In this document: piece after piece, positions 1 to 64,000 of the stretch
How positions within the stretch are numbered: position 1 is the first letter of the stretch
Layout: each line of letters opens with the position of its first letter
Assembly: GCA_012295275.1 (NCBI GenBank)
Contig: CM022671.1
Coordinates: forward strand, 5,766,001 to 5,830,000
Length of the DNA: 64,000 nucleotides
Direction: 5' to 3'
DNA from: Chrysomallon squamiferum
Lineage: Eukaryota > Animalia > Mollusca
Notes under the pieces: model-generated
Databases searched by the model: none
Told to the model about the DNA's origin: nothing
The model's input: the letters and a program-made list of their open reading frames with translations, nothing else
Program-made: the position numbers and the translations under genes

Positions 1-31
1 CTATCACTATTATTTTTGTTGTTGCTGTTGC

Positions 32-64
<33 letters not shown>

Positions 65-648
65 GTGTATAAAATCTGATTAAAAAAAAAAAAGTATTAT
101 TATAATCAATAATTAACAGTTTTAATATTAAAATATTCTCAAAATGGATTTCTGTGTTCTGTGACTCAACATCTTGTTTCGAACTTCTCTACATCCTCTG
201 CTAGGTCTGTGTTCACTGTACAAAAAAAACTTGGATGTCTGCCATTTCTAGAGTTAAACACTCTTATCAGGATCTGCCACATATGCACATATCCACAGAC
301 ACATATGTACATAACATACATAACACACATACCATACATGACACACATATACTAATTTATATCCAGAGCATTTGTGCATTTATACATTTACACTAACTGG
401 AAAACACTAATGCATACATTAACATGCTCAAAAGCTGGAGGTGATTTACTTATTTTGTGTTTGGTGAATGGCAGTATGAACTATATTTTAAACATGTTCT
501 GTAAATCAGATACACTTATACTGAAGCTAGGATATGGAATTTAAATATATATTTATATATGTTCTCTCCTTATATTTTTCATACCTAGAAAAAAGTAAAA
601 TTATTTTTATGTAAAATGTCATTTAGATCAAGTATCTACAACCATCAT

Positions 649-691
<43 letters not shown>

Positions 692-1391
692 TGTATTTAT
701 TTTACTTATTGTTGTTACTGATAAGAAAATTGATAAATGGATAGTGAAAAAAATTATTTGGGATATATGCATAATGGAAAAATGAATGGATTTGTTAAAA
801 TGATAAATAAAGAAAACACATTTTAGTAGTTGTAGTAGTTAAGTAATAGCAGCTATAGAAGCATTTATTTAAAAAATAAATAAATAAATAAATAATATTA
901 AGGATTTTAATCTTGTAAATAGCAGTTAAGAAAATCTAAATAATTAAATAGATGGGTTGAAATGATTGTATCTATCTCCGGATTATAGTTTTAGTTATTT
1001 TAATTTCTTTTTATTTCATTAAAACAGAGATGTATATTTAATGAAACTACACGGATTTATGGATATGAGTGCAGGCACAGTGGATCAAGAGAATCTGTCT
1101 TTTTTAAGAGTAACTGATACTTTGTAATAACAAGATGATGGCAATCCCCAATTGAATTAGTGTATGATTCAAGACCAGATTTCACTGCAGAACAAATACA
1201 AGGCAAACTATGTTTTTCACTACCTAAAATAAAAATTTGCATTCTGTGTTGTTTTTGTCATTTAGTATAGATCATCCAGTAATAAGTAACCAAGCACTTG
1301 TTTGTGATTATGGGGCTGTTTCATGCAGTTAACAACCATGTGCAGGCACCCATTTTTAAAATAATTCCACAAGAGGGCGTTAAGTGCATTT

Positions 1392-2790
1392 GGGGTACAG
1401 TGAATCAGGGTACACTGGCTCATTTTGACAAGTGATTCACTGTGCCCTGGAAAATTTTCAAAACTTTATTTTTATTTTCCTCAACATAATTATTTTGTAT
1501 CCTTAAGATACCCTCTTAATTAACAGTTTCTATTTTTGCCATTTCAGGCAACACAAGTAATGGTACGCAATAGGAAAAAAAAGGAGAGAGAGAAATAGGA
1601 AATACTGATTGTGGGCAAATGAAAGAAGAAGCTGTTCTCACTGTGAATGATGAGGGAAAAAGTATTCGAAATGTTTGTGCAACACATGATATCAAGTTTT
1701 CAACTCTCCGTAGATATGAGAAAAAGGCATGCACTTCTGAAAACAAAGACTTAATAGCATATTCACCTAAATACAACTGCCTCCAGGTTTTCAGTCAGGA
1801 TAAAGAGATACTTCTGCAGGATTACCTTATTGAAGCATCAAAATTTCAGTACAGGCTGAACAAAAAAACAAAGGAGGAAGAAAGATGGGAACAGCTATTA
1901 TTCTGACAGACGATCAAGGAACAAATAAGAGAAGCAGAACAAAAGAGAAAAAGAAAGAAAAATAAACAAGAGAGCTGAGATATTAAAGAAGTTAGAAAAG
2001 TTACGAAGAAGCTGAAGTTCCAATATAGAGATACTGCAAATGAAGACAGCACAATCTACAGCGAAGAAGCAGATTAGAGCACATTCTTTGTTGATGATGA
2101 TGATGATGATGATGATGCATTAGACTATGATGAATTTATGGAACATCAAGTCGAGGACATAGAATTGCCAGATTCCAATGCACTCAATGCTTATGATTTT
2201 GTTTTTGGTAAGGTTTTCAACAACAAAAAAACCCACGGTTATGTACATAGGGCAGGTTTGAAATTGTACTGAAGCTACTGATGAGGCAATCTTTGAAGTG
2301 AAGTTCTTGGGACGTGAGAAACCAAAGTCATTCACATATTTATTTTTCCACACGTAGAAGACTTATGAGATGTTTTGTTTCAAGATGTTGTAGGGAAGTT
2401 GCCTGCTCCCAACCAACAAGTGGCAGATGTTGACCCACAGATGCAGTTTAGTTTAAAATGTTTTGCAAGACATGCACATACCTATGTTACCTTGGTACTT
2501 GTTCACTGTTTATAACCTTGAACACTAGGTTTAACTGTAACAGGTTTTTTAAGACCTATTTTAAATTCATTTATTATAATTTTATTTCCTTTTGTCTACA
2601 CTTAGAAAGCACAGGCAACTATTGCCATAAGTGCCTAATTTTGCTATCTTTGTTGTCAACAACATCTTTTTAAGCACAGTTATTTTGGTATTTAAGAATA
2701 AATGCAATGTTTGTGAACATTAAAATTGGAATATGAGGTCTTTTTTAACATTTGATTTACTGTGCCACGTTCAGTGATTCACTCTGCCCC
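1392..2790 (+). mobile_element. Internally deleted pogo/Tigger-like (Tc1/mariner superfamily) DNA transposon relic
   Basis: Imperfect inverted ends GGGGTACAGTGAATCA (1392) and TGATTCACTCTGCCCC (2775-2790), with subterminal copies of the motif. Frameshifted ORF from ATG 1560: MVRNRKK...MKEEAVLTVNDEGKSIRNVCATHDIKFSTLRRY (HTH-psq-like), then QVFSQDKEILLQDYLIEASKFQYRL (CENP-B HTH-like). It jumps directly to a basic/acidic C-terminal tail with no DDE domain. The true termini and TSD are uncertain. Confidence 0.75.
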
Positions 2791-2816
2791 GGTACCTGCC
2801 CACAGTGAATCAAATA

Positions 2817-2870
<54 letters not shown>

Positions 2871-3082
2871 GTTATTATTATTTTAAAATAGAAATAATTT
2901 TATAATATGAAACAGAAGATTTCCGATCGACTGTGCCCAGGTTTTCGCTACTTTCTTTACATCTAAACATACATAGGCGTAACTCAGTTTCCATGATGAG
3001 TAATCACGGAAACCAGCGAACGGTAACTCCAGTGGATAATTATTGACTTCAGCTGAGTAATCTTGAAACGGTGACTGCTTGG

Positions 3083-3178
3083 TATAAATAATGAAGACCG
3101 GTTTTGCTTCACAGATGTTAACCAGTCATACAACCGATCAAAACGAGCCAGGTTCCAGCGTGTCATCCAAAAGTATGT
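3083..3178 (+). promoter_or_regulatory. Putative distal IAP promoter (TATA) and non-coding first exon
   Basis: TATAAATA at 3083; donor AA|GTATGT at 3173; matching acceptor TTTGCAG at 3714-3720, 10 nt before the ATG. The arrangement is conserved in copy 2 (~10935-11030). Confidence 0.5.
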
Positions 3179-3582
3179 ATAAATCTCTTCCCTCGTATAT
3201 TTACAAAAAAGAATGAAAGACGGTGTTTATTGTTTATTAATTAAATGAAAAATCAGAAATACATTACTTTATACATTTTATTATAATAATTTACATTAAA
3301 TTGAGTGTTTTCCGGTCACCAGCGGACGAGTATTCATAAGTATAATGTATTATATTGCTATTACTATTACTATTACTGTATGATGTATGATTGTATCAGT
3401 GTAACGGTGTTACTTAGTTTACTGATATAGCTTATGATTAATACATTTCAAAATGTCCGTGTTAATATTATAGTTAAGACTTTATATAATAACATGTTTA
3501 ATTTTTATCTTTATAAAAAAATTGTTTACACAAATTATCTGTTTAGACTATTAATAATGCTTAACAACTCGTGTACGTACGA

Positions 3583-3669
3583 GAGCATTCGAGAATATAA
3601 CTTCAGCCAATCAAACGAGTTTTTTACTGACCTTGACACAATTTTTAAAATAGCGCGAGAGTATAAATA
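3583..3669 (+). promoter_or_regulatory. Putative proximal IAP promoter: HSE-like element, CCAAT box, TATA box
   Basis: GAGcaTTCgaGAA (3583-3595), AGCCAATCA (CCAAT 3607-3611) and TATAAATA (3662-3669). Copy 2 has GAAtaTTCggAAA, CCAAT at 11485 and TATA at 11540. Confidence 0.5.
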
Positions 3670-3730
3670 TGTTGACTATTAAGCAGTTAGAACAGCGTTA
3701 AAGATAATTATTATTTGCAGATCATCGAAA

Positions 3731-5618
3731 ATGATTTCTACTTTGAGTAAAACTGATTGGGAACGTCAGACCCAATGTTCAAAAGTTGTGGTGGATGGTG
3801 TAGGAGATTTTTTTTCTGAATCAGAAACAATGCAACGAAAAAAATCAGAAAAAGAAAGACTGGATACGTTTTGGAACTGGCCATCATCGTCATACCAAAC
3901 ACCGAAGTCCCTCGCCAAAGCGGGATTTTATTATACCGGAATATCGGATCGAGTACAATGTGCATTTTGTCACGGGGTTTTAAAGAACTGGCTACCGTCA
4001 GACGAACCCATGTCAGAGCATAAACTACATTTTCCATCTTGTCCATTCGTGAAAGGCGAATACGTAGGCAATATTCCCATGGCAGAAGACATGCAAATAG
4101 AAGAAAACAGACTGGCCTCGTTTTCGGCATGGCCACGAGATCGACGCCAAACGCCGAACGAACTTGCTCGTGCTGGTTTTTATTATCTTGGCGACAGCTT
4201 CAAACCGGACAGGGTGAAGTGTGCATACTGCCAAGTCAGACTGTACGACTGGATGCCAGGAGACGATCCATGGATCGAACACGCCAGAGCCTTTCCTAGA
4301 TGTCCGTACACGAAATTATGTCTTGGCCAGGATTTTATTGACGATATTCTGAAGTCAGGGACGGAACCACACCAAAGGTAATTACTTTTTTGATTATTTA
4401 GTAACTGATTTGTGTTAAAGATTAACAGGAGATTTTTACTTTTATTAATAACTAAATAAGAGTGGATTAAATACTTGATGATTATTTTGACTTATTTTTT
4501 TCAGTCAAACCGAGTATTATAGAACAAACAGTCTCATTGTACTGCTATTTGTTGATAAAAATAGTATAAAAATTCACTTCTGATTTATTGAAGAGAAATA
4601 AATGAAAAATATGCACATAAAAAAATAAAGATCATAACATAGGTAAGCATAATTTTCTTAATATTAAATTTGACAACAAAACAACAATAAATAGATTAAT
4701 AATAACTAACCAAACCAAATAAACATTTTAATGAACCAAGTAACATTTAAAAGCAGTGCTCCTGTGTTATGTCTGTGTGGATGTGTATACATGCACATGT
4801 GCTTATTTGTATATTTTTAAAAATGCAATACCAAAATACCAACTGTTATTATGAAGATAATGAGTGTACAGCAATATAACAGAAATAGAATAAAATACTA
4901 AACCAAAAAATTAGAGTATAAAATAACATAACTAGAAATACAAAAATATCTGAACACAGAAAGTGGCACAAAGGTAAGAGTTAAAATGTGATATTAAAAA
5001 CTAACATTTCGTTATACTTATTATTCTAGTAATCGGGCAGTTTTCACACCTCAAAGTTCACAAAATTCAGCATCTCAGAACACCCCTAATAATGTAGAAG
5101 TTGGAAACCAAACAGTGAATTATGAAAACAGGAGATCAGAGAGTGGAGTGAGAAAAGCTGCGAACAGCAGCCAGGTTCAAGCGATGTTGGAGATGGGTTA
5201 CCCTCGAGATTTAGTCCAGAATGCCGTGGAATGGAAGATCAGAGAAACGGGAACTGGATTCGCGTCTGCTGCTGATCTGGCTGCTCACCTTTTAGAAATG
5301 GAAGCTGAGACAAGCACAGTGTCACCAAGCAGTAGCCAAGTCTCTGTAACAAACCAAACAGCACCACAATTGTATAATCCAAGCCAACAGTCCACTTCTA
5401 CAAGTGAACAGCAGTCTACTCCTGCAAGTGAACAACAGTCCAGTTCTTTAAGCACGTTGCAAGAAAGATATCTCTGTAAAGTGTGTATGGAAAATCAGCT
5501 TCAAATGACATTTTTGCCCTGTGGTCATCTTGTTTGTTGTGGTCAGTGTGCGCTGTCTTTGGAAGTGTGTCCAATCTGCCGAACTGGTATAACTGGAATG
5601 GTGAAAACGTATTACTGA
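3731..5618 (+). CDS. Inhibitor of apoptosis protein (BIR-BIR-UBA-RING), copy 1, ~411 aa
   Basis: Exons 3731-4377 and 5030-5618 (AG|GTAATT donor, CTAAC branch point, TTCTAG acceptor, phase 2 matches). Two CX2CX16HX6C BIR motifs, a UBA-like LEMGYPRDLVQNAVE segment and a C-terminal C3HC4 RING (CKVC...PCGHLVCCGQC...CPICR). Confidence 0.97.
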
Positions 5619-5635
5619 TCACAACGCATCTTGAT

Positions 5636-5833
5636 ACCAACAGTCCAAGACAGGAGTCCAAACAACAGTCCAAAACAGGAGTCCAAACAAAAGTCCAAAA
5701 CAGGAGTCCAAACAACAGTCCAAAACAGGAGTCCAAACAACAGTCCAAAACAGGAGTCCAAACCAGGAATTCGAACAACACTCCAAAACAGGATTCCAAA
5801 CAAAAGTCCAAAACAGGATTATCTTCCAGCTGA
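5636..5833 (+). repeat. ~25-bp minisatellite in the IAP copy 1 3'UTR
   Basis: Unit CAACAGTCCAAAACAGGAGTCCAAA, about 7-8 copies starting ~20 nt after the stop codon. Confidence 0.9.
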
Positions 5834-6474
5834 ATAATGTCATGAAAAAAACAGTGTCATGGATATTAATACTGAACTATTGCCAAACTATATCATACAC
5901 ACATGATAGAGGTATGTGTTTGTGTGTGTGTCTACTATATTGTGTGGTAAAGTTTGGCTAAATATATATATTTAGACATACTTATAGCAGACATATCAGT
6001 CCTGAACTCAATAGGATATATATATATATATATCAAAATTCAGTTACTGTTTATGTTATTGTTAATGTTATGAAAAACAACATTAAATAAATAAGTGTCA
6101 CACAGGAACTATTGGTGGTTCTAAAGAATAAATACATCTTATATTCCAATCACTCACAGTGAATTCACAGACTGGTTATGTGCTTTGTTAGTAATTAATC
6201 AGCAGCAGTTCAGTTTGTAAAAGTCAGATAATATTTAACTTGCATGCTACATCCTAGTTTATCCACATAGCACATCAATAACGTGATTTAAAACATTGTT
6301 AATATTAGCAAGATACACATTTAAAGTTTTACACAATAAAAAAAATAAAATAAAAAAAATACATATATGACATTATAAAATACATAAATATGTGTCTGTG
6401 AGTGGTTTTTTTTTTTAACACTGAGTGTTGTTGATCACTAAGAAAACAAATTCTTTTAATTCTGACTTTCACAT

Positions 6475-6507
<33 letters not shown>

Positions 6508-7746
6508 AACGCACAAAAACTGAACTGCCAACCCTGTATAATTGTTTCCTTTTAGTTACTGAATTAATGTTGTTATTGTTTTAATAAAAATATTTAAAAT
6601 TGATTTTAAAGTTTGTTTCTGGTTGGTTTAACTCACATTTTGCACTTTTTGTTGTAGATAAAACAGACTGACAATGCATGCAATGATGTCACTGATGTGT
6701 GGTTTGGCCTGGTAAAGGTGAGGTACTGGGCAACAGACATTTTGTTACATGAGTGGTATCAATAGTTTATAAAATTTAATACAACGTAACATGGTTTGCA
6801 CAGGTTTTTGAAACTGGAAATTCAACACCTGTGTGTGTTCTTGTATCCAGTATAAGCATGAATTAACTGTAAACTTGCGTAACTGGATAAAACAAACAGC
6901 AGAATACAGCACTGCCAGTGTGCAGCATCTAACTGACGTGAAGTCATTTTGAGCTGCTGTTGTAAAGTTGTTATTAGTGTCACGTGATATGTAGTGTTAC
7001 TGTGATGTTGTGGGTATGGGAAAAAAACTGTATTTACAAAAGATTCAAAATTTATTCTGTGGGAAAAATAAAATGCATTTTAAGTTTGTTTTTAAAAAAC
7101 AACCCCAAAAACACCACAAACTAAAACTCTTTTTTTTTTTTTTTAAACACATTGTATATATTCTAATATCTAGTCACTATAGCAACAACAACAACAACAA
7201 TAATAATAATAATAAAATGCTCGTTTTTTAAAATGAAAATGATTTTTGAAAGTAAAATTGATATAAAAAGTAAGCTGACTTATGTTAAAAACAATAAACA
7301 TTTCTTGTGAACCGTGGATAATATAATTTTAAATTTTTATTTTATTTAAAAAAAAGTTGCGAGGGATATGTAATGTTGTTATCTTCTTTCCATTAGAAGT
7401 TTGTCTTTTTTAAACAGGAATATATAATAATAATAAACTTTTATATAAATTAACCGTAATTTCATAACTATATGTTTTATTCGTTAAAGTAAACAATTTA
7501 ACACAGGTTTCATTGATTTCAGACTTTAACAATTCAGTATATATATATATATACACACATTTGTTAGTGTTGATTTAATTTATTACAAACATTGATATAA
7601 TTTCACAAATATAAATGTCCGATAGCGTTGATGTCACAAATAAATATTTACCTCCATAAGTGTCTTCCTCAAAATTTGATATAATTTTCCGTTGATTTCA
7701 CAAATACATGTTTATGTTCATTAGCTTTTATTTCACGTAATATTTT

Positions 7747-7783
<37 letters not shown>

Positions 7784-8154
7784 GATAATTTTGCATACAA
7801 ATGTTGATTTGAATGAGTGATAATTTATTGTAGTAACAACAAAAACAATGAGAACAAGAATAATAGAAAAGAAAATTTTAACAATCTAATTCCTGTTTAA
7901 ATTTTTAATCTAATTGTTTTTGGCATATTATTTCTACAAGAATCCTAATCAATAAGTTTATCTCAGCTTAATTATTACTACTATAAATACACTATTACCA
8001 TTATTAATAGTACTATTACTACAATCACTATTATTTTTTTGTTGTTGTTGTTAATCAATGTTTATCTCAGCTTAATTATTACTACTAGATCCACTATTAC
8101 TATTATTATTAGCACTACTTCAACTATCACTATTATTTTTGTTGTTGCTGTTGC

Positions 8155-8187
<33 letters not shown>

Positions 8188-9504
8188 GTGTATAAAATCT
8201 GATTTAAAAAAAAAATGTATTATTATAATCAATAAATAACATTTTTAATATTAAAATATTTTCAAAATAGATTTCTGTGTTCTGTGACTCAACTTCTTGT
8301 TTCAAACTTCTCTACATCTTCTGTTAGGTCTGTGTTCACTGTACAAAAAAAAACTTGGACGTCTGCCATTTCTAGAGTTAAACACTGTTATCAGGATCTG
8401 CCACATATGCACATATCCACAGACACATATGTACATAACATACATAACACACATACCATACATGACACACATATACTAATTTATATCCAGAGAATTGGTG
8501 CATTTATACATTTACACAAACTGGAAAACACTAATGCATACATTAATATGCTCAAAAGCTGGAGATGATTTACTTATTTTGTGTTTGGTGTATGAACTAT
8601 ATTTTAAACATGTTCTGTAAATCAAATACACTTATATACTGAAGCTAGGATATGGAATTTAAATATATATTTATATATATTCTCTCCTTATATATTTCAT
8701 ATCTAGAAAAAAGTAAAATTATTTTGTGTAAAATCTCATTTAGATCAAGTATCTACAACTATCATCTATTTATTTATGTATTTATGTATTTATGTATTTA
8801 TTTATGTGTTTATTTTACTTATTGTTGTTACTGATAAGAAAATTGATAAATGGATAGTGAAAAAATTTATTTGGGATATATGCATAATGGAAAAATGAAT
8901 GGATTTGTTAAAATGATAAATAAAGAAAACACATTTTAGTAGTTGTAGTAGTTAAGTAATAGCAGCTATAGAAGCATTTATTTAAAAAATAAATAAATAA
9001 ATAAATAATATTAAGGATTTTAATCTTGTAAATAGTACTTAAGAAAATCTAAATAATTAAATAGATGGGTTGAAATGACTGTAACTATCTCCGGATTACA
9101 GTTTTCGTTATTTTAATTTCTTTTTATTTCATTAAAACAGAGATGTATATTTAATGAAACTACACGGATTTATGGATATGAGTACAGGCACAGTGGATCA
9201 AGAGAATCTGTCTTTTTTAAGAGTAACTGATGCTTTGTAATAACAAGATGATGGCAATCCCCAACTGAATTAGTGGATGATTCAAGACCAGATTTCACTG
9301 CAGAACAAATACAAGGCAAACTATATTTTTCACTATCTAAAATAAAAATTTGCATTCTCTGTTGTTTTTGTCATTTAGTATAGATCATCCAGTAATAAGT
9401 AACCAAGCACTTGTTTGTGATTATGGGGCTGTTTCATGCAGTTAACAACCATGTGCAGGCAGCCGTTTTTAAAATAATTCCACAAGAGGGCGTTAAGTGC
9501 ATTT

Positions 9505-10585
9505 GGGGTACAGTGAATCAGGGTACACTGGCTCATTTTGACAAGTGATTCACTGTGCCCTGGAAAATTTTCAAAACTTTATTTTTCACTACTAAACTAA
9601 TTTTATTTTCCTCAACACAATTATTTTGTTATCTTAAGATACCCTCTTGATTAACAGTTTTTATTTTTGCTATTTCAGGCAACACAGGTAATGGTACGCA
9701 ATAGGAAAAAAAAGGAGAGAGAGAAATAGGAAATACTGATAGTGGGCAAATGAAAGAAGAAGCTGTTCTCACTGTGAATGATGAAGGAAAAAGTATTCAA
9801 AATGTTTGTGCAACACATGATATCAAGTTTTCAACTCTCCGTAGATATGAGAAAAAAGCATGCACTTCTGAAAACAAAGATGTAATAGCATATTCACCTA
9901 AAACACAACTGCCTCCAGGTTTTCAGTCAGGATAAAGAGATACTTCTGCAGGATTACCTTATTATAGCATTGAAATTTCAGTACAGGCTGACACATAAAA
10001 ACAAAGGAGGAAGAAAGAAGGGTGCAGCTATTATTCTGACAGACGATCAAGAAACAAATAAGAGAAGCAGAACAAAAGAGAAAAAGAAAGAAAGATAAAC
10101 AAGAGAGCTGAGATATTAAAGAAGTTAGAAAAGTTACGAAGAAGTTGAAGTTCCAGCATAGAAATACTGCAAATGAAGACAGCACAAGTTACAGTGAAGA
10201 AGCAGATTAAAAATTCTATGTTGATGATGATTATGATGCATCAGACTATGATGAATTTATGGAGCATCAAGTAGAGGACATAGAATTGCTAGATTCCAAT
10301 GCACTCAGTGCTTATGATTTTGTTTTGGTAAGGTTTTCAACAACAAAAAACCCCACGGTTATGTACATAGGGCAGGTTTGAAATCATACTGAAGCTACTG
10401 ATGAGGCAATCTTTGAAGTGAAGTTCTTGGGACGTGAGAAACCAAAGTCATTCACACATTTATTTTTCCACATGTAGAAGACGTATGAGATGTTTTGTTT
10501 GAAGATGTTGTAGGGAAGTTGCCTGCTCCCAACCAACAAGTGGCAGATGTTGACCCACAGATGCAGTTTAGTTTAAAATGTTTTA
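9505..10585 (+). mobile_element. Second copy of the pogo-like relic, lacking the right end
   Basis: Same sequence as 1392-2465. About 330 bp including the right inverted end is deleted at ~10584. Confidence 0.72.
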
Positions 10586-11608
10586 CCTGCCCACAGTGAA
10601 TCAAATCGTTTTTTTTTTTTTTGTAAATTTCCATTCAGCAAAAAATGATGGCAATTGGCAGGTTATAAGTAAACAAGTTTTATACAGGGGAAGTTCTTCT
10701 ATCATTTCCACCGTCAACATTAAGTCTGCCGACTTTGAAATAGAAATAATACGAAACAGAAGATTTCCGATCGACTGTGCCCAGGTCTTCCCTACTTTCT
10801 TTACATCTAAACATACATTGGCGTAACTCACAAAGTTTCCATGATGAGTAATCACTGAAATGAAGGGAGCGAACGATAACCCCATTGGATAATTTAACGA
10901 ATATATAGGCGTGGTAATCTGAGACGGATGACTGTATAAATAATGAAGACCGGTTTTGCTTCACAGATGTTAACGAGTTTCACAACCGATCAAAGCGAAG
11001 CAGGTTCCAGCGTGTCATCCAAAAGTATGTATAAATCTCTTCCCTCGTATATTTACAAAAAAGAATGAAAGACGGTGTTTATTGTTTATTAATTAAATGA
11101 AAAATCAGAAATACATTACTTTATATATTTTATTATAATAATTTACATTAAATGGAGTGTTTTCCGGTCACCAGCGGACGAGTATTCATAAGTATAATGT
11201 ATTATATTGCTATTACTATTACTATTACAGTTACTGTATAATGTATCAGTGATACTTAGTTTACTGATATAGCTTATGATTAATACATTTCAAAATGTCC
11301 GTGTTAATATTATAGTTAAGACTTTGTATAATAACATGTTTAATTTTTATCTTTATACAAATTTTTTTACAAAATTTATCTGTTTAGAATATTAATAATG
11401 CTTAATTTTTTTTTTTTACTTTGAACAACAACTTGTTTAGCGTTCGTGTACGTACGAGAGCATGCGCGAATATTCGGAAAATAGCCAATCAAACGAGTTG
11501 GTTACTGACCTTGACACAATTTTTAAAATAGCACGAGAGTATAAATATGTTGACTATTAAGCATTTACAACAGCGTTAAAGATAATTATTATTTGCAGAT
11601 AATCGAAA

Positions 11609-13491
11609 ATGATTTCTACTTTGAGAAAAGCTGATTGGGAACCTCAGACCCAATGTTCAAAAGTTGTGGTGGATGGTGTAGGAGATTTTTTTTCTGAATC
11701 AGAAACAATGCAACGAAAAAAATCAGAAAAAGAAAGACTGGATACATTCTGGAACTGGCCATCATCGTCATACCAAACACCGAAGTCCCTCGCCAAAGCG
11801 GGATTTTATTATACCGGAATATCGGATCGAGTACAATGTGCATTTTGTCACGGGGTTTTAAAGAACTGGCTACCGTCAGACGAACCCATGTCAGAGCATA
11901 AACTACATTTTCCATCTTGTCCATTCGTGAAAGGCGAATACGTAGGCAATATTCCCATGGCAGAAGACATGCAAATAGAAGAAAACAGACTGGCCTCGTT
12001 TTCGGCATGGCCACGAGATCGACGCCAAACGCCGAACGAACTTGCTCGTGCTGGTTTTTATTATCTTGGCGACAGCTTCAAACCGGACCGGGTGAAGTGT
12101 GCATACTGCCAAGTCAGACTGTACGACTGGATGCCAGGAGACGATCCATGGATCGAACACGCCAGAGCCTTTCCTAGATGTCCGTACACGAAATTATGTC
12201 TTGGCCAGGATTTTATTGACGATATTCTGAAGTCAGGGACGGAACCACACCAAAGGTAATTACTTTTTTGATTATTTAGTAACTGATTTGTGTTAAAGAT
12301 TAACAGGAGATTTTTACTTTTATTAATAACTAAATAAGAGTGGATTAAATACTTGATGATTATTTTGACTTTTTTTTTTCCAGTCAAACCGAGTATTATA
12401 GAACAAACAGTCTCATTGTATAAAAAATAGTATAAAAATAGTATAAAAATTCACTTCTGATTTATTGAAGAGAAATAAATGAAAAATATGCACATAAAAA
12501 AATAAAGATCAAAACATGGGCAAGCATAATTTTCTTAATATTAAATATGACAACAAAACAACAATAAATAGATTAATAATAACTAACAAAAACCAAATAA
12601 ACATTTTAATGAACCAAGTAACATTTAAAAGCAGTGCTCCTGTGTTATGTCTGTGTGGATGTGTATACGTGCATATTTGTATATTTAAAAAAATGCAATA
12701 CCAAAATACCAACTGTTATTATGAAGATCATGTGTATGATGATGAGTGTACAGCAATATAACAGAAATAGAATAAACTACCTAACCCAAAAATTAAGAGT
12801 GTAAAATAACATAACTAGAAATACAAAAATATCTGAACACACAAAGGTAAGAGTTAAAATGTGATATTAAAAACTAACATTTCGTTATACTTATTATTCT
12901 AGTAATCGGGCAGTTTTCACACCTCAAAGTTCACAAAATTCAGCATCTCAGAACACCCCTAATAATGTAGAAGTTGGAAACCAAACAGTGAATTATGAAA
13001 ACAGGAGATCAGAGAGTGGAGTGAGAAAAGCTGCGAACAGCAGCCAGGTTCAAGCGATGTTGGAGATGGGTTACCCTCGAGATTTAGTCCAGAATGCTGT
13101 GGAATGGAAGATCAGAGAAACAGGAACTGGATTCGCGTCTGCTGCTGATCTGGCTGCTCACCTTTTAGAAATGGAAGTTGAGACAAGCACAGTGTCACCG
13201 AGCAGTAACCAAGTCTCTGTAACAAACCAAACAGCACCACAATTGTATAATCCAAGCCAACAGTCCACTTCTACAAGTGAACAGCAGTCTACTCCTGCAC
13301 GTGAACAACAGTCTAGTTCTTTAAGCACGTTGCAAGAAAGATATCTCTGTAAAGTGTGTATGGAAAATCAGCTTCAAATGACATTTTTGCCCTGTGGTCA
13401 TCTTGTTTGTTGTGGTCAGTGTGCGCTGGCTATGGAAGTGTGTCCAATCTGCCGAACTGGTATTACTGGAATGGTGAAAACGTATTACTGA
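11609..13491 (+). CDS. Inhibitor of apoptosis protein (BIR-BIR-UBA-RING), copy 2, ~411 aa
   Basis: Exons 11609-12255 and 12903-13491. Same structure as copy 1 with ~8 amino-acid differences, none in the BIR domains. Confidence 0.97.
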
Positions 13492-13509
13492 TCACAACGC
13501 ATCTTGAGA

Positions 13510-13680
13510 CCAACAGTCCAAGACAGGAACCCAAACAACAGTCCAAGACAGGAGTCCAAACAACAGTCCAAGACAGGAATCCAAAAACACTCAAAAACAG
13601 GAGTCCAAACAAAAGTCCAAAACAGGATTATCTTCCAGCAGGATTCCAAACAAAAGTCAAAACAGGAAAAATCTTCCAGT
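13510..13680 (+). repeat. ~25-bp minisatellite in the IAP copy 2 3'UTR
   Basis: Same unit as 5636-5833 with a different copy number and variant order. Confidence 0.88.
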
Positions 13681-15172
13681 GAATAATATTAATGGATATT
13701 AATGCTGAACTATTGCCAAACTATATCATACACACATGATAGAGGTATGTGTTTGTGAGTGTGTGTGTGTCTACTAAATCAAATTTTATGCTTCTGAACC
13801 GTAAATATTGTGTGGTAAAGTTTGGCTAAATATATATATTTAGAGATACTTATAGCAGACATATCAGTCCTGACCTCAATAGGATATATATATATGTATA
13901 TCAAAATTCAGTTACTGTTTGTTATTGTTAATGTTATGAAAAACATTAAATAAATAAGTGTCACACAGGAACTATTGGTGGTTCTAAAGACTAAATACAT
14001 CTTATATTCCAATCACTCACAGTGAATTCACAAAGACTGGTTATGTGCTTTGTTAGTAATTAATCAGCAGCAGTTCAGTTCGTAAAAGTCAGATAATATT
14101 TAACTTGCATGCTACATCCTAGTTTATCCACATAGCACATCAATAAAGTCATTTAAAACATTGTTAATATTAGCAAGATACACATTTAAAGTTTTACACA
14201 ATAAAAAAAATTAAATTAAAAATATATATATATGACATTATAAAATACATAAATATGTGTCTGTGAGTGGTTTTTTTTTTTAACACTAAGTGTTGTTGAT
14301 CACTAAGAAAACAATTTCTTTTAATTATAAAACGCACAAAAACTGAACTGCCAACCCTGTATGTCTTAATATAATTGTTTCCTTTTAGTTACTGAATTAA
14401 TGTTGTTATTGTTTTAATAAAAATATTTAAAATTGATTTTGAAGTTTTTGCACTGTTTGTTGTAGATAAAACAGACTGACAATGCATGCGGTGATGTCAC
14501 TGATGTATGGTTTGTCCTGGTAAAGGTGAGTTACTGGGCACCAGACATTTTGTTACATGAGTGGTATCAATAGTTTATAAAATTTATTATAATGTAACAA
14601 GGTTTGCACAGGTTTTTGAAACTGGAAATTCAACACCTGTGTGTGTTCTTGTATCCAGTATAAGCATGAATTAACTGTAAACTTGTGTAACTGGATAAAA
14701 CAAAAAGTAGAATACAGCACTGCCAGTGTGCATCATCTGACGTGAAGTCATTTTAAGCTGCTGTTGTAAAGTTGTTATTAGTGTCACGTAATATGTAGTA
14801 TTACTGTGATGACGTGGGTATGAAAAAAAAAAAAAAATATTTTCAAAAGATTCAAAATTTATTCTGTGGAAAAATAAAATGCATTTTAAGTTTGTTTAAA
14901 AAAGAAACCCCCAAAAAACACCACAAACTAAAACTTTCTCTTTTTTTAAAAAAACACATTTTGGGATGATTTGTTTGATTATGATTATGCTATTTTTTTT
15001 ATCCACAAAATCGAGCATAGTCAGTTGAGAGTGTATTGTTTCCAGTCAGAAGACACTCAGTTTGGTTTTACTTCTGGCAAGACATTTTATTCTGAATAAT
15101 GCACACACTGAGTTTTTATCTTGTACGGATTATAATATACATGATTTTTAACAAAGAATTGTTAGCATGCAT

Positions 15173-15231
<59 letters not shown>

Positions 15232-16894
15232 GAGAGCACTAGTATTTAATTGAATTAATGAAAAATTGTCACAGTTTACAGAATATTTAAACATTTTGTC
15301 TTGAATTTTATTTTTAATGTTTGAAATTTTTGGATATTAATTGTAACTTAAAAAAAAAAAATATATATATATATATAATATAAAATAAACTTAGCTTCCG
15401 ATTTTTAATTATTTCTAATTTGTTGTAAGATACCTTTAGAATCTGTCATTTGAATATATATATATTTTTTTAAATTATCGTTGTATATATTCTAATATCT
15501 AGTCACTATAGCAACAACAACAACAAAAACAGCACCAACAATAATAATAATAATAAAATGCTCGTTTTTTAAAATGAAAATGATTTTTGAATGTAAAATT
15601 GATATAAAAACTAAGCTGACTTATGTTAAAAACAATAAACATTTCTTGTGAACCGTGGATAATATAATTTAAAATTTTTATTTTATTTAAAAAAAAGTCG
15701 CGAGGGATATGTAATGTTATCTTCTTTGCATTAGAAGTATGTCTTTTTTAAACAGGAATACTAATAATAATAATAATAATTTAAATCAATAAAAATCAAG
15801 CGAAATCTTAAAAACATCACGCTATGAAATCTAAAGATAACTTTAAAAGTTTGCATAAATATATTCGTAAATACTTTGTTTGTTGTTGACATAGTCACAA
15901 GATTAAGGACATTGACATGGCATGTGCGTGTATATATGTCGTAAGACGTGATCAGTCACACGTCGCAGATAAGTAGCTATATGGGTGACGTGGAGGTTTT
16001 ACATTCAAAGTCATTCAACCGTACATATACGTATATATCTCAATCTAAACTGCGCTACAGAACTTTAGGTAAACATTCTCATATTACATATATACAATGT
16101 CAAACGTACTTAGAAACCTACAGAAGAATTAATATAATTTAACTGAGTTGTAAACAACCAAAAATATCGTGAAATAAATTGCATTGTCAGATATTAATTT
16201 ATTAATTTACTTGCACATTGTTGTTAATTAAATAAATAAATAAATAAATAAATGCATTTAATTTTTTATTTCAAAATACAAACAAAAGAGTTTGATGTTT
16301 GTTAATCGTTATTTCTTCAAATTACTTTATTTTGTTTGTTAGATATTAATTTTATTAATTTACTACATTGTTGTTTATATTTTATTATTTCTTATTAAAG
16401 AGTTTGATTATGGTTCGTGAAATTTTTATTTTGTTCTGACTAATTATTATTACCACTGTTATTGTTATTATTATTGTTATTCAATTTATTATTCATTGTT
16501 ATTTGTTATGTTTTATTTTGTTTAATTTTTTTTTTAATTTATGTGGTTATAATAATTTAAATTTCCTATTTATTTATTTATTTAATAGAAAATTCATTTG
16601 CAACCAGTATGATTAAAATTTCTACGACGTCCTTTTCTTTTTCCCCGATTTCTCGTCATGCCCAGTTTATTTTGGAAACGGTAACCAGTTTGTTGACACA
16701 AGGTGTGGTAGCTTGTTGACGTTGCTATCCCCGTGCACGTTTGTGTAACATGGGCTGGGATGTTTGACATCACTAAACAATGACAGAATAGAAGACGTGG
16801 TATTGACATAAAAGGGAAAACTAAAATAAAACCTTGTTTTACCTTGTTCCTTGTGTGAGATGGGAAATCATTTGTAATGTGTGTGTAAGAGAGG

Positions 16895-16947
<53 letters not shown>

Positions 16948-17166
16948 AGGATGTATGTGTGTATGTGTATGTAGACATATATGGATTGATAGACATATAC
17001 AAACAACGTAAGAGATACAGAGAGAGAGAGAGAGAGAGAGATTATTAATGTTTATTTGTCAATAATTTATTTCCTATTTAAAATATTTGGTGTACGTGCG
17101 TCTTCCAATTTTTGTTTTTGTTTATATCAACAGAGAAAGTTGATTAGTACTGTTGTGTAAATACTT

Positions 17167-17230
<64 letters not shown>

Positions 17231-18829
17231 TTTTTTAATTGTTAATCATTATTTTTAAACAAAGATTATGCCATATGTTAAAATATTAATAAATAAATAC
17301 TGCACGTTTTTCTAAAGCATTAATTTATTTTCCTCTGTTTTCAGTTAACAAAGTAGCCAACTGTTTTTTTTTTTTTTTTAAATAACAGTCAAAAACAAAA
17401 CAGTTCCTTATAATCAACATGTATTTATACACAGACGTTTTGTCTCCAGTAATGTCTTCCTTAATACGTTTAGATAAATAATTTTAATTAAAAAAACAAA
17501 CAATATAATTTGTTATTTCATATGTAATGATCACAATGTAATATAATACCATGGTTTTATCATATTGATTAATTTCGTATATTTATTTAATACATTATTC
17601 TTTATCAATTAGTATTGTTTATATATAAATAAAATTTGGACGTCTTTTCAGAAATGAATGCCGATATGTTTCCGTGACTTATTCTGGTTGCATTTGGAGT
17701 AACGTTGATTTTACGTGTATAGTTACGTATGTGTAAAGCTGATTTAACATAATATTATTATAAACTTTTATATAAATTAACCATAATTTCATAACTATAT
17801 GTTTCATTCGTTAAAGTAAACAATTTAACATAGGTTTCGCTGATTTCATACTTTACACATTTTCAGTATATATATATATATACGTTTGTTAGTGTTGATT
17901 TAATTTATTACAAACATTGATATAATCTAACGTTAATTTCACAAATATAAATGTCCGATAGCGTTGATTTCACAAATAAATATTTACCTCCATAAGTGTT
18001 GATTTCACATATTTTAAAATTTGATTTAATTTTACGTTGATTTCACAAATACATGTTTATGTTCATTAGCATTTATTTCACGTAATATATTTTTTTATAT
18101 ATATATTAATGATAATTTCGCATACAAATATTGATTTGAATGAGTGATAATTTAATGTTTAAATGTTAAAATACATTAATATTGTTTTCACATATATATT
18201 ATTAAGATTATTAAAACATAGCTTCAATGTTACAATTAAATTTTTACATAAATTACGGTTCATTTCTTGACTTCTATACATTTGTCTTGTAAATGTTTAT
18301 GTGACTAAACCTAATTTGATTAAAAAAAAAACCCAAAAAAACCCCAAAAAACTAAAAACAATAGACAAACAAACATAAATAACCTTTGGTTTCGTAAAAT
18401 AATGAATATAATTAATTTTACGTATTATATTTTATATGACTTAGCCCTCATTTCGCACATTGCTTTACAGTTCAGTGTCGATTTTATTTATCAATCTTTA
18501 AATTCATAAACTATGTCAAAAGTTTTTATAATTATTTTTATTATTTTTTTAACTCTGTATAAATGATCCTATTCATATTATTTTTTTTTTTACGTTAAAT
18601 ATCTCTTTAAACCAGAATTCATTTTACATACAACTTAACGTAATTTATCGAAAACTGATTACTTCACTTTGCCTATGAATAAAATAATCGTAGAAAAGAA
18701 ATAAAAAAAATCATCAAAGAAAACGATTTAGAATTTTTCTCCAGAATTGATGCGGAGAACTGTAATTCCATTTTCTGGTCACAAAATGTCCAAATTCTTC
18801 ACTAGAGCCCAAAACTCGCCAACTTTTCC

Positions 18830-20253
18830 TTAACACACCGGCTGAGCCAGCGTACGCTTTGTTACTTTGCCGTCGCAGCAGAGGTCGAAGACGTAGTCGT
18901 AGACGTCGGTGTTACAACACGCTGGCCGTAGTCCCTGACGTCGCTGAATCACACCCGAGCAGCAAATGTGAGTCCTGGGATGATAGAGCTTTCCCTCACA
19001 TCTCCCTGAAATATTTAAATAAATAAGTAAATAAATAGGTGGGTAATAGTAATTAAAATTGTAGCAGTAGCAGCAGTAGTAGTAGTATAGGAGCAGCAGT
19101 AGTAGTAGGAGGAGTAGCAGGAGGAGCAGTAGGACTAGCAGAGGTAATAGTAGTAGTAGTAACAAAAATAGTCTTTCAGATTAACTGATATTAAAATAAT
19201 ATTTATTTTATCTTTCAGAATAATTGCCCAGATTCTGTTCCAAAAAAAACAGAAATTTGTGAGAAAGAAAACATTACGGATGTTTGGAACACAAAGGTAA
19301 GTAAAAGGGAAAAAAATCATAAAGGTGAGTATATTCATCATAGCTGTCTGTAATTACAACACAGGTAATCTAATAATATTCGTATTGTTAAATAACAGAG
19401 ACAGAAAGGTGATAGTTATACAGAAGTAGATGTGTAAAATAATTATTACCTATTTGATACACGTTAATATGTAATTTATTTTCAATACGTTAGTATGCAG
19501 TGTTCAGTACGTTGGTATCTAGTTGATGTTTATTACGTTATTACATAATTAATGTTCAAAACAATACACAGTTAAGGTGTATTATGTTAATATGCAGTTG
19601 ATGTTAATTACATTAATACGCAGTTGATGTTACTATATTATGTATTTCTTGATGTTCCTTGTATTAGCGCATAGTTGATATTCATGTTAATACATTGTTA
19701 ATGATCAGTACATTTATCCGTAGTTGATGTTCATTATGTCAATACGCTGTTGATGTTTATTAAAATAAATTAATTTATTATGTTAATACGCTGTTGATGT
19801 TTATTAAAATAAATTAATTTATTATGTTAATACGCTGTTGATGTTTATTAAAATAAATTAATTTATTATGTTAATACGTCGTTGATTTTTTTTTATTATT
19901 AAACTAAATTAATTTATTATGTTAATACGCTGTTACCAAACATTTTACTTACCGTCTACAGCTTTTCCTTTATTCTTTGGCATTTTTCTGTGGTGTCCAT
20001 GAGGTCCATCGATAATGTTGTTCACATTGTAGTTACTGTAGTCATTTACTATTCGATGCTGCTGTCGTTGCCCGACACGATCCTGTCGCTGCAGTGGCTG
20101 TTGGACAGCGTTCTTTTTATCCGGAGCGGAAACTTCTCTTAATTTGCCATTTCTGCGAAACGGACTTTTGGGAAAATTCTGTGTCCGCTTCTGTCCGGTG
20201 ACGACAGCAGCAAGACAAACCACGAGCATGAACAACAACGTTAGCGACGACAT
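18830..20253 (-). CDS. Secreted galaxin-like (Cys-Cys repeat) protein, ~158 aa
   Basis: Exons 20253-19953 and 19005-18830 (G|GTAAGT donor, TTCAG acceptor, phase 1). Signal peptide MSSLTLLFMLVVCLAAVVTG, a basic Q/N/R-rich region, then RCEGKLYHPRTHICCSGVIQRRQGLRPACCNTDVYDYVFDLCCDGKVTKRTLAQPVC. This matches the galaxin/usherin-type CxGxxYxPxxxxCC repeat. Confidence 0.85.
19480..19935. repeat. Intronic minisatellite: degenerate ~22-bp units grading into homogeneous ~44-bp units
   Basis: Degenerate GTTGATGTT..TT motifs from ~19480; near-perfect TAATACGCTGTTGATGTTTATTAAAATAAATTAATTTATTATGT x4 at ~19740-19935. Confidence 0.85.
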
Positions 20254-20970
20254 GACGACGTCGTCATCAATACCTCTTTGCCAGTCAATATAATCCTACA
20301 GCTATCTGAAAACAGTTTGGTGGGGTGGGTTGGGAAAGAAAAAACAGTCTTTCTTTTAACGCAGAATAACCGAATCGTTTGGTCTGATGATTCTCAGTTA
20401 AATGGCTGCTCCCAGAAACTTCTCACTCTTTAAATATCGCGTTTGAAAGTGGTTTTTTTTTTTTTTTTTTTTTTTTTTGCCTCTCGCCTGGTCATCGAAC
20501 GTACAAACAGGAAAATGTTTCTGTTCGCATGTGTCGTTCATGTGCTTATAAGCAAGCACACACACACACAGATCAATACGCCCATGTTTGACCAGGCAAC
20601 AAAGCAAATCTCTGCCACAACATGAACTGTCTGTTTGAAGACGTGCTGGCAGCGAGAACAATTTTCACATCTTTGCGATGATACGAAATCTCGCGGATTA
20701 GCGGATTCCTGCAACAATAAACAGTCTTATATCGACAATAAATGCATCCTTGGCAATCTGCAAAACTCTGATAAAATATTTCTAATATTTCCGGGCGATG
20801 ATGTTTGGTTGGCGGTTTTTCTAAGCTCGTGTTTATAAAATGAGGATGTTTGGTGTTTGTTTTCTTCTCTTATATTCGATTCCTTATTTTATTTGTTTTG
20901 TTTTGTTTTTCTTTAGTTTCATGGTGCGTTTTGATTTCATTTTAGTGTTACGGAATTTTCAGATTGTTTA

Positions 20971-21077
<107 letters not shown>

Positions 21078-21570
21078 ATATATATAAATGCATATGTATG
21101 TGTGTGTATACCTTTTATTATTATTACATCATACTCAAAGTCATAGTTGTTATAACCAGTTGGTACTTAACTTCAGTCTAAATGAAATTTAAAGTTTAAC
21201 CTTTGCTTTTATCGAACTGGCAAACCATACATTTTTTTTTTTTTTTTTTTTTTTTAGACTTTGGCAACGAAACTGACTTTGAAGTTTCAGTCAATAGAAA
21301 TACGAGTTTCTAAAATATTTGCGTGCAGATCAATAGACCTTGAGTTCGATTCTGTAAAGTTGAAGCAGTTCATTTTTTTTTCACAAAGTACGTAAGCAGT
21401 TTTGAAGGTTAATAACCTGAATCACGAGAATTTGAAAAATACACGTATCTGAGCAAATATTAAGCAGAAAAAACAGGCAAGATGGACAGATAGACAGACA
21501 GACGTACAGATTAAGATAACTGCGAAAGAAAGATGAATAAAGTCAGAGAAAAAGAGAGTTGTAAATAATT

Positions 21571-21601
<31 letters not shown>

Positions 21602-22617
21602 TATATACATACACATGCATACAAACTCGTACGTACGTACATACATACACACATATATACACATTCAGATAAAACGATAGATTTATATTTTTAAGACTTC
21701 ATTGATTCGTTTGTTATTGTGTGTGGGTTATTGTACAATGATCTGTCTGAGTTGTTTGTTTTAAGTATCAAATCAGCATTCATTCTTCATTACTTTCAGA
21801 TTTATCAATTACCTAAACGAATATTTTGTTACCATTTCCATTTCAACTGTTTATTAAAGCTCCTGAGGTTTTTTTTTGTTTTTTTTTTTTCATACTTGTG
21901 CAGCATATAAAATGACTAATCAAAAATTTCTGACAACATGAAAAAATAAAAATGGTTTTATTGTATATAGATACAGATTTTTAAAGCTCTGAACTTTTGG
22001 ATTAGAAAACATACGATGTAAAATAGAGATAACTATGTTACCGGTCATTTACATCTAATGACCACGTCAAAAATTATCATTACGTTAACATTATATTGTC
22101 TTGTCATATTTTCATGAGGTGATGTTGTGTACTAAATTTTATCTGTTTGGTATTTGAACTTTGGAGTTTATTATTAGTTACAAACTTAAAATAAAATTGT
22201 GTGATTAAATAAGTGCATGAATACTCTACACAGTCACAGAAACATGCGAATAAATACTAATTATGTTTCAAATTAACAAGATTATTTTTCTCTGCTCTGT
22301 TCTTGTTATCTTTTTATCCATTTTTGTTATCTTTTTATCCATTTTTCTCTTTCAACGCACACACACACAAAAAAACAACAAAATAATTATATAAAGATGT
22401 ACAAACACACAAATGTATGCTCTTTCTTTACATCACACACTGTACACCTAAGTTCACTCAGTGTCGTTTCAACATTTGTCTTTCTGCACATGATAAAATA
22501 TCAAAACTGAGACGAAAGGAAATCAGTCATTCGAAGGACTTATGCACTAACAGTGACGTTTGTTTTTCGCGTGTTGAAATATTGCAGAGATCAAACACTT
22601 GAGAAATGTTTTTAGAT

Positions 22618-22672
22618 CAGGGCTTGGCAACCCTTGGCCCGTGAGGGATTTTAGTCCAGCCCGCCAGCTGAA
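22618..22672 (+). mobile_element. Possible hAT/Charlie-type terminal fragment
   Basis: CAGGGCTTGGCAACCCTTGGCCCGTGAGG...CAGCCCGCC resembles Charlie-family termini (from memory). No partner end was found. Confidence 0.3.
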
Positions 22673-22796
22673 CACTTGGACACCAGTTATTAAATTAACT
22701 TTGTTTTTATTCCTTTAAACCTCCAGACCAAAGCAGCCTTGCTTCCTAGCATCCCTTTTTGGTGCTCACTATTGAATTGAGAAAGACAGATATGTC

Positions 22797-22857
<61 letters not shown>

Positions 22858-24308
22858 GAGTGTGCGTGTAAGTATGACTCCCACCTTCCAGGAATCTGCT
22901 CTGATAATGCAGTTGTTGAAACCGAAATAGGTGATCGAGTAAAAACTCTATGTTCTGATTGACACGCAGTTAAATAATTTTGAAAATAAAAGAAACACTA
23001 ATTAAGAGGCTTACAGGAGTTTTCTCCCTTATCGATCGACCGCGTTTCATACTTTGTTTTTTTAAAAATTTTCTTAAGAGTTGCAATTGTTTCTTTATTA
23101 CTTTTATATTCATTTTTTAATTTATTATTATTTTTTATTGCTTATTGTTGTTGTTGTTGTTGTTGTTGCTGCTGTTGTCGTTGTTTTAGTTTTATTTGTT
23201 GATTATTTGTTTTTATTACATTTATTATTTATTTTGATTTATTGTTATTGTATTAATATTATTTTCATTTACTGAAATGTACTTGCTGTTTATTCATTTT
23301 ATTATTTATCAGTTTTATTTCGATATTTATTGCGTTTTATTATTTTTATTAACATCTTATTGGCGTTCTTTTCGTTTATTTTATTTTATTTTAAATTATT
23401 TTGAATAAATTATAAAATATGGTTTGTATCTGAAACTTGAAGATTTTCTTTTTTTTTTTTTTTTTTTTACATTTTTTTTATTCATTCAGAAATCGTATGT
23501 GTAAGATTATAATAAATTATTAACAAATAAAAGCAGTTGTGAACAACGACTTCTCAAGATGATCTAATTTGACCATTTTGAAACTTCCTTTCTCTGTCAT
23601 TTCAAAATTTAACTCAAATTTCTCGACAAACACAATTCAAGTATTCGGATGAAATAGTTTTTGTTTATCCCTTTGCTTACAATAGTCGATCAACATGTTC
23701 TAATAATGTCGTCAAACGGTTTTTCATATTTAAAAGCCGATGATAGAAAATTAATTAACATGTTCTCATAATGTCGCTAAATAGATTTTTCACAGCTAAT
23801 AGTCGATGACAGAAAATTAATAAGTTCTAGTGATGTCATTAAACAAATGTTTGACATACAATAACTAATGATAAAAATTATCCAGTGTGTTCTAGTGACG
23901 TCATTAAATGTCTGACGTATAATAACTTAGGAATAAACAAATGTCGATAAACAAATGTTTGACGTATTACAGCAGATGATAGAAAATTAACCAGTGTTCT
24001 CTAGGGAGGAATAACAAACACGTGACTGATGACTGTAAAAACAATCAAAATGTTCTTGTGCAGTTTTGAAACAAAACAAACGTTGATTTAACAAGACGTG
24101 TTTGACTTTATTGTTTGATATTTACACAATCCTCTTCTCGATGGCGTCAGCAATCTTGTTGCTGCCCTGAAATTAAATAATTAATTAAAACAAGCATTAA
24201 ATATTTAAACTCGCTAATCCGTAAACATCAAATATTTAAACTCACTAATCCATAAATATCAAATATTTAAACTCAATAATCCATAAATTCTTGTGGATTA
24301 AGATGAAG

Positions 24309-24352
<44 letters not shown>

Positions 24353-24480
24353 ATAATGTACAAGTTCTCTGGATATCGTTTCAAAGCTATGCAAAGCAAA
24401 AAATAGTTAAGTGACATTAATAATTAGTTATTCTTTACTACTACCATATCAACTAATATGCTATTACTGTCACAACTGAA

Positions 24481-24512
<32 letters not shown>

Positions 24513-24793
24513 ATAATAATAATAATAATAATAACGATGATGATGATCTCCTTAACATGTCCTTAACTTCTGTTTTGACTAACAAACGAACTGCATTGAT
24601 GCAGATGTATGGAAGTAATAATATAATGGTATCGTGTTGAGGATATGTCACAATATCCTAGCGTGCAAAGTGAATAGTTTATATTTAAAGCCAAGTGGTA
24701 ACATTGTCTGTTGTAGTGTTTATTTTAATGTCAGTGTGTCATGTAAACATGTATCAACCATACTTACATTAATTTAGCTGAGGTAATGAAGTT

Positions 24794-24840
24794 CTAAATT
24801 TCGAGTTCTTTCTTCAAAAACTGGAAATAATAATAATAAT

Positions 24841-24873
<33 letters not shown>

Positions 24874-25312
24874 AAATACAAGAATATAATAATAATAACG
24901 AAATTAACAATAATAGTAACAACAATGATGATAATAAAAGAAAACCAATAATAACAACAGCATAATAATAATAACAAACTCAACAATAAAAACAATATAA
25001 TAATACTAAGAACAACAACAATAGCATTGACATTAACAATAACAACAATGTTAATAAAAATAAAAACAACAACAATAACAACAACGATAATAACAATAAC
25101 ATCTTTTACTAAAAACATTTAAAAAAAAAAAAAAAAATTAAATTAAAGGTATCTGTTTCAGTTATGATGTAAGTGTTTTCCCATGAAGAGTTTACAAATA
25201 CTATACTGGCCAGTCCATAACAGAATAACAACAACTGATACATTAACATACCGGTATGGAATATGAAATAAACTTGTGAGTGTAATCTTTTGACAGATCT
25301 GAAAATATAAAA

Positions 25313-25347
<35 letters not shown>

Positions 25348-25761
25348 ATAGATAGATAGATAGACAGACAAACAATGGCAGAAATCAAAGAGACTCTGAC
25401 GATCATGACGACAACAAACAAACAATGACGCAATTAATAAAATAGTTTTTCCAGTTACATTTATATTGTATTCAATAAATTCATTCAAAAACCAGCTTGT
25501 ATTATACTTACGATCTAAATACGTAAACAGTTTAATATAACCCAGTCTGTCCAGTAGGGCGTTCAGATTTCCGGTTTCTGCGGCCGCCAGAAGTTCAAAG
25601 GTTATGACCTTTTCATGTTCCGGTAGGGATGAGAAAAATGGCGCCTGCTCAATATCGTCAATGAGACTAATAAATGAAAACTGCGTTTCCTGTGAGGGCG
25701 GAATAGAGGCACCGTTTACGAAGACGAAAAGAAAACCCAAGCACAGAAACACTTTTATCAT
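24794..25761 (-). CDS. Gene A: small secreted protein, signal peptide plus one shared helical 'Y' domain, ~107 aa
   Basis: Exons 25761-25512, 25298-25252 (47 nt) and 24820-24794, all GT-AG and in frame: MIKVFLCLGFLFVFVNGASIPPSQETQFSFISLIDDIEQAPFFSSLPEHEKVITFELLAAAETGNLNALLDRLGYIKLFTYLD|HLSKDYTHKFISYSIP|FLKKELEI*. Confidence 0.88.
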
Positions 25762-25884
25762 GATGTTTTCTGAAATGTAAATATTAATATATCTTATGTC
25801 AGTTATTTATTTAATAATTTGCGCCATTTTTGTTTAGACGCAATTTGGTTTTATTTTATTTTTTATTTTATCAGTATAAATAGT

Positions 25885-25957
<73 letters not shown>

Positions 25958-26228
25958 CAACAACAACAACAACAATGTGAAATACATGCACGCACATAAA
26001 CATGACATTTTACAACCAACCCTAAATTGGTATAATGTATGGATGAAAATAAATAAATAAATAAATAAAATTTTATTAAAAGGGGTGAAAAAAAATAGAA
26101 ATGGAAAAGAAAAAGAATTTATTTATATTGTTTACGGGTATCTCCGTTCGGGCTTATATCAATTATACATGATATTTTTATTTTTTATTTTTTTATTTGT
26201 AATTCTTTTTTAATATTATTTATTTATT

Positions 26229-26291
<63 letters not shown>

Positions 26292-26885
26292 GTTAATTAA
26301 GCATCTAAAACGTATTATTCTCTATGTAAATATATACATTACGTTCTTGAACCCGTAAATTTTCTTCACAGTTGTTCCACGCGTTCTGCCTGATAAGTCC
26401 GCTTTTGGAAGTGGCACGTGACAAATTCACAGCTTTCCTGTCATAAGAGAAAACTATCAAACAGAAGAACTGTCGGTCTAGCAGAGTTTTCAGATCACCA
26501 TAGTTTGTCGTGTTTGCGACAAGCTCAAAAGCAACACCAAGATAATAATTGAAATACACGATTGATAGTGTTAGAATAAAGAAATGTTTTGTTTCTGCTG
26601 ACAGAAGGTCAGTGTCTTGAAATTATCAACAGCACTGAAAGTTCAAAACTAATGATCAGTACTTGTATGCGTTCGTACGTATGTATTTATGTGTGTGTGT
26701 GTGTATATATATGATTGAATGTAAGTGTATGTATGTATTTATGTATCTGTATGCATGTAATGTTCATGAATGTTCAAAATTAATGGCATCAGTATGTTTT
26801 TGTTTATATGTGTGTGGTTTAGTATTTAAATATTCTCTATGTATATACGTCTGAATAGACTCTATTTAACGCACTATGTCACGTG

Positions 26886-26960
26886 ATGCCGTGACGAGTC
26901 GAACGTATGACACCCAGTCGCCCGCACTCCGAAGGCGGACGATGTTACCATTTGGCCATC
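26886..26960 (-). mobile_element. tRNA-derived SINE head (degenerate)
   Basis: The minus strand has an A-box-like TGGCCAAATGG and a B-box-like GTTCGACTC at tRNA-like spacing, but no convincing cloverleaf. Confidence 0.5.
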
Positions 26961-27060
26961 AAGACAAAGAAAACAGTGTGAATAAAAACAAGTAAAAGAA
27001 AACGTTTGAGAACGCTGTTAAAATACTTGAAGAATCAGAGTTCTCTTTGTTTATTCTTAC

Positions 27061-27165
27061 CTTGCTAGAGTTGTATAGTATTCAGATCATTCCTTTCTTC
27101 TAAAGTCTTCTACTAATCAGAATTACGGTGCATGCACGCCATTTATAGGCCAGACGATAAGTACC
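27061..27165 (-). promoter_or_regulatory. Gene A TATA promoter and non-coding exon 1
   Basis: TATAAAT at 27147-27141, an adjacent GATA motif (GATAAG ~27157), an Inr-like TTAGT ~30 nt downstream and donor AAG|GTAAGA at 27061/27060. The acceptor lies 8 nt before ATG 25761. Confidence 0.6.
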
Positions 27166-27558
27166 GCACCAGTTTAACCAGCGACGCTTAATCTTAATTT
27201 TCATTATTTTTGACTTTCACAACATCATATTTCATTATGGATGACGTTACGACGTCGTAACTTCTCCGATACGTATGCGTCGGTGTATACAGGTGAAAAG
27301 GGTGTGATAAGATTTTAATTCAACGGTCTGTCGATGTTTGGATTGCAGACAGAGTAAGTTGGGTAGATAATAGTTTTAAAATAGATTTACGTCTTTTAGT
27401 GTTGACCAGAATGGAAGACCAGTCAACTCCACACCCATTTGCTTTAGGCGTTTACGGTTCATTTTCAAAAATATATATTATTATTAAACTTGTATTCTAA
27501 ACATAGAATAAAATGTTTAGAAAATGTTAACATTAGCAACAAAGTGTCAGATATAGAA

Positions 27559-27612
<54 letters not shown>

Positions 27613-27734
27613 AGAGAATTGGCCAGCACGACCTTTTGTAATAACTTTACTTTCACTAACATTAATGTACTTCATTACTAACTGCCTCCTTTATTTATTA
27701 TTTTTATAATATATGACTTTAAGATAATGTTTAT

Positions 27735-27832
<98 letters not shown>

Positions 27833-28063
27833 ATTAAGGTGACTAATTACACTCCATTATGTAAATTCAAGCAAACAAAACCCAGAAAGGTTACGTCGTA
27901 CATTTTCTAATCTAGATTGTCAAACTTCGCAAACACGCTTTAGTTAATTGCTGTTATTGTTGTGATTGAAAAGAAAAAGGTAAAAGGGTGCAGTTATGGT
28001 TGTAGTTTATTTATGATACAGGTACAATATTTTTTGTTTCACGAGTTTTAAAAATTAGTAAGT

Positions 28064-30851
28064 TTAGTCCAGTGGTGTGTTGATTCCTTCAGCTCTTAAA
28101 CTCTGCAAAGCAAAAAATAAATAAATAAATAATACAGAAACAACATCAACAAAAATAACTACAACCATAATAATAATAATATAATAATAATAATAATAAT
28201 AATAACAACAACAACAATATGATTAACAATAGCAAAAGAAACAACGATAATGATAATATTACAATAAATAAATAATAATAATGACGACAACAAGACAAAA
28301 CCAGAAAAACAACAATAATAAATACATTTAAAATGTTAATTGAAGTTATTATTTAACAGAAAAAGATTTGGTAAAATCATAATTTACTGACAGGCAAAGT
28401 TTATTTTTGAATAATTTTTTTTTTAAATAAGATTAAATAAATAAGTTAATGGCAATTTTATTTCTTTTCCCTTCTTATTCTTTTATTTTTTATTTGTTTG
28501 TTTATTTGAATGTTTGTTTATTTATTTATTTATTTGTTTGTTCATTCATTTTAAAGAAAATATTAGTTCTTGTTTATTTTTATCTTTTTTTACCGACAAA
28601 ACTAGAAATTTAGAAAAGGGAGATAATTCTACTTACAAGCGACAGAAACTGAAGAAAACGATGAAGGTATTTTATTGGCATATCTGTAATAATAATGATA
28701 ATAATAACAATAATAATAATAATAATAAAAAATAATAATAATAATAATAGTCAGAAGAAGAAGAAGAAGAACAACAACAACAACAACAACAACAACAATT
28801 GAAATCTAAAAAATAAAATATCTCAGCATATTAATACGTGTACACAAACTTGCGTATATGTTTATTTTTTCGTACGCTTATAGATACTCGGACCCTGTAC
28901 ATGCTACTACTCTATGACTAACTCACCATCTAACAAAATAAAGAGACGCTCCATTGTTTCAGGCTCTAGAAATTTGTGCAGTTCGCACTTCTCCCCCGCC
29001 GCCAGGATCTCGTACATAAATATCTCCTCACCCTCGGGCAGCTCTTTGAAGTCGAGAGTGTCTATGAAGTGATAAATCCCAATCGTCTTGTCCAGGTCTG
29101 TGCGACACGAGATTGGTTGTGTGGCTTGTTTTCTCGTCCTCAGCTGAAATTAGTGAGAAATATATATATATTTTTTTTTTTATTTCTGCCGTGATGAAGT
29201 AGTTGTAGTAATAGTAATGGTCGTGGTGGTTGGTGATGGTGGTGGTGGTGGTGGTGGTGGTAGTAGTAGTAGAAGTGATGGTAATAGTAGTAGAAACAGT
29301 ATTGGTGATGGTGATGATAGTTGTGGTGGTAACAGTAGTAATAGTTGTTGTAGTGGTATTGATGATGATTATAGTGATGGTGGTGGTGGTGTAGAAGTAG
29401 TAGTAGTAGTAGTGATGGTAATAACTGTAGAAGTAGTAATGGTGGTGTTAGTAATAGTAGTAGTAGAAGTAATAATGGTGATGGTAGTATTAGTAGAGGT
29501 TGTTTTTGGTGTACTAGTAGTTATAGTTGTTATTGTACTACTAACAGTAAAAATAGTAGTGGTAGTAGCAATAGAGGTAGTAGTAGCAGTAATGGAAGTT
29601 GCTGGAGTATTTGTACCAGTAGTGGTAGTACAAAGAGTAACGGTAGTCACCGTGGAAGTAGTAGTAGTGTTGTAGGTAGTAGGAACAGCAGTAGTAAAAT
29701 ATCAGAACACGTTTTACTGCAGTATTGTGATGATTATGATGATGATATTATTGATAATGAAAATAAAATAGGTAAGTTATGTTATTAGTAAGTCTCAACA
29801 GTGATAGTGATGTAAATAAGACTACTAGTAGAAATAACAGAGGCAACTGTAGTACCGATAGAAGAAGAAGTAGTAGTAGTAGTAGTAGGAAAACATTTAT
29901 CTGTCTGTCTCTCTGTGTGTATGTATATGTATATATATATATGTATGTAATAGCTATAAATATATGTACGCATTCAACATACATGTGTTTATGTAGCAAC
30001 AAAATTTTACCTTCTTGATATCTTTGTAAATACTTTTCGCTATTTCTTTAATTTTGGGTGGGATTTCTGAAAATAATATATTAATGTTATAACTAATTAG
30101 ACTGAAATGAGAATAACAGAAAAAGCATAAATAAAAAGCCTGGTAAAATTCACAATGAAATGTCTTAAAAATGTATTTCAATACAGATTAACACAAATCA
30201 AACACATTCACACCACATACATCATACACACACATACACAGATCATTCACACATCCATACATCCTCACCCAGTCATTATTAAAATTAATAATATGAATAT
30301 TCCATACCATAATAACGCGTACGATACTTATTTTATCTCAGTGGTGCATAACTATGACGTAAATATAGCTCGTCTCCTAGTAATGATATGACGTCATGAT
30401 TGATTACCTTTTTTCAAAGTTTGCACAAAAGTCTTGATCAGTTTGTTCACTGACATTTTGTGCGGTCTTTGCAACAACGACTTTAAATCGTGGCTGGCTT
30501 CCTGTAAAATATCTTCGCTTTCTTCTTCTAGTTTTCGCTTTATATCATCGCTTTTGTGTCTGGAAAATAAATAAATAAATAAATAAAGAACGAAAGATAG
30601 AAAGAAATAAGGAAAGCAAGAAAGAAAGAAAGAAAGCAAGAAAGAAAGAAAAAAATGAATGTGATATTTAGGGGGAAAAAAAAACGAAAGAAAGAAAATA
30701 CTGACGTTAAATCTTCCAGCGACGTTATTGCCTTGGTAACCGCTGTCTTGACAACCTTACTGACCAGTCTGTCGATGACATCCTCTACGACATCCGCCTG
30801 GCAGACGGTCACGACGACCACACCTAACAACAGCAGCTTCGTGGATATCAT
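28064..30851 (-). CDS. Gene B: secreted two-module helical protein ('X' module + 'Y' domain), ~218 aa
   Basis: Exons 30851-30706, 30559-30408, 30066-30011 (56 nt), 29143-28927, 28683-28637 (47 nt) and 28102-28064; phases 2,1,0,1,0 are all consistent. Signal MISTKLLLLGVVVVTVCQA; C-terminus ...FKELPEGEEIFMYEILAAGEKCELHKFLEPETMERLFILLD|DMPIKYLHRFLQFLSL|SLRAEGINTPLD*. AATAAA lies ~55 nt downstream. Confidence 0.88.
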
Positions 30852-32006
30852 CGTTCAGTCTGTTAACAACAAAAAATGTCTCGGCAGTTTCACGAAAAAG
30901 CACGAAGTTTTACGATTGTTGTATTAACAGATATAACTTCTAGGTTGTCGTACTTCTTATCTTTGCCACTGTTGCCATAGAAACAAATTTGCAAATCGGT
31001 TTGGGAAAGTGTGTTATTATTATGTTTTAATTTTACAAATATAACTAATATTTTGTTTATTATTATTTTTTTTAAAGTTATACTGTAAAATATTTAAAGT
31101 CCATTTAAATAATAATGAATGAATGAATAAATTAATTAAAAATAAAATTCATTCATTTATATTATTATATTTTTTATGTTTCTGTTTACTTTTTTAAATT
31201 ACTGATTATTTAGAATTCAATAAATATATTTCCTGACAGTTATTTTTTTTTATATTATTATTATTGTTGTTGTTGTTGTTGTTGTTCTTATTAATAATAA
31301 TAATAATTTATTAATTTATTAATTAATAAAACTAGTGTTTCTATTTTTAAATAAACATCTACAAATATGACAGTATAGTTATTCACCTTTGTACCTACCT
31401 GGATTAAAAGACAGGTAAGTTAGATCTCACATTTTAATAATTTCTAGTAGTCACTAAATTTATTTAAATCATTATTTGTTTTCTGACAGTTACAATTGCT
31501 GTTGAACACGTGGATAGTTAACAAAATGAATCTACAAACAATTGTTCATCTCAAAGATTAATGTTTTTAGTACAAAAAAAAATCTTAGAATTAAAAGTCC
31601 AATCATGTCTTATAACTGGTGAAAATTTCTAGTTTGATTTACAACTTTTTCATCTCAAATAGATTTTTATAGATAGAAGAAAGATAGATGAAAAATCTTA
31701 GAACAGACAGAAAATAGATTTGTTTAACTGGAAAATAGATAGATAGATAGTCAGATAGATAGATAAATAGACAGATAAATAGATAATAAATAAATGGATG
31801 GACAGTTGAATGGGTGGATAGATAGAGAGAAAGAAAGAACGAAAGATAGATACAGACATTTTCATTATCATCATTACATTCTTCATGTTCGTTGGTTTAT
31901 CATTATCATCGTAACAACAACAACAACAACCAACAACAAACAAAATAATAGACAACAACAACAATAACAAAATAAAAATAATAATATTAATTACTTATTA
32001 CTACTG

Positions 32007-32046
<40 letters not shown>

Positions 32047-32548
32047 AACTGTTATTATTATCATTATCATTATCATAATTACTTTTAATATTATTATTAT
32101 TATTATTAAAATTATTCTGTTAAGCATTTTATCGTGTGTAAGTCACAAATGGCCACAGATTAGCCTACAAACACGATTAAAACTGAACAGACGACATTTT
32201 ATCAGTTTTCTTTCATCTTTAATCTGGAATCGGTGAAGAGCGGTTGATAAATGTGACCTACTTTCTCGCCACCTGTCAAAAGTTCCATGCTGATCACGTG
32301 ACCTCCACGCTTTGTAGATTATGAATCAGTAAATGGGTCGAAGGTGTGAGAAAATATTTAACAGCTGTCCTAATATGCGAAGTATTATATTTTAAGTCTG
32401 ATTTATACTGATATTTTTTTTATTATTATTGTTAGTGTTTCCGATATATTTTACTACAAATTTATTCATCGATCCATCCTTCATCAGTTAATTTGTTCAA
32501 TAATATTCGTTCGTTTCATTTTTATTTAATTTTCAATCCTTCTTTCCA

Positions 32549-32587
<39 letters not shown>

Positions 32588-32593
32588 GGTTTT

Positions 32594-32636
<43 letters not shown>

Positions 32637-33906
32637 CTCTCATCATTCTTTTATTCAGTTGTTGATTTTAATATTTTAATAATTTCTAGTAGTCACTAAA
32701 TAATTATTTAAATCATTATTTGTTTGCTTGCCTGATCGTTAGTTGTTGCTGTTATTGATTTTTATATACAGATTTGTTCACAAAATAAATGTACAAGCAT
32801 ATGCGAACTTGGGCACTGAAAATAATTCAATGATGCAAAGATGTATATGTCTTTTACTTATTTGTTTGGTTTTGTGGTTGTTTCCAGGAAGCTGATTATG
32901 TAAAACTAATCTAGTTTACACAGTTTAATGTGCTAACATCTACGAAATATCTATACACATAATTAAATCTCTATTACATTTGAAATTTACATAATGTACT
33001 GAATGGGAAAGTTTAAAATAGACCCCCCCAAAAAAAAAAAAAAAAAAATAAAATTAATATTATTAATTATATTTAAAAAAAAAATGAAAAACGAAGTCAA
33101 ATAAAAAAACAAACAAATAAATAAATAAATAATATTAATAATGAAAATAATAATGATAATAATAATAATAATAATAGTAATAAAAAATAACAATAAAAAT
33201 AAATAGATAGAAATTTATAAAGTTATAGAGTTATATATTTAACATTTATTTTATTTTATTTTGTTTTGTTTTGTTTTAATTTTAATTTTAATTAATGCAG
33301 CATTCAGACTATATAAAATTATATTATAATATTATACTGTAATATTTTCATGACAATCTTATATTACAACATTACATTTTAATATTTTTTATAATAATCT
33401 TATATTACAGTATTTTTACATTTTAATATTTTTATAACAATCTTACATTACAATATTACAGATTAACATTTATTATAATAATCATATATTATAATATTAA
33501 ATTTTATTAAATTTTTATAACCATGTCCAAACGGTTCATTTCTATACAATTGTTAAATTACCTTAAACGTCTTTTTAACAAATTACTTATTTTTTGGCTC
33601 CACGTAGAAAATAAAAATCATCGAATTAACCAAAATTATTTGATATTTCACAACTGATACGAAATCGATCATAATTATAAAGCTACCTTATTTCTATTCC
33701 AGCTGTCCTTGGTAATTTATGGATCAGTGATTATAGAAATAAAATAAATCGGGTCATTTGTGTTACGAATGAAAACTAAAACTAAAAAGAAAGAATTATT
33801 AATTTTAATTTATTTATATATTTTTCAGTTACAAAGATCCAAAGATTTATTCCTGGCCTCGTCTTGAAATGAATGTTTTTAAAACGTATCCAAAGTATGT
33901 CTCTTT

Positions 33907-33988
33907 TCAGTGCACTATTTCTCTCTCTAGTTTCAAACCCTGCAAAATCAAACGTTGTAATGTTTTATTAACATACCTGTGATTGTTA

Positions 33989-34079
<91 letters not shown>

Positions 34080-36271
34080 GCAGAATAAGTGTTCAGATTA
34101 AAAATAATTCAGAAAAATGGTGCATAATTAATAATAATGTCTTCTGCATTGCTATATTTCCAGTTATTCACATTTCATTTAAAAATTTTCATTTTTTTTT
34201 TTTACTTTCTACACCCGAACTGAATTAATTTTAATTCAGTACATCCCAAGAGTAAATTGGTCCTTTCAAAAAATGATTAAAACCGTTCTTACCTGTAACA
34301 GAAAAGCAAGAAACTGCTCTATGTATTTTGTAGGTAAATCTGCAATTAAACACGTTACAAAGTGAAATTTTAAAAATATATAGACACAAACTGAAATATA
34401 CTAATAAGCTTACTCTGTGCTGTATATAGTTACAATAGAGGTTTTTCTCTAAAAATATGTTTGCCTGTTGTCTTTTTTATTTTTATTTTTTATTTATTTT
34501 ATTTTATATAGGGCCTCACAATCTAATATTTTTTCTTAAACTGATATACAATTCTCTGTTGACTTTTATAAAAGTTCCCCACAGCTTTGGGTCTCGTGTT
34601 ATCTAAATACGACATCACCATCATAATCAACATCGTCATCACAAAAAAACTATATAGATTTAATAACTTTATCAAATCCTGGACACTTACTGAATATAAA
34701 CTTGATAAACCAGACACTTACTGTATATAAACTTTATAAACCAGACACTTACTGTATATAAACTTGACAAACCAGACATTCACTGTATACAAACTTCACA
34801 AACCAGACACTCACTGTATATAAACTTCACAAACCAGACACTTACTGTATATAAACTTGATAAACCGGACACGTACTGTATATAAACTTGATAAACCAGA
34901 CACTCACTGCATATAAAATTGACAAGCCAGACGCTCACCGTATATAACTTTGATAAACCAGACACATGCTGTGTACAAACTTGATAAACCAGACACTTAC
35001 TGTATATAAACTTGATAAATTTTTCAAAGCCCAGGTGCTCGAGGACTTCGTTAATCTTGTGACTCTGGACTCCGGCCGCCAACTCGTAGACGGTCATTCT
35101 GTCAGAGACTGGAAGCTTCTGGAAATATCTCTCGTGTTCAATCGCGCTGAACAGAGCCAGAATCTCTTCCAAAGTCACCTTCGTGCCGCTCTTAGGAGTT
35201 GAGACAGGTTTGGAAGAAGTCCTGGTTTCAGCCGTTGATGCGGTAGAGACGTCCGTAAGCGACGGTGACGTTGCTGATGCGGTAGAGACGTTTGTAAGCG
35301 ACTGTGACGTTGCTGATGCGGTGGAGACGTTTGTGAGCGACTGTGACGTTGTTGATGCTGTAGAGACGTTTGTAAGCGACGGTGACGTTACTGATGCGGT
35401 AGAGACGTCTGTAAGTGACTGTGACGTTGTTGATGCGGTAGGAAAGTTTGTAAGCGACTGTGACGTTGTTGATGCGGTAGAGACGTTTGTCATTGGTGGT
35501 GACGTTGCCGATGACGAAGGTGTGTAGGTCACGTATTGTTTAGTTGATGTTTCAAAAGCAGTGGATGATGATTCGCCCGAGGGAAATGACGTTGTTGCTT
35601 TCGTAGGTATCGTTGTCATCGATTCGCCAGAATCCGTTGATGACGTCCCTTCATCTGTCATTCCATACTGTTTTGTCACCCCGCTGGAGTATTTTGATAT
35701 CATGTCCATGGTTGTAAGATCAGAATCTTTTGTTTCCATGGAAACTGTACTTGTACTGTCTGGAAACGTAGAGCTTTGGTAGCTGGGTTGTTCGGATGGT
35801 TTTGAATATTCATAAGTTTTGCTAGTTTCCTGCGGCATTGGTTTGGTAAACAATGTTGGAGGTGCTTCAGTTTTCAATGCAAAAGCCCCTGATGGAGTTG
35901 GCACTAAATGTTTTGGAACGTCAAGAGATTCTGTAGAAATAATCTGTAATAAGAAAACATAAGAAAATATTTTCTTCGTACGAAAAGACAGAAAATTATC
36001 AGAGGCAGACAGAGAGACAGGCAGAAAGTCACATAGAGAGATAGAAAAACAGACAGACAGAGAGACAGACAGACAGATAAATAGACAGACAGATAAGAAG
36101 AATTATGGATACTCAGAAAATCAGAAAATGACTAAAGGAAAAATGGAAAGAAAAACCTACAGAAAGGATAAGAAAGAAAGAAAGAAGGACAAAGGGATAG
36201 ATGGAAAGAAGAGATTGTACCTGTGATATTACAGACAGTGTTAAGATCACTTTCACAACAGATGACGTCAT
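33907..36271 (-). CDS. Gene C: secreted mucin-like Ser/Thr-rich protein with a C-terminal 'Y' domain, ~357 aa
   Basis: Exons 36271-36221 (MTSSVVKVILTLSVISQ, signal), 35943-35001, 34339-34293 (47 nt) and 33939-33907. C-terminus ...FQKLPVSDRMTVYELAAGVQSHKINEVLEHLGFEKFIKFIY|NLPTKYIEQFLAFLLQ|GLKLEREIVH*. A likely non-coding exon has its donor at ~37005. Confidence 0.88.
34660..35020 (-). repeat. 31-bp minisatellite made of the gene C exon end plus splice donor
   Basis: Unit (minus strand) TTTATCAAGTTTATATACA|GTAAGTGTCTGG, ~11 copies. The first copy overlaps the exon ending at 35001. Confidence 0.92.
35235..35490 (-). repeat. 39-bp coding tandem repeat (13-aa TNVSTASTTSQSL, ~6.5 copies)
   Basis: Visible in both DNA and translation of gene C; several units carry an N-V-S sequon. 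Confidence 0.93.
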
Positions 36272-36428
36272 GGTTCCAGTCTAAAATGTAAAAAAAGGAT
36301 TGTAAAATACATTTTCTGAATTCAAGACATTTATCTTTTTGACACTGAAATGTTGAATCACGAACTGAAAACTCAGATATAAATAGACAGTAATATTTAT
36401 GTTTCACCTCTACAAATAATTCAGAACA

Positions 36429-36466
<38 letters not shown>

Positions 36467-36476
36467 GATAAACAAA

Positions 36477-36507
<31 letters not shown>

Positions 36508-36615
36508 TATTTATTTATTTGGGGGGATTTCACACATAAAAATCGAGAAGAAAATGAACAAATATTTTTAATTTAAAAGAAAACAAACAAACAATCGAAT
36601 AAATAAACAAACGAA

Positions 36616-36662
<47 letters not shown>

Positions 36663-36937
36663 ATAAATAAATAAAAAAAATATTAACAAAAAATACTAAT
36701 ATAAAAAATAAAAGAAAAAGAAAGAATCAGAAAACAAACAAACAAACCATAAAATGCGCTTTTCCTTAACCAGAACTTTACACCAACGTTATGATTGTTA
36801 AGCAAACGTATGCATATTTTTAATATGCCAAATCTTTTTTGAAGGTAACCTATTTTATTCAAACAAAATATTATTGTTTAAAATCTGTAACACTTAAATT
36901 ATAAATATATACATATATATTGCTGTTTCAGTAAAAC

Positions 36938-36975
<38 letters not shown>

Positions 36976-37198
36976 ATAAAACAAAATAACGGAAAGTGGC
37001 TTTACCTGTAGAGAATCCGAGTTTTAGAGCTTCCAGTAGGTCACGTTATCAGAGGACGATGTCACGTGGTCTGTTGGGGAAAAACGCGGGAGTTTTTAAT
37101 AATTTAAAATTAGGGGTAGTTTATATCTGATCATAAATACAGAAATAAATTGAATTTTACTAACGACGAGGTGTGAATTTTATATTAATGAAATAGTA

Positions 37199-37257
<59 letters not shown>

Positions 37258-37509
37258 CAATTTGAAAAGAGCGCAAAACAACAACAGCACCTACAGACAA
37301 TAGGTACACTGAGTACGTAGATACACAAAGGGAGAGAGAAGTGAGAAAGATAGAGATATTATTAGACCTAAATTAAGTTAGGAGATTTCTAAAAGTGTAT
37401 GTATGTTTTCGTATGTTGTTTGTATGTATATGAACGTATGAATATATTTATTTGTATGCATGTGTGTTCATGGTTATATATGTGTGTGAATATAAGAATT
37501 TGTATGTAT

Positions 37510-37670
37510 GTATTACCTATATAGGCTATGATTAACTTTGTGTGTATGTATTATTTATATAGGCTATGATTAACTTTGTGTGTATGTATTATTTATATAG
37601 GCTATGATTAACTTTGTATATATGTATTATTTATATAGGCTATGATTAATTCTGTATGTATGTTTTATTT
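37510..37670. repeat. 38-bp minisatellite
   Basis: TATATAGGCTATGATTAACTTTGTGTGTATGTATTATT, ~4 copies. Confidence 0.85.
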
Positions 37671-38173
37671 TGTATGTATGTATGATTTATATTGGCTAGA
37701 ATATGATTAATCTGTATTCGCCATAATTAAAGAAATGAATTTAATTATTATATTTTCAAATACAAGTCGAAATTTACTTACAAATCAAGAGTCATCCATC
37801 CTGTCTCTTTATGTCTATATGTCTGTCTGTCTGTTTGTCCGTCTGTCTCTCTGTCTCTCTATCTATATTTTTTTCTTATCTGTTTCTTTTTCCCTCCCCC
37901 CACGCACAGATGTATTTTTTTCTTCTTGTTTGTGTTTATGCCTAGAACAAAGAACAAAAATATTTAGTATAAGTTCGTTTTTCAAAAAAAAAAAAAAAAA
38001 AAAACAGTATCCATACTTAATGAGATCATTTCTTAACTTGATTTTAAAAATCACTTGCTCAGTCAAAGTTAATTATTAACGTTTAGGCAACAGCGTCTCT
38101 TATTCAAAGCCCGTGACTGTGATTACATCTTTCGAAATCTCCATACTATGCTGTTGAGTTTCTCATTCTGTAG

Positions 38174-38216
<43 letters not shown>

Positions 38217-38781
38217 CTTTATCTCAAACTGCCGGCAAATCACGTCCGTTTCACCCATACACCATATTATTTTATTAAAGTACATTCTTCATTTTTATTT
38301 ATTTCTGTTAGTTTGCAAAGCAGAAAATAATAAAAATTTCTTTATAGTTTAACAGATTATTATTCCTTTTTAGTTGGTTCCATTTATTTAGTGTTTTTGG
38401 AATTTTCTAACAGAATTAGTTAAACCGTTTCGATAAAACAGGTTGTGTGAACATAGTTTTAGTCAAATCATGTCAGTGTTCCCCCCACCATAGGTTAATG
38501 CATCGACCGTGTTTGTATAAATTAGAAAGCAAACTGGATTCATATATGTGTTATCTTAACTAACTAAATAAATAAATGAATGACTAATTGAATGGATAAA
38601 TAAGTAAGTACGAAAATGAATAAATAAAGAAAAACAAAATGAATAAATAAAGAAACAAACAAATAAATAAAAAAAATTAAAGACAATACATAAACTTTCA
38701 ATATTTATTTATTAAAATATTAAATTTAGAATGATGTGAACACAATATTTGTAATGAAATCTCTTTGAAATCGCTTTGAAA

Positions 38782-38806
38782 TCATTTCGTGAACTGCAAA
38801 ACATAA

Positions 38807-38840
<34 letters not shown>

Positions 38841-38903
38841 GTAACAATAACAACAACAACAATAAAAACTAATAATAATAATAATAATAACAACAACAAC
38901 AAC

Positions 38904-38935
<32 letters not shown>

Positions 38936-39361
38936 TAATAATAATAATATGCCTCTCATTTTCTTTCTCTCCCTCTATCTCTCACTCTTTCTATGAACAT
39001 ATCTCTTGTGTTTCCGCGTATTAATGACTATATCATTTTTGTGTCTAACTATTCAGTGTATTAACAATACTGTCTGACAAATATCAACATATATTAAACT
39101 ACCGTTCTTGATGATGTCATAATTTCATCGTTATATTTCAGTATCGCATAATTATTAATTTACCTTAGACAGCAGATGAATAATTCCGTTTAACTTTTCT
39201 GTCGTTTTGTGTGGAACTGCTGCAATAATAAAAAAAAAATCCTTTGAAATGTATTTATATATATATATAAATCATTGATGGTCATAATAAGAATAACATA
39301 GAGTGCCCGAGATTAGAAAGATAGAAGGTGGCCTTACGGATTACATATACATACACACACA

Positions 39362-39403
<42 letters not shown>

Positions 39404-39649
39404 TACCTTTGGGACTGTTCACTATTGCGTCTTTAATGATGTGTTTCGCTAGTAACGGGATATTTTCCTGCGATGGCGTGATGCCGTACATTTTAGCAAG
39501 ATGTTTGAAAGAATTAGGAAGACGAAGTTGTTCTGGATGATGACGTCGCAAGTCTTTTTTCGACAGCCGATTGAAGTCGAACTTTTCTTTGATAGTCTTC
39601 TCAGCTTTGCTCAGCAGTTCCTTGCTGATCAGGTTTTTTACACTGTTTC

Positions 39650-39715
<66 letters not shown>

Positions 39716-39992
39716 TGATAACAATGATGATGATGATAATAATATTGATAACAACAATATCAATTATTATTATTATAAAAAATAAATACAGCAACGATGA
39801 TGATAATAATAGTAGTAATAATAATAAAACAGAAAAACCATTGATAATGATAATTATTATGATGATGATGATGATGATGATTAACGTAACAACTGCACAA
39901 CTAATATTAGAACTATTAGATAAACTTAATTCTGAAGAAGTAAAGTATGGACAGAAAGAGAAAGAGAGATGTGAAAAGAAAGAAAAATCATT

Positions 39993-40031
<39 letters not shown>

Positions 40032-41187
40032 TAGATCATATTAAATATACTAAGATAGATATGTGTTTTTCTTTAAAGTTAGGGAAGAAAGAAAACTTAC
40101 ATATCTGACTTAGCTTTTGTTTCTATATCTTTAAGATTAGCCTCCAGGGAGTTCACTAAGTCAAACACAAATCTCTTTACTGGTAACATCGGCTTCGAAT
40201 CGCTTCGTTTGTGAACAACATCGCTGATGACGTTAGTCAGATCAGTCCCAGTAGCGAGATCTAAAACATCGCCAATCCCCGCTTCAATAGCATTCAGCGG
40301 CTTCTCGATCGTTTCCAAAACCTCGCTCCAAATGTCTCGTCTTCCATTGCTGGTGTCCGAACTCAGGAGCTCGGATGCTGCTTCTACGATCGCCAGGGTC
40401 ATTTGGAACCCTATTTGTTCTAATGGGCTTATGATTTTGTTCCACGTTTCGTTGAAAACATTTCTCTTTTCTCTCCCTTTAGCATCATTTACAGCTTCGT
40501 GTAAAATTTCTTTGCAGCTTCAGTCAGAAGTTGTACAGTTTGCTTTGCTGCAGCTTTTAAGGGCTCCGTGAAACGCTGCCAGACGTCGAATACATTTCGT
40601 TTGCCGATAGCCGATTCGTGATGCTGGAGGTCGCTTAGTAAAACCCCGACTAACGCCTGGACAGATTTCTCGCCTGCTATTTGCAGAGGAACCTTCAGGC
40701 TCTTGAAAAAGTCCTCAAAAATATTTCGTTTATCGAGTTTCGAAGGTGTCGTCTGCTTTATACCTTGTCTTGCTTCAGACTTTTGCGTTTGTTTCATTTC
40801 TTCCATCTCAGCGATCATTCTCATGATATTCGTCAAATCGTGGACTTTCTGTATCCAGATGTTGTCTACATCCCTTCTTCGTTGTCCCACGGCAGTTTCG
40901 GCTGCTTCGTGGATCGTCATGGCGGCCACATCACCCAGAGTTAGTATCGTCTGCTTCCCAATCTGTTGCAGCGGGAGTTTAATTCTACCCCACAGTCGGT
41001 GAAGAATGCCTCGTTTCTCCGTATTCTTGAAAAATTCATGTGACTCTATATTTGGTGCGAATGCGCGAGAAATTTCAGATTGGGAAAAATAATCTTCTTG
41101 ACTTTTAGTTTTCAAAACATTAGCAGACGATTTTATCAGGAAGCACGACACAACGGCAGCCAAGAAAAATAGAGCACCAGACTGCAT
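38782..41187 (-). CDS. Gene D: secreted polyprotein precursor with dibasic-site-delimited amphipathic peptide repeats and a C-terminal 'X' module; ~465 aa if a 1-nt deletion at ~40512 is corrected
   Basis: Exons 41187-40101, 39648-39407, 39219-39164 (56 nt) and 38793-38782 (FTK*); phases 2,1,0. Signal MQSGALFFLAAVVSCFLIKSSA; KR/RR/RRR sites every ~40-47 aa. ORFs 40489-41187 and 40097-40402 join if one A is added at GCA AA[A] GAA ATT. Confidence 0.85.
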
Positions 41188-41599
41188 CGTTCAAATACTG
41201 AAACTAAAACGAAACAGAAAAAAAAATTTTTGGCTATCTTTTAAAGGAAACGATATACCTTAATACTTCTGTTAAGGGGAAGTACCTAGAACGGGATATT
41301 ATCTCAACAGGTGCATCGAAAGGTTCGATTCTGTGATCCACCATGTCTAATGGATACGTTATATAGTCAGTAAAATTATATTCATGCTCAAAACTAAACT
41401 AATGATAAAAAATAATAAAAACATTAAAAACATTAAAAATTTAAATATTAAAAATATTTGAGGAAACAAAATAATAAAAAAAAAAAAAAAAAATTCAATT
41501 TAAAAAAAAAAAAAAAAAAAAAAACAGTTGTTTTACTTTTCATAATTATTTCTTTAATAAAAATTCTTCAAATATTTTCAAGAGTTATGAACAACTTAC

Positions 41600-41690
41600 C
41601 TCCAACGTGTAACGTAAATTTTTCACAGTTTGACATAAATTTGAGAAATCTGTATTTATAAACGAATTTTGAGCTGTGTTGAAGATAAGT
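41600..41690 (-). promoter_or_regulatory. Gene D TATA promoter and short non-coding exon 1
   Basis: TATAAATA at 41660-41653, a GATA motif AGATAAG at ~41682, and donor GAG|GTAAGT at 41600/41599. The acceptor lies 10 nt before ATG 41187. Confidence 0.6.
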
Positions 41691-41945
41691 CACACAGAGG
41701 TATGTTTTATTACGTAAGACTGAATATCAGTGTCATTTCAGATATTTGTTAGAACGTGCCATGCAGACATTTAGAAGTATTATAAAGAGGTGTGTAAAAT
41801 GTTGGTTAATGCGATTTTTCGGAAACACGTAGATCTCCACAGACTTTTGAAATTCAAAATGGCGTTAAGGCAGACGACGTTAATTGTTGTTTTATTTATC
41901 TGTTATCATTTTCATCATCATCATCATCATCTTATTATTATTATT

Positions 41946-41996
<51 letters not shown>

Positions 41997-42755
41997 ATTA
42001 TTATTATTATTAATAAATAAATAAAATGAAATCTGTGTATGTATGTGTTTTTGTTTTGTGTGTAGGCAGGAACAGTGGCGTACTTAAGCTGATTTTATGG
42101 TAAAGTTATTCTGAACGATGGATGTGGGATATTTGGATAGGGGTGCAATTTCAATGCTTGACAAAGGAGTTATTTCGTTATAAATTTTTCGTGGCATCGG
42201 CTGTTACCGAACAACTTAAAGATTTGCTTCAGACAGTTAATCTAAAAAATGTTCCAAGATAAATCCATATCCGTTATATACAGATCAGTTCAGTCGAATG
42301 TAATAATAAAATGCCGTAATAGAATGTTTATCTGTAGAACTTGTGTGTTCTTGTACACTAGATTTCGTTTTTCTGTTGTTAAAGTGTTGTTCTTAAATTA
42401 CACCTTTTTTTTCAGACTCACCGTCTTCCTAGTTTCTTGTGTCAGCTTTCAGAATAAATATGCTGCGTAATTCAACTTGTAATTGTAACTGTGGGAAATT
42501 TGAAAATGAAAGTTGACCGGACATATTTTCTTATAAAGTAAACTTTCGGTTCTCAGACAGTGAATAATAGCCATTTGAATAATTGTATATTAAAATATTT
42601 ATGTTGTCATTATTCAGTTGTTACTGACGATTTATCGTTAGATTTATAGTCAGTTTAGCCGTGTGTTTTTGGGTGGGTTTTTGTTGTTGTTTTTGTAACC
42701 TTTTGTTGTCTTGAATTAGGTGGGGTCGCGTAGGTGGTTTATTCTATGAGTATCT

Positions 42756-42836
<81 letters not shown>

Positions 42837-43049
42837 TATTCTCTTTTATTTTCTTTCAACTCCAGTACTAGTCATATCTATTACTCGTATGAAATGAAAA
42901 AGCAGTAATCGTTCTTGCTTTTATTTCTGTTTTGTGTTACTCATTGAGTCTTTCATCTTATTATTATTTTCATTTTATTAGATATTCGCCGAGTCATTGC
43001 TGACTAATTTTGATATCGTTCTTGCTCAATTGTGAAAATAATAATAATA

Positions 43050-43115
<66 letters not shown>

Positions 43116-43281
43116 TGTCTGTATATCTGCCTCTTTCAGTATTAGTGTATAGATAAGTAACGGCATATATGTTTATATATTCGTACCTTTGTGTTTGTAT
43201 TTCTTTAGGTGTATAATTATGGGTACGTGTGTCTATGCAAAATGGCTATTCATTATATAATTAAACATATAACTGATGTTT

Positions 43282-43325
<44 letters not shown>

Positions 43326-43344
43326 GTTTAACTCCTTCAGCATT

Positions 43345-43379
<35 letters not shown>

Positions 43380-44056
43380 CTGAGGTGTATTTATAATATA
43401 TTTGTAGTCCCAGTAAAAAAAAAAAACACAAAAATCCCCCAAACAACAACAACACATATAAAAAATAAAACAAAATAAAACAAACAATCGTCCTGCACCT
43501 AAATGAAACAATAATGAAACTTTAAAGGGACGTTTTCGGAGTTCGGCGAGTTGTGATGGTATCAGTCAATTAGTAAATCAAGTTTTATCACGGTAAAGCT
43601 AAGTCGTAGTTACAGATTAAAAGTACTTGTGGCTTTCTAAGAATGTCTCCTTAGAACACAGACAAAATAAAATAACATAACGTAACATAACATAACATAA
43701 CATAACATAACATAACATAACATAACATAACATAACATAATATAATATAATATAATATAATATAATGTAATATGAATGAATTAATAAATAAATAAATAAA
43801 ATAAAATAAAATAAAATAATTAGTAGGAAGAAGAACTAAATGCATTTATCCAGGTTAGTTTCAGAATACTTGCATTTCGTTTCAAATAATTACTCAGTGT
43901 CAAAATGCACATTACATTTATTTATAAATATAATATCTCTATGTCTAAATTCCAGGCAACAATGTGACAAAGGAAAAAATAGTTGTTTTAAAACATTGAC
44001 AATGAGCACTGGTAAATGAAAATGGGTAATGTTTGCTGATTATGTATGTATATGTC

Positions 44057-44087
<31 letters not shown>

Positions 44088-44453
44088 GAGCAGAAAAACA
44101 AGAGATTACATAACTGTTGTTCGTTAAAGCAAATTTGCGAAGTTTCATTTGCGTATATAACATAAGCTTGGGTGAATATGTATGCATGTGAGTTGTGTTC
44201 AGTTGTTTGGCAGACGTTCACTGTAGTAACTATGAGTTTTAGGTTAAACTGTGTCAACATGTCAGAACTACAACGTAAGCTGATTTGATTTACTGAAAAC
44301 GACGCCAATGGGGTAATTCTTAAAATACATTATTTTTCACTTTAATACTTTTGTAGACTAGCGAATATATAGAGGCATATATAATTATTTTAAAAATAAA
44401 TAATTAATTAAATAAAAAAATATAATGCTCAGGAACAAGAATAATTACCTCAC

Positions 44454-44504
<51 letters not shown>

Positions 44505-44631
44505 AATAAATAAAAATATATTATTAGCGCATTTACATGCATAAAACGTTCTTCTGTATCGGTTTCGTATCAAGGGAGATTACTCTAAATATTTGCGGGA
44601 AAGTACGAAAAATGTGTAAAGTTTTGCACAA

Positions 44632-45308
44632 ATGTCTTTGCTAAAATCTGGCATTTGTCAGGCTTTCACAGACGAAGTTGGTAAAAGTCTGAAGGAAGCA
44701 GGTATAAAAACAGTCACAGACTTTATAACAAGAGATCCCGAGGAACTGTCACAAAATTGCTGTATACCTTTTCATGCAAGTAGTTTTAAATTAAAGGAAT
44801 CAATTCTGACAATATTGACACTGACATTATTTTAAATGGACTTATTTCTCATTCAAATACAGCTAGTTAACTGAATCTCATTGGACCAAAATTAACAAAC
44901 ATGCATGGAAAGTAATAAACTTTACCTGTTTCATAATTAGTGTGATAATTTAGTATATTTTATTTTTATCCCGTTAATTGAGTAATATTTGACTAACGAC
45001 ATTAAATTACGTAAGTATTATCGAACTTTTGAAAGATGAAAACGATTATAGATATTAATTCATTTCATTATGTTAATAATATTTTTGTTGTTGTTTGTTG
45101 TTGTTGTTATTATTATTATCTGTTTAGGATGTTGTTGCAATTCGACGTGTCCTTTTAGCTCAGCATTCAGCATTTCCTGTCAGAGGATGCGACGTCTACG
45201 ATGCTGCAGTTTTATCAACAGCATTGCTGTCGACATCATGTCCTAAGTAACAACACTGAACACATATTATAATGTTTCTTATTATCTATCTATCCATCTA
45301 TCAATCTA

Positions 45309-45354
<46 letters not shown>

Positions 45355-46566
45355 TTTAGCACTATTTTTCATTATAAAATATTAATTGTAATATATCAGT
45401 TAATTAGTAACAAATAATGCACATTTATATGTTCTAGGACACCCATGTTTAAATTCGTGTGGTTTTTTGTTACAAAGGCTAAATATTTCAGGTAAAAAAT
45501 CTATTTTATTTGAAAAAATATTTTTCTTAATATTATGTCACAACATAGTTGCTGACATCTTCATATTAAAAAAAAAAAAGGCACATAAACAATGCATGAA
45601 CAAAATGGATATAAAATACAGGCAAATGTACATTCATTTCATCACACCCAAAATATCATGTACCTATTTTTACTGTCCTTGTATGTCTTTGTTTTTATAG
45701 GTTTTTGGTGTTGTTGTTTTTTTAGCTTTATATAAGTTTTGACTGTATTGTTTTTATTAATATATGAATCTAAATGTATATCTAAATATTTATGTATTAA
45801 AGGCATTTGTGTTTGTTTTTTCTTAAATTCAGAATAGATGAATTGTTGGATGGAGGTCTGTACACAGGGGAGGTAACTGAGCTGGCTGGGGAAGTAGCTT
45901 CAGGTAAAACACAGGTAAATAATTCCTTAACTTTTATAACTCAGAATTAAACAATAATAAAAATATTAAATAGAAATATTTAAAAAAATTAAAAATGTTA
46001 GAAACAAACATTAATCTGGAAAATGAAGTATATGTTAATTTATAATGTATCTGAATATATATATATATATCTATATGTTTAATTTATGATATAGCTGTAA
46101 TTCTATATGTATATATAAAATATAAATCTATATTTGTGAATGTGTTTGTATTTTAAAGTTCATCTGTTTGTGTTGAAATTTTGTTGTGTTTAGACGTCTG
46201 CTTTGTTTCAGATCTGTATGAGCAGTGCGGCCACGGTTGCCCGCGACAACAAACAGAATGTTATCTATGTTGACACAAATGGTGGATTTTGTGCAGAGAG
46301 AGTTGTCCAGTTTCTCTCAAAACATCAAAAAACAGAAGAGGTAATTTTATACACAGAATCAAAAAACTTTTTCCTGTTATTTATTATTATTATCATTTTT
46401 TTAAGAAATGATATATCTTACATTCGTAGCTTGCAAAACTTGTTAGGTGAAGGCCACAGAATTACCATTATAAATTAAGCTAATATCTTAATTATTACAA
46501 CCATACAACCAGAACTCTCTAAGATTAAAAAAATTAAAATAAAAATAAATAAAGATAAATAAAATA

Positions 46567-46597
<31 letters not shown>

Positions 46598-49032
46598 AAA
46601 TTAAATAAAATTTTAAAAGAAATTTAAACATTTCTGAGCACAGAATATCAGTGGAATGCTTACCAGTAAAAATGTTTTCTTATGTTTTTGATTGCTGCTT
46701 TGTATTTTAGCCAGACACTGAATCAATGTTACAGAAGATAAAGGTTATCCAGGCTCATGACATTTTCGCAGTTTTCACTTGTTTGGAAGAAATAAAAAGT
46801 AAACTTGCAAGACAGGTTTGTGCAATTATATTGCAAATAAAGGTTGACTTTAAAAAAAAAAAAAAAAATTTAATTTAGTTGTAATGACAGCACATATAGG
46901 TCTATATGTCACTTATTTTCAAAGTTTGCTTCAGATGAGCAAGTTTTGTTTGATATCTTAAAAAACAATAAAGATTTGTTGCTAATATAAATATATATCA
47001 TATTTTTTTATGTTGAATTTTTAAAACTATTCACAAAACAATTGACCATTTCCTTTGAGACCTAAATAAAAATTAAAATAACTTTAAAAAAAATTAATAT
47101 TTAAATAAAAACAACACTTTTAAAATATAAATAATAATAATAATATTAATAACAATAAAAAATAATAATTAATAAATTTTCACCATTTAATTTCACTATT
47201 AAAAACAAGAAATTCTTTTTCTTATTATTTAAATATATTACAGCAATGCTATCAACATTATGCTACAGTAAAGTTTTATTTTTAGTAAAAAGTGCTTTCT
47301 GTTGCCTGAGATGTGTGTGAAGGTTGTTTTGTAAACTTTGTTTTCAGTCGTGTTCATTCTACAGTGGTTTGAAGCTGGTTGTGGTTGATTCTGTGTCTGC
47401 CATCATATACCCAGTGCTTGGAGGTCAGCAACTGGATGGTAAGGAAAACTAAACATCTGTTAAGAATATTACACTTTGAGAACTAAAACTGTTCTGTTGT
47501 TATGTGGTTTAGTCACTGGTCCCAAATTGTCAAGGTTCTGGGATCATTTCTGGTATCAGCTTCTATCCAGAGCTATTTTGGAAAGTTTTAGATCACTGCT
47601 TTTTCTATTCTCAAAATTTTTATTTTTTAATTTGATATTTCTGAAGACAAACATTTATTATGAAGTTAAATCAGTTATCTTTAAACTTGGAAGGTCCTGA
47701 GATTTTTTTCCCCAATATTATCAGCTTTTCTCTAGAGCTAACTGGGAAAGTACTAAAATATTTTCATTTTCTTTTCCTTTTTTTTATATTAATTTGATAT
47801 CTCCAAAATTTATATTTATGCTTTATAAATCATTGGTCTCTAAACCAGAAGATTCTGGAATCACTTCCACTATCAGCTTCTTTGCAGAGCTATTTGGGAA
47901 AAGATTCAGTCACCAAAATCATTTTCTATTAAAAAAAAAGTTTATAACTCATTAAAAACATTCTTTATTCATTCTGATTCTGTGAATATTTTTGAACCTT
48001 GACGAGACAAATTTCCTGATCTAAGATCAGTGTTCAGTTCATACTTTTAATTTGAACCTGTCTGGTATGTTTAATATAATTGTGTACAGTTAAAGGAGAA
48101 AGAAATAATATTCAGTGATACATTAGTTGATCTACAGATCATTAATCTCTAGTATTTATTTACAGGACATGGCCTCATGGTCCTTTTAGGTCAGAAGTTA
48201 AAAATGTTAGCAGTGGATTTCTCATTAGCAGTTCTAGTAAGCATCTTGTATTTATCTGCCTATCAGTTTAATGCATGTGACTGTATAATCTTAATCTATT
48301 AGTTATGTTTTATTTAACCTTGTCTTATAGACTCCTGCAGAAAATGTTTTGATTGAAAGAGCAATCATTATTACATTTTTTTTTTTAAAGTAATGAAATA
48401 TACTGGTATGGTCAAAAAAAATGTTTGACATAAAAAAATAATGACATTAATAAATAATAAAAATTAAAAACAAACTGATAGAAAAATCAATATTATTTAA
48501 TAAAAATAAAGTTTATGTTTCAGATTACAAATAATGTTGTGTTTGGAGACAGGGGTGAGCAGACTGCGAGTTTAGGTAGAACCTGGTCACACACACCACA
48601 CACTCGCATCATTCTTCAGACTTGTAACAAAACCAGACTAGCAACACTGGTGAAAAGTACAAGAATGGTAGTAAATTACTTCTAACATAATTTTGCAATC
48701 ATTTATAAATTCATTCTAGACTTACATTGTGACAAAATGCATGTGTGACTCATTGCACTGAAATAAGGAAATAATTAAGCCACATTTTGACTACATGAAG
48801 ATGTCTCTTTTTCAAGTTAAAAATGTATCTGTAAATGTCAGTATGAGATAATTCTGTCTTGAACTGTTCGAATTCTGGCCTATTTACAACTGTATATTTG
48901 TACTGTCCTGTAAATAACCTTTGACATTTGTTCAAATTTGATTTACAACACTTTATTAATTAATCTAGAATGTTGTTTGTTTGTTTGTTTCAGTTAACTC
49001 CAGCATCAACTGATTTCACAATACCAGAATGA
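44632..49032 (+). CDS. RAD51D: DNA repair protein RAD51 homolog 4, ~307 aa
   Basis: Exons 44632-44775 (GC donor), 45128-45246, 45833-45914, 46212-46340, 46711-46815, 47348-47438, 48166-48236, 48524-48667 and 48994-49032. Motifs: [27 protein letters not shown], Walker [16 protein letters not shown], Walker B LVVVDSV and [13 protein letters not shown], all typical of RAD51D. Confidence 0.95.
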
Positions 49033-50133
49033 AGAATCACAAGATTATCACCTGCTGTTCTTACAGACTAGTGTTTCAGTTAACAATTAAGGAAGATAAC
49101 TCTCATCTTGATTTGGTGCTGGAACCAAGAACTGGAGGTATTTCAGTTAATAAAGCTACACGTTTGACAGTATGTAAGATCTCCATATTTGAATCAGACT
49201 GAAAAAAAGATGAATACAAAAAAACATTTATAATTCAGCAGAGATAAATTATCTCATAACTGTTTTCAAAACTATTGATGAGTTAAGGAGATTAACAAAG
49301 ATAAAATGTTGAAAGAAGAGCAAAAATGGAAGAAAAATAAAAAGTGGTTCTTTAATTTCACAGTCATTGAAATAAAATCTGTATTTTTTTAATAATGTTT
49401 CAATGGTATTCTGTTTTAAATCTTTATATATTCATATACACAGGCTTGTTTTTACATGCATACTCTTGTGTAGCTTTGCAGATTAAATTACACTTCATGG
49501 CTTTTCAAGACCTTGATACAATACAATAAGGTTATATTTAAAAAAAATGTTTTTGAAAATTGCAATATCTTTTGGCAAAAACAAATAAAGTACTAACATT
49601 AAAACAGATATATATTAATAAAAATTATTTTCAAACATAAAAACACAATAATTAGATAAGCTAAAATAATGGTAAGTTAATAGTGATGAAAATAGGTTTT
49701 GAGACCTACAGATATACTCTGTGTAGCTACTGCAAACTGAATTAATTATGCAAATATCATCATTATTATTATAAAAAAAATGACAAATGATTTCATCAGC
49801 AGAATCATAGTGAAACAGAAAACTGACAAAAGTTAAATTGTGTATAGTTTACCTGTCTTCACATATAAATTTCTATCAGTTAAGTATAATGGTAAGAAAG
49901 TATTCAGCTACTCTGGGAAGACAGCAGATAAAAGTTAATGCTGTAGATATCAGCAGTAAAGAGTAAAAAAAAACAAATAAATAAATAAATAATAATAAAT
50001 ACAAATAATTTATATACAAAAAAAAAAACTATTCATAAAAGTTAGTAATCTATGAATCGATGCTGCCCAATCCACATAATTATTTATACATTTCAAAACA
50101 TTTCTACTTTTTAAAATCTAAACACAGCAAATA

Positions 50134-51628
50134 TCATCCCACACTGTAGACATTATTATAAACTTTGCCATTGAAGGAAATCACTTGTTTTGGACGAATT
50201 GCTAACCCTCCATTAGCAACCATTTCTTTGTAACAGTTAGCATAATGTCTGTTTGCTTCTGAAATATTTTCATCATTGATGTATTTATCCAGCTGTTAAA
50301 AAAAACAAAAACAAAAAATAACCATAATAACCATAATAATAATAATAATAATAAATTAAATTCTATGACCAAAACAGCTGAATTTTTTCAAAAATCAGCT
50401 TAATTTTTCAAAAATAAAGTTATTAAAACTCTTGACTTATATACAACCGTTAAATGAAATAAAAAGCTAATACACAGAATGACTATATTTTAGTATTTTC
50501 TAGAATCTTTTATGTAAATAAACATTTTAATTCTATTCTTAGTAAAATAAAAAAAATAAAAATTCATACTGGATAGATTGTAGCTTAATGGTGGAATGTT
50601 TGTATAATTACCACTGATCGTTAATCTTTTGTCTTTAATGAACCCACTGAGCATTTTCTAAATCCTATCAAAATTATATTTGTTTTGTTTAAAAATACCT
50701 CAAAACAAGTATATATTATCATATATTAATCATATAAATTAATTTTCTTTAAAGCACCCAGTTCCAGTAAATATGAAAGTATATATTAACATTTGTATAT
50801 TAATTATTACAAATTAATTATAAAATTAATGAAGAAATTTTAAAATATTTATTTATGATATATCTGTTAGAAGACATTTTAAAATATTTATTTACAAGAT
50901 ATCTGTTTGAAAATATTTTAAAATATTTATTTATTATTACATATACAAATTAATTCTCATCAACAAATCCATCAGGCATTTTTCTAATTCAAGTCAGTAT
51001 GAGATAATATTTTAAAGATGTTAATGATTATTACGTACTAGACATACAAATCAGAGACGTACACTCGACAGAACCTACCTCCATCCAGCAACATTTAGAA
51101 ATTTCTCTCTCGCAAGCGTTGATGGTTTCATTCAGAGGTTTCATGACACAGATGAAATAAATATCTGAACAGCCAAAGCGGTAGTTGTGTTGGTGTCGGA
51201 AACAAAGCAGACACTCGAACTCACACCTGACTCCCGTTTCTTCAAAGACTTCTCTTTTAGCAGTGTCTGCTAGGTTTTCACCTGGATATTAAAAAAAACG
51301 CAACAACATTAATACATAACATCACCAAAAAGAAAATATTCTATGTGTTTTTGTTGTTTTGATAAAAGGGAATGGGAAAATGCTTGTACCTTTTTCAGCA
51401 TGGCCTCCAGGCAGTTTCCAGTGGATTTTGGATGCGTATTTTTCCTGAACAGCAAGAATCTCGTTTCTGCTGTTTATGACAAACCCAGCAACACCTACAA
51501 TTGGAAAACAATGTGGATTTCTTTTTTTTCTTTTTTTCTTTTTTTGTTGTTGTCAAAATCATCATGTATTATTACTACTGTTTTTGTTATTATTATTCTT
51601 GTTTTTGTTATTATTGTTATTGTTATTG

Positions 51629-51659
<31 letters not shown>

Positions 51660-53163
51660 CATCAACATTAATACTATTAGTATTACTCCTGTTATTAATT
51701 ATTATTATCATTGTTATTGCTGTTATTATTTATTATTAAGGTTAATTTTTACAGATATGAACAAAAAATATATATATATATATATTTTAAAATTCATTTA
51801 GTGTTTTATCATTACAATATTTAACAGATTTTTTTTTCTAACAGACAATTCCTCTTTCACTCTTAATAGAGGTTTTACTGATACTGTGTTACAGTACAGA
51901 TACACATTACATGGGCAGATAACTCATTCTACTGATCACCTTTCACTGGACAATCCCCATAATATAATATTAATATTATCATTGGGAAACTGGAGAGAAA
52001 CTGTGGTAAATGTATATGTGAGAGTGTGTTTCTGTTTTAGACACTGAAACTGTCTCACCTATGTACTGGTTGGCATATTCTGGAATTCCATTTGATTCCT
52101 CTTTAGCAAGCCACCGAGTCAACATGACATAACCAGACTGAGCATGATGAAAATCAAATCCTAACTAGCAGAGAAAAATTATAAATCTATGATTTTAATT
52201 AGAATAAAAAAATAAAAAAAAGATACATAAAATAAAAAAAAAAAAAAAAGTAAAATAAAAATAATATAAATAAATAAATAAATAAAAATAAAAACAATAA
52301 AAAGAAGTAAATCTTTTCTAAGTCACTGTATCCTCAATGTAAATAAAGTCCACAGTAATGACTGTTCTTACTGCATCTTCTTGTTTTTTTCTCAGTCCAA
52401 CCAATGCTCTCTTTAGTTTATCAAGTCATGGTTATGTGTTGTGTTGCTGTAATCATCATTATACAAAAAAATGTGTGTCTTGACATTAAATTACTTTTTA
52501 TATTAAAATATAAGGAGTATTATTCAATCTCTCTGATGAATTACAATAAAAAAAACAATTAAAAAAAACAACAGAACTATGAGTTACCTCCACTAATTTT
52601 GGAACTAGTTTTGACTGTTCAGTTTTCACTTTTACCCATAATCCTCTGACCCCTGCTTTCTCCCATTCAGAAACTGCAGCTGTAATATATAAATAATTAT
52701 TAGTATTTTAAATGTGTTCCTTTGATTAAAAAATACATTAATTAATTAATTTTAATCTAAATATTATTCAATTTATTGTACCAGATGTTTCACCAATTTG
52801 GTGTCAGTAAGTATTTCCTTAAATATATTCAAGATAGTTTAATATTTTTTGTTTTGAATAAATTTTGCTAATTTTTTTTTATTATTTTTTTTTTTGATAT
52901 AAAAATAATTAAAGTTAGTCACTTTACCACTCGAACATACTCCAACCATCAGCAACAAAGGATTATTTATATGCATACCCATAGGTGGGAAAAAATGATA
53001 GACTATTTTTGGTAAGTTGATGTAGGCAATGTTTGGAATGTGAAACAGTTCAACTGGATGTAATGGAGAACTGATCCTGGAATCTGAATCAAGTGTTCTA
53101 ACTACTGAGCTTTATTATTTTCAGTACAAGAACACAAATGGTAAGAGGAAAAACAAAAAATAA

Positions 53164-53194
<31 letters not shown>

Positions 53195-53750
53195 TAAATG
53201 AAAAAAAAATTTAAGCATCTGAAGAGAATTTATTTATTTATTTATTTTATTATTATAATTTTTTTAATTTTACAAACCTTTAAGTTTTTCTTGGAATTCA
53301 TCTTCAGACATATTCTGTTTATCACTTTCAATGATAATTCCATTATATCTACAATAAATTTAATTTTTCTTTTTACTGAAAGGATATTCAACTACCTTAC
53401 CAGAATGAATGAACAAATAAATGAATGAATAAAAAATATTTTAAATACTAACTTTTATTGTGTGATTATTACATGAACGGAAACTTGCTGCTATAAATCA
53501 TGGGTTGTTCTTATCAATTACCAGCAAGGATTCTTTTTGGGTGTGTATACTTTCCGACATACAGACTAGCACATACCACATCTTTGTCAAACAGATATGT
53601 GGAATAGTGGAATACAGATGTAGTGTTGTGTAGGAGTAAAGGCCAAGGATTTTAAACCCATTCTCAAGTTACTGATGTTTACATATATATATATATATAT
53701 AAAAAATAATACACACACCTGTCTTTTCTCACTGTAAAGCTTTCAGCCAT
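50134..53750 (-). CDS. NUDT6: Nudix hydrolase of the NUDT6 (pre-Nudix + Nudix) family, ~255 aa
   Basis: Exons 53750-53719 (alternative ATG 53759), 53348-53278, 52679-52588, 52164-52059, 51494-51390, 51281-51079 and 50292-50134, all in phase. Motifs: DRYNGI, GVRGLWVKV, LGFDFHHAQSGYVMLTRWL, PEYANQYIGVAG, Nudix box GGHAEKGENLADTAKREVFEETG and FGCSDIYFIC. Confidence 0.9.
52925..53115. mobile_element. Degenerate SINE-like dispersed repeat (related fragment at ~53480-53640)
   Basis: CAGCAACAAAGGATTATTTATATGCATACCC here and CCAGCAAGGATTCTTTTT...ACAGACTAGCACATACCACA at 53521 resemble one another and a gastropod SINE family recalled from memory. Not verified. Confidence 0.4.
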
Positions 53751-53951
53751 CTTTAACATCAACTCAGTAGTCAGAATTCAATATTCCATACAAAATCTTC
53801 CTAACTTTATCTATGTTCACATCACTTCATCATTTCTTTATCAAATGTATAATTAAAATCTTATAACAATTCTCATGAGATCCACACATTAATTTTTCAA
53901 GTTGTTAATCAATCATTTATTTTGTTCTGTTTTAATTTAATATATATTTTT

Positions 53952-55262
53952 TTAATCGAGTCCTTCTCTCTCTTTGAAAGCTTTTTTCATCTCCAGTCTG
54001 CGTTTGTTTGTCTTCTTCTGCAGCAGTCGACTTTGTGAGTTTTCTTTCACTCTTAGTGCTAGGAAACTGTTTTCTCCGTTCAGACAAAAATCGACCTGTT
54101 CCACCAGCCTCTCTCTCGCTCGCTTACGATTTTTAACAAGCGACCGTGTTTCGTGACACTGAAAATACAAGTAGACATCTTGTTTTTAATGTTTATTCTA
54201 TCACAATTTTATTTTTGACCCATTTTATTTTATTTTCACATTAGTCTGTTTTCATGTTTATTTCTTCTGGTATGGACTTACTGATGTTTTATAAAAAAAA
54301 TATTATCCAAAGATTTAAATTAATTTGTATAGATCAAAACCAACTTCTGAATTTACAACTTTCAGTTAAGGAATATTTTTAAAATATGGAAATTTAACTT
54401 TTTAAACTGTTTGTGACAAAGAGAAGATTTTGAGTTCAGTCGTAAGTTAAATGTCTCTTTATTTACACAGTTTTTCATTCAACAATTAGTTCAAATAATT
54501 TCTAAAAGTTTAATTTGATTAGTTTGATTTTCAAAACTGATCAATTAGCCATTTTGTTTTAAAATTGGACAGTTTTAATTTATAATATATTTAATGCTAT
54601 TAATGATACACATAACTGTTTAAAACAAAAAAATTCAAATCAAAGAAATTAATTTTTAAAAATAAAATTCAATTTATAGGTTTCATTAATAATATTATCC
54701 TGAGTATCTTTTACTTTGGAATGTTACATTAGAAATTATCCACACATCTATTAGCTTTTTTCACTTGTGTTATTGCAGACTGTGCTGCTTTGTGCTCAAG
54801 AATTAGACTCACTTTGACAGTAACTCCGGTAGGCAAGTGTTGTAACACGACACAGTTTGTTGTCTTGTTCACTGACTGACCTCCTGGTCCACTGCCTCTC
54901 ACAAATGTCTCCTTCAGCTCCTCTTCTTTTATTTCTGGAAATATGTATGTTTTTTTAGACACTCCACAAATCTGAGCAGCACGAAAATTCCTGAAATAAG
55001 TTTTGTGAATATCTTCGTTATTTCTGTTCCTTGAAAACAGATAATTTACATGAGGGTTTAGAGTGTGTAAACTCCTGGTTTTGTGAATATTTCCAATGTC
55101 TGCTTTTCTTGAAAACAAATGATTTACTGTAGAGTTTATCGCATGTCCCCAGTCCTGTGTTCTCCCAAAGATGAAGTTGTGTACATGATGTTGTAACGGA
55201 GATGTTTGTGTGAAAGTTTTTGCTGTAGATGTGACCAGACAGAGATGTCGGATGCCAATCAT
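53952..55262 (-). CDS. MTRFR: Mitochondrial translation release factor in rescue (C12orf65), ~218 aa
   Basis: Exons 55262-54813 and 54158-53952. ELKETFVRGSGPGGQSVNKTTNCVVLQHLPTGVTVK|CHETRSLVKNRKRARERL is the GGQ release-factor domain of the C12orf65 type. The C-terminal tail is basic and the N-terminus resembles a transit peptide. Confidence 0.93.
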
Positions 55263-55342
55263 TCCAGGATTTGCTATTCAAATCAGCAGCAGCTGATCAT
55301 TTAGTTAAATTCCTTTAAACAAAAATTTAAAAATTTAAATAA

Positions 55343-55410
<68 letters not shown>

Positions 55411-55505
55411 AAAAATAATAACAAAGAAATAAAATTAAATTTAAAAAATATTACTGACTGAAAAATATTGTTATTATTATCTTATTATTATTATTATTAT
55501 TATTA

Positions 55506-55566
<61 letters not shown>

Positions 55567-55994
55567 TTAATGAATTGTGCACATGGTACTGACAGGATAA
55601 GTTACTGGGTGTGAACCACTGTATACTAATATATTTTAAAAATAATAAAATAATAATAAAATAACTGATAATTAAAAAATACATTATAAACATTAACTAG
55701 AATTATTTGTGTGCATTACAATTAGATAATTAATTTGAAAAATAAATATTTATATTACATGTACAAAAATCAATATTTTATTATTATTATTATTTACAAA
55801 CTTGATAACTGTTTTTGTTTGTTTTGTTTTTTAAAAGAAAAGTAAAATTCCGGCATCAGTTGAATTTTAACTTACACATTAAATCAAAATATATTATGCT
55901 GCTATTTACTGAACTATTTTATTCATGACACTGCAAAAACATAAACATTGTATTAGTCTATTAAAACAAAAAGTCAACATTTTGGTAATTTTTA

Positions 55995-56041
<47 letters not shown>

Positions 56042-56199
56042 ATTTTTCACCATTTAATTTCATTTGTGCTTTTTTTTTTGTGGGCCTTTTTTTTTCTTAT
56101 TTTTAAATATATTACAGCAATGCTATCAACATTATGCCACAGTAAAGGTGTTCTTTCTTCCTTTCTTTTTTTTAATCAACTAATTTAATTTATTATTAA

Positions 56200-56260
<61 letters not shown>

Positions 56261-56639
56261 TTTATATATCATTTAAAAAAAAAAAAAAAAAAAAAATCTA
56301 ATAATGAATTTTCACGCATTGGATACAGCCAGAACACGACAGTTTAGGTAACTAACTAGTAACTAACTAATAATACAGTACCAGTGGTACAAGACTTAGT
56401 AGAAGCAGATACGACTACCAAGTGTCTGTATGATGTGTATCTTATGAAATTTTTAATTTTTATTATTATTATTATTATTTTTTTTTTTTTTGATGCGATA
56501 ATTAAAATTTACTTATATGACATTACAAAATTTTAACTTTTTGTGGGTTATCATTCACTGTTTATTATTTATTTACGATTTATTCATTTCAGTTAGGTAC
56601 AAACCGGTCTCACTCATAGAAATGTCATTGAAATCTCTT

Positions 56640-57040
56640 TTCCTCGCACTAAACCGGAAATGTTTCTCCTAACCGGAAGTATAATTAGAAGCAAGTAGGC
56701 TTTAAGTAGATTTTTTTTTCCTATCTCTCTCATTTAACCTAGATTTAAAATTCAAATATAAAAATGAATGAAAGTCGTTATAATTATTTTCTTACCTGCA
56801 GCAGTCATGATTCCCGAAACATGTTCCCTGTTAACTAGAAAGAAAAACTAAATATAGAAAACCGAATAAAGGGTCATAGTTTGACATTAGCCGAGTAATC
56901 ACGACTACCAAACCCCGCGTCGAGCGTCACAAGTATCAACAAGAAAGAAACAAAGCGCAGACTTCAAAGTAGCGACATTTGTTAAGTTGATTATTTTCAT
57001 GAATGCACAACCAGAATAAACGTCAGACTAATGCGTAAGT
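56640..57040. promoter_or_regulatory. Putative bidirectional promoter for MTRFR and MPHOSPH9
   Basis: CpG-richer island in AT-rich DNA with two ETS/GABP motifs (ACCGGAAA 56653, ACCGGAAGT 56672). Divergent donor sites: CAG|GTAAGA on minus at ~56795 and GC|GTAAGT on plus at ~57035. Confidence 0.55.
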
Positions 57041-57394
57041 TTATGATCTTCCTAATTCATTTGTTTTTTGTTGTTGTTATTGCATATTTTAATTTTTGCT
57101 TTTTTTTAAATTAATAAATTCATGTAATAAACTGAATAATCGCGATTCTTGAAAGAAGTTAACTCGGAAAATACTCGGATTTTGTTGATAGCCAACTCAG
57201 CGATTTTATTTTTAAATCAGTAAAGTTAAACTGTCAGATATGGACACTGGGGTTTATTAACTATTTTAAAAACAGATAATCAAACTGAGTAATAATAAAT
57301 ATCCAAAAACATGATATGTCAACTTTAAAACTGTTTATTATCTACCTGACTACAGTAAAGGAATCTAAATTATCAGTAAAGAAATCTGGTGATG

Positions 57395-57425
<31 letters not shown>

Positions 57426-57813
57426 ATAACTGATACTTTGATTTTAAAAAACATGTTTTGTAGAAAAAAAAGCAGCAAGAAAATTAGAATTTATTTTAAT
57501 TTATTTTAAATTTATTTTAAAAAGTAGAAATGAGTACGTTAAAATCAAAGCACAGTCTCCATTAATATGGCAGTGATCCCATTATGAATGTATGAATAGA
57601 AATTACAATAAACAAAACAGTTAAGCTAAGCTAAGTTAAAGGTGACTAATGTACCCTTCTAACATCTGTCCTAAGCAGCTAAGCTACTACCAGCCATGTG
57701 TGTGTGTGTTTGTCTTGTTTACATAAAAACAATTAAAAAAGAAATTTTAACAAGACGTACTTTATCAACACAAAGTTATCATTTTATCTGTTCTTCTTTT
57801 CAGATAGGTAAGA

Positions 57814-60800
57814 ATGGAACCAGACAATGCAGGAGGAGACAGGAAGCTGGATGATCAGAAACTGTCTCCAGTTACTAAGACAGATGAGGAGAACATGGAT
57901 GACTTCTTCTCAGGAATGTCTAGAGAAAGACCAGTGACTCCTGGACAGGATTCTGATCCTGTTGAAGTCTCATCTCCACAGAAGCACACTGACAATGAAG
58001 TTGGTGATGCCAAGGTGCAGACAGAAGTGGCAACAGAAGACGATGGTTCAAAGCTGCCTGAATTAAAAGAGGATGGTCATAAAAATGATGAAGTCGTTGT
58101 AGAAAGTGAAAACAAGGCACTGATAGTTGTCACTGGACCTGATGAAAATCCAGACTTGATTGTGAGTCCTTCTGATGATCCATTGTCATCTAAACCTGCT
58201 GGAACAGAAAGTGAGACAGAATCTGAACAAGAATCAAAGGTGGATGAACAAATTTTGAGAGAATCTAAAGATTCTGATTTGTATCAGAGTGAATCTGAGG
58301 AGGCTGAGGCATCCGTGAAGGAATTTGTGAAATCAGATGAAATCCTGAAAACATCCGAGAATGCAGACGAGCTTCTCAAGGCATCAGAAACAATCCAGGA
58401 AGGAGAAGAACACTCACAAGAACCTGAGGAGGTGGAGCTGCCAAAGGTATCATCAGAGTTAGAGGAAACCTTAGGAGAGTCAAAAGATTCTGAGTTGGAA
58501 GTTGATAAAGAGAGTAGAGACTCAGAGGAAGAGAAAGACAAAGAAGTGGATGATGACAGTGATAAAGAGAATCAGGAAGCAGCTATCAATTTTGTTCAAG
58601 ATGTTTTTGAAAAGGCCACACCGATCAGCAAAGACTTTGGTGTAGAATCTGCGTCAGATCAAGAAGATCAAGAAAATGATGTGGGTGAAGAGCCTGAAGA
58701 ACCAACAGTAAAAGAAGATGGTGGAGATATTTCTGATTCTGAAGTCAGTTCGGAGAATCGTGGTAAAGAGACTGTTGAAGACACAGATCATAAAGGAAGA
58801 ATCACAGATATTTCAGGAGATTTCCTTGACAATAAGCATATGTCACAGTCTGAAGATGTTGTTTCAGTGGAAACTGAAGACAAAGTAGAAATGGCAAAAA
58901 CAGATGAAAGTTTATTTGTAAAACAGCAAGAATTTCAGTCTTTTCCTGTGAATATAGAGGATCTAGAAGAAATCAAAGTAAAGACAGTTGATACAGACAA
59001 ACACAAACCTCATTCACATCTTCCTTTGAGTGAAAATATTTACAGAATATGTGATGAAATGTCTCCCAAACTGACTCATTCTCAACTGCTAGAAGAACAA
59101 AGTAAATATATTCAGAAACCTCCAATCCCAGAACTGCAACTGAAAAGAGAAGACATTCAAAGACATCTGGTCAGAGGTGAAGAACAAGTGAGTGCAGCAG
59201 ATGTAGAAAGAATGAAGTCTAAAGATGGACACATTCAGAGTTTGGATCAGGACTATTCATCAGCTCTGGACGACCAGACCTCCGTCAGCCATGCTTCTGC
59301 TGAAATTGTCACTGATGAAGACTGGTCTGAGAATGAAAGGAAAGACTATTCTAGAGTTAAAAAATTACTTAAAGACAAGAGCCAGAAGGAAGGATTTGAG
59401 TCTAAATTAGACAGACAGCTACCTAGTCAGCCTCCTGCTTCTGCCTCGCTGGAATACGAGCTGAAACATCCACTTAAACCTGTCAGCAAGACAGACTCAC
59501 AGGGCGAATCTTACAGTCAGACCAGCAATATCAAACTGTTTGCTAAACGATATGACATGTCAAACAACAATGTTAGCATTGGAGGTTCGTATCTGACCTC
59601 AGAACATGACCGAGATAATGTGTATCCCAGGCCAAGGTCTCTAGTTACTGATGCTCATCAGACTGCTAGCTGGAGTCCAGGAGTTGCTGTGTCTCCACCA
59701 AGTTCTGGTCCAGTGCCTGGTTACAAGTCGTTACAAGATCAGCAGGTTTGTCAGTGTTACAGCAAATGGCAACTCAACGCATTGCAATGTTAACCTGTTT
59801 GTTATATCTTTTATTTTTCACATTATTGAGTAATAGTGATATTTAAGTTGTAACTGAGAAAACCCTCAGCTGTCATTCCATTAGCTGCTCTTATCAATTA
59901 AATTCAAGTAGGTTTTGTAAATAGACCTCCCTCTAGACAGGAAAAATATGTTACAAGTTCTTTGATAAATCATTCTGCTTCTGAATTACAGCAGCCCACA
60001 TTAACATCCCATTCAGTAATTTAGTTCATAACAAATATAATAAATAAATATGATAAATGAACAGAAATGTTTGAAGTGGTATAGAGGTGAAATACTTAAA
60101 ATTATCTTTATTTGGGTGAATTTAGGAAGAGGTAAAATGTCTTCTCTCCTGCACTTATTTACTTTAAAGTGTCTGTCTTTATGTACATATTTATACATGA
60201 CTAAGTGTCAGTGACACTATTCTCAAACATTTTTATATTCATGAAAAAAAAAAAAAAAACATTAAAAAAATGGCTTCATTGATCACATCAGTACTTTTAT
60301 TAGTCATTTAGTGATAACATTTTTTTTTAATAGTTAATCTGCATGTTCTTGTTGGAACTAAACCAGTCTGTAAATAATCATGGAACATCTATGTCATTTT
60401 TAAAAAAATAAAATGTTTCAACATTAGTTTTGTTATTTATTAATTTAAGAAAGTTTTCGTAAAAAATTTTTAGTTAATTAATTTTATAAATAATGATAAG
60501 ATTCTGAAATGAAGAATGAAAATAAATTTTTAATAATTTATACTGTATTGTTTTTGTGTTTTTTTTATAATTAACACAAACTGGACTTGCCCTAAATCAT
60601 TTCATGTTTAAGAAAATTTGATAAGAAAATTAGCAATATGTTTTCATAAGTAAAGTTACTTGTTACAAATATTATAATAATGTATTCAAAATATGTTTTC
60701 TCGTCTAAATGTTTGTGTTCTTGAATGACTTCCTCTCTTCATAATTAAGACAAGTTACCGAATCACTGATACATATTTTTTCAGATGTCCTGGCTGCAGA

Positions 60801-62970
60801 TGTTTAAGATTTTGGAGAAACAACATCGTAAGGAGTTGCAGTCACAGTATCTTGAACACCAGCGACTGATTGAAGGTATTCAGATGCAGATGGAACAAGA
60901 TCTCCTCAAGCAGCAAGAGTCACTTCATCAGAGGCTGGAAGTCCATCGTGAGCTGCTCAGTGACTCAACATCTCCTAATGTTTACACCACTAGTAACAGA
61001 CATCTTGGTTACAGGTTAGTATTAATGTTTACACCACTGGTAACAGACATCATGGTTACAGGTTAGTATTAATGTTTACACCACTGGTAACAGACACCAT
61101 GGTTACAGGTTAGTTCTAATGTTTACACCACGGTTACAAGTTAGTATTAATGTTTACACAACTGGTAACAGACATGGTTACAGGTTAGTATTAATGTTTA
61201 CACCACTAGTAACACACCACGGTTACAAGTTAGTATTAATGTTTACAATACTGGTAACAGACACCATGGTTACAGGTTAGTTCTAATGTTTACACCACTG
61301 GTAACACACCACGGTTACAAGTTAGTATTAATGTTTACACAACTGGTAACAGACACCATGGTTACAAGTTAGTATTAATGTTTACAATACTGGTAACAGA
61401 CATGGTTACAGGTTAGTATTAATGTTTACAACACTGGTAACAGACACCATGGTTACAGGTTAGTATTAATGTTTACAACACTGTTAACAGACACCACGTT
61501 TACAGGTTAGTATTAATGTTTACAACACTGGTAACAGACACCATGGTTACAAGTTAGTATTAATGTTTACAATACTGTTAACAGACACCACGTTTACAGG
61601 TCAGTATTAATGTTTACACCATGGTTACAAGTTAGTATTAATGTTTACAACACTGGTAACAGACATCATGGTTACAGGTCAGTATTAATGTTTACACCAC
61701 TGGTAACAGACACCATGGTTACACGTTAGTATTAATGTTCACAACACTGGTAACACACTATGGTTACAGGTTACTGTTAATGTTTACACCACTGGTAACA
61801 GACACCATGGTTACAGGTTAGTATTAATGTTTACAACACTGGTAACAGACACTATGATTACAGGTTAGTATTAATGTTCACAACACTGGTAACACACTAT
61901 GGTTACAGGTTACTGTTAATGTTTACACCACTGGTAACAGACACCATGGTTACAGGTTAGTATTAATGTTTACACCACTGGTAACAGACACCATGGTTAC
62001 ACGTTAGTATTAATGTTCACAACACTGGTAACACACTATGGTTACAGGTTACTGTTAATGTTTACAACACTGGAAACAGACACCATGGTTACAGGTTAGT
62101 ATTAATGTTTACAACACTGGTAACAGACACTATGATTACAGGTTAGTATTAATATTTACAACAGAGGTAACACACTATGGTTACAGGTTACTGTTAATGT
62201 TTACAACACTGGTAACAAACACTACACTTACAGTTTAGTATTAATGTTTACAACACTGGTAAAACACTATGGTTACAGGTTACTGTTAATGTTTACAACA
62301 CTGGTAACAGACACTGTAGTTACAGGTTAGTCATAATGTTTACAACACTGGTAACAAACACTACAGTTTTACAGATTAGTATTAATGTTTTGGGCTGTTT
62401 TTTATTTTTCATTATTATTTTTTTATTGAAAATATCTTTGATGAGTTCAGAACATTTCTATAAAAAGTAATAAAAACTATTCTGAGAAATGTGTATCATT
62501 TGAATGACACATATTTATCACTATTCATGGATATTTGGTTGACAAGTAACTTGTATTCTCAGACTGTCAACAGAGGAAACCACTGGAAGAGGTTTGTTCG
62601 AGGATTCCAGTCAGAGTAGAATTCCCTCCTCCTCATTACCAATCCGCAGAGCTCTGGACAGAGACTTTGAGTCAAGGACACCTTCACCAACTCGAGGCTA
62701 CATTTCCCTGGACAGTGGGATCAATTCCAGGCCCGTGTCAAGAAAGTCACCCCAAAGAAGCCCGCCCAGAACATCTGACAGAGAGTTTGGAGGGGAGAAG
62801 ATGCTGAGGGGAGGAGTATACAGCACACCTATGCCCATCTCTAGAGGGAGAAACACTTCTAAGGTAAGATTATCTTAAATTCATTTTTGTTGTAGTTCTA
62901 GTAGTCAGGTGAGTTGAAAATTTTGTTGAAAGTGGTTACACTGGGTAATCTTAATTAAGTAGAAAACTTT

Positions 62971-63044
<74 letters not shown>

Positions 63045-63695
63045 TACAGACAGATATATGCATACTTATACCCACACATACACTCACATTACACTGACTT
63101 ACTCATATACTGTGGATGAGATGAAATGATTAAATATGAATTATGCTTTATTTTATTCTTAGGTTTTATTTATTTTTTTGATGAAAAACATATTTTCATT
63201 TATTAAATTTATAAATGCAGAAATATGTTGAATTTTTAAGAGTTCACCAGTTTCATGTTTATTTCAGTCATTTTCTTCTGAAAACAGAAGTGTTAGAAAA
63301 AGTCCTCGTCCAACATCTCCTGTGACAGACGAACTGTCAGATGGACATGTGGATCAGAGTTTGGACAGTCATCCAGGATTAGTGGACAGTCACCACAATA
63401 CAGAGCGTGATGACTCTTACTTGTCAAACAGGTGTGTCACTGTCATTATTTATTTATTTAGTGATTTATTTATTTATTTAATTATTTCGTTATTTATATA
63501 GTTATTTATTTATGTATTTATTTGTATTATGTATTTAATATTTATTTATTTATTTAAGTATTTAGTTATTTACTTATTTATATATTATTTATTTATTTTT
63601 GTTTTATTTTTATTTATATTTTTGTGTATTTATTTATTTATTTATGTATTTTATTGATTTATTTATTTTTGTTTTTTATTTTTTAATTAAATTTT

Positions 63696-63742
<47 letters not shown>

Positions 63743-64000
63743 TTTTAATTATATTTTTATTTACTTACTTGCTTATGTATTTAAAAAATATTTTGCTTAA
63801 CTGATGTAATCATTCATTTGTTTTTTGTTTTGACAACTACACATGCGTTCTGTATTATTTCATTTTTTTCTGTAGTACATAAAATGTAGTCCAGTATGTT
63901 AATATTTCACTAAAGAGATGTGTTACCTGTTACAGCTCCAAGTTACGAGAGAAGCACATCAGAGCAATGTCTGACCTCAGGTCATACTATGAGTCCGAGA
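57814..64000 (+). CDS. MPHOSPH9: M-phase phosphoprotein 9-like protein (5' part; runs off the window)
   Basis: Exons 57814-59745, 60785-61014, 62563-62863, 63268-63431 and 63936->64000, all in phase. WLQMFKILEKQH...Q and LREKHIRAMSDLRSYYESE match motifs I recall from MPHOSPH9 (W.QLFKLVEKQC..Q; LKEKHARHIADLRAYYESE). Adjacency to MTRFR supports the call. Confidence 0.75.
60976..62390 (+). repeat. 47-bp minisatellite made of the MPHOSPH9 exon end plus splice donor
   Basis: Unit TAATGTTTACACCACTGGTAACAGACACCATGGTTACAG|GTTAGTAT, ~30 copies with length variants. The first copy is the last ~38 nt of the exon ending at 61014. Confidence 0.95.

Follow-up and report, generated by a model that had tools for sequence, protein, structure and literature searches.

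The stretch of Chrysomallon squamiferum DNA analysed here (64,000 nucleotides of contig CM022671.1, called the window) carries four co-oriented genes on its minus strand, A, B, C and D, all with AG/GT junctions and open frames after splicing (107 amino acids for A, 218 for B, 357 for C and about 465 for D). The four genes, which the original prediction had proposed from the letters alone, are real. Their splice acceptors lie 8, 8, 9 and 10 nt upstream of the ATG, as had been noticed (8-10 nt), and TGAACGATG is indeed common to B and D in the acceptor/ATG region. It had also been claimed that each gene begins with a signal peptide: hydrophobic N-termini are found in all four (best 10-residue Kyte-Doolittle mean 2.4-3.1), and the signal peptides themselves, and with them secretion, are predicted. 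Three features had not been reported: a frame break in D near 40,510, a weak GTCAGT site as the first donor of B, and the lack of support from relatives for the last two exons of D. The parts of genes A, B and C are as follows.

27061..27147, minus strand: gene A, TATA box and non-coding first exon (from sequence, predicted; donor GT at 27060)
25512..25761, minus strand: gene A, coding exon 1, which covers the signal peptide and the greater part of Y and ends in phase 1 (spliced frame, ortholog)
25252..25298, minus strand: gene A, 47-nt Y exon (spliced frame, ortholog comparison)
24794..24820, minus strand: gene A, last exon and stop (spliced frame; ATTAAA at 24729)
31398, minus strand: gene B, candidate UTR donor upstream of exon 1 (sequence)
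30706..30851, minus strand: gene B, exon 1, coding for the signal peptide together with the first helix of X, phase 2 (weak GTCAGT donor)
30408..30559, minus strand: gene B, exon 2, X (spliced frame, ortholog comparison)
30011..30066, minus strand: gene B, third exon (56 nt), completing X (spliced frame, ortholog comparison)
28927..29143, minus strand: gene B, exon 4, coding for a basic linker and for Y, which carries the cysteine pair of the B type (frame, relatives)
28637..28683, minus strand: gene B, 47-nt Y exon (spliced frame, ortholog comparison)
28064..28102, minus strand: gene B, last exon and stop (spliced frame; AATAAA at 28011)
36221..36271, minus strand: gene C, coding exon 1, signal peptide (spliced frame; UTR exon donor at 37005)
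35001..35943, minus strand: gene C, exon 2, encoding Y after a stalk rich in Ser/Thr whose tandem repeats span 13 aa (39 nt), phase 1 (frame, repeats)
34293..34339, minus strand: gene C, 47-nt Y exon (spliced frame, Y comparison)
33907..33939, minus strand: gene C, last exon and stop (spliced frame; AATAAA at 33851)

By identity and tree, Gigantopelta aegis LOC121367314, LOC121367317 and LOC121368787 are orthologs of A, B and D (78/107 and 117/207 identical residues over the whole proteins for A and B, and 143/386 for D), and Mizuhopecten LOC110450103 and Littorina XP_070191534 are members of the Y family; all of these are automatic gene models with no named domain or function. Among the differences recorded in gene B, all three exonic changes are synonymous and all four indels lie in introns. 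The RefSeq counterparts of A, B and D are all on one G. aegis contig of 96,789,575 nt, which does not amount to adjacency, the LOC number of the D ortholog being distant from those of the A and B orthologs.

The module Y had been read in A, B and C, and this reading holds: the three copies are similar with z 12-18 (0/2000 shuffles for each comparison), and their exons have identical phases and include one of 47 nt. Y has about 80 residues and is predicted to form a compact six-helix bundle (AlphaFold2 pLDDT ~94), in which the residues E62 and E68 are near-invariant across the family. The proteins had been said to resemble no recognised domain family, and Pfam searches with A-D and their relatives gave no family reaching its cut-off; MgtE_N recurs, always below cut-off (best E 4e-4). 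For Y there was no Pfam or PDB sequence match at a meaningful score, no usable match in the ESM Atlas and no Foldseek structural match at E<=0.001, and the VIA fold search returned generic bundles only (best Z 6.7). Bacteriocin immunity proteins are among these bundles, at a Z of 5.7-5.8 that is no higher than background. The UniRef label DUF4476 on the relative P0066 was discarded, as Pfam DUF4476 does not match this protein at E<=10.

We collected 46 Y matches, of which P0012 is a likely false positive, in genera including Mytilus, Mizuhopecten, Saccostrea, Pinctada, Littorina, Batillaria, Pomacea and Elysia. In gastropods and bivalves Y occurs singly, behind a Thr/Pro/Ser stalk, or in two to three tandem copies, with KR between the copies in several of these; in the window there is a single Y per gene. 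Matches that stop at the codon of the phase-1 intron end in S, R or G in 17 cases out of 19, against 2 of the 56 that continue, and because of this enrichment the phase-1 intron is judged to be family-wide, with S/R/G read as donor read-through. For several relatives the full-length sequence comes from an intron-free contig of ~0.9-1.1 kb, which is consistent with cDNA. Scans of metagenome contigs with P0013 and P0017 gave no loci, and no mention of six Y motifs or of six relative accessions was found in the literature searched.

The trio had been described as locally expanded, a claim that the tree refutes. A, B and C each fall in a separate clade with proteins of Pomacea, Elysia, Littorina or Batillaria, and a clade uniting the vent-snail Y copies is rejected by the AU test (p 3.6e-5; identical rows collapsed, 59 of 68 used). 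The tree left out P0012, a repeat protein with weak partial matches, and domains below 75% profile coverage. Because each gene groups with proteins of other gastropods, the phylogeny indicates that the A/B/C trio is old and not a local expansion. Y would be a mollusc-wide secreted domain with a confident model, undescribed in Pfam, PDB or the papers searched, and the confident model and the old three-gene arrangement make it annotatable and testable in common snails and mussels.

In gene C, Y follows the mucin-like stalk that had been predicted, 248 aa long with 45% Ser+Thr and 8% Pro, and predicted to be O-glycosylated. Stalks of this T/S/P kind (0.33-0.54) are present in 9/9 C-type and 8/9 B-type relatives measured. 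C resembles gel-forming mucins in its Pro/Thr/Ser-rich repeats but, since the protein contains no cysteine and Pfam finds no vWD/CK polymerisation domain, it is not one of them. Among secreted mucin-like glycoproteins, the mucus proteins of the snail Cornu called CAMPs are rich in Ser and Thr at the N-terminal end and finish in a globular lectin or fibrinogen domain (PMC10475054). C shares with them the Ser/Thr-rich N-terminal part and the globular head; the lead was set aside, as the head of C is Y, with neither lectin nor fibrinogen domain and without cysteine.

Gene B differs from its relatives in the region preceding Y. At this place the eight other B-type relatives that were measured all carry a T/S/P stalk, while the helical module X is found there in B and in its G. 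aegis ortholog, which supports the view that X took the place of the stalk in both vent-snail genes. X is predicted to consist of three long amphipathic helices (model pLDDT ~70; amphipathicity p<0.01 in 4/8 B-type X helices, with one more at 0.011), and the VIA fold search with this model gave generic helical bundles only (best Z 9.4). The structure searches suggested for Y and X thus gave no known family for either. X had further been claimed to be shared by B and D, and this did not stand: the similarity is not significant (z 1.2, 254/2000 shuffles, hhalign probability 0.3%), and the two are linked only by their intron phases, 2-1-0 in both, and by an exon of 56 nt (28/56 bases identical). 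The exon shuffling that had been proposed is supported for the replacement of the stalk in B, where X may plausibly derive from D. The idea first put forward of a secretory toolkit, modular and made from a domain not recognised before, is supported.

Gene D is organised as a peptide precursor, with the KR-cleaved repeats that had been described in it present as units separated by KR or RR:

41600..41660, minus strand: TATA box and non-coding first exon (from sequence, predicted; donor GT at 41599)
40101..41187, minus strand: exon 1, running from the signal peptide through the pro-region and the peptide units to the start of the X-like tail (frame, ortholog)
40211..41010, minus strand: six units of ~40-47 aa between KR/RR sites (sequence)
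39407..39648, minus strand: exon 2, X-like (matches the G. aegis protein over its first ~20 residues)
39164..39219, minus strand: exon 3, 56 nt, with the length and phases of B exon 3 (predicted only)
38782..38793, minus strand: predicted last exon and stop, the least certain (frame; AATAAA at 38713)

The two final exons are unsupported by relatives. RNA runs X2-X4 placed no reads on D exon 1 or on B exons 1-3, an outcome that counts neither for nor against expression. A D-type gene was found only here and in two close relatives. Five of the six units have an aromatic start and a Pro-Leu hinge; P0064 and P0001 retain both the dibasic sites and this pattern of units, and in all three proteins there is one unit with Gly-Lys-Arg at its end. 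It is the N-terminal amphipathic half of the units that is conserved, the N-terminal hydrophobic moment reaching p<0.05 in five of 11 D-type units and falling short in the other six. The first D unit has a net charge of +1 to +3 and the rest 0 to -8, except one of +1. From this pattern, D is predicted to be a precursor cut at dibasic sites into helix-proline-helix peptides of ~40 residues, most of them neutral or acidic. These few peptides could be synthesised, and they come from a lineage in which little is known of peptides for host defence or symbiont control.

The frame break near 40,510 and the non-significant link of X to B could be taken to mean that D is decaying or unrelated and merely adjoins the Y trio. 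This is highly improbable: the break is absent from the independent DNA run X1, the G. aegis protein is continuous, and the differences listed between D and run X1 (17 synonymous and 12 non-synonymous, with 17 more outside the listing; dN/dS ~0.2) point to purifying selection. Moreover, the D-like P0048 and the C-like P0005 are both listed on one contig of 1,749,180 nt.

Peptides of the cecropin, pardaxin and PSM-beta types have about 40 residues, with an amphipathic N-helix, a Pro hinge and an Ala/Gly/Leu-rich second half. The D units may be compared with them in layout, but differ in having no Pfam or PDB sequence match and in being encoded in a multi-unit precursor with a helical tail; searches of PDB sequences gave nothing meaningful. 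The myticalins, linear antimicrobial peptides of mussels, are described as antibacterial and gill-expressed, each precursor having a signal peptide, dibasic cleavage, an amidation signal, an intron near the ATG and one strongly cationic, Arg-rich (>10% Arg) peptide (PMC5577615). D is like them in its predicted signal peptide, dibasic sites, Gly amidation signal and intron just 5' of the ATG, and unlike them in its approximately six helical units of net charge +3 to -8, none strongly cationic. The charge of the D units, with only the first cationic, is also unlike that of most antimicrobial peptides.

The predicted signal peptide, the dibasic sites and the Gly-Lys-Arg amidation signals of D, with a unit length like that of CRF/NPF-class peptides, would also suit a peptide-hormone or pheromone precursor, and the A-type Y proteins (~10 kDa) could then be water-borne cues, as abalone mucus-associated proteins reportedly are. 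We regard signalling as improbable, because neither Pfam nor PDB matches D to a known peptide-hormone family and because its units are conserved N-terminally, where most neuropeptides are conserved C-terminally.

A further reading, unlikely on balance, is that the products are secreted lipid carriers of gut or haemolymph, with Y similar to the units of nematode polyprotein allergens and Bla g 1, and X and D similar to exchangeable apolipoprotein helices. These allergens and the cockroach protein Bla g 1 are lipid binders whose secreted, all-helical units occur one by one or as tandem arrays and have cleavage sites of basic residues, and the Y relatives with two to three copies, several split by KR, have a similar construction. 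The amphipathic X helices, long as in exchangeable apolipoproteins, and the mostly neutral or acidic D units agree with this reading, as does the filing of a tandem-Y Littorina protein also under the name of a protist, a gut parasite of Littorina. However, no such Pfam family reaches its cut-off (one search giving the best 25 of 50 families); Y has no PDB sequence match to the allergen units, which are not among its listed fold neighbours, and is often on a mucin stalk, which suits an epithelial surface more than a circulating carrier. For X, apoA-IV is among the fold neighbours (Z 8.6, rmsd 3.3, 111 aligned), but this score lies within the helical-bundle background, tied with unrelated bundles, and ApoLp-III is far below its cut-off (E 3.8, 8.1 bits against 36.3).

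The interpretation that we put forward, with about an even chance of being right, is that a cluster of mucus-protein genes, old in gastropods, acquired peptides that bind lipid or membranes in the vent-snail lineage, and that its four products would be co-secreted into the protective mucus coat of an epithelium. Proprotein convertases would cut D at its KR/RR sites, some units being amidated at Gly-Lys-Arg, and would cut B at its basic linker, freeing X. The released D peptides and X may partition onto membranes or hydrophobic surfaces as surfactant or antimicrobial agents, the former binding lipid or microbial surfaces in the coat, and Y would serve as a protease-resistant head, free in A and carried on a glycosylated stalk in C. 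We would consider the result a well-founded family discovery together with a peptide precursor, and not a new mechanism until function is shown.

A galaxin-like gene lies 4.5 kb from the cluster on the same strand (PF24748, E 7e-11); it counts equally toward shell matrix and toward mucus. It brings in a rather unlikely alternative, namely that the cluster contributes to shell, periostracum or scale matrix from mantle or foot epithelium, where Y would use its conserved glutamates, or histidines in its tandem forms, to bind mineral or metal. The near-invariance of E62 and E68 fits this, and two galaxins with mantle expression are present in the scaly-foot shell proteome, neither of them mappable to the window. 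By contrast, Y genes are retained in Elysia, a slug that is shell-less as an adult, and Y motifs and accessions are absent from the supplements searched, shell proteomes among them (PMC11871041, PMC7142155 (12/13 files), PMC4094399, PMC7333891), which contain few or no sequences of the relatives. A lead to the threonine-rich Lottia shell protein TRP/LUSP-15 was provisionally set aside, its five published peptides (20.9% coverage) being unlike Y by eye.

Legume NCR peptides and the bacteriocyte peptides of insects select or restrain bacterial symbionts. By analogy, it is conceivable, but decidedly unlikely, that peltospirid vent snails with symbionts reshuffled the mucus cluster into a host peptide arsenal, in which D peptides and the B module would select or restrain bacteria and Y would chaperone or neutralise such peptides. 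If D peptides do act on bacteria, the management of symbionts by vent snails becomes bench-testable. As to composition, the exons of A-D have a GC content of 43%, against 26% outside them.

On the minus strand, between 24.8 and 41.7 kb, lie four adjacent genes, A to D, in AT-rich animal DNA (GC of the window 29.8%), with 43% GC in exons versus 26% in the surrounding DNA. The source is probably a peltospirid vent snail other than Gigantopelta aegis (mean genome GC 37.2%), with the scaly-foot snail as the most obvious choice. With exons joined by coordinates, the spliced frames stay open over 107 residues in A, 218 in B, 357 in C and about 465 in D, the predicted introns having GT donors and AG acceptors, and in all four genes an acceptor stands 8-10 nt upstream of the ATG, downstream of candidate non-coding first exons. 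All four N-termini are hydrophobic and the products are predicted to be secreted. Two putative TATA boxes can be read in the sequence:

27,147, minus strand, TATA box of gene A
41,660, minus strand, TATA box of gene D

A 31-nt unit formed by the end of C exon 2 and its splice donor is repeated 10.9 times (34682-35019); as the unit contains the donor, the donor context recurs exactly four times, and these contexts are possible alternative donors of the exon.

A, B and C have in common a helical module of about 80 residues, Y (pairwise z scores 14.0, 17.7 and 12.3, with 0 of 2000 shuffles in each case). Searched with a Y profile, 1.84 billion representatives yielded 46 matches, to which a second search added further members, and the named carriers are Mytilus, Mizuhopecten, Saccostrea, Pinctada, Littorina, Batillaria, Pomacea, Elysia and Gigantopelta. 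Y occurs singly, behind a Thr/Pro/Ser stalk, or as two to three tandem copies that are often histidine-rich. The codon at the phase-1 intron is S, R or G in 17 of the 19 Y matches ending there versus 2 of the 56 that continue, as expected of read-through into a GT donor, which makes this intron family-wide. In keeping with the original remark that the modules are unrecognised, none of them scores above a Pfam cut-off, and Y has no match in PDB sequence searches; its AlphaFold2 model (59 sequences) has six helices at a pLDDT of about 94, and fold searches returned generic helical bundles alone, which is not proof of a new fold. We regard Y as an undescribed mollusc-wide domain of inferred function. 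No paper on Y or D came up in accession and motif searches, which covered few subscription journals. One tandem-Y protein that carries the label Digyalum oweni hardly differs from a protein of Littorina saxatilis (P0034/P0054); it is likely a host carry-over in that transcriptome, and weakly hints at gut expression.

The Y tree comprises 68 domains over 79 columns, few for this number of rows. A groups with Pomacea (support 97/96), B with Elysia and Littorina (100/99), and C, on a long branch, with Littorina and Batillaria (92/93), and a single vent-snail group of A, B and C is rejected (p-AU 3.6e-5). These separate clades and the rejection show that the trio predates the divergence of the sampled gastropod groups. 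The original prediction of a secretory cluster of unrecognised modules, expanded locally, is partly supported: it stands for the domain and fails for the expansion. The Littorina B-type and C-type proteins are encoded on the same 70.2-Mb contig. A further single-Y gene of G. aegis (P0042, LOC121385579), on a different contig (35.4 Mb), branches outside the three clades.

G. aegis RefSeq orthologs were found for A (LOC121367314, 78/107 residues identical), B (LOC121367317, 117/207) and D (LOC121368787, 143/386), all on one 96,789,575-nt contig, which indicates the same chromosome, not adjacency; the models of A and B include the small terminal exons. P0005, a fragment resembling C, and P0048, a protein resembling D, are both listed on a contig of 1,749,180 nt.

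In all eight other B-type relatives measured, the region before Y is a stalk (T/S/P 0.39-0.47), whereas B and its ortholog carry there a charged helical region, X (0.19-0.21), so X is, on these sequences, a replacement specific to that lineage. Its model has three long helices (pLDDT about 70), predicted to be mostly amphipathic, and then a basic linker. The claim that B and D share X holds for exon structure (in both, the introns follow the phase order 2-1-0 and one exon measures 56 nt) and not for sequence (z 1.2 local, at most 2.1 anchored; hhalign 0.3%); a common origin is plausible.

D appears to be a lineage-restricted peptide precursor of presumed function, P0001 and P0064 being its sole homologues in two length-limited searches (in the second, among the best 7,992 candidates scored). 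Four of its units in the window are mutually related (z 4-14). The 11 D-type units of three proteins measure 40-45 residues; each begins with an amphipathic stretch rich in aromatic residues, which a Pro-Leu hinge (Ser-Leu in one unit) joins to a second half rich in Ala, Gly and Leu. Amphipathicity reaches p<0.05 in 5 of the 11. Cecropin, pardaxin, PSM-beta, polyprotein allergens, Bla g 1 and NCR peptides are comparison systems, the sequence check being against Pfam and PDB. A clear positive charge is confined to the first unit of D, the others being near neutral or acidic; surfactant, lipid-binding or membrane-active peptides would thus fit better than classical cationic antimicrobials. One unit ends in Gly-Lys-Arg in all three proteins. 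The published sources consulted are PMC11871041, PMC7142155, PMC4094399, bioRxiv 2020.09.23.308304, PMC5577615, PMC11767717, PMC10475054, PMC7069403, PMC5403342 and PMC7333891.

The long D exon has a frame break near 40,510, which is absent from the contigs of X1, an independent DNA run, and across which the G. aegis protein is continuous; it is therefore likely an assembly slip or an allele. Among the 29 coding differences from X1 listed for D exon 1, 17 are synonymous and 12 non-synonymous, giving a dN/dS of about 0.2 (about 240 synonymous and 840 non-synonymous sites, one junction codon excluded, 17 further differences lying beyond those listed). That D is decaying, or unrelated to the other genes, is very improbable. 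In B exons 1-3 all three substitutions are synonymous and all four indels intronic. With at least 30 differences in 1,087 bases (40101-41187), versus 3 in 354 for the B exons (30011-30851), D exon 1 is faster-evolving or more polymorphic.

We give about an even chance to co-secretion of the four products into an epithelial mucus coat, in which Y would be a compact head carried on glycosylated stalks and convertases would release helical peptides whose targets are surfaces of lipid or microbes. A role as lipid carriers is unlikely, one as matrix proteins of shell or scale somewhat less likely still, and one in signalling improbable. A galaxin-like gene (20253-18830, minus strand; PF24748, E 7e-11) starts with a hydrophobic N-terminus, and its first exon is basic and rich in Gln and Asn. 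According to PMC7142155, scaly-foot snail galaxins are expanded to 10 copies; the shell proteome of that snail holds two galaxins.

Elsewhere in the window, a unit of about 8 kb is duplicated in tandem (1-7153 and 8124-14960, about 94% identity), which reflects either a duplication of recent date or a haplotype left uncollapsed; it holds two near-identical genes, whose BIR- and RING-like translations resemble inhibitor-of-apoptosis proteins. Two housekeeping-looking genes on the minus strand (about 50200-55300) are presumably, from their translations, a NUDT6-like Nudix hydrolase and a GGQ-motif release-factor-like protein. An acidic low-complexity open frame of 661 residues (57808-59790, plus strand) and a minisatellite array with a unit of about 47 nt (60976-62390) lie beyond them.

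What the first reader, a model, noticed from the sequence alone, without database searches (positions are those of the whole stretch)
24794..35200. Uncharacterised ~65-aa C-terminal 'Y' domain shared by genes A, B and C with an identical 47-nt exon
Seen: a gapless 41-residue alignment of FSSLPEHEKVITFELLAAAETGNLNALLDRLGYIKLFTYLD / FKELPEGEEIFMYEILAAGEKCELHKFLEPETMERLFILLD / FQKLPVSDRMTVYELAAGVQSHKINEVLEHLGFEKFIKFIY. In all three genes it is followed by a phase-1 intron, a 47-nt exon (HLSKDYTHKFISYSIP / DMPIKYLHRFLQFLSL / NLPTKYIEQFLAFLLQ), a phase-0 intron and an xL[KR]xE tail. Consensus: FxxLPx7[FY]ExxA...Y..x.F. Inference: an old paralogous all-helical domain used alone, on a mucin stalk, or fused to another module, as ligand-binding or oligomerisation domains often are.
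Basis: seen in the sequence. Interest (0 to 1): 0.8.

Follow-up and report, generated by a model that had tools for sequence, protein, structure and literature searches.

The report
Unnamed secreted helical domain of molluscs
Three neighbouring snail genes share an unnamed 80-residue domain that also occurs in other snails and in bivalves; it is predicted to fold as a small helix bundle and likely serves as a secreted building block of gland or gut secretions, but its job is untested.

Summary
Three minus-strand genes (A 107 aa, B 218 aa, C 357 aa) end in a homologous domain split by introns of identical position and phase around a 47-nt exon. That exon is equal in length only (23-30 of 47 nt identical). 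The domain is about 80 aa, not 65. Gigantopelta aegis RefSeq proteins match the spliced A and B models. A profile search of 1.84 billion proteins gave 49 hits; named relatives are gastropods (Gigantopelta, Littorina, Babylonia, Batillaria, Aplysia, Elysia) and bivalves (Mytilus, scallops, Saccostrea, Tegillarca). A, B and C each fall in their own subfamily. Other members are precursors with 2-4 tandem domains, with KR/RR in 36 of 40 complete linkers. No Pfam family fits the window exons. AlphaFold gives a confident six-helix domain that matches only generic four-helix bundles (best Z 7.2). No catalytic or metal-ligand residue is invariant. Best guess (0.4): a secreted, non-enzymatic pairing module, released by convertases or carried on a mucin stalk. 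Lipid carrier and signalling ligand remain rivals. A real, apparently undescribed mollusc family; function untested.

The parts
25512..25761 (-). Gene A exon 1 (coding): hydrophobic signal-like N-terminus and domain helices 1-5; ends in phase 1
   Evidence: 80% identical to G. aegis XP_041347359
25252..25298 (-). Gene A 47-nt exon (start of last helix), phase 1 to phase 0
   Evidence: continuous in P0001
24794..24820 (-). Gene A last coding exon (FLKKELEI, stop)
   Evidence: G. aegis tail YLKKELDV favours this acceptor over an alternative at 25152
30706..30851 (-). Gene B exon 1: signal-like N-terminus and start of an N-terminal module of no known family
30408..30559 (-). Gene B exon 2 (N-terminal module)
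   Evidence: module 55% identical to G. aegis XP_041347361
30011..30066 (-). Gene B exon 3 (end of N-terminal module)
28927..29143 (-). Gene B exon 4: basic linker, first conserved Cys, domain helices 1-5 with second conserved Cys; ends in phase 1
28637..28683 (-). Gene B 47-nt exon
28064..28102 (-). Gene B last coding exon (SLRAEGINTPLD, stop)
36221..36271 (-). Gene C exon 1: signal-like N-terminus
35001..35943 (-). Gene C exon 2: Ser/Thr-rich stalk (45% S+T, with a 39-bp x 6.6 repeat at 35234-35490) and domain helices 1-5; ends in phase 1
34293..34339 (-). Gene C 47-nt exon
33907..33939 (-). Gene C last coding exon (GLKLEREIVH, stop)
34682..35019 (.). 31-bp minisatellite (10.9 copies) that repeats the donor site of gene C's phase-1 intron

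Best explanation
Genes A, B and C encode three paralogues of an unnamed mollusc domain of about 80 residues that is predicted to fold as a four-helix bundle, is likely secreted, and likely works as a non-enzymatic pairing module in gland or gut secretions. Shown: the gene structures, the homology, the spread over gastropods and bivalves, separate A, B, C and polyprotein subfamilies, and dibasic sites between tandem copies. Predicted: signal peptides and the six-helix fold. Inferred: precursors pass the secretory route, convertases cut at KR/RR and release single domains, and different subtypes dock on one another. The bare A domain would then partner or cap domains that carry an O-glycosylated stalk (C; B in other snails), organising the secreted matrix. 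Confidence is about 0.97 for the family and about 0.4 for this mechanism.
For: Family: 49 hits at E<=0.001 in 1.84 billion proteins and 21 hits with a polyprotein profile. A refined HMM found 123 domains in 79 of 80 proteins (circular for the sequences it was built from). Subfamilies in a quick tree of 96 of the 123 domains: B 98, C 96, A 86, bivalve first domain 98, gastropod polyprotein first domain 98, later domains 100 (SH-aLRT). Secretion: a hydrophobic 10-residue window of KD 2.3-3.6 at the N-terminus in 19 of 22 window and named proteins; the other three are P0003 (1.7), P0074 and P0004 (0.6 each), whose models look 5'-incomplete or mis-started. No later 19-residue window exceeds KD 1.8. 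Processing: KR/RR in 36 of 44 linkers and 36 of 40 complete ones, against 1.5 of 44 for in-domain windows and 5.9 of 44 for shuffled linkers. Non-enzymatic: the conserved columns are hydrophobic or helix caps (L29 89%, P30 49%, A43 85%, G57 84%); the best polar columns are E87 82%, E45 64% and E39 62%, and no His or Cys is family-wide. Fold: pLDDT about 74-89 over residues 31-113 with 4 sequences and 83-94 over most of both domains of a scallop protein. Pairing hint: pTM 0.62 for that two-domain model, against 0.37-0.44 in my rough estimate for independently placed domains. Constraint: 12 of 13 listed exonic differences in DNA run X1 are synonymous. Transcription of the family: 9 of 10 unnamed records of 0.9-1.1 kb carry the domain across the intron site. 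Gut hint: P0028, filed under the parasite Digyalum oweni, is in one 90% cluster with a Littorina protein, and Digyalum parasitises Littorina gut epithelium (PMC6733595, passages).
Against: No partner, tissue or ligand was measured for A, B or C. The pTM argument is a rough estimate on covalently linked domains of a scallop protein, and I saw no contact map. Genes A and C have no KR/RR before the domain, and B has only a basic stretch there. The four complete linkers without KR/RR are the three Mytilus proteins and one close unnamed relative. Linker counts are not independent, because many rows are close relatives. The gut hint is one record of the polyprotein subtype, not of A, B or C, and assumes host carry-over. 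Only 40 of 160 differences were displayed, so the synonymous count covers part of the data. Support for the A clade is modest (86) and the tree is the quick version on 85 columns.
Confidence: 0.4

Rival explanations
1. Carrier of lipids or other hydrophobic ligands: two domains would close a cavity, as in cockroach Bla g 1, or each released unit would bind a ligand, as in nematode polyprotein allergens.
For: Six helices per unit and twelve per tandem pair, the count given for Bla g 1, a midgut protein (PMC8286345, passages). About 29 of 75 core columns are at least 73% hydrophobic. Polyprotein layout. Gut hint.
Against: The models superpose on compact four-helix bundles over 70-80 residues (Z 6-7, rmsd 2.4-3.2), which argues for a filled core. 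I could not inspect the model for a cavity.
Confidence: 0.2
2. Secreted signalling ligand (hormone, cytokine-like factor or pheromone) released from precursors by convertases and read by a receptor.
For: Signal peptide plus dibasic sites is prohormone anatomy (established knowledge). Four-helix bundles are a common ligand fold (recalled). Subtype-specific surface residues are conserved between distant gastropods.
Against: Long Ser/Thr stalks on soluble proteins and His- or Asp-rich linkers fit a matrix better. Family motifs were not found in the held parts of two mollusc neuropeptide supplements (PMC4408573; PMC6425005, files cut).
Confidence: 0.15
3. Shell or periostracum matrix protein made by the mantle.
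For: A galaxin-like gene lies next door (PF24748, E 3e-11), and a galaxin-like protein is listed in the G. aegis shell proteome (PMC11871041, supplement part 18). Acidic and His-rich linkers occur in the polyproteins.
Against: Members are kept in Elysia and Aplysia, which have a lost or reduced adult shell (recalled). Accessions and motifs were absent from the searchable supplements of two shell proteomes, but these mostly use other gene IDs, so this is weak.
Confidence: 0.1
4. Defence or symbiont-control protein of mucosal surfaces, for example one that binds or neutralises amphipathic peptides.
For: Several of the nearest folds are bacteriocin-immunity four-helix bundles (7xno Z 6.7, 7xtg Z 6.4). 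The upstream neighbour is a KR-punctuated precursor of amphipathic-looking helices.
Against: Those Z scores are at the level of any small bundle (tool note; identity 4-10%). The domain is not cationic, and its subfamilies are well conserved (43% between gene B and Elysia).
Confidence: 0.1

Closest known systems
Bla g 1 / insect allergen repeat (PF06757)
   Same: Tandem all-helical repeats with twelve helices per pair; Bla g 1 is a midgut protein (PMC8286345, passages).
   Different: No sequence link in the Pfam or PDB profile searches. Bla g 1 is a hollow sphere; the models here match compact bundles. This family has single-domain, stalked and KR-separated forms.
Nematode polyprotein allergens (ABA-1 type; recalled, no call)
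   Same: Secreted precursor of tandem helical units cut at basic sites.
   Different: Units there are larger, have conserved Cys and bind lipid (recalled). Here units are about 80 aa and only the B subtype has a Cys pair.
Secretoglobins (uteroglobin, Fel d 1)
   Same: Small secreted helical proteins; they have an internal hydrophobic cavity (PMC8286345, passage) and pair up (recalled).
   Different: No sequence match, and no polyprotein or stalked forms are known to me.
Pediocin-type bacteriocin immunity proteins and SPy2152 (PDB 7xno_B, 7xtg_B, 2fu2_A)
   Same: Nearest predicted fold: Z 5.4-7.2, rmsd 2.5-3.2 over 70-77 residues.
   Different: Bacterial and cytoplasmic, 4-15% identity, and scores within the range of unrelated bundles.
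CAMPs of Cornu aspersum mucus (PMC10475054, passages)
   Same: Mollusc secreted proteins with a Ser/Thr-rich N-terminus and a C-terminal folded domain.
   Different: CAMP C-termini are fibrinogen-like or lectin domains, and the shared part is N-terminal. Here the shared part is the C-terminal helical domain.

Membership tests
Any Pfam-A family | Score above the curated cut-off over the domain | tested here: not met
   Window exons and P0001: none. 47 hits: only the bacterial-type repeat protein P0013 passes cut-offs. One four-domain member, P0062, passes PF04512 Baculo_PEP_N on its summed score (32.5 against 23.9) with no single stretch significant (1 of 10 proteins). MgtE_N is weak in 6 of 14 members, best E 4e-4, below cut-off.
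Insect allergen repeat / Bla g 1 (PF06757) | Profile match | tested here: not met
   Not among the families matched by 28 members at E<=1 or 14 members at E<=10; HMMER filters drop weak matches.
Insect allergen repeat / Bla g 1 (PF06757) | Twelve-helix hollow capsule formed by two repeats | tested here: inconclusive
   Twelve helices are predicted; the fold searches neither confirm nor exclude it; coordinates could not be inspected.
Insect allergen repeat / Bla g 1 (PF06757) | Bound fatty acids or phospholipids | not testable with these tools
   Needs protein.
Nematode polyprotein allergens | Tandem helical units separated by basic cleavage sites | tested here: met
   KR/RR in 36 of 40 complete linkers of the multi-domain members; not applicable to single-domain A, B and C.
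Nematode polyprotein allergens | Sequence homology to the NPA unit | tested here: not met
   No such Pfam or PDB sequence match.
Nuclear receptor ligand-binding domain | About 200-aa helical sandwich with the helix 3-4 signature | tested here: not met
   Only the FxxLP stretch resembles it: RXR E 1.2 with the 4-sequence profile, absent with the 28-sequence profile; PF00104 E 0.039 over 31 residues of one member. The domain is 80 aa behind a signal-like N-terminus.
Armadillo repeat | Tandem 42-residue three-helix repeats | tested here: not met
   Designed armadillo proteins reach E 9e-5 only by summing four repeats of at most 6.4 bits each over about 33 columns; the repeat unit here is about 80-100 aa.
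Bacteriocin immunity four-helix bundle (PedB type) | Four-helix bundle fold | tested here: inconclusive
   Z 4.6-6.7, tied with unrelated and de novo bundles.
HGAP (abalone growth-associated peptide) | 96 aa, nine conserved Cys, little helix | tested here: not met
   PMC11108583 passages; mature A and C have no Cys and B has two.
CAMPs | Shared N-terminus plus C-terminal lectin or fibrinogen domain | tested here: not met
   PMC10475054 passages; no such Pfam domain in any member scanned.

The most novel reading that the evidence does not exclude
A mollusc-wide class of secreted pairing domains with no known relative. Fixed subtypes, delivered either from one KR-cleaved polyprotein or from clustered single-domain genes such as A, B and C, assemble by a subtype code into hetero-oligomers that cross-link mucin-like stalks: a cysteine-free way to build mucus or gland secretions.
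Probability: 0.2. Interest if true: 0.75.

Novelty: new variant of a known kind. Interest (0 to 1): 0.5.

Why it matters
The family is conserved between gastropods and bivalves, whose split is Cambrian (recalled), yet it has no Pfam model and every named member seen is labelled uncharacterised, hypothetical or threonine-rich. A defined 80-residue, nearly Cys-free, easily expressed unit with fixed subtypes makes its role directly testable in Aplysia, Littorina or Mytilus. If it assembles secretions, it adds a new component to mollusc mucus and bio-inspired materials; if it carries lipids or signals, it is a missing piece of mollusc physiology.

Tried and rejected
No genome is held for this window, so copies outside the window were not counted. 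The word-indexed search for longer proteins with the 4-row profile found nothing; the exhaustive HMMER search overturned this blank. ESM Atlas: no usable feature hit, and structure rows at TM 0.39-0.51 on a low-confidence model. Foldseek against PDB: no match at E<=0.001 for either model. VIA: no Z>=8 among 48,161 chains or 999 chains. Bla g 1, nematode polyprotein units and secretoglobins are not in the listed rows, which does not exclude them. Homodimer prediction of domain A: no verdict (score 0.00, alignment not used, fold uncertain). Expression: no RNA holder listed; three RNA contig sets laid only on simple repeats. P0013, 1 of the 49 hits, is a bacterial-type repeat protein whose best stretch scores 11.7 bits with the refined HMM, and was dropped. 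An alignment with the 47-nt exons as extra rows misaligned and was not used. Gene B's N-terminal module against the neighbouring polyprotein: 36 and 239 of 1000 shuffles reached the scores, not significant; the third piece was read in a wrong frame and is void. HGAP and CAMPs were rejected. Literature: accession searches gave 0 papers; motif search gave 2 unrelated papers; topic searches named no such family in their listings. Supplement searches were blank or unrelated; some files were cut or unreadable. Four look-ups of earlier scan findings returned nothing.
Full report
Observation. The window is AT-rich (30% GC), microsatellite-rich eukaryotic DNA. Spliced models give A 107 aa, B 218 aa and C 357 aa, all with GT-AG introns, a phase-1 intron, a 47-nt exon and a phase-0 intron at the same place in the domain. 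Pairwise scores of 92-114 were reached by 0 of 3000 shuffles each. The 47-nt exons share length, not sequence: 23-30 of 47 nt. The domain is about 80 aa. All three genes also have an acceptor-like AG 8-9 nt before the ATG, which suggests a shared 5'-UTR intron (inferred).

The genes are real. G. aegis RefSeq proteins XP_041347359 and XP_041347361 match A and B across the junctions. The window is therefore from a related gastropod. In DNA run X1, 12 of the 13 exonic differences displayed are synonymous. One search displayed only 40 of 160 differences, and it also showed two in-frame indels in gene C's stalk region.

Family. A profile of four rows (P0001 and the three domain exons) found 49 proteins at E<=0.001 among 1.84 billion. 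I looked up names for 22 of them. A polyprotein profile returned 21 proteins, 16 of them new. Named members are from Gigantopelta, Littorina, Babylonia, Batillaria, Aplysia, Elysia, Mytilus, Mizuhopecten, Pecten, Ylistrum, Saccostrea and Tegillarca, and are called uncharacterised, hypothetical or threonine-rich. One UniRef label says DUF4476, which the Pfam scans of that protein did not reproduce. No member named from a cephalopod, chiton or non-mollusc animal appeared, but many hits are unnamed. One record filed under the protist Digyalum clusters with a Littorina protein and is best read as host carry-over. The single-domain and polyprotein alignments match each other at 99.1% probability, E 5e-19. 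A refined HMM found 123 domains in 79 of 80 proteins; P0013 was dropped.

Subfamilies and architecture. The quick tree used 96 of the 123 domains; short domains and 14 near-duplicate or fragmentary proteins were left out. It places B with Elysia (98), C with Aplysia and Littorina (96), and A with unnamed single-domain proteins (86). Bivalve and gastropod polyprotein domains form further clades by position. So the A/B/C split likely predates the separation of these gastropod lineages (inferred). All 13 B-type proteins have a Cys at column 47 and a second Cys just upstream, a likely disulfide. Most B and C types carry Ser/Thr/Pro stalks; only gene B and its Gigantopelta orthologue have the other N-terminal module. 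Multi-domain members have KR/RR in 36 of 44 linkers (36 of 40 complete ones), against 1.5 and 5.9 in two controls. All 13 domains whose match stops before column 75 continue at the intron position with R, G or S, the residues that an N-GT codon gives. They include members of the bivalve clades, so the phase-1 intron is probably ancestral (inferred). Ten of the other 107 domains also show R, G or S there.

Structure. AlphaFold2 predicts six helices over residues 35-111 of P0001 (pTM 0.56) and the same pattern twice in the scallop protein (pTM 0.62). Foldseek found nothing significant. VIA gives best Z 7.2 (2fu2, rmsd 3.2, 75 aligned) and 7.1 (9jhq, rmsd 2.4, 70 aligned), followed by de novo and bacteriocin-immunity four-helix bundles. 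The tool notes that such values may mean only a common arrangement. Conservation is hydrophobic and helix-capping, with no invariant catalytic or metal-binding residue. No Pfam family fits the window exons. One four-domain relative passes the PF04512 cut-off on a summed score, and MgtE_N recurs weakly; I read both as repeat-summing effects.

Mechanism. The anatomy is that of a secreted, non-enzymatic unit that is delivered bare, on a stalk, or cut from a polyprotein. Fixed subtypes within one precursor, and three fixed subtypes side by side here, suggest that subtypes act together. The pTM of the two-domain model exceeds my rough estimate for independent domains (0.37-0.44), a weak hint of docking. 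I put a pairing or assembly role in gland or gut secretions at 0.4, a lipid carrier at 0.2, a signalling ligand at 0.15, shell matrix at 0.1 and defence at 0.1. Every functional step is inferred.

What is known. No description was found in ten library searches. The library lacks most subscription papers, so this is not proof of novelty. Papers seen: PMC11871041 (abstract, first third of Results, supplement searches, one supplement part; main table cut, one file unreadable, one too large); PMC10475054 (passages, supplement search); PMC3434067 and PMC11108583 (passages); PMC6733595 (passages); PMC8286345 (passages); PMC4408573, PMC9589101 and PMC6641155 (listing and supplement search); PMC6425005 (supplement search only, files cut). 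Members could be listed in proteomes under gene IDs that I could not map. Statements on nematode polyprotein allergens, convertase specificity, divergence times and slug shells are recalled.

Verdict. A real, old and apparently undescribed mollusc secreted domain family, in layout a new variant of secreted helical repeat and polyprotein systems. Function is open. Interest 0.5.

Noticed in passing
window 41187-39407 (-): Signal-bearing precursor of KR/RR-flanked, amphipathic-looking helical peptides directly upstream of gene C; no Pfam match for the three pieces scanned. The reading frame breaks near 40490-40520, either an assembly error or a real lesion. Its start context (acceptor, TGAACG, ATG) resembles gene B's.
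   Followed up: partly
window 20250-18833 (-): Galaxin-like secreted gene next to gene A (PF24748, E 3e-11).
   Followed up: partly
window 3683-5618 and 11603-13491 (+): Two near-identical IAP genes about 7.9 kb apart; the second scored BIR-BIR, UBA and RING. A recent duplication or an uncollapsed haplotype.
   Followed up: partly
window 26415, 26878, 32295, 37061; 32245, 37038: CACGTGAC occurs 6 times in the window (0.57 expected), 4 of them 0.65-1.5 kb upstream of A, B and C. A TGATAA-GTGACCT composite lies upstream of B and C only (2 found, 0.02 expected). Both motifs were chosen after seeing them, so this is only a lead for shared regulation.
   Followed up: partly
window 34682-35019: A 31-bp minisatellite begins inside the last codons of gene C exon 2 and repeats the splice donor several times in the intron, offering cryptic donors.
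   Followed up: no
window 55277-53954 (-) and about 53400-50130 (-): An RF-1-domain gene (PF00472, E 2e-12) and, by eye, a Nudix-hydrolase-like gene; ordinary housekeeping neighbours.
   Followed up: no
P0044 (G. aegis LOC121385579): A further, His-rich family member on another G. aegis contig with a long branch in the tree, so the family has at least two loci in that genome.
   Followed up: no

Follow-up and report, generated by a model that had tools for sequence, protein, structure and literature searches.

The locus that we call gene D raises two linked questions: whether its product is a precursor from which several related peptides are cut, and what such peptides would do once released. 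A first-pass annotation of the window (the whole 64-kb stretch of DNA analyzed here) had described it as a polyprotein yielding five homologous, amphipathic peptides of an antimicrobial or cytolytic kind. Our own reading, which we put at an even chance, is that gene D is a lineage-restricted gastropod gene for a secreted, Cys-free repeat protein that is predictedly cleaved into helical peptides of ~40 residues, and that these are likely to be signaling or regulatory molecules rather than classical cationic antimicrobials.

The window is animal DNA, AT-rich and laden with microsatellites. It also carries a duplicated BIR-UBA-RING IAP gene, a galaxin-like exon and an RF-1-domain exon, and the closest named protein to the IAP exon comes from the gastropod Gigantopelta aegis (60% identity). 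Gene D lies on the minus strand, as do all of its features described below. Open reading frames, translations, tblastn alignments and GC content place its first and main coding exon at 40101..41187, with the ATG at 41187. Exon 1 and a predicted exon 2 have GC contents of 0.44 and 0.41, compared with 0.18-0.31 around them and 0.18-0.25 in the flanks of exon 1. Translation of exon 1 yields a signal-like segment, a pro-region, five repeat units and spacers, with a one-base frameshift interrupting the series. Antisense ORFs of 96-126 codons on the plus strand matched no family and are taken as shadows of the coding strand, and an Rfam scan over 38500..42500 returned no family.

Because of the frameshift, the one continuous reading frame that had been annotated is in fact two ORFs of 232 and 140 codons, with unit 3 broken between them. 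Frame A starts at the ATG at 41187 and runs for 232 codons to a TAA at 40491-40489. Frame B, one base off frame A, is open for 140 codons over 40519..40100 and is bounded by a TGA at 40522-40520. The stops of the two frames thus force the change into an interval of 28 nt (40492..40519) that contains short A and T runs. When the homologous Gigantopelta protein was aligned to the window using tblastn, it matched 41187..40591 and 40510..40115 in two different frames, indicating that the second half of the gene is real coding sequence and that the frame change is a lesion, either of the genome or of the assembly. Additionally, the part of unit 3 that frame B encodes, its C-terminal piece, is similar to the C-terminal end of unit 1 (z 4.2), so the frameshift sits within a formerly continuous unit. 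We considered a tiny intron or a programmed frameshift and rejected both: the frames overlap by 28 nt only, homologous coding sequence lies on both sides, and no canonical slippery heptamer was seen on inspection.

As assembled, the product would be a 232-aa protein that contains units 1 and 2 and breaks off within unit 3. One explanation takes the frameshift at face value: the gene here would be a recently inactivated pseudogene or a loss-of-function allele, with the truncated product made poorly or not at all. We consider this only a little short of an even possibility. The homologs do align in different frames on either side of 40519..40492, and the premature stop precedes the predicted donor of exon 1 by ~390 nt; a stop that far upstream of an exon junction would expose the mRNA to nonsense-mediated decay. 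Furthermore, the other long ORFs in the window, namely both IAP copies and a 661-codon ORF, are intact, so the assembly is not riddled with indels. However, this is a single lesion in 1087 nt, and the short A and T runs in the frame-change interval are the kind of place where assembly indel errors occur. Because it is the only lesion, because the 140 codons downstream are still open and conserved, and because exon 2 is still in frame with them, we conclude that the frameshift reflects one of two things, an indel introduced by the assembly at the short A/T runs or a mutation or allele that inactivated the gene very recently, and we rate these two origins about equal.

The annotated gene end at 40101 is instead the end of an exon. 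The ORF’s apparent stop codon is contained in a GTAAGT 5' splice donor (40095..40100) that directly adjoins it. Both ORFs of an ENA homolog described below stop exactly at the position aligned with this donor, and the Gigantopelta gene model runs 39 residues further. A second exon (39648..39407) probably follows, judging from its ORF and its alignment. The predicted intron 1 (39649..40100) spans 452 nt at a GC content of 0.18, contains TAA/TGA/TTTA microsatellites, and closes with a T-rich tract and an AG. As a phase-2 intron, it would join the predicted exon 2 (39407..39648) in frame with frame B, and that exon ends at an AG/GTATGT donor. In a restricted Smith-Waterman comparison, exon 2 aligns with the 39 C-terminal residues of the Gigantopelta protein in the same register (residues 4-38 to 4-38), a score reached by 5-8 of 2000 shuffles; BLASTP of exon 2 against the same protein gave nothing useful. 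A candidate third exon at ~39220..39165 has the correct phase but no other support, and we set it aside. Upstream, inspection of the sequence picks out a TATA-like TTTAAAA (41239..41245) ~55 nt before the ATG. Alternatively, a pyrimidine tract and AG acceptor at ~41200 might imply an intron in the 5' UTR. The promoter and any further exon are guesses.

To delimit the units, we cut both translations at runs of at least two basic residues. This exactly recovered the five listed peptides with their KR, RR or RRR boundaries, and one of these runs is present at every start and end of the five units in the window. The predicted precursor opens with a putative signal peptide of ~23 residues with an uncharged hydrophobic core (41119..41187), which was placed by translation and by alignment with the N-termini of both homologs. 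On inspection, the Met is followed by an uncharged hydrophobic run of ~14 residues, and near residue 23 there is a small-x-small site that is aligned in both homologs. Unit 1 (40873..41016; peptide 41010..40882) is 43 aa long, with KR before it and RRR after it, and is separated from unit 2 by a 47-aa spacer (40732..40872) that is not conserved (z 0.9 and -0.8 against the homologs). Unit 2 (40597..40731; peptide 40725..40603) has 41 aa with KR on both sides and a Gly-Lys-Arg end. Unit 3 (40469..40596) is split by the frameshift into 28 aa in frame A (40596..40513) and ~15 aa in frame B (40513..40469). Unit 4 (40337..40468; peptide 40462..40343), with 40 aa, has KR before it and a Gly-Arg-Arg end, and the most diverged, unit 5 (40205..40342; peptide 40336..40211), has 42 aa and a KR after it. 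The exon closes with a 9-aa fragment, a KR and a 24-aa tail (40101..40204). This last stretch is possibly the start of a degenerate sixth unit, given a weak match to the unit HMM (i-E 0.38) and a z of 2.8 for unit 5 against the tail.

Most of the first-pass description of these units survives scrutiny. None of the five contains a Cys, and the sole Cys of the homology-supported reading is found in the signal-like segment. The two units said to end in G-KR or G-RR are units 2 and 4, where a Gly precedes the basic pair. The conserved Pro-Leu is present in all five units; its reported position of 12-13 applies to unit 3 alone, and in the other four it falls at 13-14. Likewise, the reported length of ~41-43 aa fits most units, with unit 4 one residue shorter.

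Local alignment supports a common origin for most of the series. Units 1, 2 and 4 and the N-terminal part of unit 3 are mutually similar at z 4.3-10.3, with scores that 0-2 of 1000 shuffles attain, and the unit 3 part aligns with the other three at z 6-9. Unit 5 is weakly related: its best pair gives a z of 3.05, a score reached by 16 of 1000 shuffles, and its other three pairs are not significant. The earlier claim of five homologous units is therefore sound for units 1-4 and weak for unit 5. The pro-region and the 47-residue spacer had no relation to the units when aligned and compared with shuffles. Across an alignment of all five units, only three columns never vary: the Pro and the Leu of the Pro-Leu, and the Arg in the basic pair that precedes each unit. 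Since exon 1 contains no tandem repeat at the DNA level, the unit duplications are old.

Each unit has a strongly amphipathic N-terminus, with hydrophobic moments of 0.49-0.58 over the first 18 residues that are reached by 0-3.3% of shuffles. The net charges of units 1 to 5 are +1, -2, about -1, -4 and -8. Set beside the classical cationic α-helical antimicrobial peptides (cecropin, dermaseptin and magainin), the units share the amphipathicity and lack the net positive charge. We also asked how many basic runs the composition of the protein would produce by chance. There are eight dibasic runs compared with an expectation of 5.4, and 614 of 5000 shuffles reach eight. Both homologs likewise have a dibasic-run count within the expectation from composition, so we discarded enrichment of dibasic sites as an argument by itself in all three species. 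The weight of these sites rests on their position and conservation.

A word-based protein search confirmed 2 of 309 candidates as relatives. The first is Gigantopelta aegis LOC121368787 (XP_041349468.1), a 402-aa ‘uncharacterized protein’ (E 3e-33, 40% identity), and the second is a 346-aa ENA protein (E 2e-26) that has a near-identical cluster mate of 349 aa (pair P0004/P0006). Overall, the homologs are 36-40% identical to the window protein. An exhaustive HMMER search of 1.84 billion representative proteins, run with a profile of these proteins, returned the same two relatives and none other at E <= 0.001, and a profile built from the five window units singled out the same two among 4459 candidates of greater length. 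A scan of metagenome contigs gave 56 pattern matches, of which 0 were confirmed, and tblastn detected no second copy of the gene within the 64-kb window (the only other match had an E of 3.6). Pfam searches returned only sub-threshold noise for the window ORFs at E <= 10 and the homologs at E <= 1, with no match to any family of antimicrobial peptides, hormones or apolipoproteins. ELH, DH44, CRF and other long helical hormone families had no Pfam match in any of the four proteins, and PDB searches by sequence and by two profiles also came back without a match. We found no mention of LOC121368787 under its locus name in the papers searched, and a search at listing level for Gigantopelta aegis and neuropeptides showed no description of the protein. 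By these searches, the family is an orphan with no detectable relative outside three snail genomes, and its Gigantopelta member had already been deposited as ‘uncharacterized’.

The homologs share with the window protein a signal-like N-terminus, the order of the units, and basic residues at the unit boundaries. Conservation is concentrated in the units themselves, which share 42-63% of their residues with the corresponding units of Gigantopelta (z 10-29). Unit 1 is identical at 29 of 46 positions (z 27) and unit 2 at 27 of 45 (z 29.5). Unit 4 shares 19 of 42 residues with Gigantopelta (z 17.6) and 21 of 35 with the ENA homolog (z 18.7); unit 5 matches Gigantopelta unit 5 at 15 of 36 positions (z 10) and has no match in the ENA protein. 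No conservation was detected in the pro-region, the spacer or the tail, where z stays below 3. A similar pattern is seen within the ENA pair, as P0004 and P0006 differ by 12 substitutions and one indel, and none of these 13 differences falls within canonical units 1, 2 and 4, which make up ~36% of the length. The first-pass view of the gene as a polyprotein therefore holds at the level of architecture: two homologs have kept the units together with the basic pairs that flank them, and the spacers are no longer recognizable.

The boundaries tell a similar story with some exceptions. Most of the basic sites at unit boundaries are kept in both homologs, the sites before unit 1 and after unit 4 being monobasic there, and the Gly-Lys-Arg after unit 2 is kept in all three species. 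Unit 4 is the one unit present in all rows of a four-row cross-species alignment, and this alignment is invariant at K-R and then at N-V-F, W and P-L. The HMM derived from the window units identifies four units in Gigantopelta, and three in the ENA protein together with two short N-terminal fragments. One of these fragments is a 12-residue piece of a unit with KR on both sides. The third unit of both homologs is without the canonical N-terminal half.

From these features, we consider it somewhat probable that the protein is processed into peptides. Proneuropeptides and prohormones are marked by a signal peptide and by peptides flanked by dibasic sites, according to one published account (PMC6425005). 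In gene D, a signal-like N-terminus, Cys-free units that are individually conserved, basic pairs at their boundaries that are conserved to the same degree, a Gly-Lys-Arg after unit 2 and drifting spacers all point to a precursor of this type, cut in the secretory pathway. If so, the signal peptide would be removed, proteases of the prohormone-convertase type would cut after the basic pairs, and a carboxypeptidase would then trim the basic residues. Where a Gly is exposed, as predicted for units 2 and 4 here, the peptides may be amidated, and the released peptides would be the active species.

The same architecture could belong to a protein that is never cut. The same source cautions that some supposed neuropeptide families were in fact globular proteins that are secreted (PMC6425005). 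An intact secreted protein made of helical repeats, for example one that binds lipids or surfaces in the manner of the exchangeable apolipoproteins, would carry its basic pairs uncleaved in the loops between helices. Conserved units with variable linkers are also to be expected in such a protein, the number of dibasic runs is no higher than chance provides, and the units can be read as amphipathic helices of ~2 x 22 residues punctuated by Pro. In addition, the tail of the ENA homolog has a sub-threshold match to ApoLp-III, found in P0004 only (E 0.93, 10.1 bits compared with a cutoff of 36.3). Three features count against an uncleaved protein: the Arg of the basic pair is among just three invariant columns of the paralogous units, the Gly-Lys-Arg after unit 2 persists in 3 of 3 species, and a peptide precursor accounts more easily than a folded repeat protein for the short KR-bounded fragment in the ENA homolog. 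Neither Pfam nor PDB provides a sequence match, and no confident tertiary packing was predicted by AlphaFold2 (AF2) from a four-row alignment or in the Atlas model. Overall, we regard an intact helical-repeat protein as a serious rival, although a rather improbable one.

The structure predictions bear on both possibilities. For the Gigantopelta protein, AF2 with the shallow four-row alignment gave a pLDDT of 33 and a pTM of 0.21; the predicted helices coincide with the units, and no packing between them is predicted. The Atlas model of the same protein has a pLDDT of 0.41. The lack of a predicted fold argues against a compact fold, but it is weak evidence because only four aligned rows stood behind the whole-protein prediction. 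An isolated unit 1, with its paralogs as the alignment, was modeled as one continuous helix (pLDDT 73) in which a kink at the Pro is not resolved. In this respect, the prediction agrees with the earlier description of the peptides as helical.

Returning to the reading as a peptide precursor, several points count against it apart from the fit of an uncleaved repeat protein and the chance-level dibasic counts. Both homologs have a monobasic site before unit 1 and another after unit 4, the copy in the present assembly is frameshifted, and peptides of ~40 residues that differ from one another are unusual for multi-copy neuropeptide precursors.

If peptides are released, they might act on membranes, as the first-pass annotation proposed when it suggested antimicrobial or cytolytic activity that could be pH-dependent or synergistic. 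The N-terminal amphipathicity, with its aromatic residues and predicted helix, is in keeping with this idea, and so is a narrow taxonomic range, which is typical of defense peptides. Anionic helical antimicrobial peptides do exist. Dermcidin is one, and Theromyzin is another that is named in a published review (PMC12466427). The nearest named language-model cluster is that of the bombinin antimicrobial precursors, with scores of 0.84 for the window protein and 0.79 for the Gigantopelta protein. However, neither score attains the 0.9 bar, a score of 0.8 is reached by one in three shuffled proteins, and the queries, being homologs of each other, do not count as independent. There is also no Pfam match to Bombinin, and the unit charges of +1 to -8 are far from classically cationic. 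The strong conservation of the units between species and the absence of unit differences between the ENA variants are unlike fast-evolving antimicrobial families, and the gene is single-copy within the 64-kb window. The gastropod antimicrobial peptides Cm-p1, Pom-1/2, Dolabellanin B2 and the Rapana peptides are not described as multi-unit precursors in the passages of the review that name them (PMC12466427). Beyond amphipathicity, nothing positive speaks for the antimicrobial or cytolysin-like label except the sub-threshold resemblance to bombinins, and on these two grounds the membrane-active reading retains some weight. Membrane-active peptides, in the form that the annotation gave them, seem unlikely to us, and we hold processing into membrane-active or defensive peptides to be equally unlikely.

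Signaling is favored over lysis because the units are neutral to strongly acidic, each unit is conserved between species, and the 64-kb window holds no paralog. On balance, the evidence favors a ligand-like role for the peptides, whose N-termini are conserved. That the protein is processed and that its peptides are signaling or regulatory is, as a combined claim, a reasonable possibility that stays short of even. At the most speculative end, and with little probability in our estimate, gene D could represent an undescribed family of neomphaline-type gastropods in which one precursor gives rise to five or six distinct and individually conserved, mostly anionic, amphipathic helical peptides of ~40 residues. 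These might be new hormones with receptors of their own, or pH- or metal-dependent defense peptides of the hot-vent peltospirid lineage that serve, for instance, in managing bacterial partners.

We regard gene D as a well-formed computational candidate whose copy in the present assembly is disrupted. If the processing prediction holds, it would define a family of long linear peptides that is restricted to one lineage and, the snail homologs aside, has no relative that could be detected among 1.84 billion representative proteins. Gigantopelta aegis is a symbiont-bearing deep-sea snail, and secreted peptides that signal, or that handle bacteria, would be of particular interest in a symbiont-bearing host. 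Few peptide innovations specific to a lineage have been reported for molluscs (PMC6425005), and such a family would be a further one.

How does gene D compare with systems that are already understood? Like the exchangeable apolipoproteins and apolipophorin-III (PF01442, PF07464), it has tandem, Pro-punctuated amphipathic helical repeats. Unlike them, it has conserved basic pairs at every repeat boundary, and its only match to these families is the sub-threshold one of 10 bits in the tail of one homolog; the low-confidence AF2 model of the Gigantopelta protein (pLDDT 33 on the four-row alignment) predicts no packed helix bundle. The cecropin design combines an N-terminal amphipathic helix, a hinge, a more hydrophobic C-terminal helix and a C-terminal Gly for amidation. 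Gene D units are similar in having an aromatic amphipathic N-terminus, a Pro at position 12-13, a second half rich in Ala, Val and Leu, and a Gly before some basic pairs, but they are not cationic, have no sequence match to cecropins, and are modeled by AF2 as one continuous helix with the hinge not resolved. A bombinin precursor contains several linear, Cys-free, amphipathic helical peptides with spacers and basic pairs between them, and bombinins are cationic and ~20-27 residues long. The likeness of gene D to the bombinin and bombinin-H precursors (PF05298) is thus one of architecture on paper and of the nearest named language-model cluster (0.79 and 0.84, under the 0.9 bar), whereas its units have ~40 residues, are neutral to acidic, and have no Pfam match (E <= 10 for the window ORFs, <= 1 for the homologs).

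Even the closest relatives are not identical to the window copy, as the ENA form has no recognizable unit 5 and has extra short fragments, and neither homolog has a described function. Among known precursors, the proglucagon and ELH types are examples that contain several distinct but related peptides. Gene D resembles proneuropeptides and prohormones in its predicted signal peptide, its related peptides at basic pairs, the Gly before some of those pairs, its combination of conserved peptides and variable spacers, and N-termini that are conserved after the predicted cleavage site, to judge by the hallmarks given in PMC6425005. It differs from them in that its units are long, mostly acidic and without a match to any Pfam hormone family. 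By comparison of sequences, then, the kind of gene that we propose, a multi-peptide precursor processed at dibasic sites, is well known, and the family itself appears restricted to three snail genomes.

Downstream of the second predicted exon of gene D, the orphan gene for a putative multi-peptide precursor, a short open stretch at 39165..39232 on the minus strand is preceded by a T-rich tract and an AG. Its phase matches that expected after exon 2, and it ends either at AAG|GTAAAT or at a close-by stop. On phase alone, this stretch may be a third exon of the gene.

Several other minus-strand frames occur in the window. Two ORFs (25243..25806 and 34780..36102) have in common a domain of ~55 residues, with 27% identity and an E-value of 7e-8 by BLASTP, for which no Pfam family was found. 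The former begins with a signal-like segment, and the latter additionally contains a long mucin-like array of repeats rich in Ser and Thr. A galaxin-like exon and a neighbouring ORF lie at 18830..19180 and 19945..20295 (minus strand); the exon encodes a Cys-rich repeat matching Galaxin_repeat in Pfam (E 8e-11). In the neighbouring ORF, which is without a family assignment, a signal-like N-terminus is followed by a basic body rich in Gln and Arg.

On the plus strand, an open frame of 661 codons (57808..59793) encodes a low-complexity, strongly acidic product rich in Ser, Glu and Asp, with no Pfam family.

Pfam places an RF-1 domain (E 2e-12) in the product of an exon at 54729..55277 (minus strand); domains of this type occur in mitochondrial peptidyl-tRNA hydrolase ICT1-like proteins, and this one belongs to that type. 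An IAP gene is present in two tandem plus-strand copies (3683..5618 and 11603..13491), near-identical to each other and spaced ~7.9 kb apart. Each comprises an exon with two BIR domains and one with UBA and RING domains, and the nearest named match is a BIRC7-like protein of the gastropod Gigantopelta aegis, at 60% identity.
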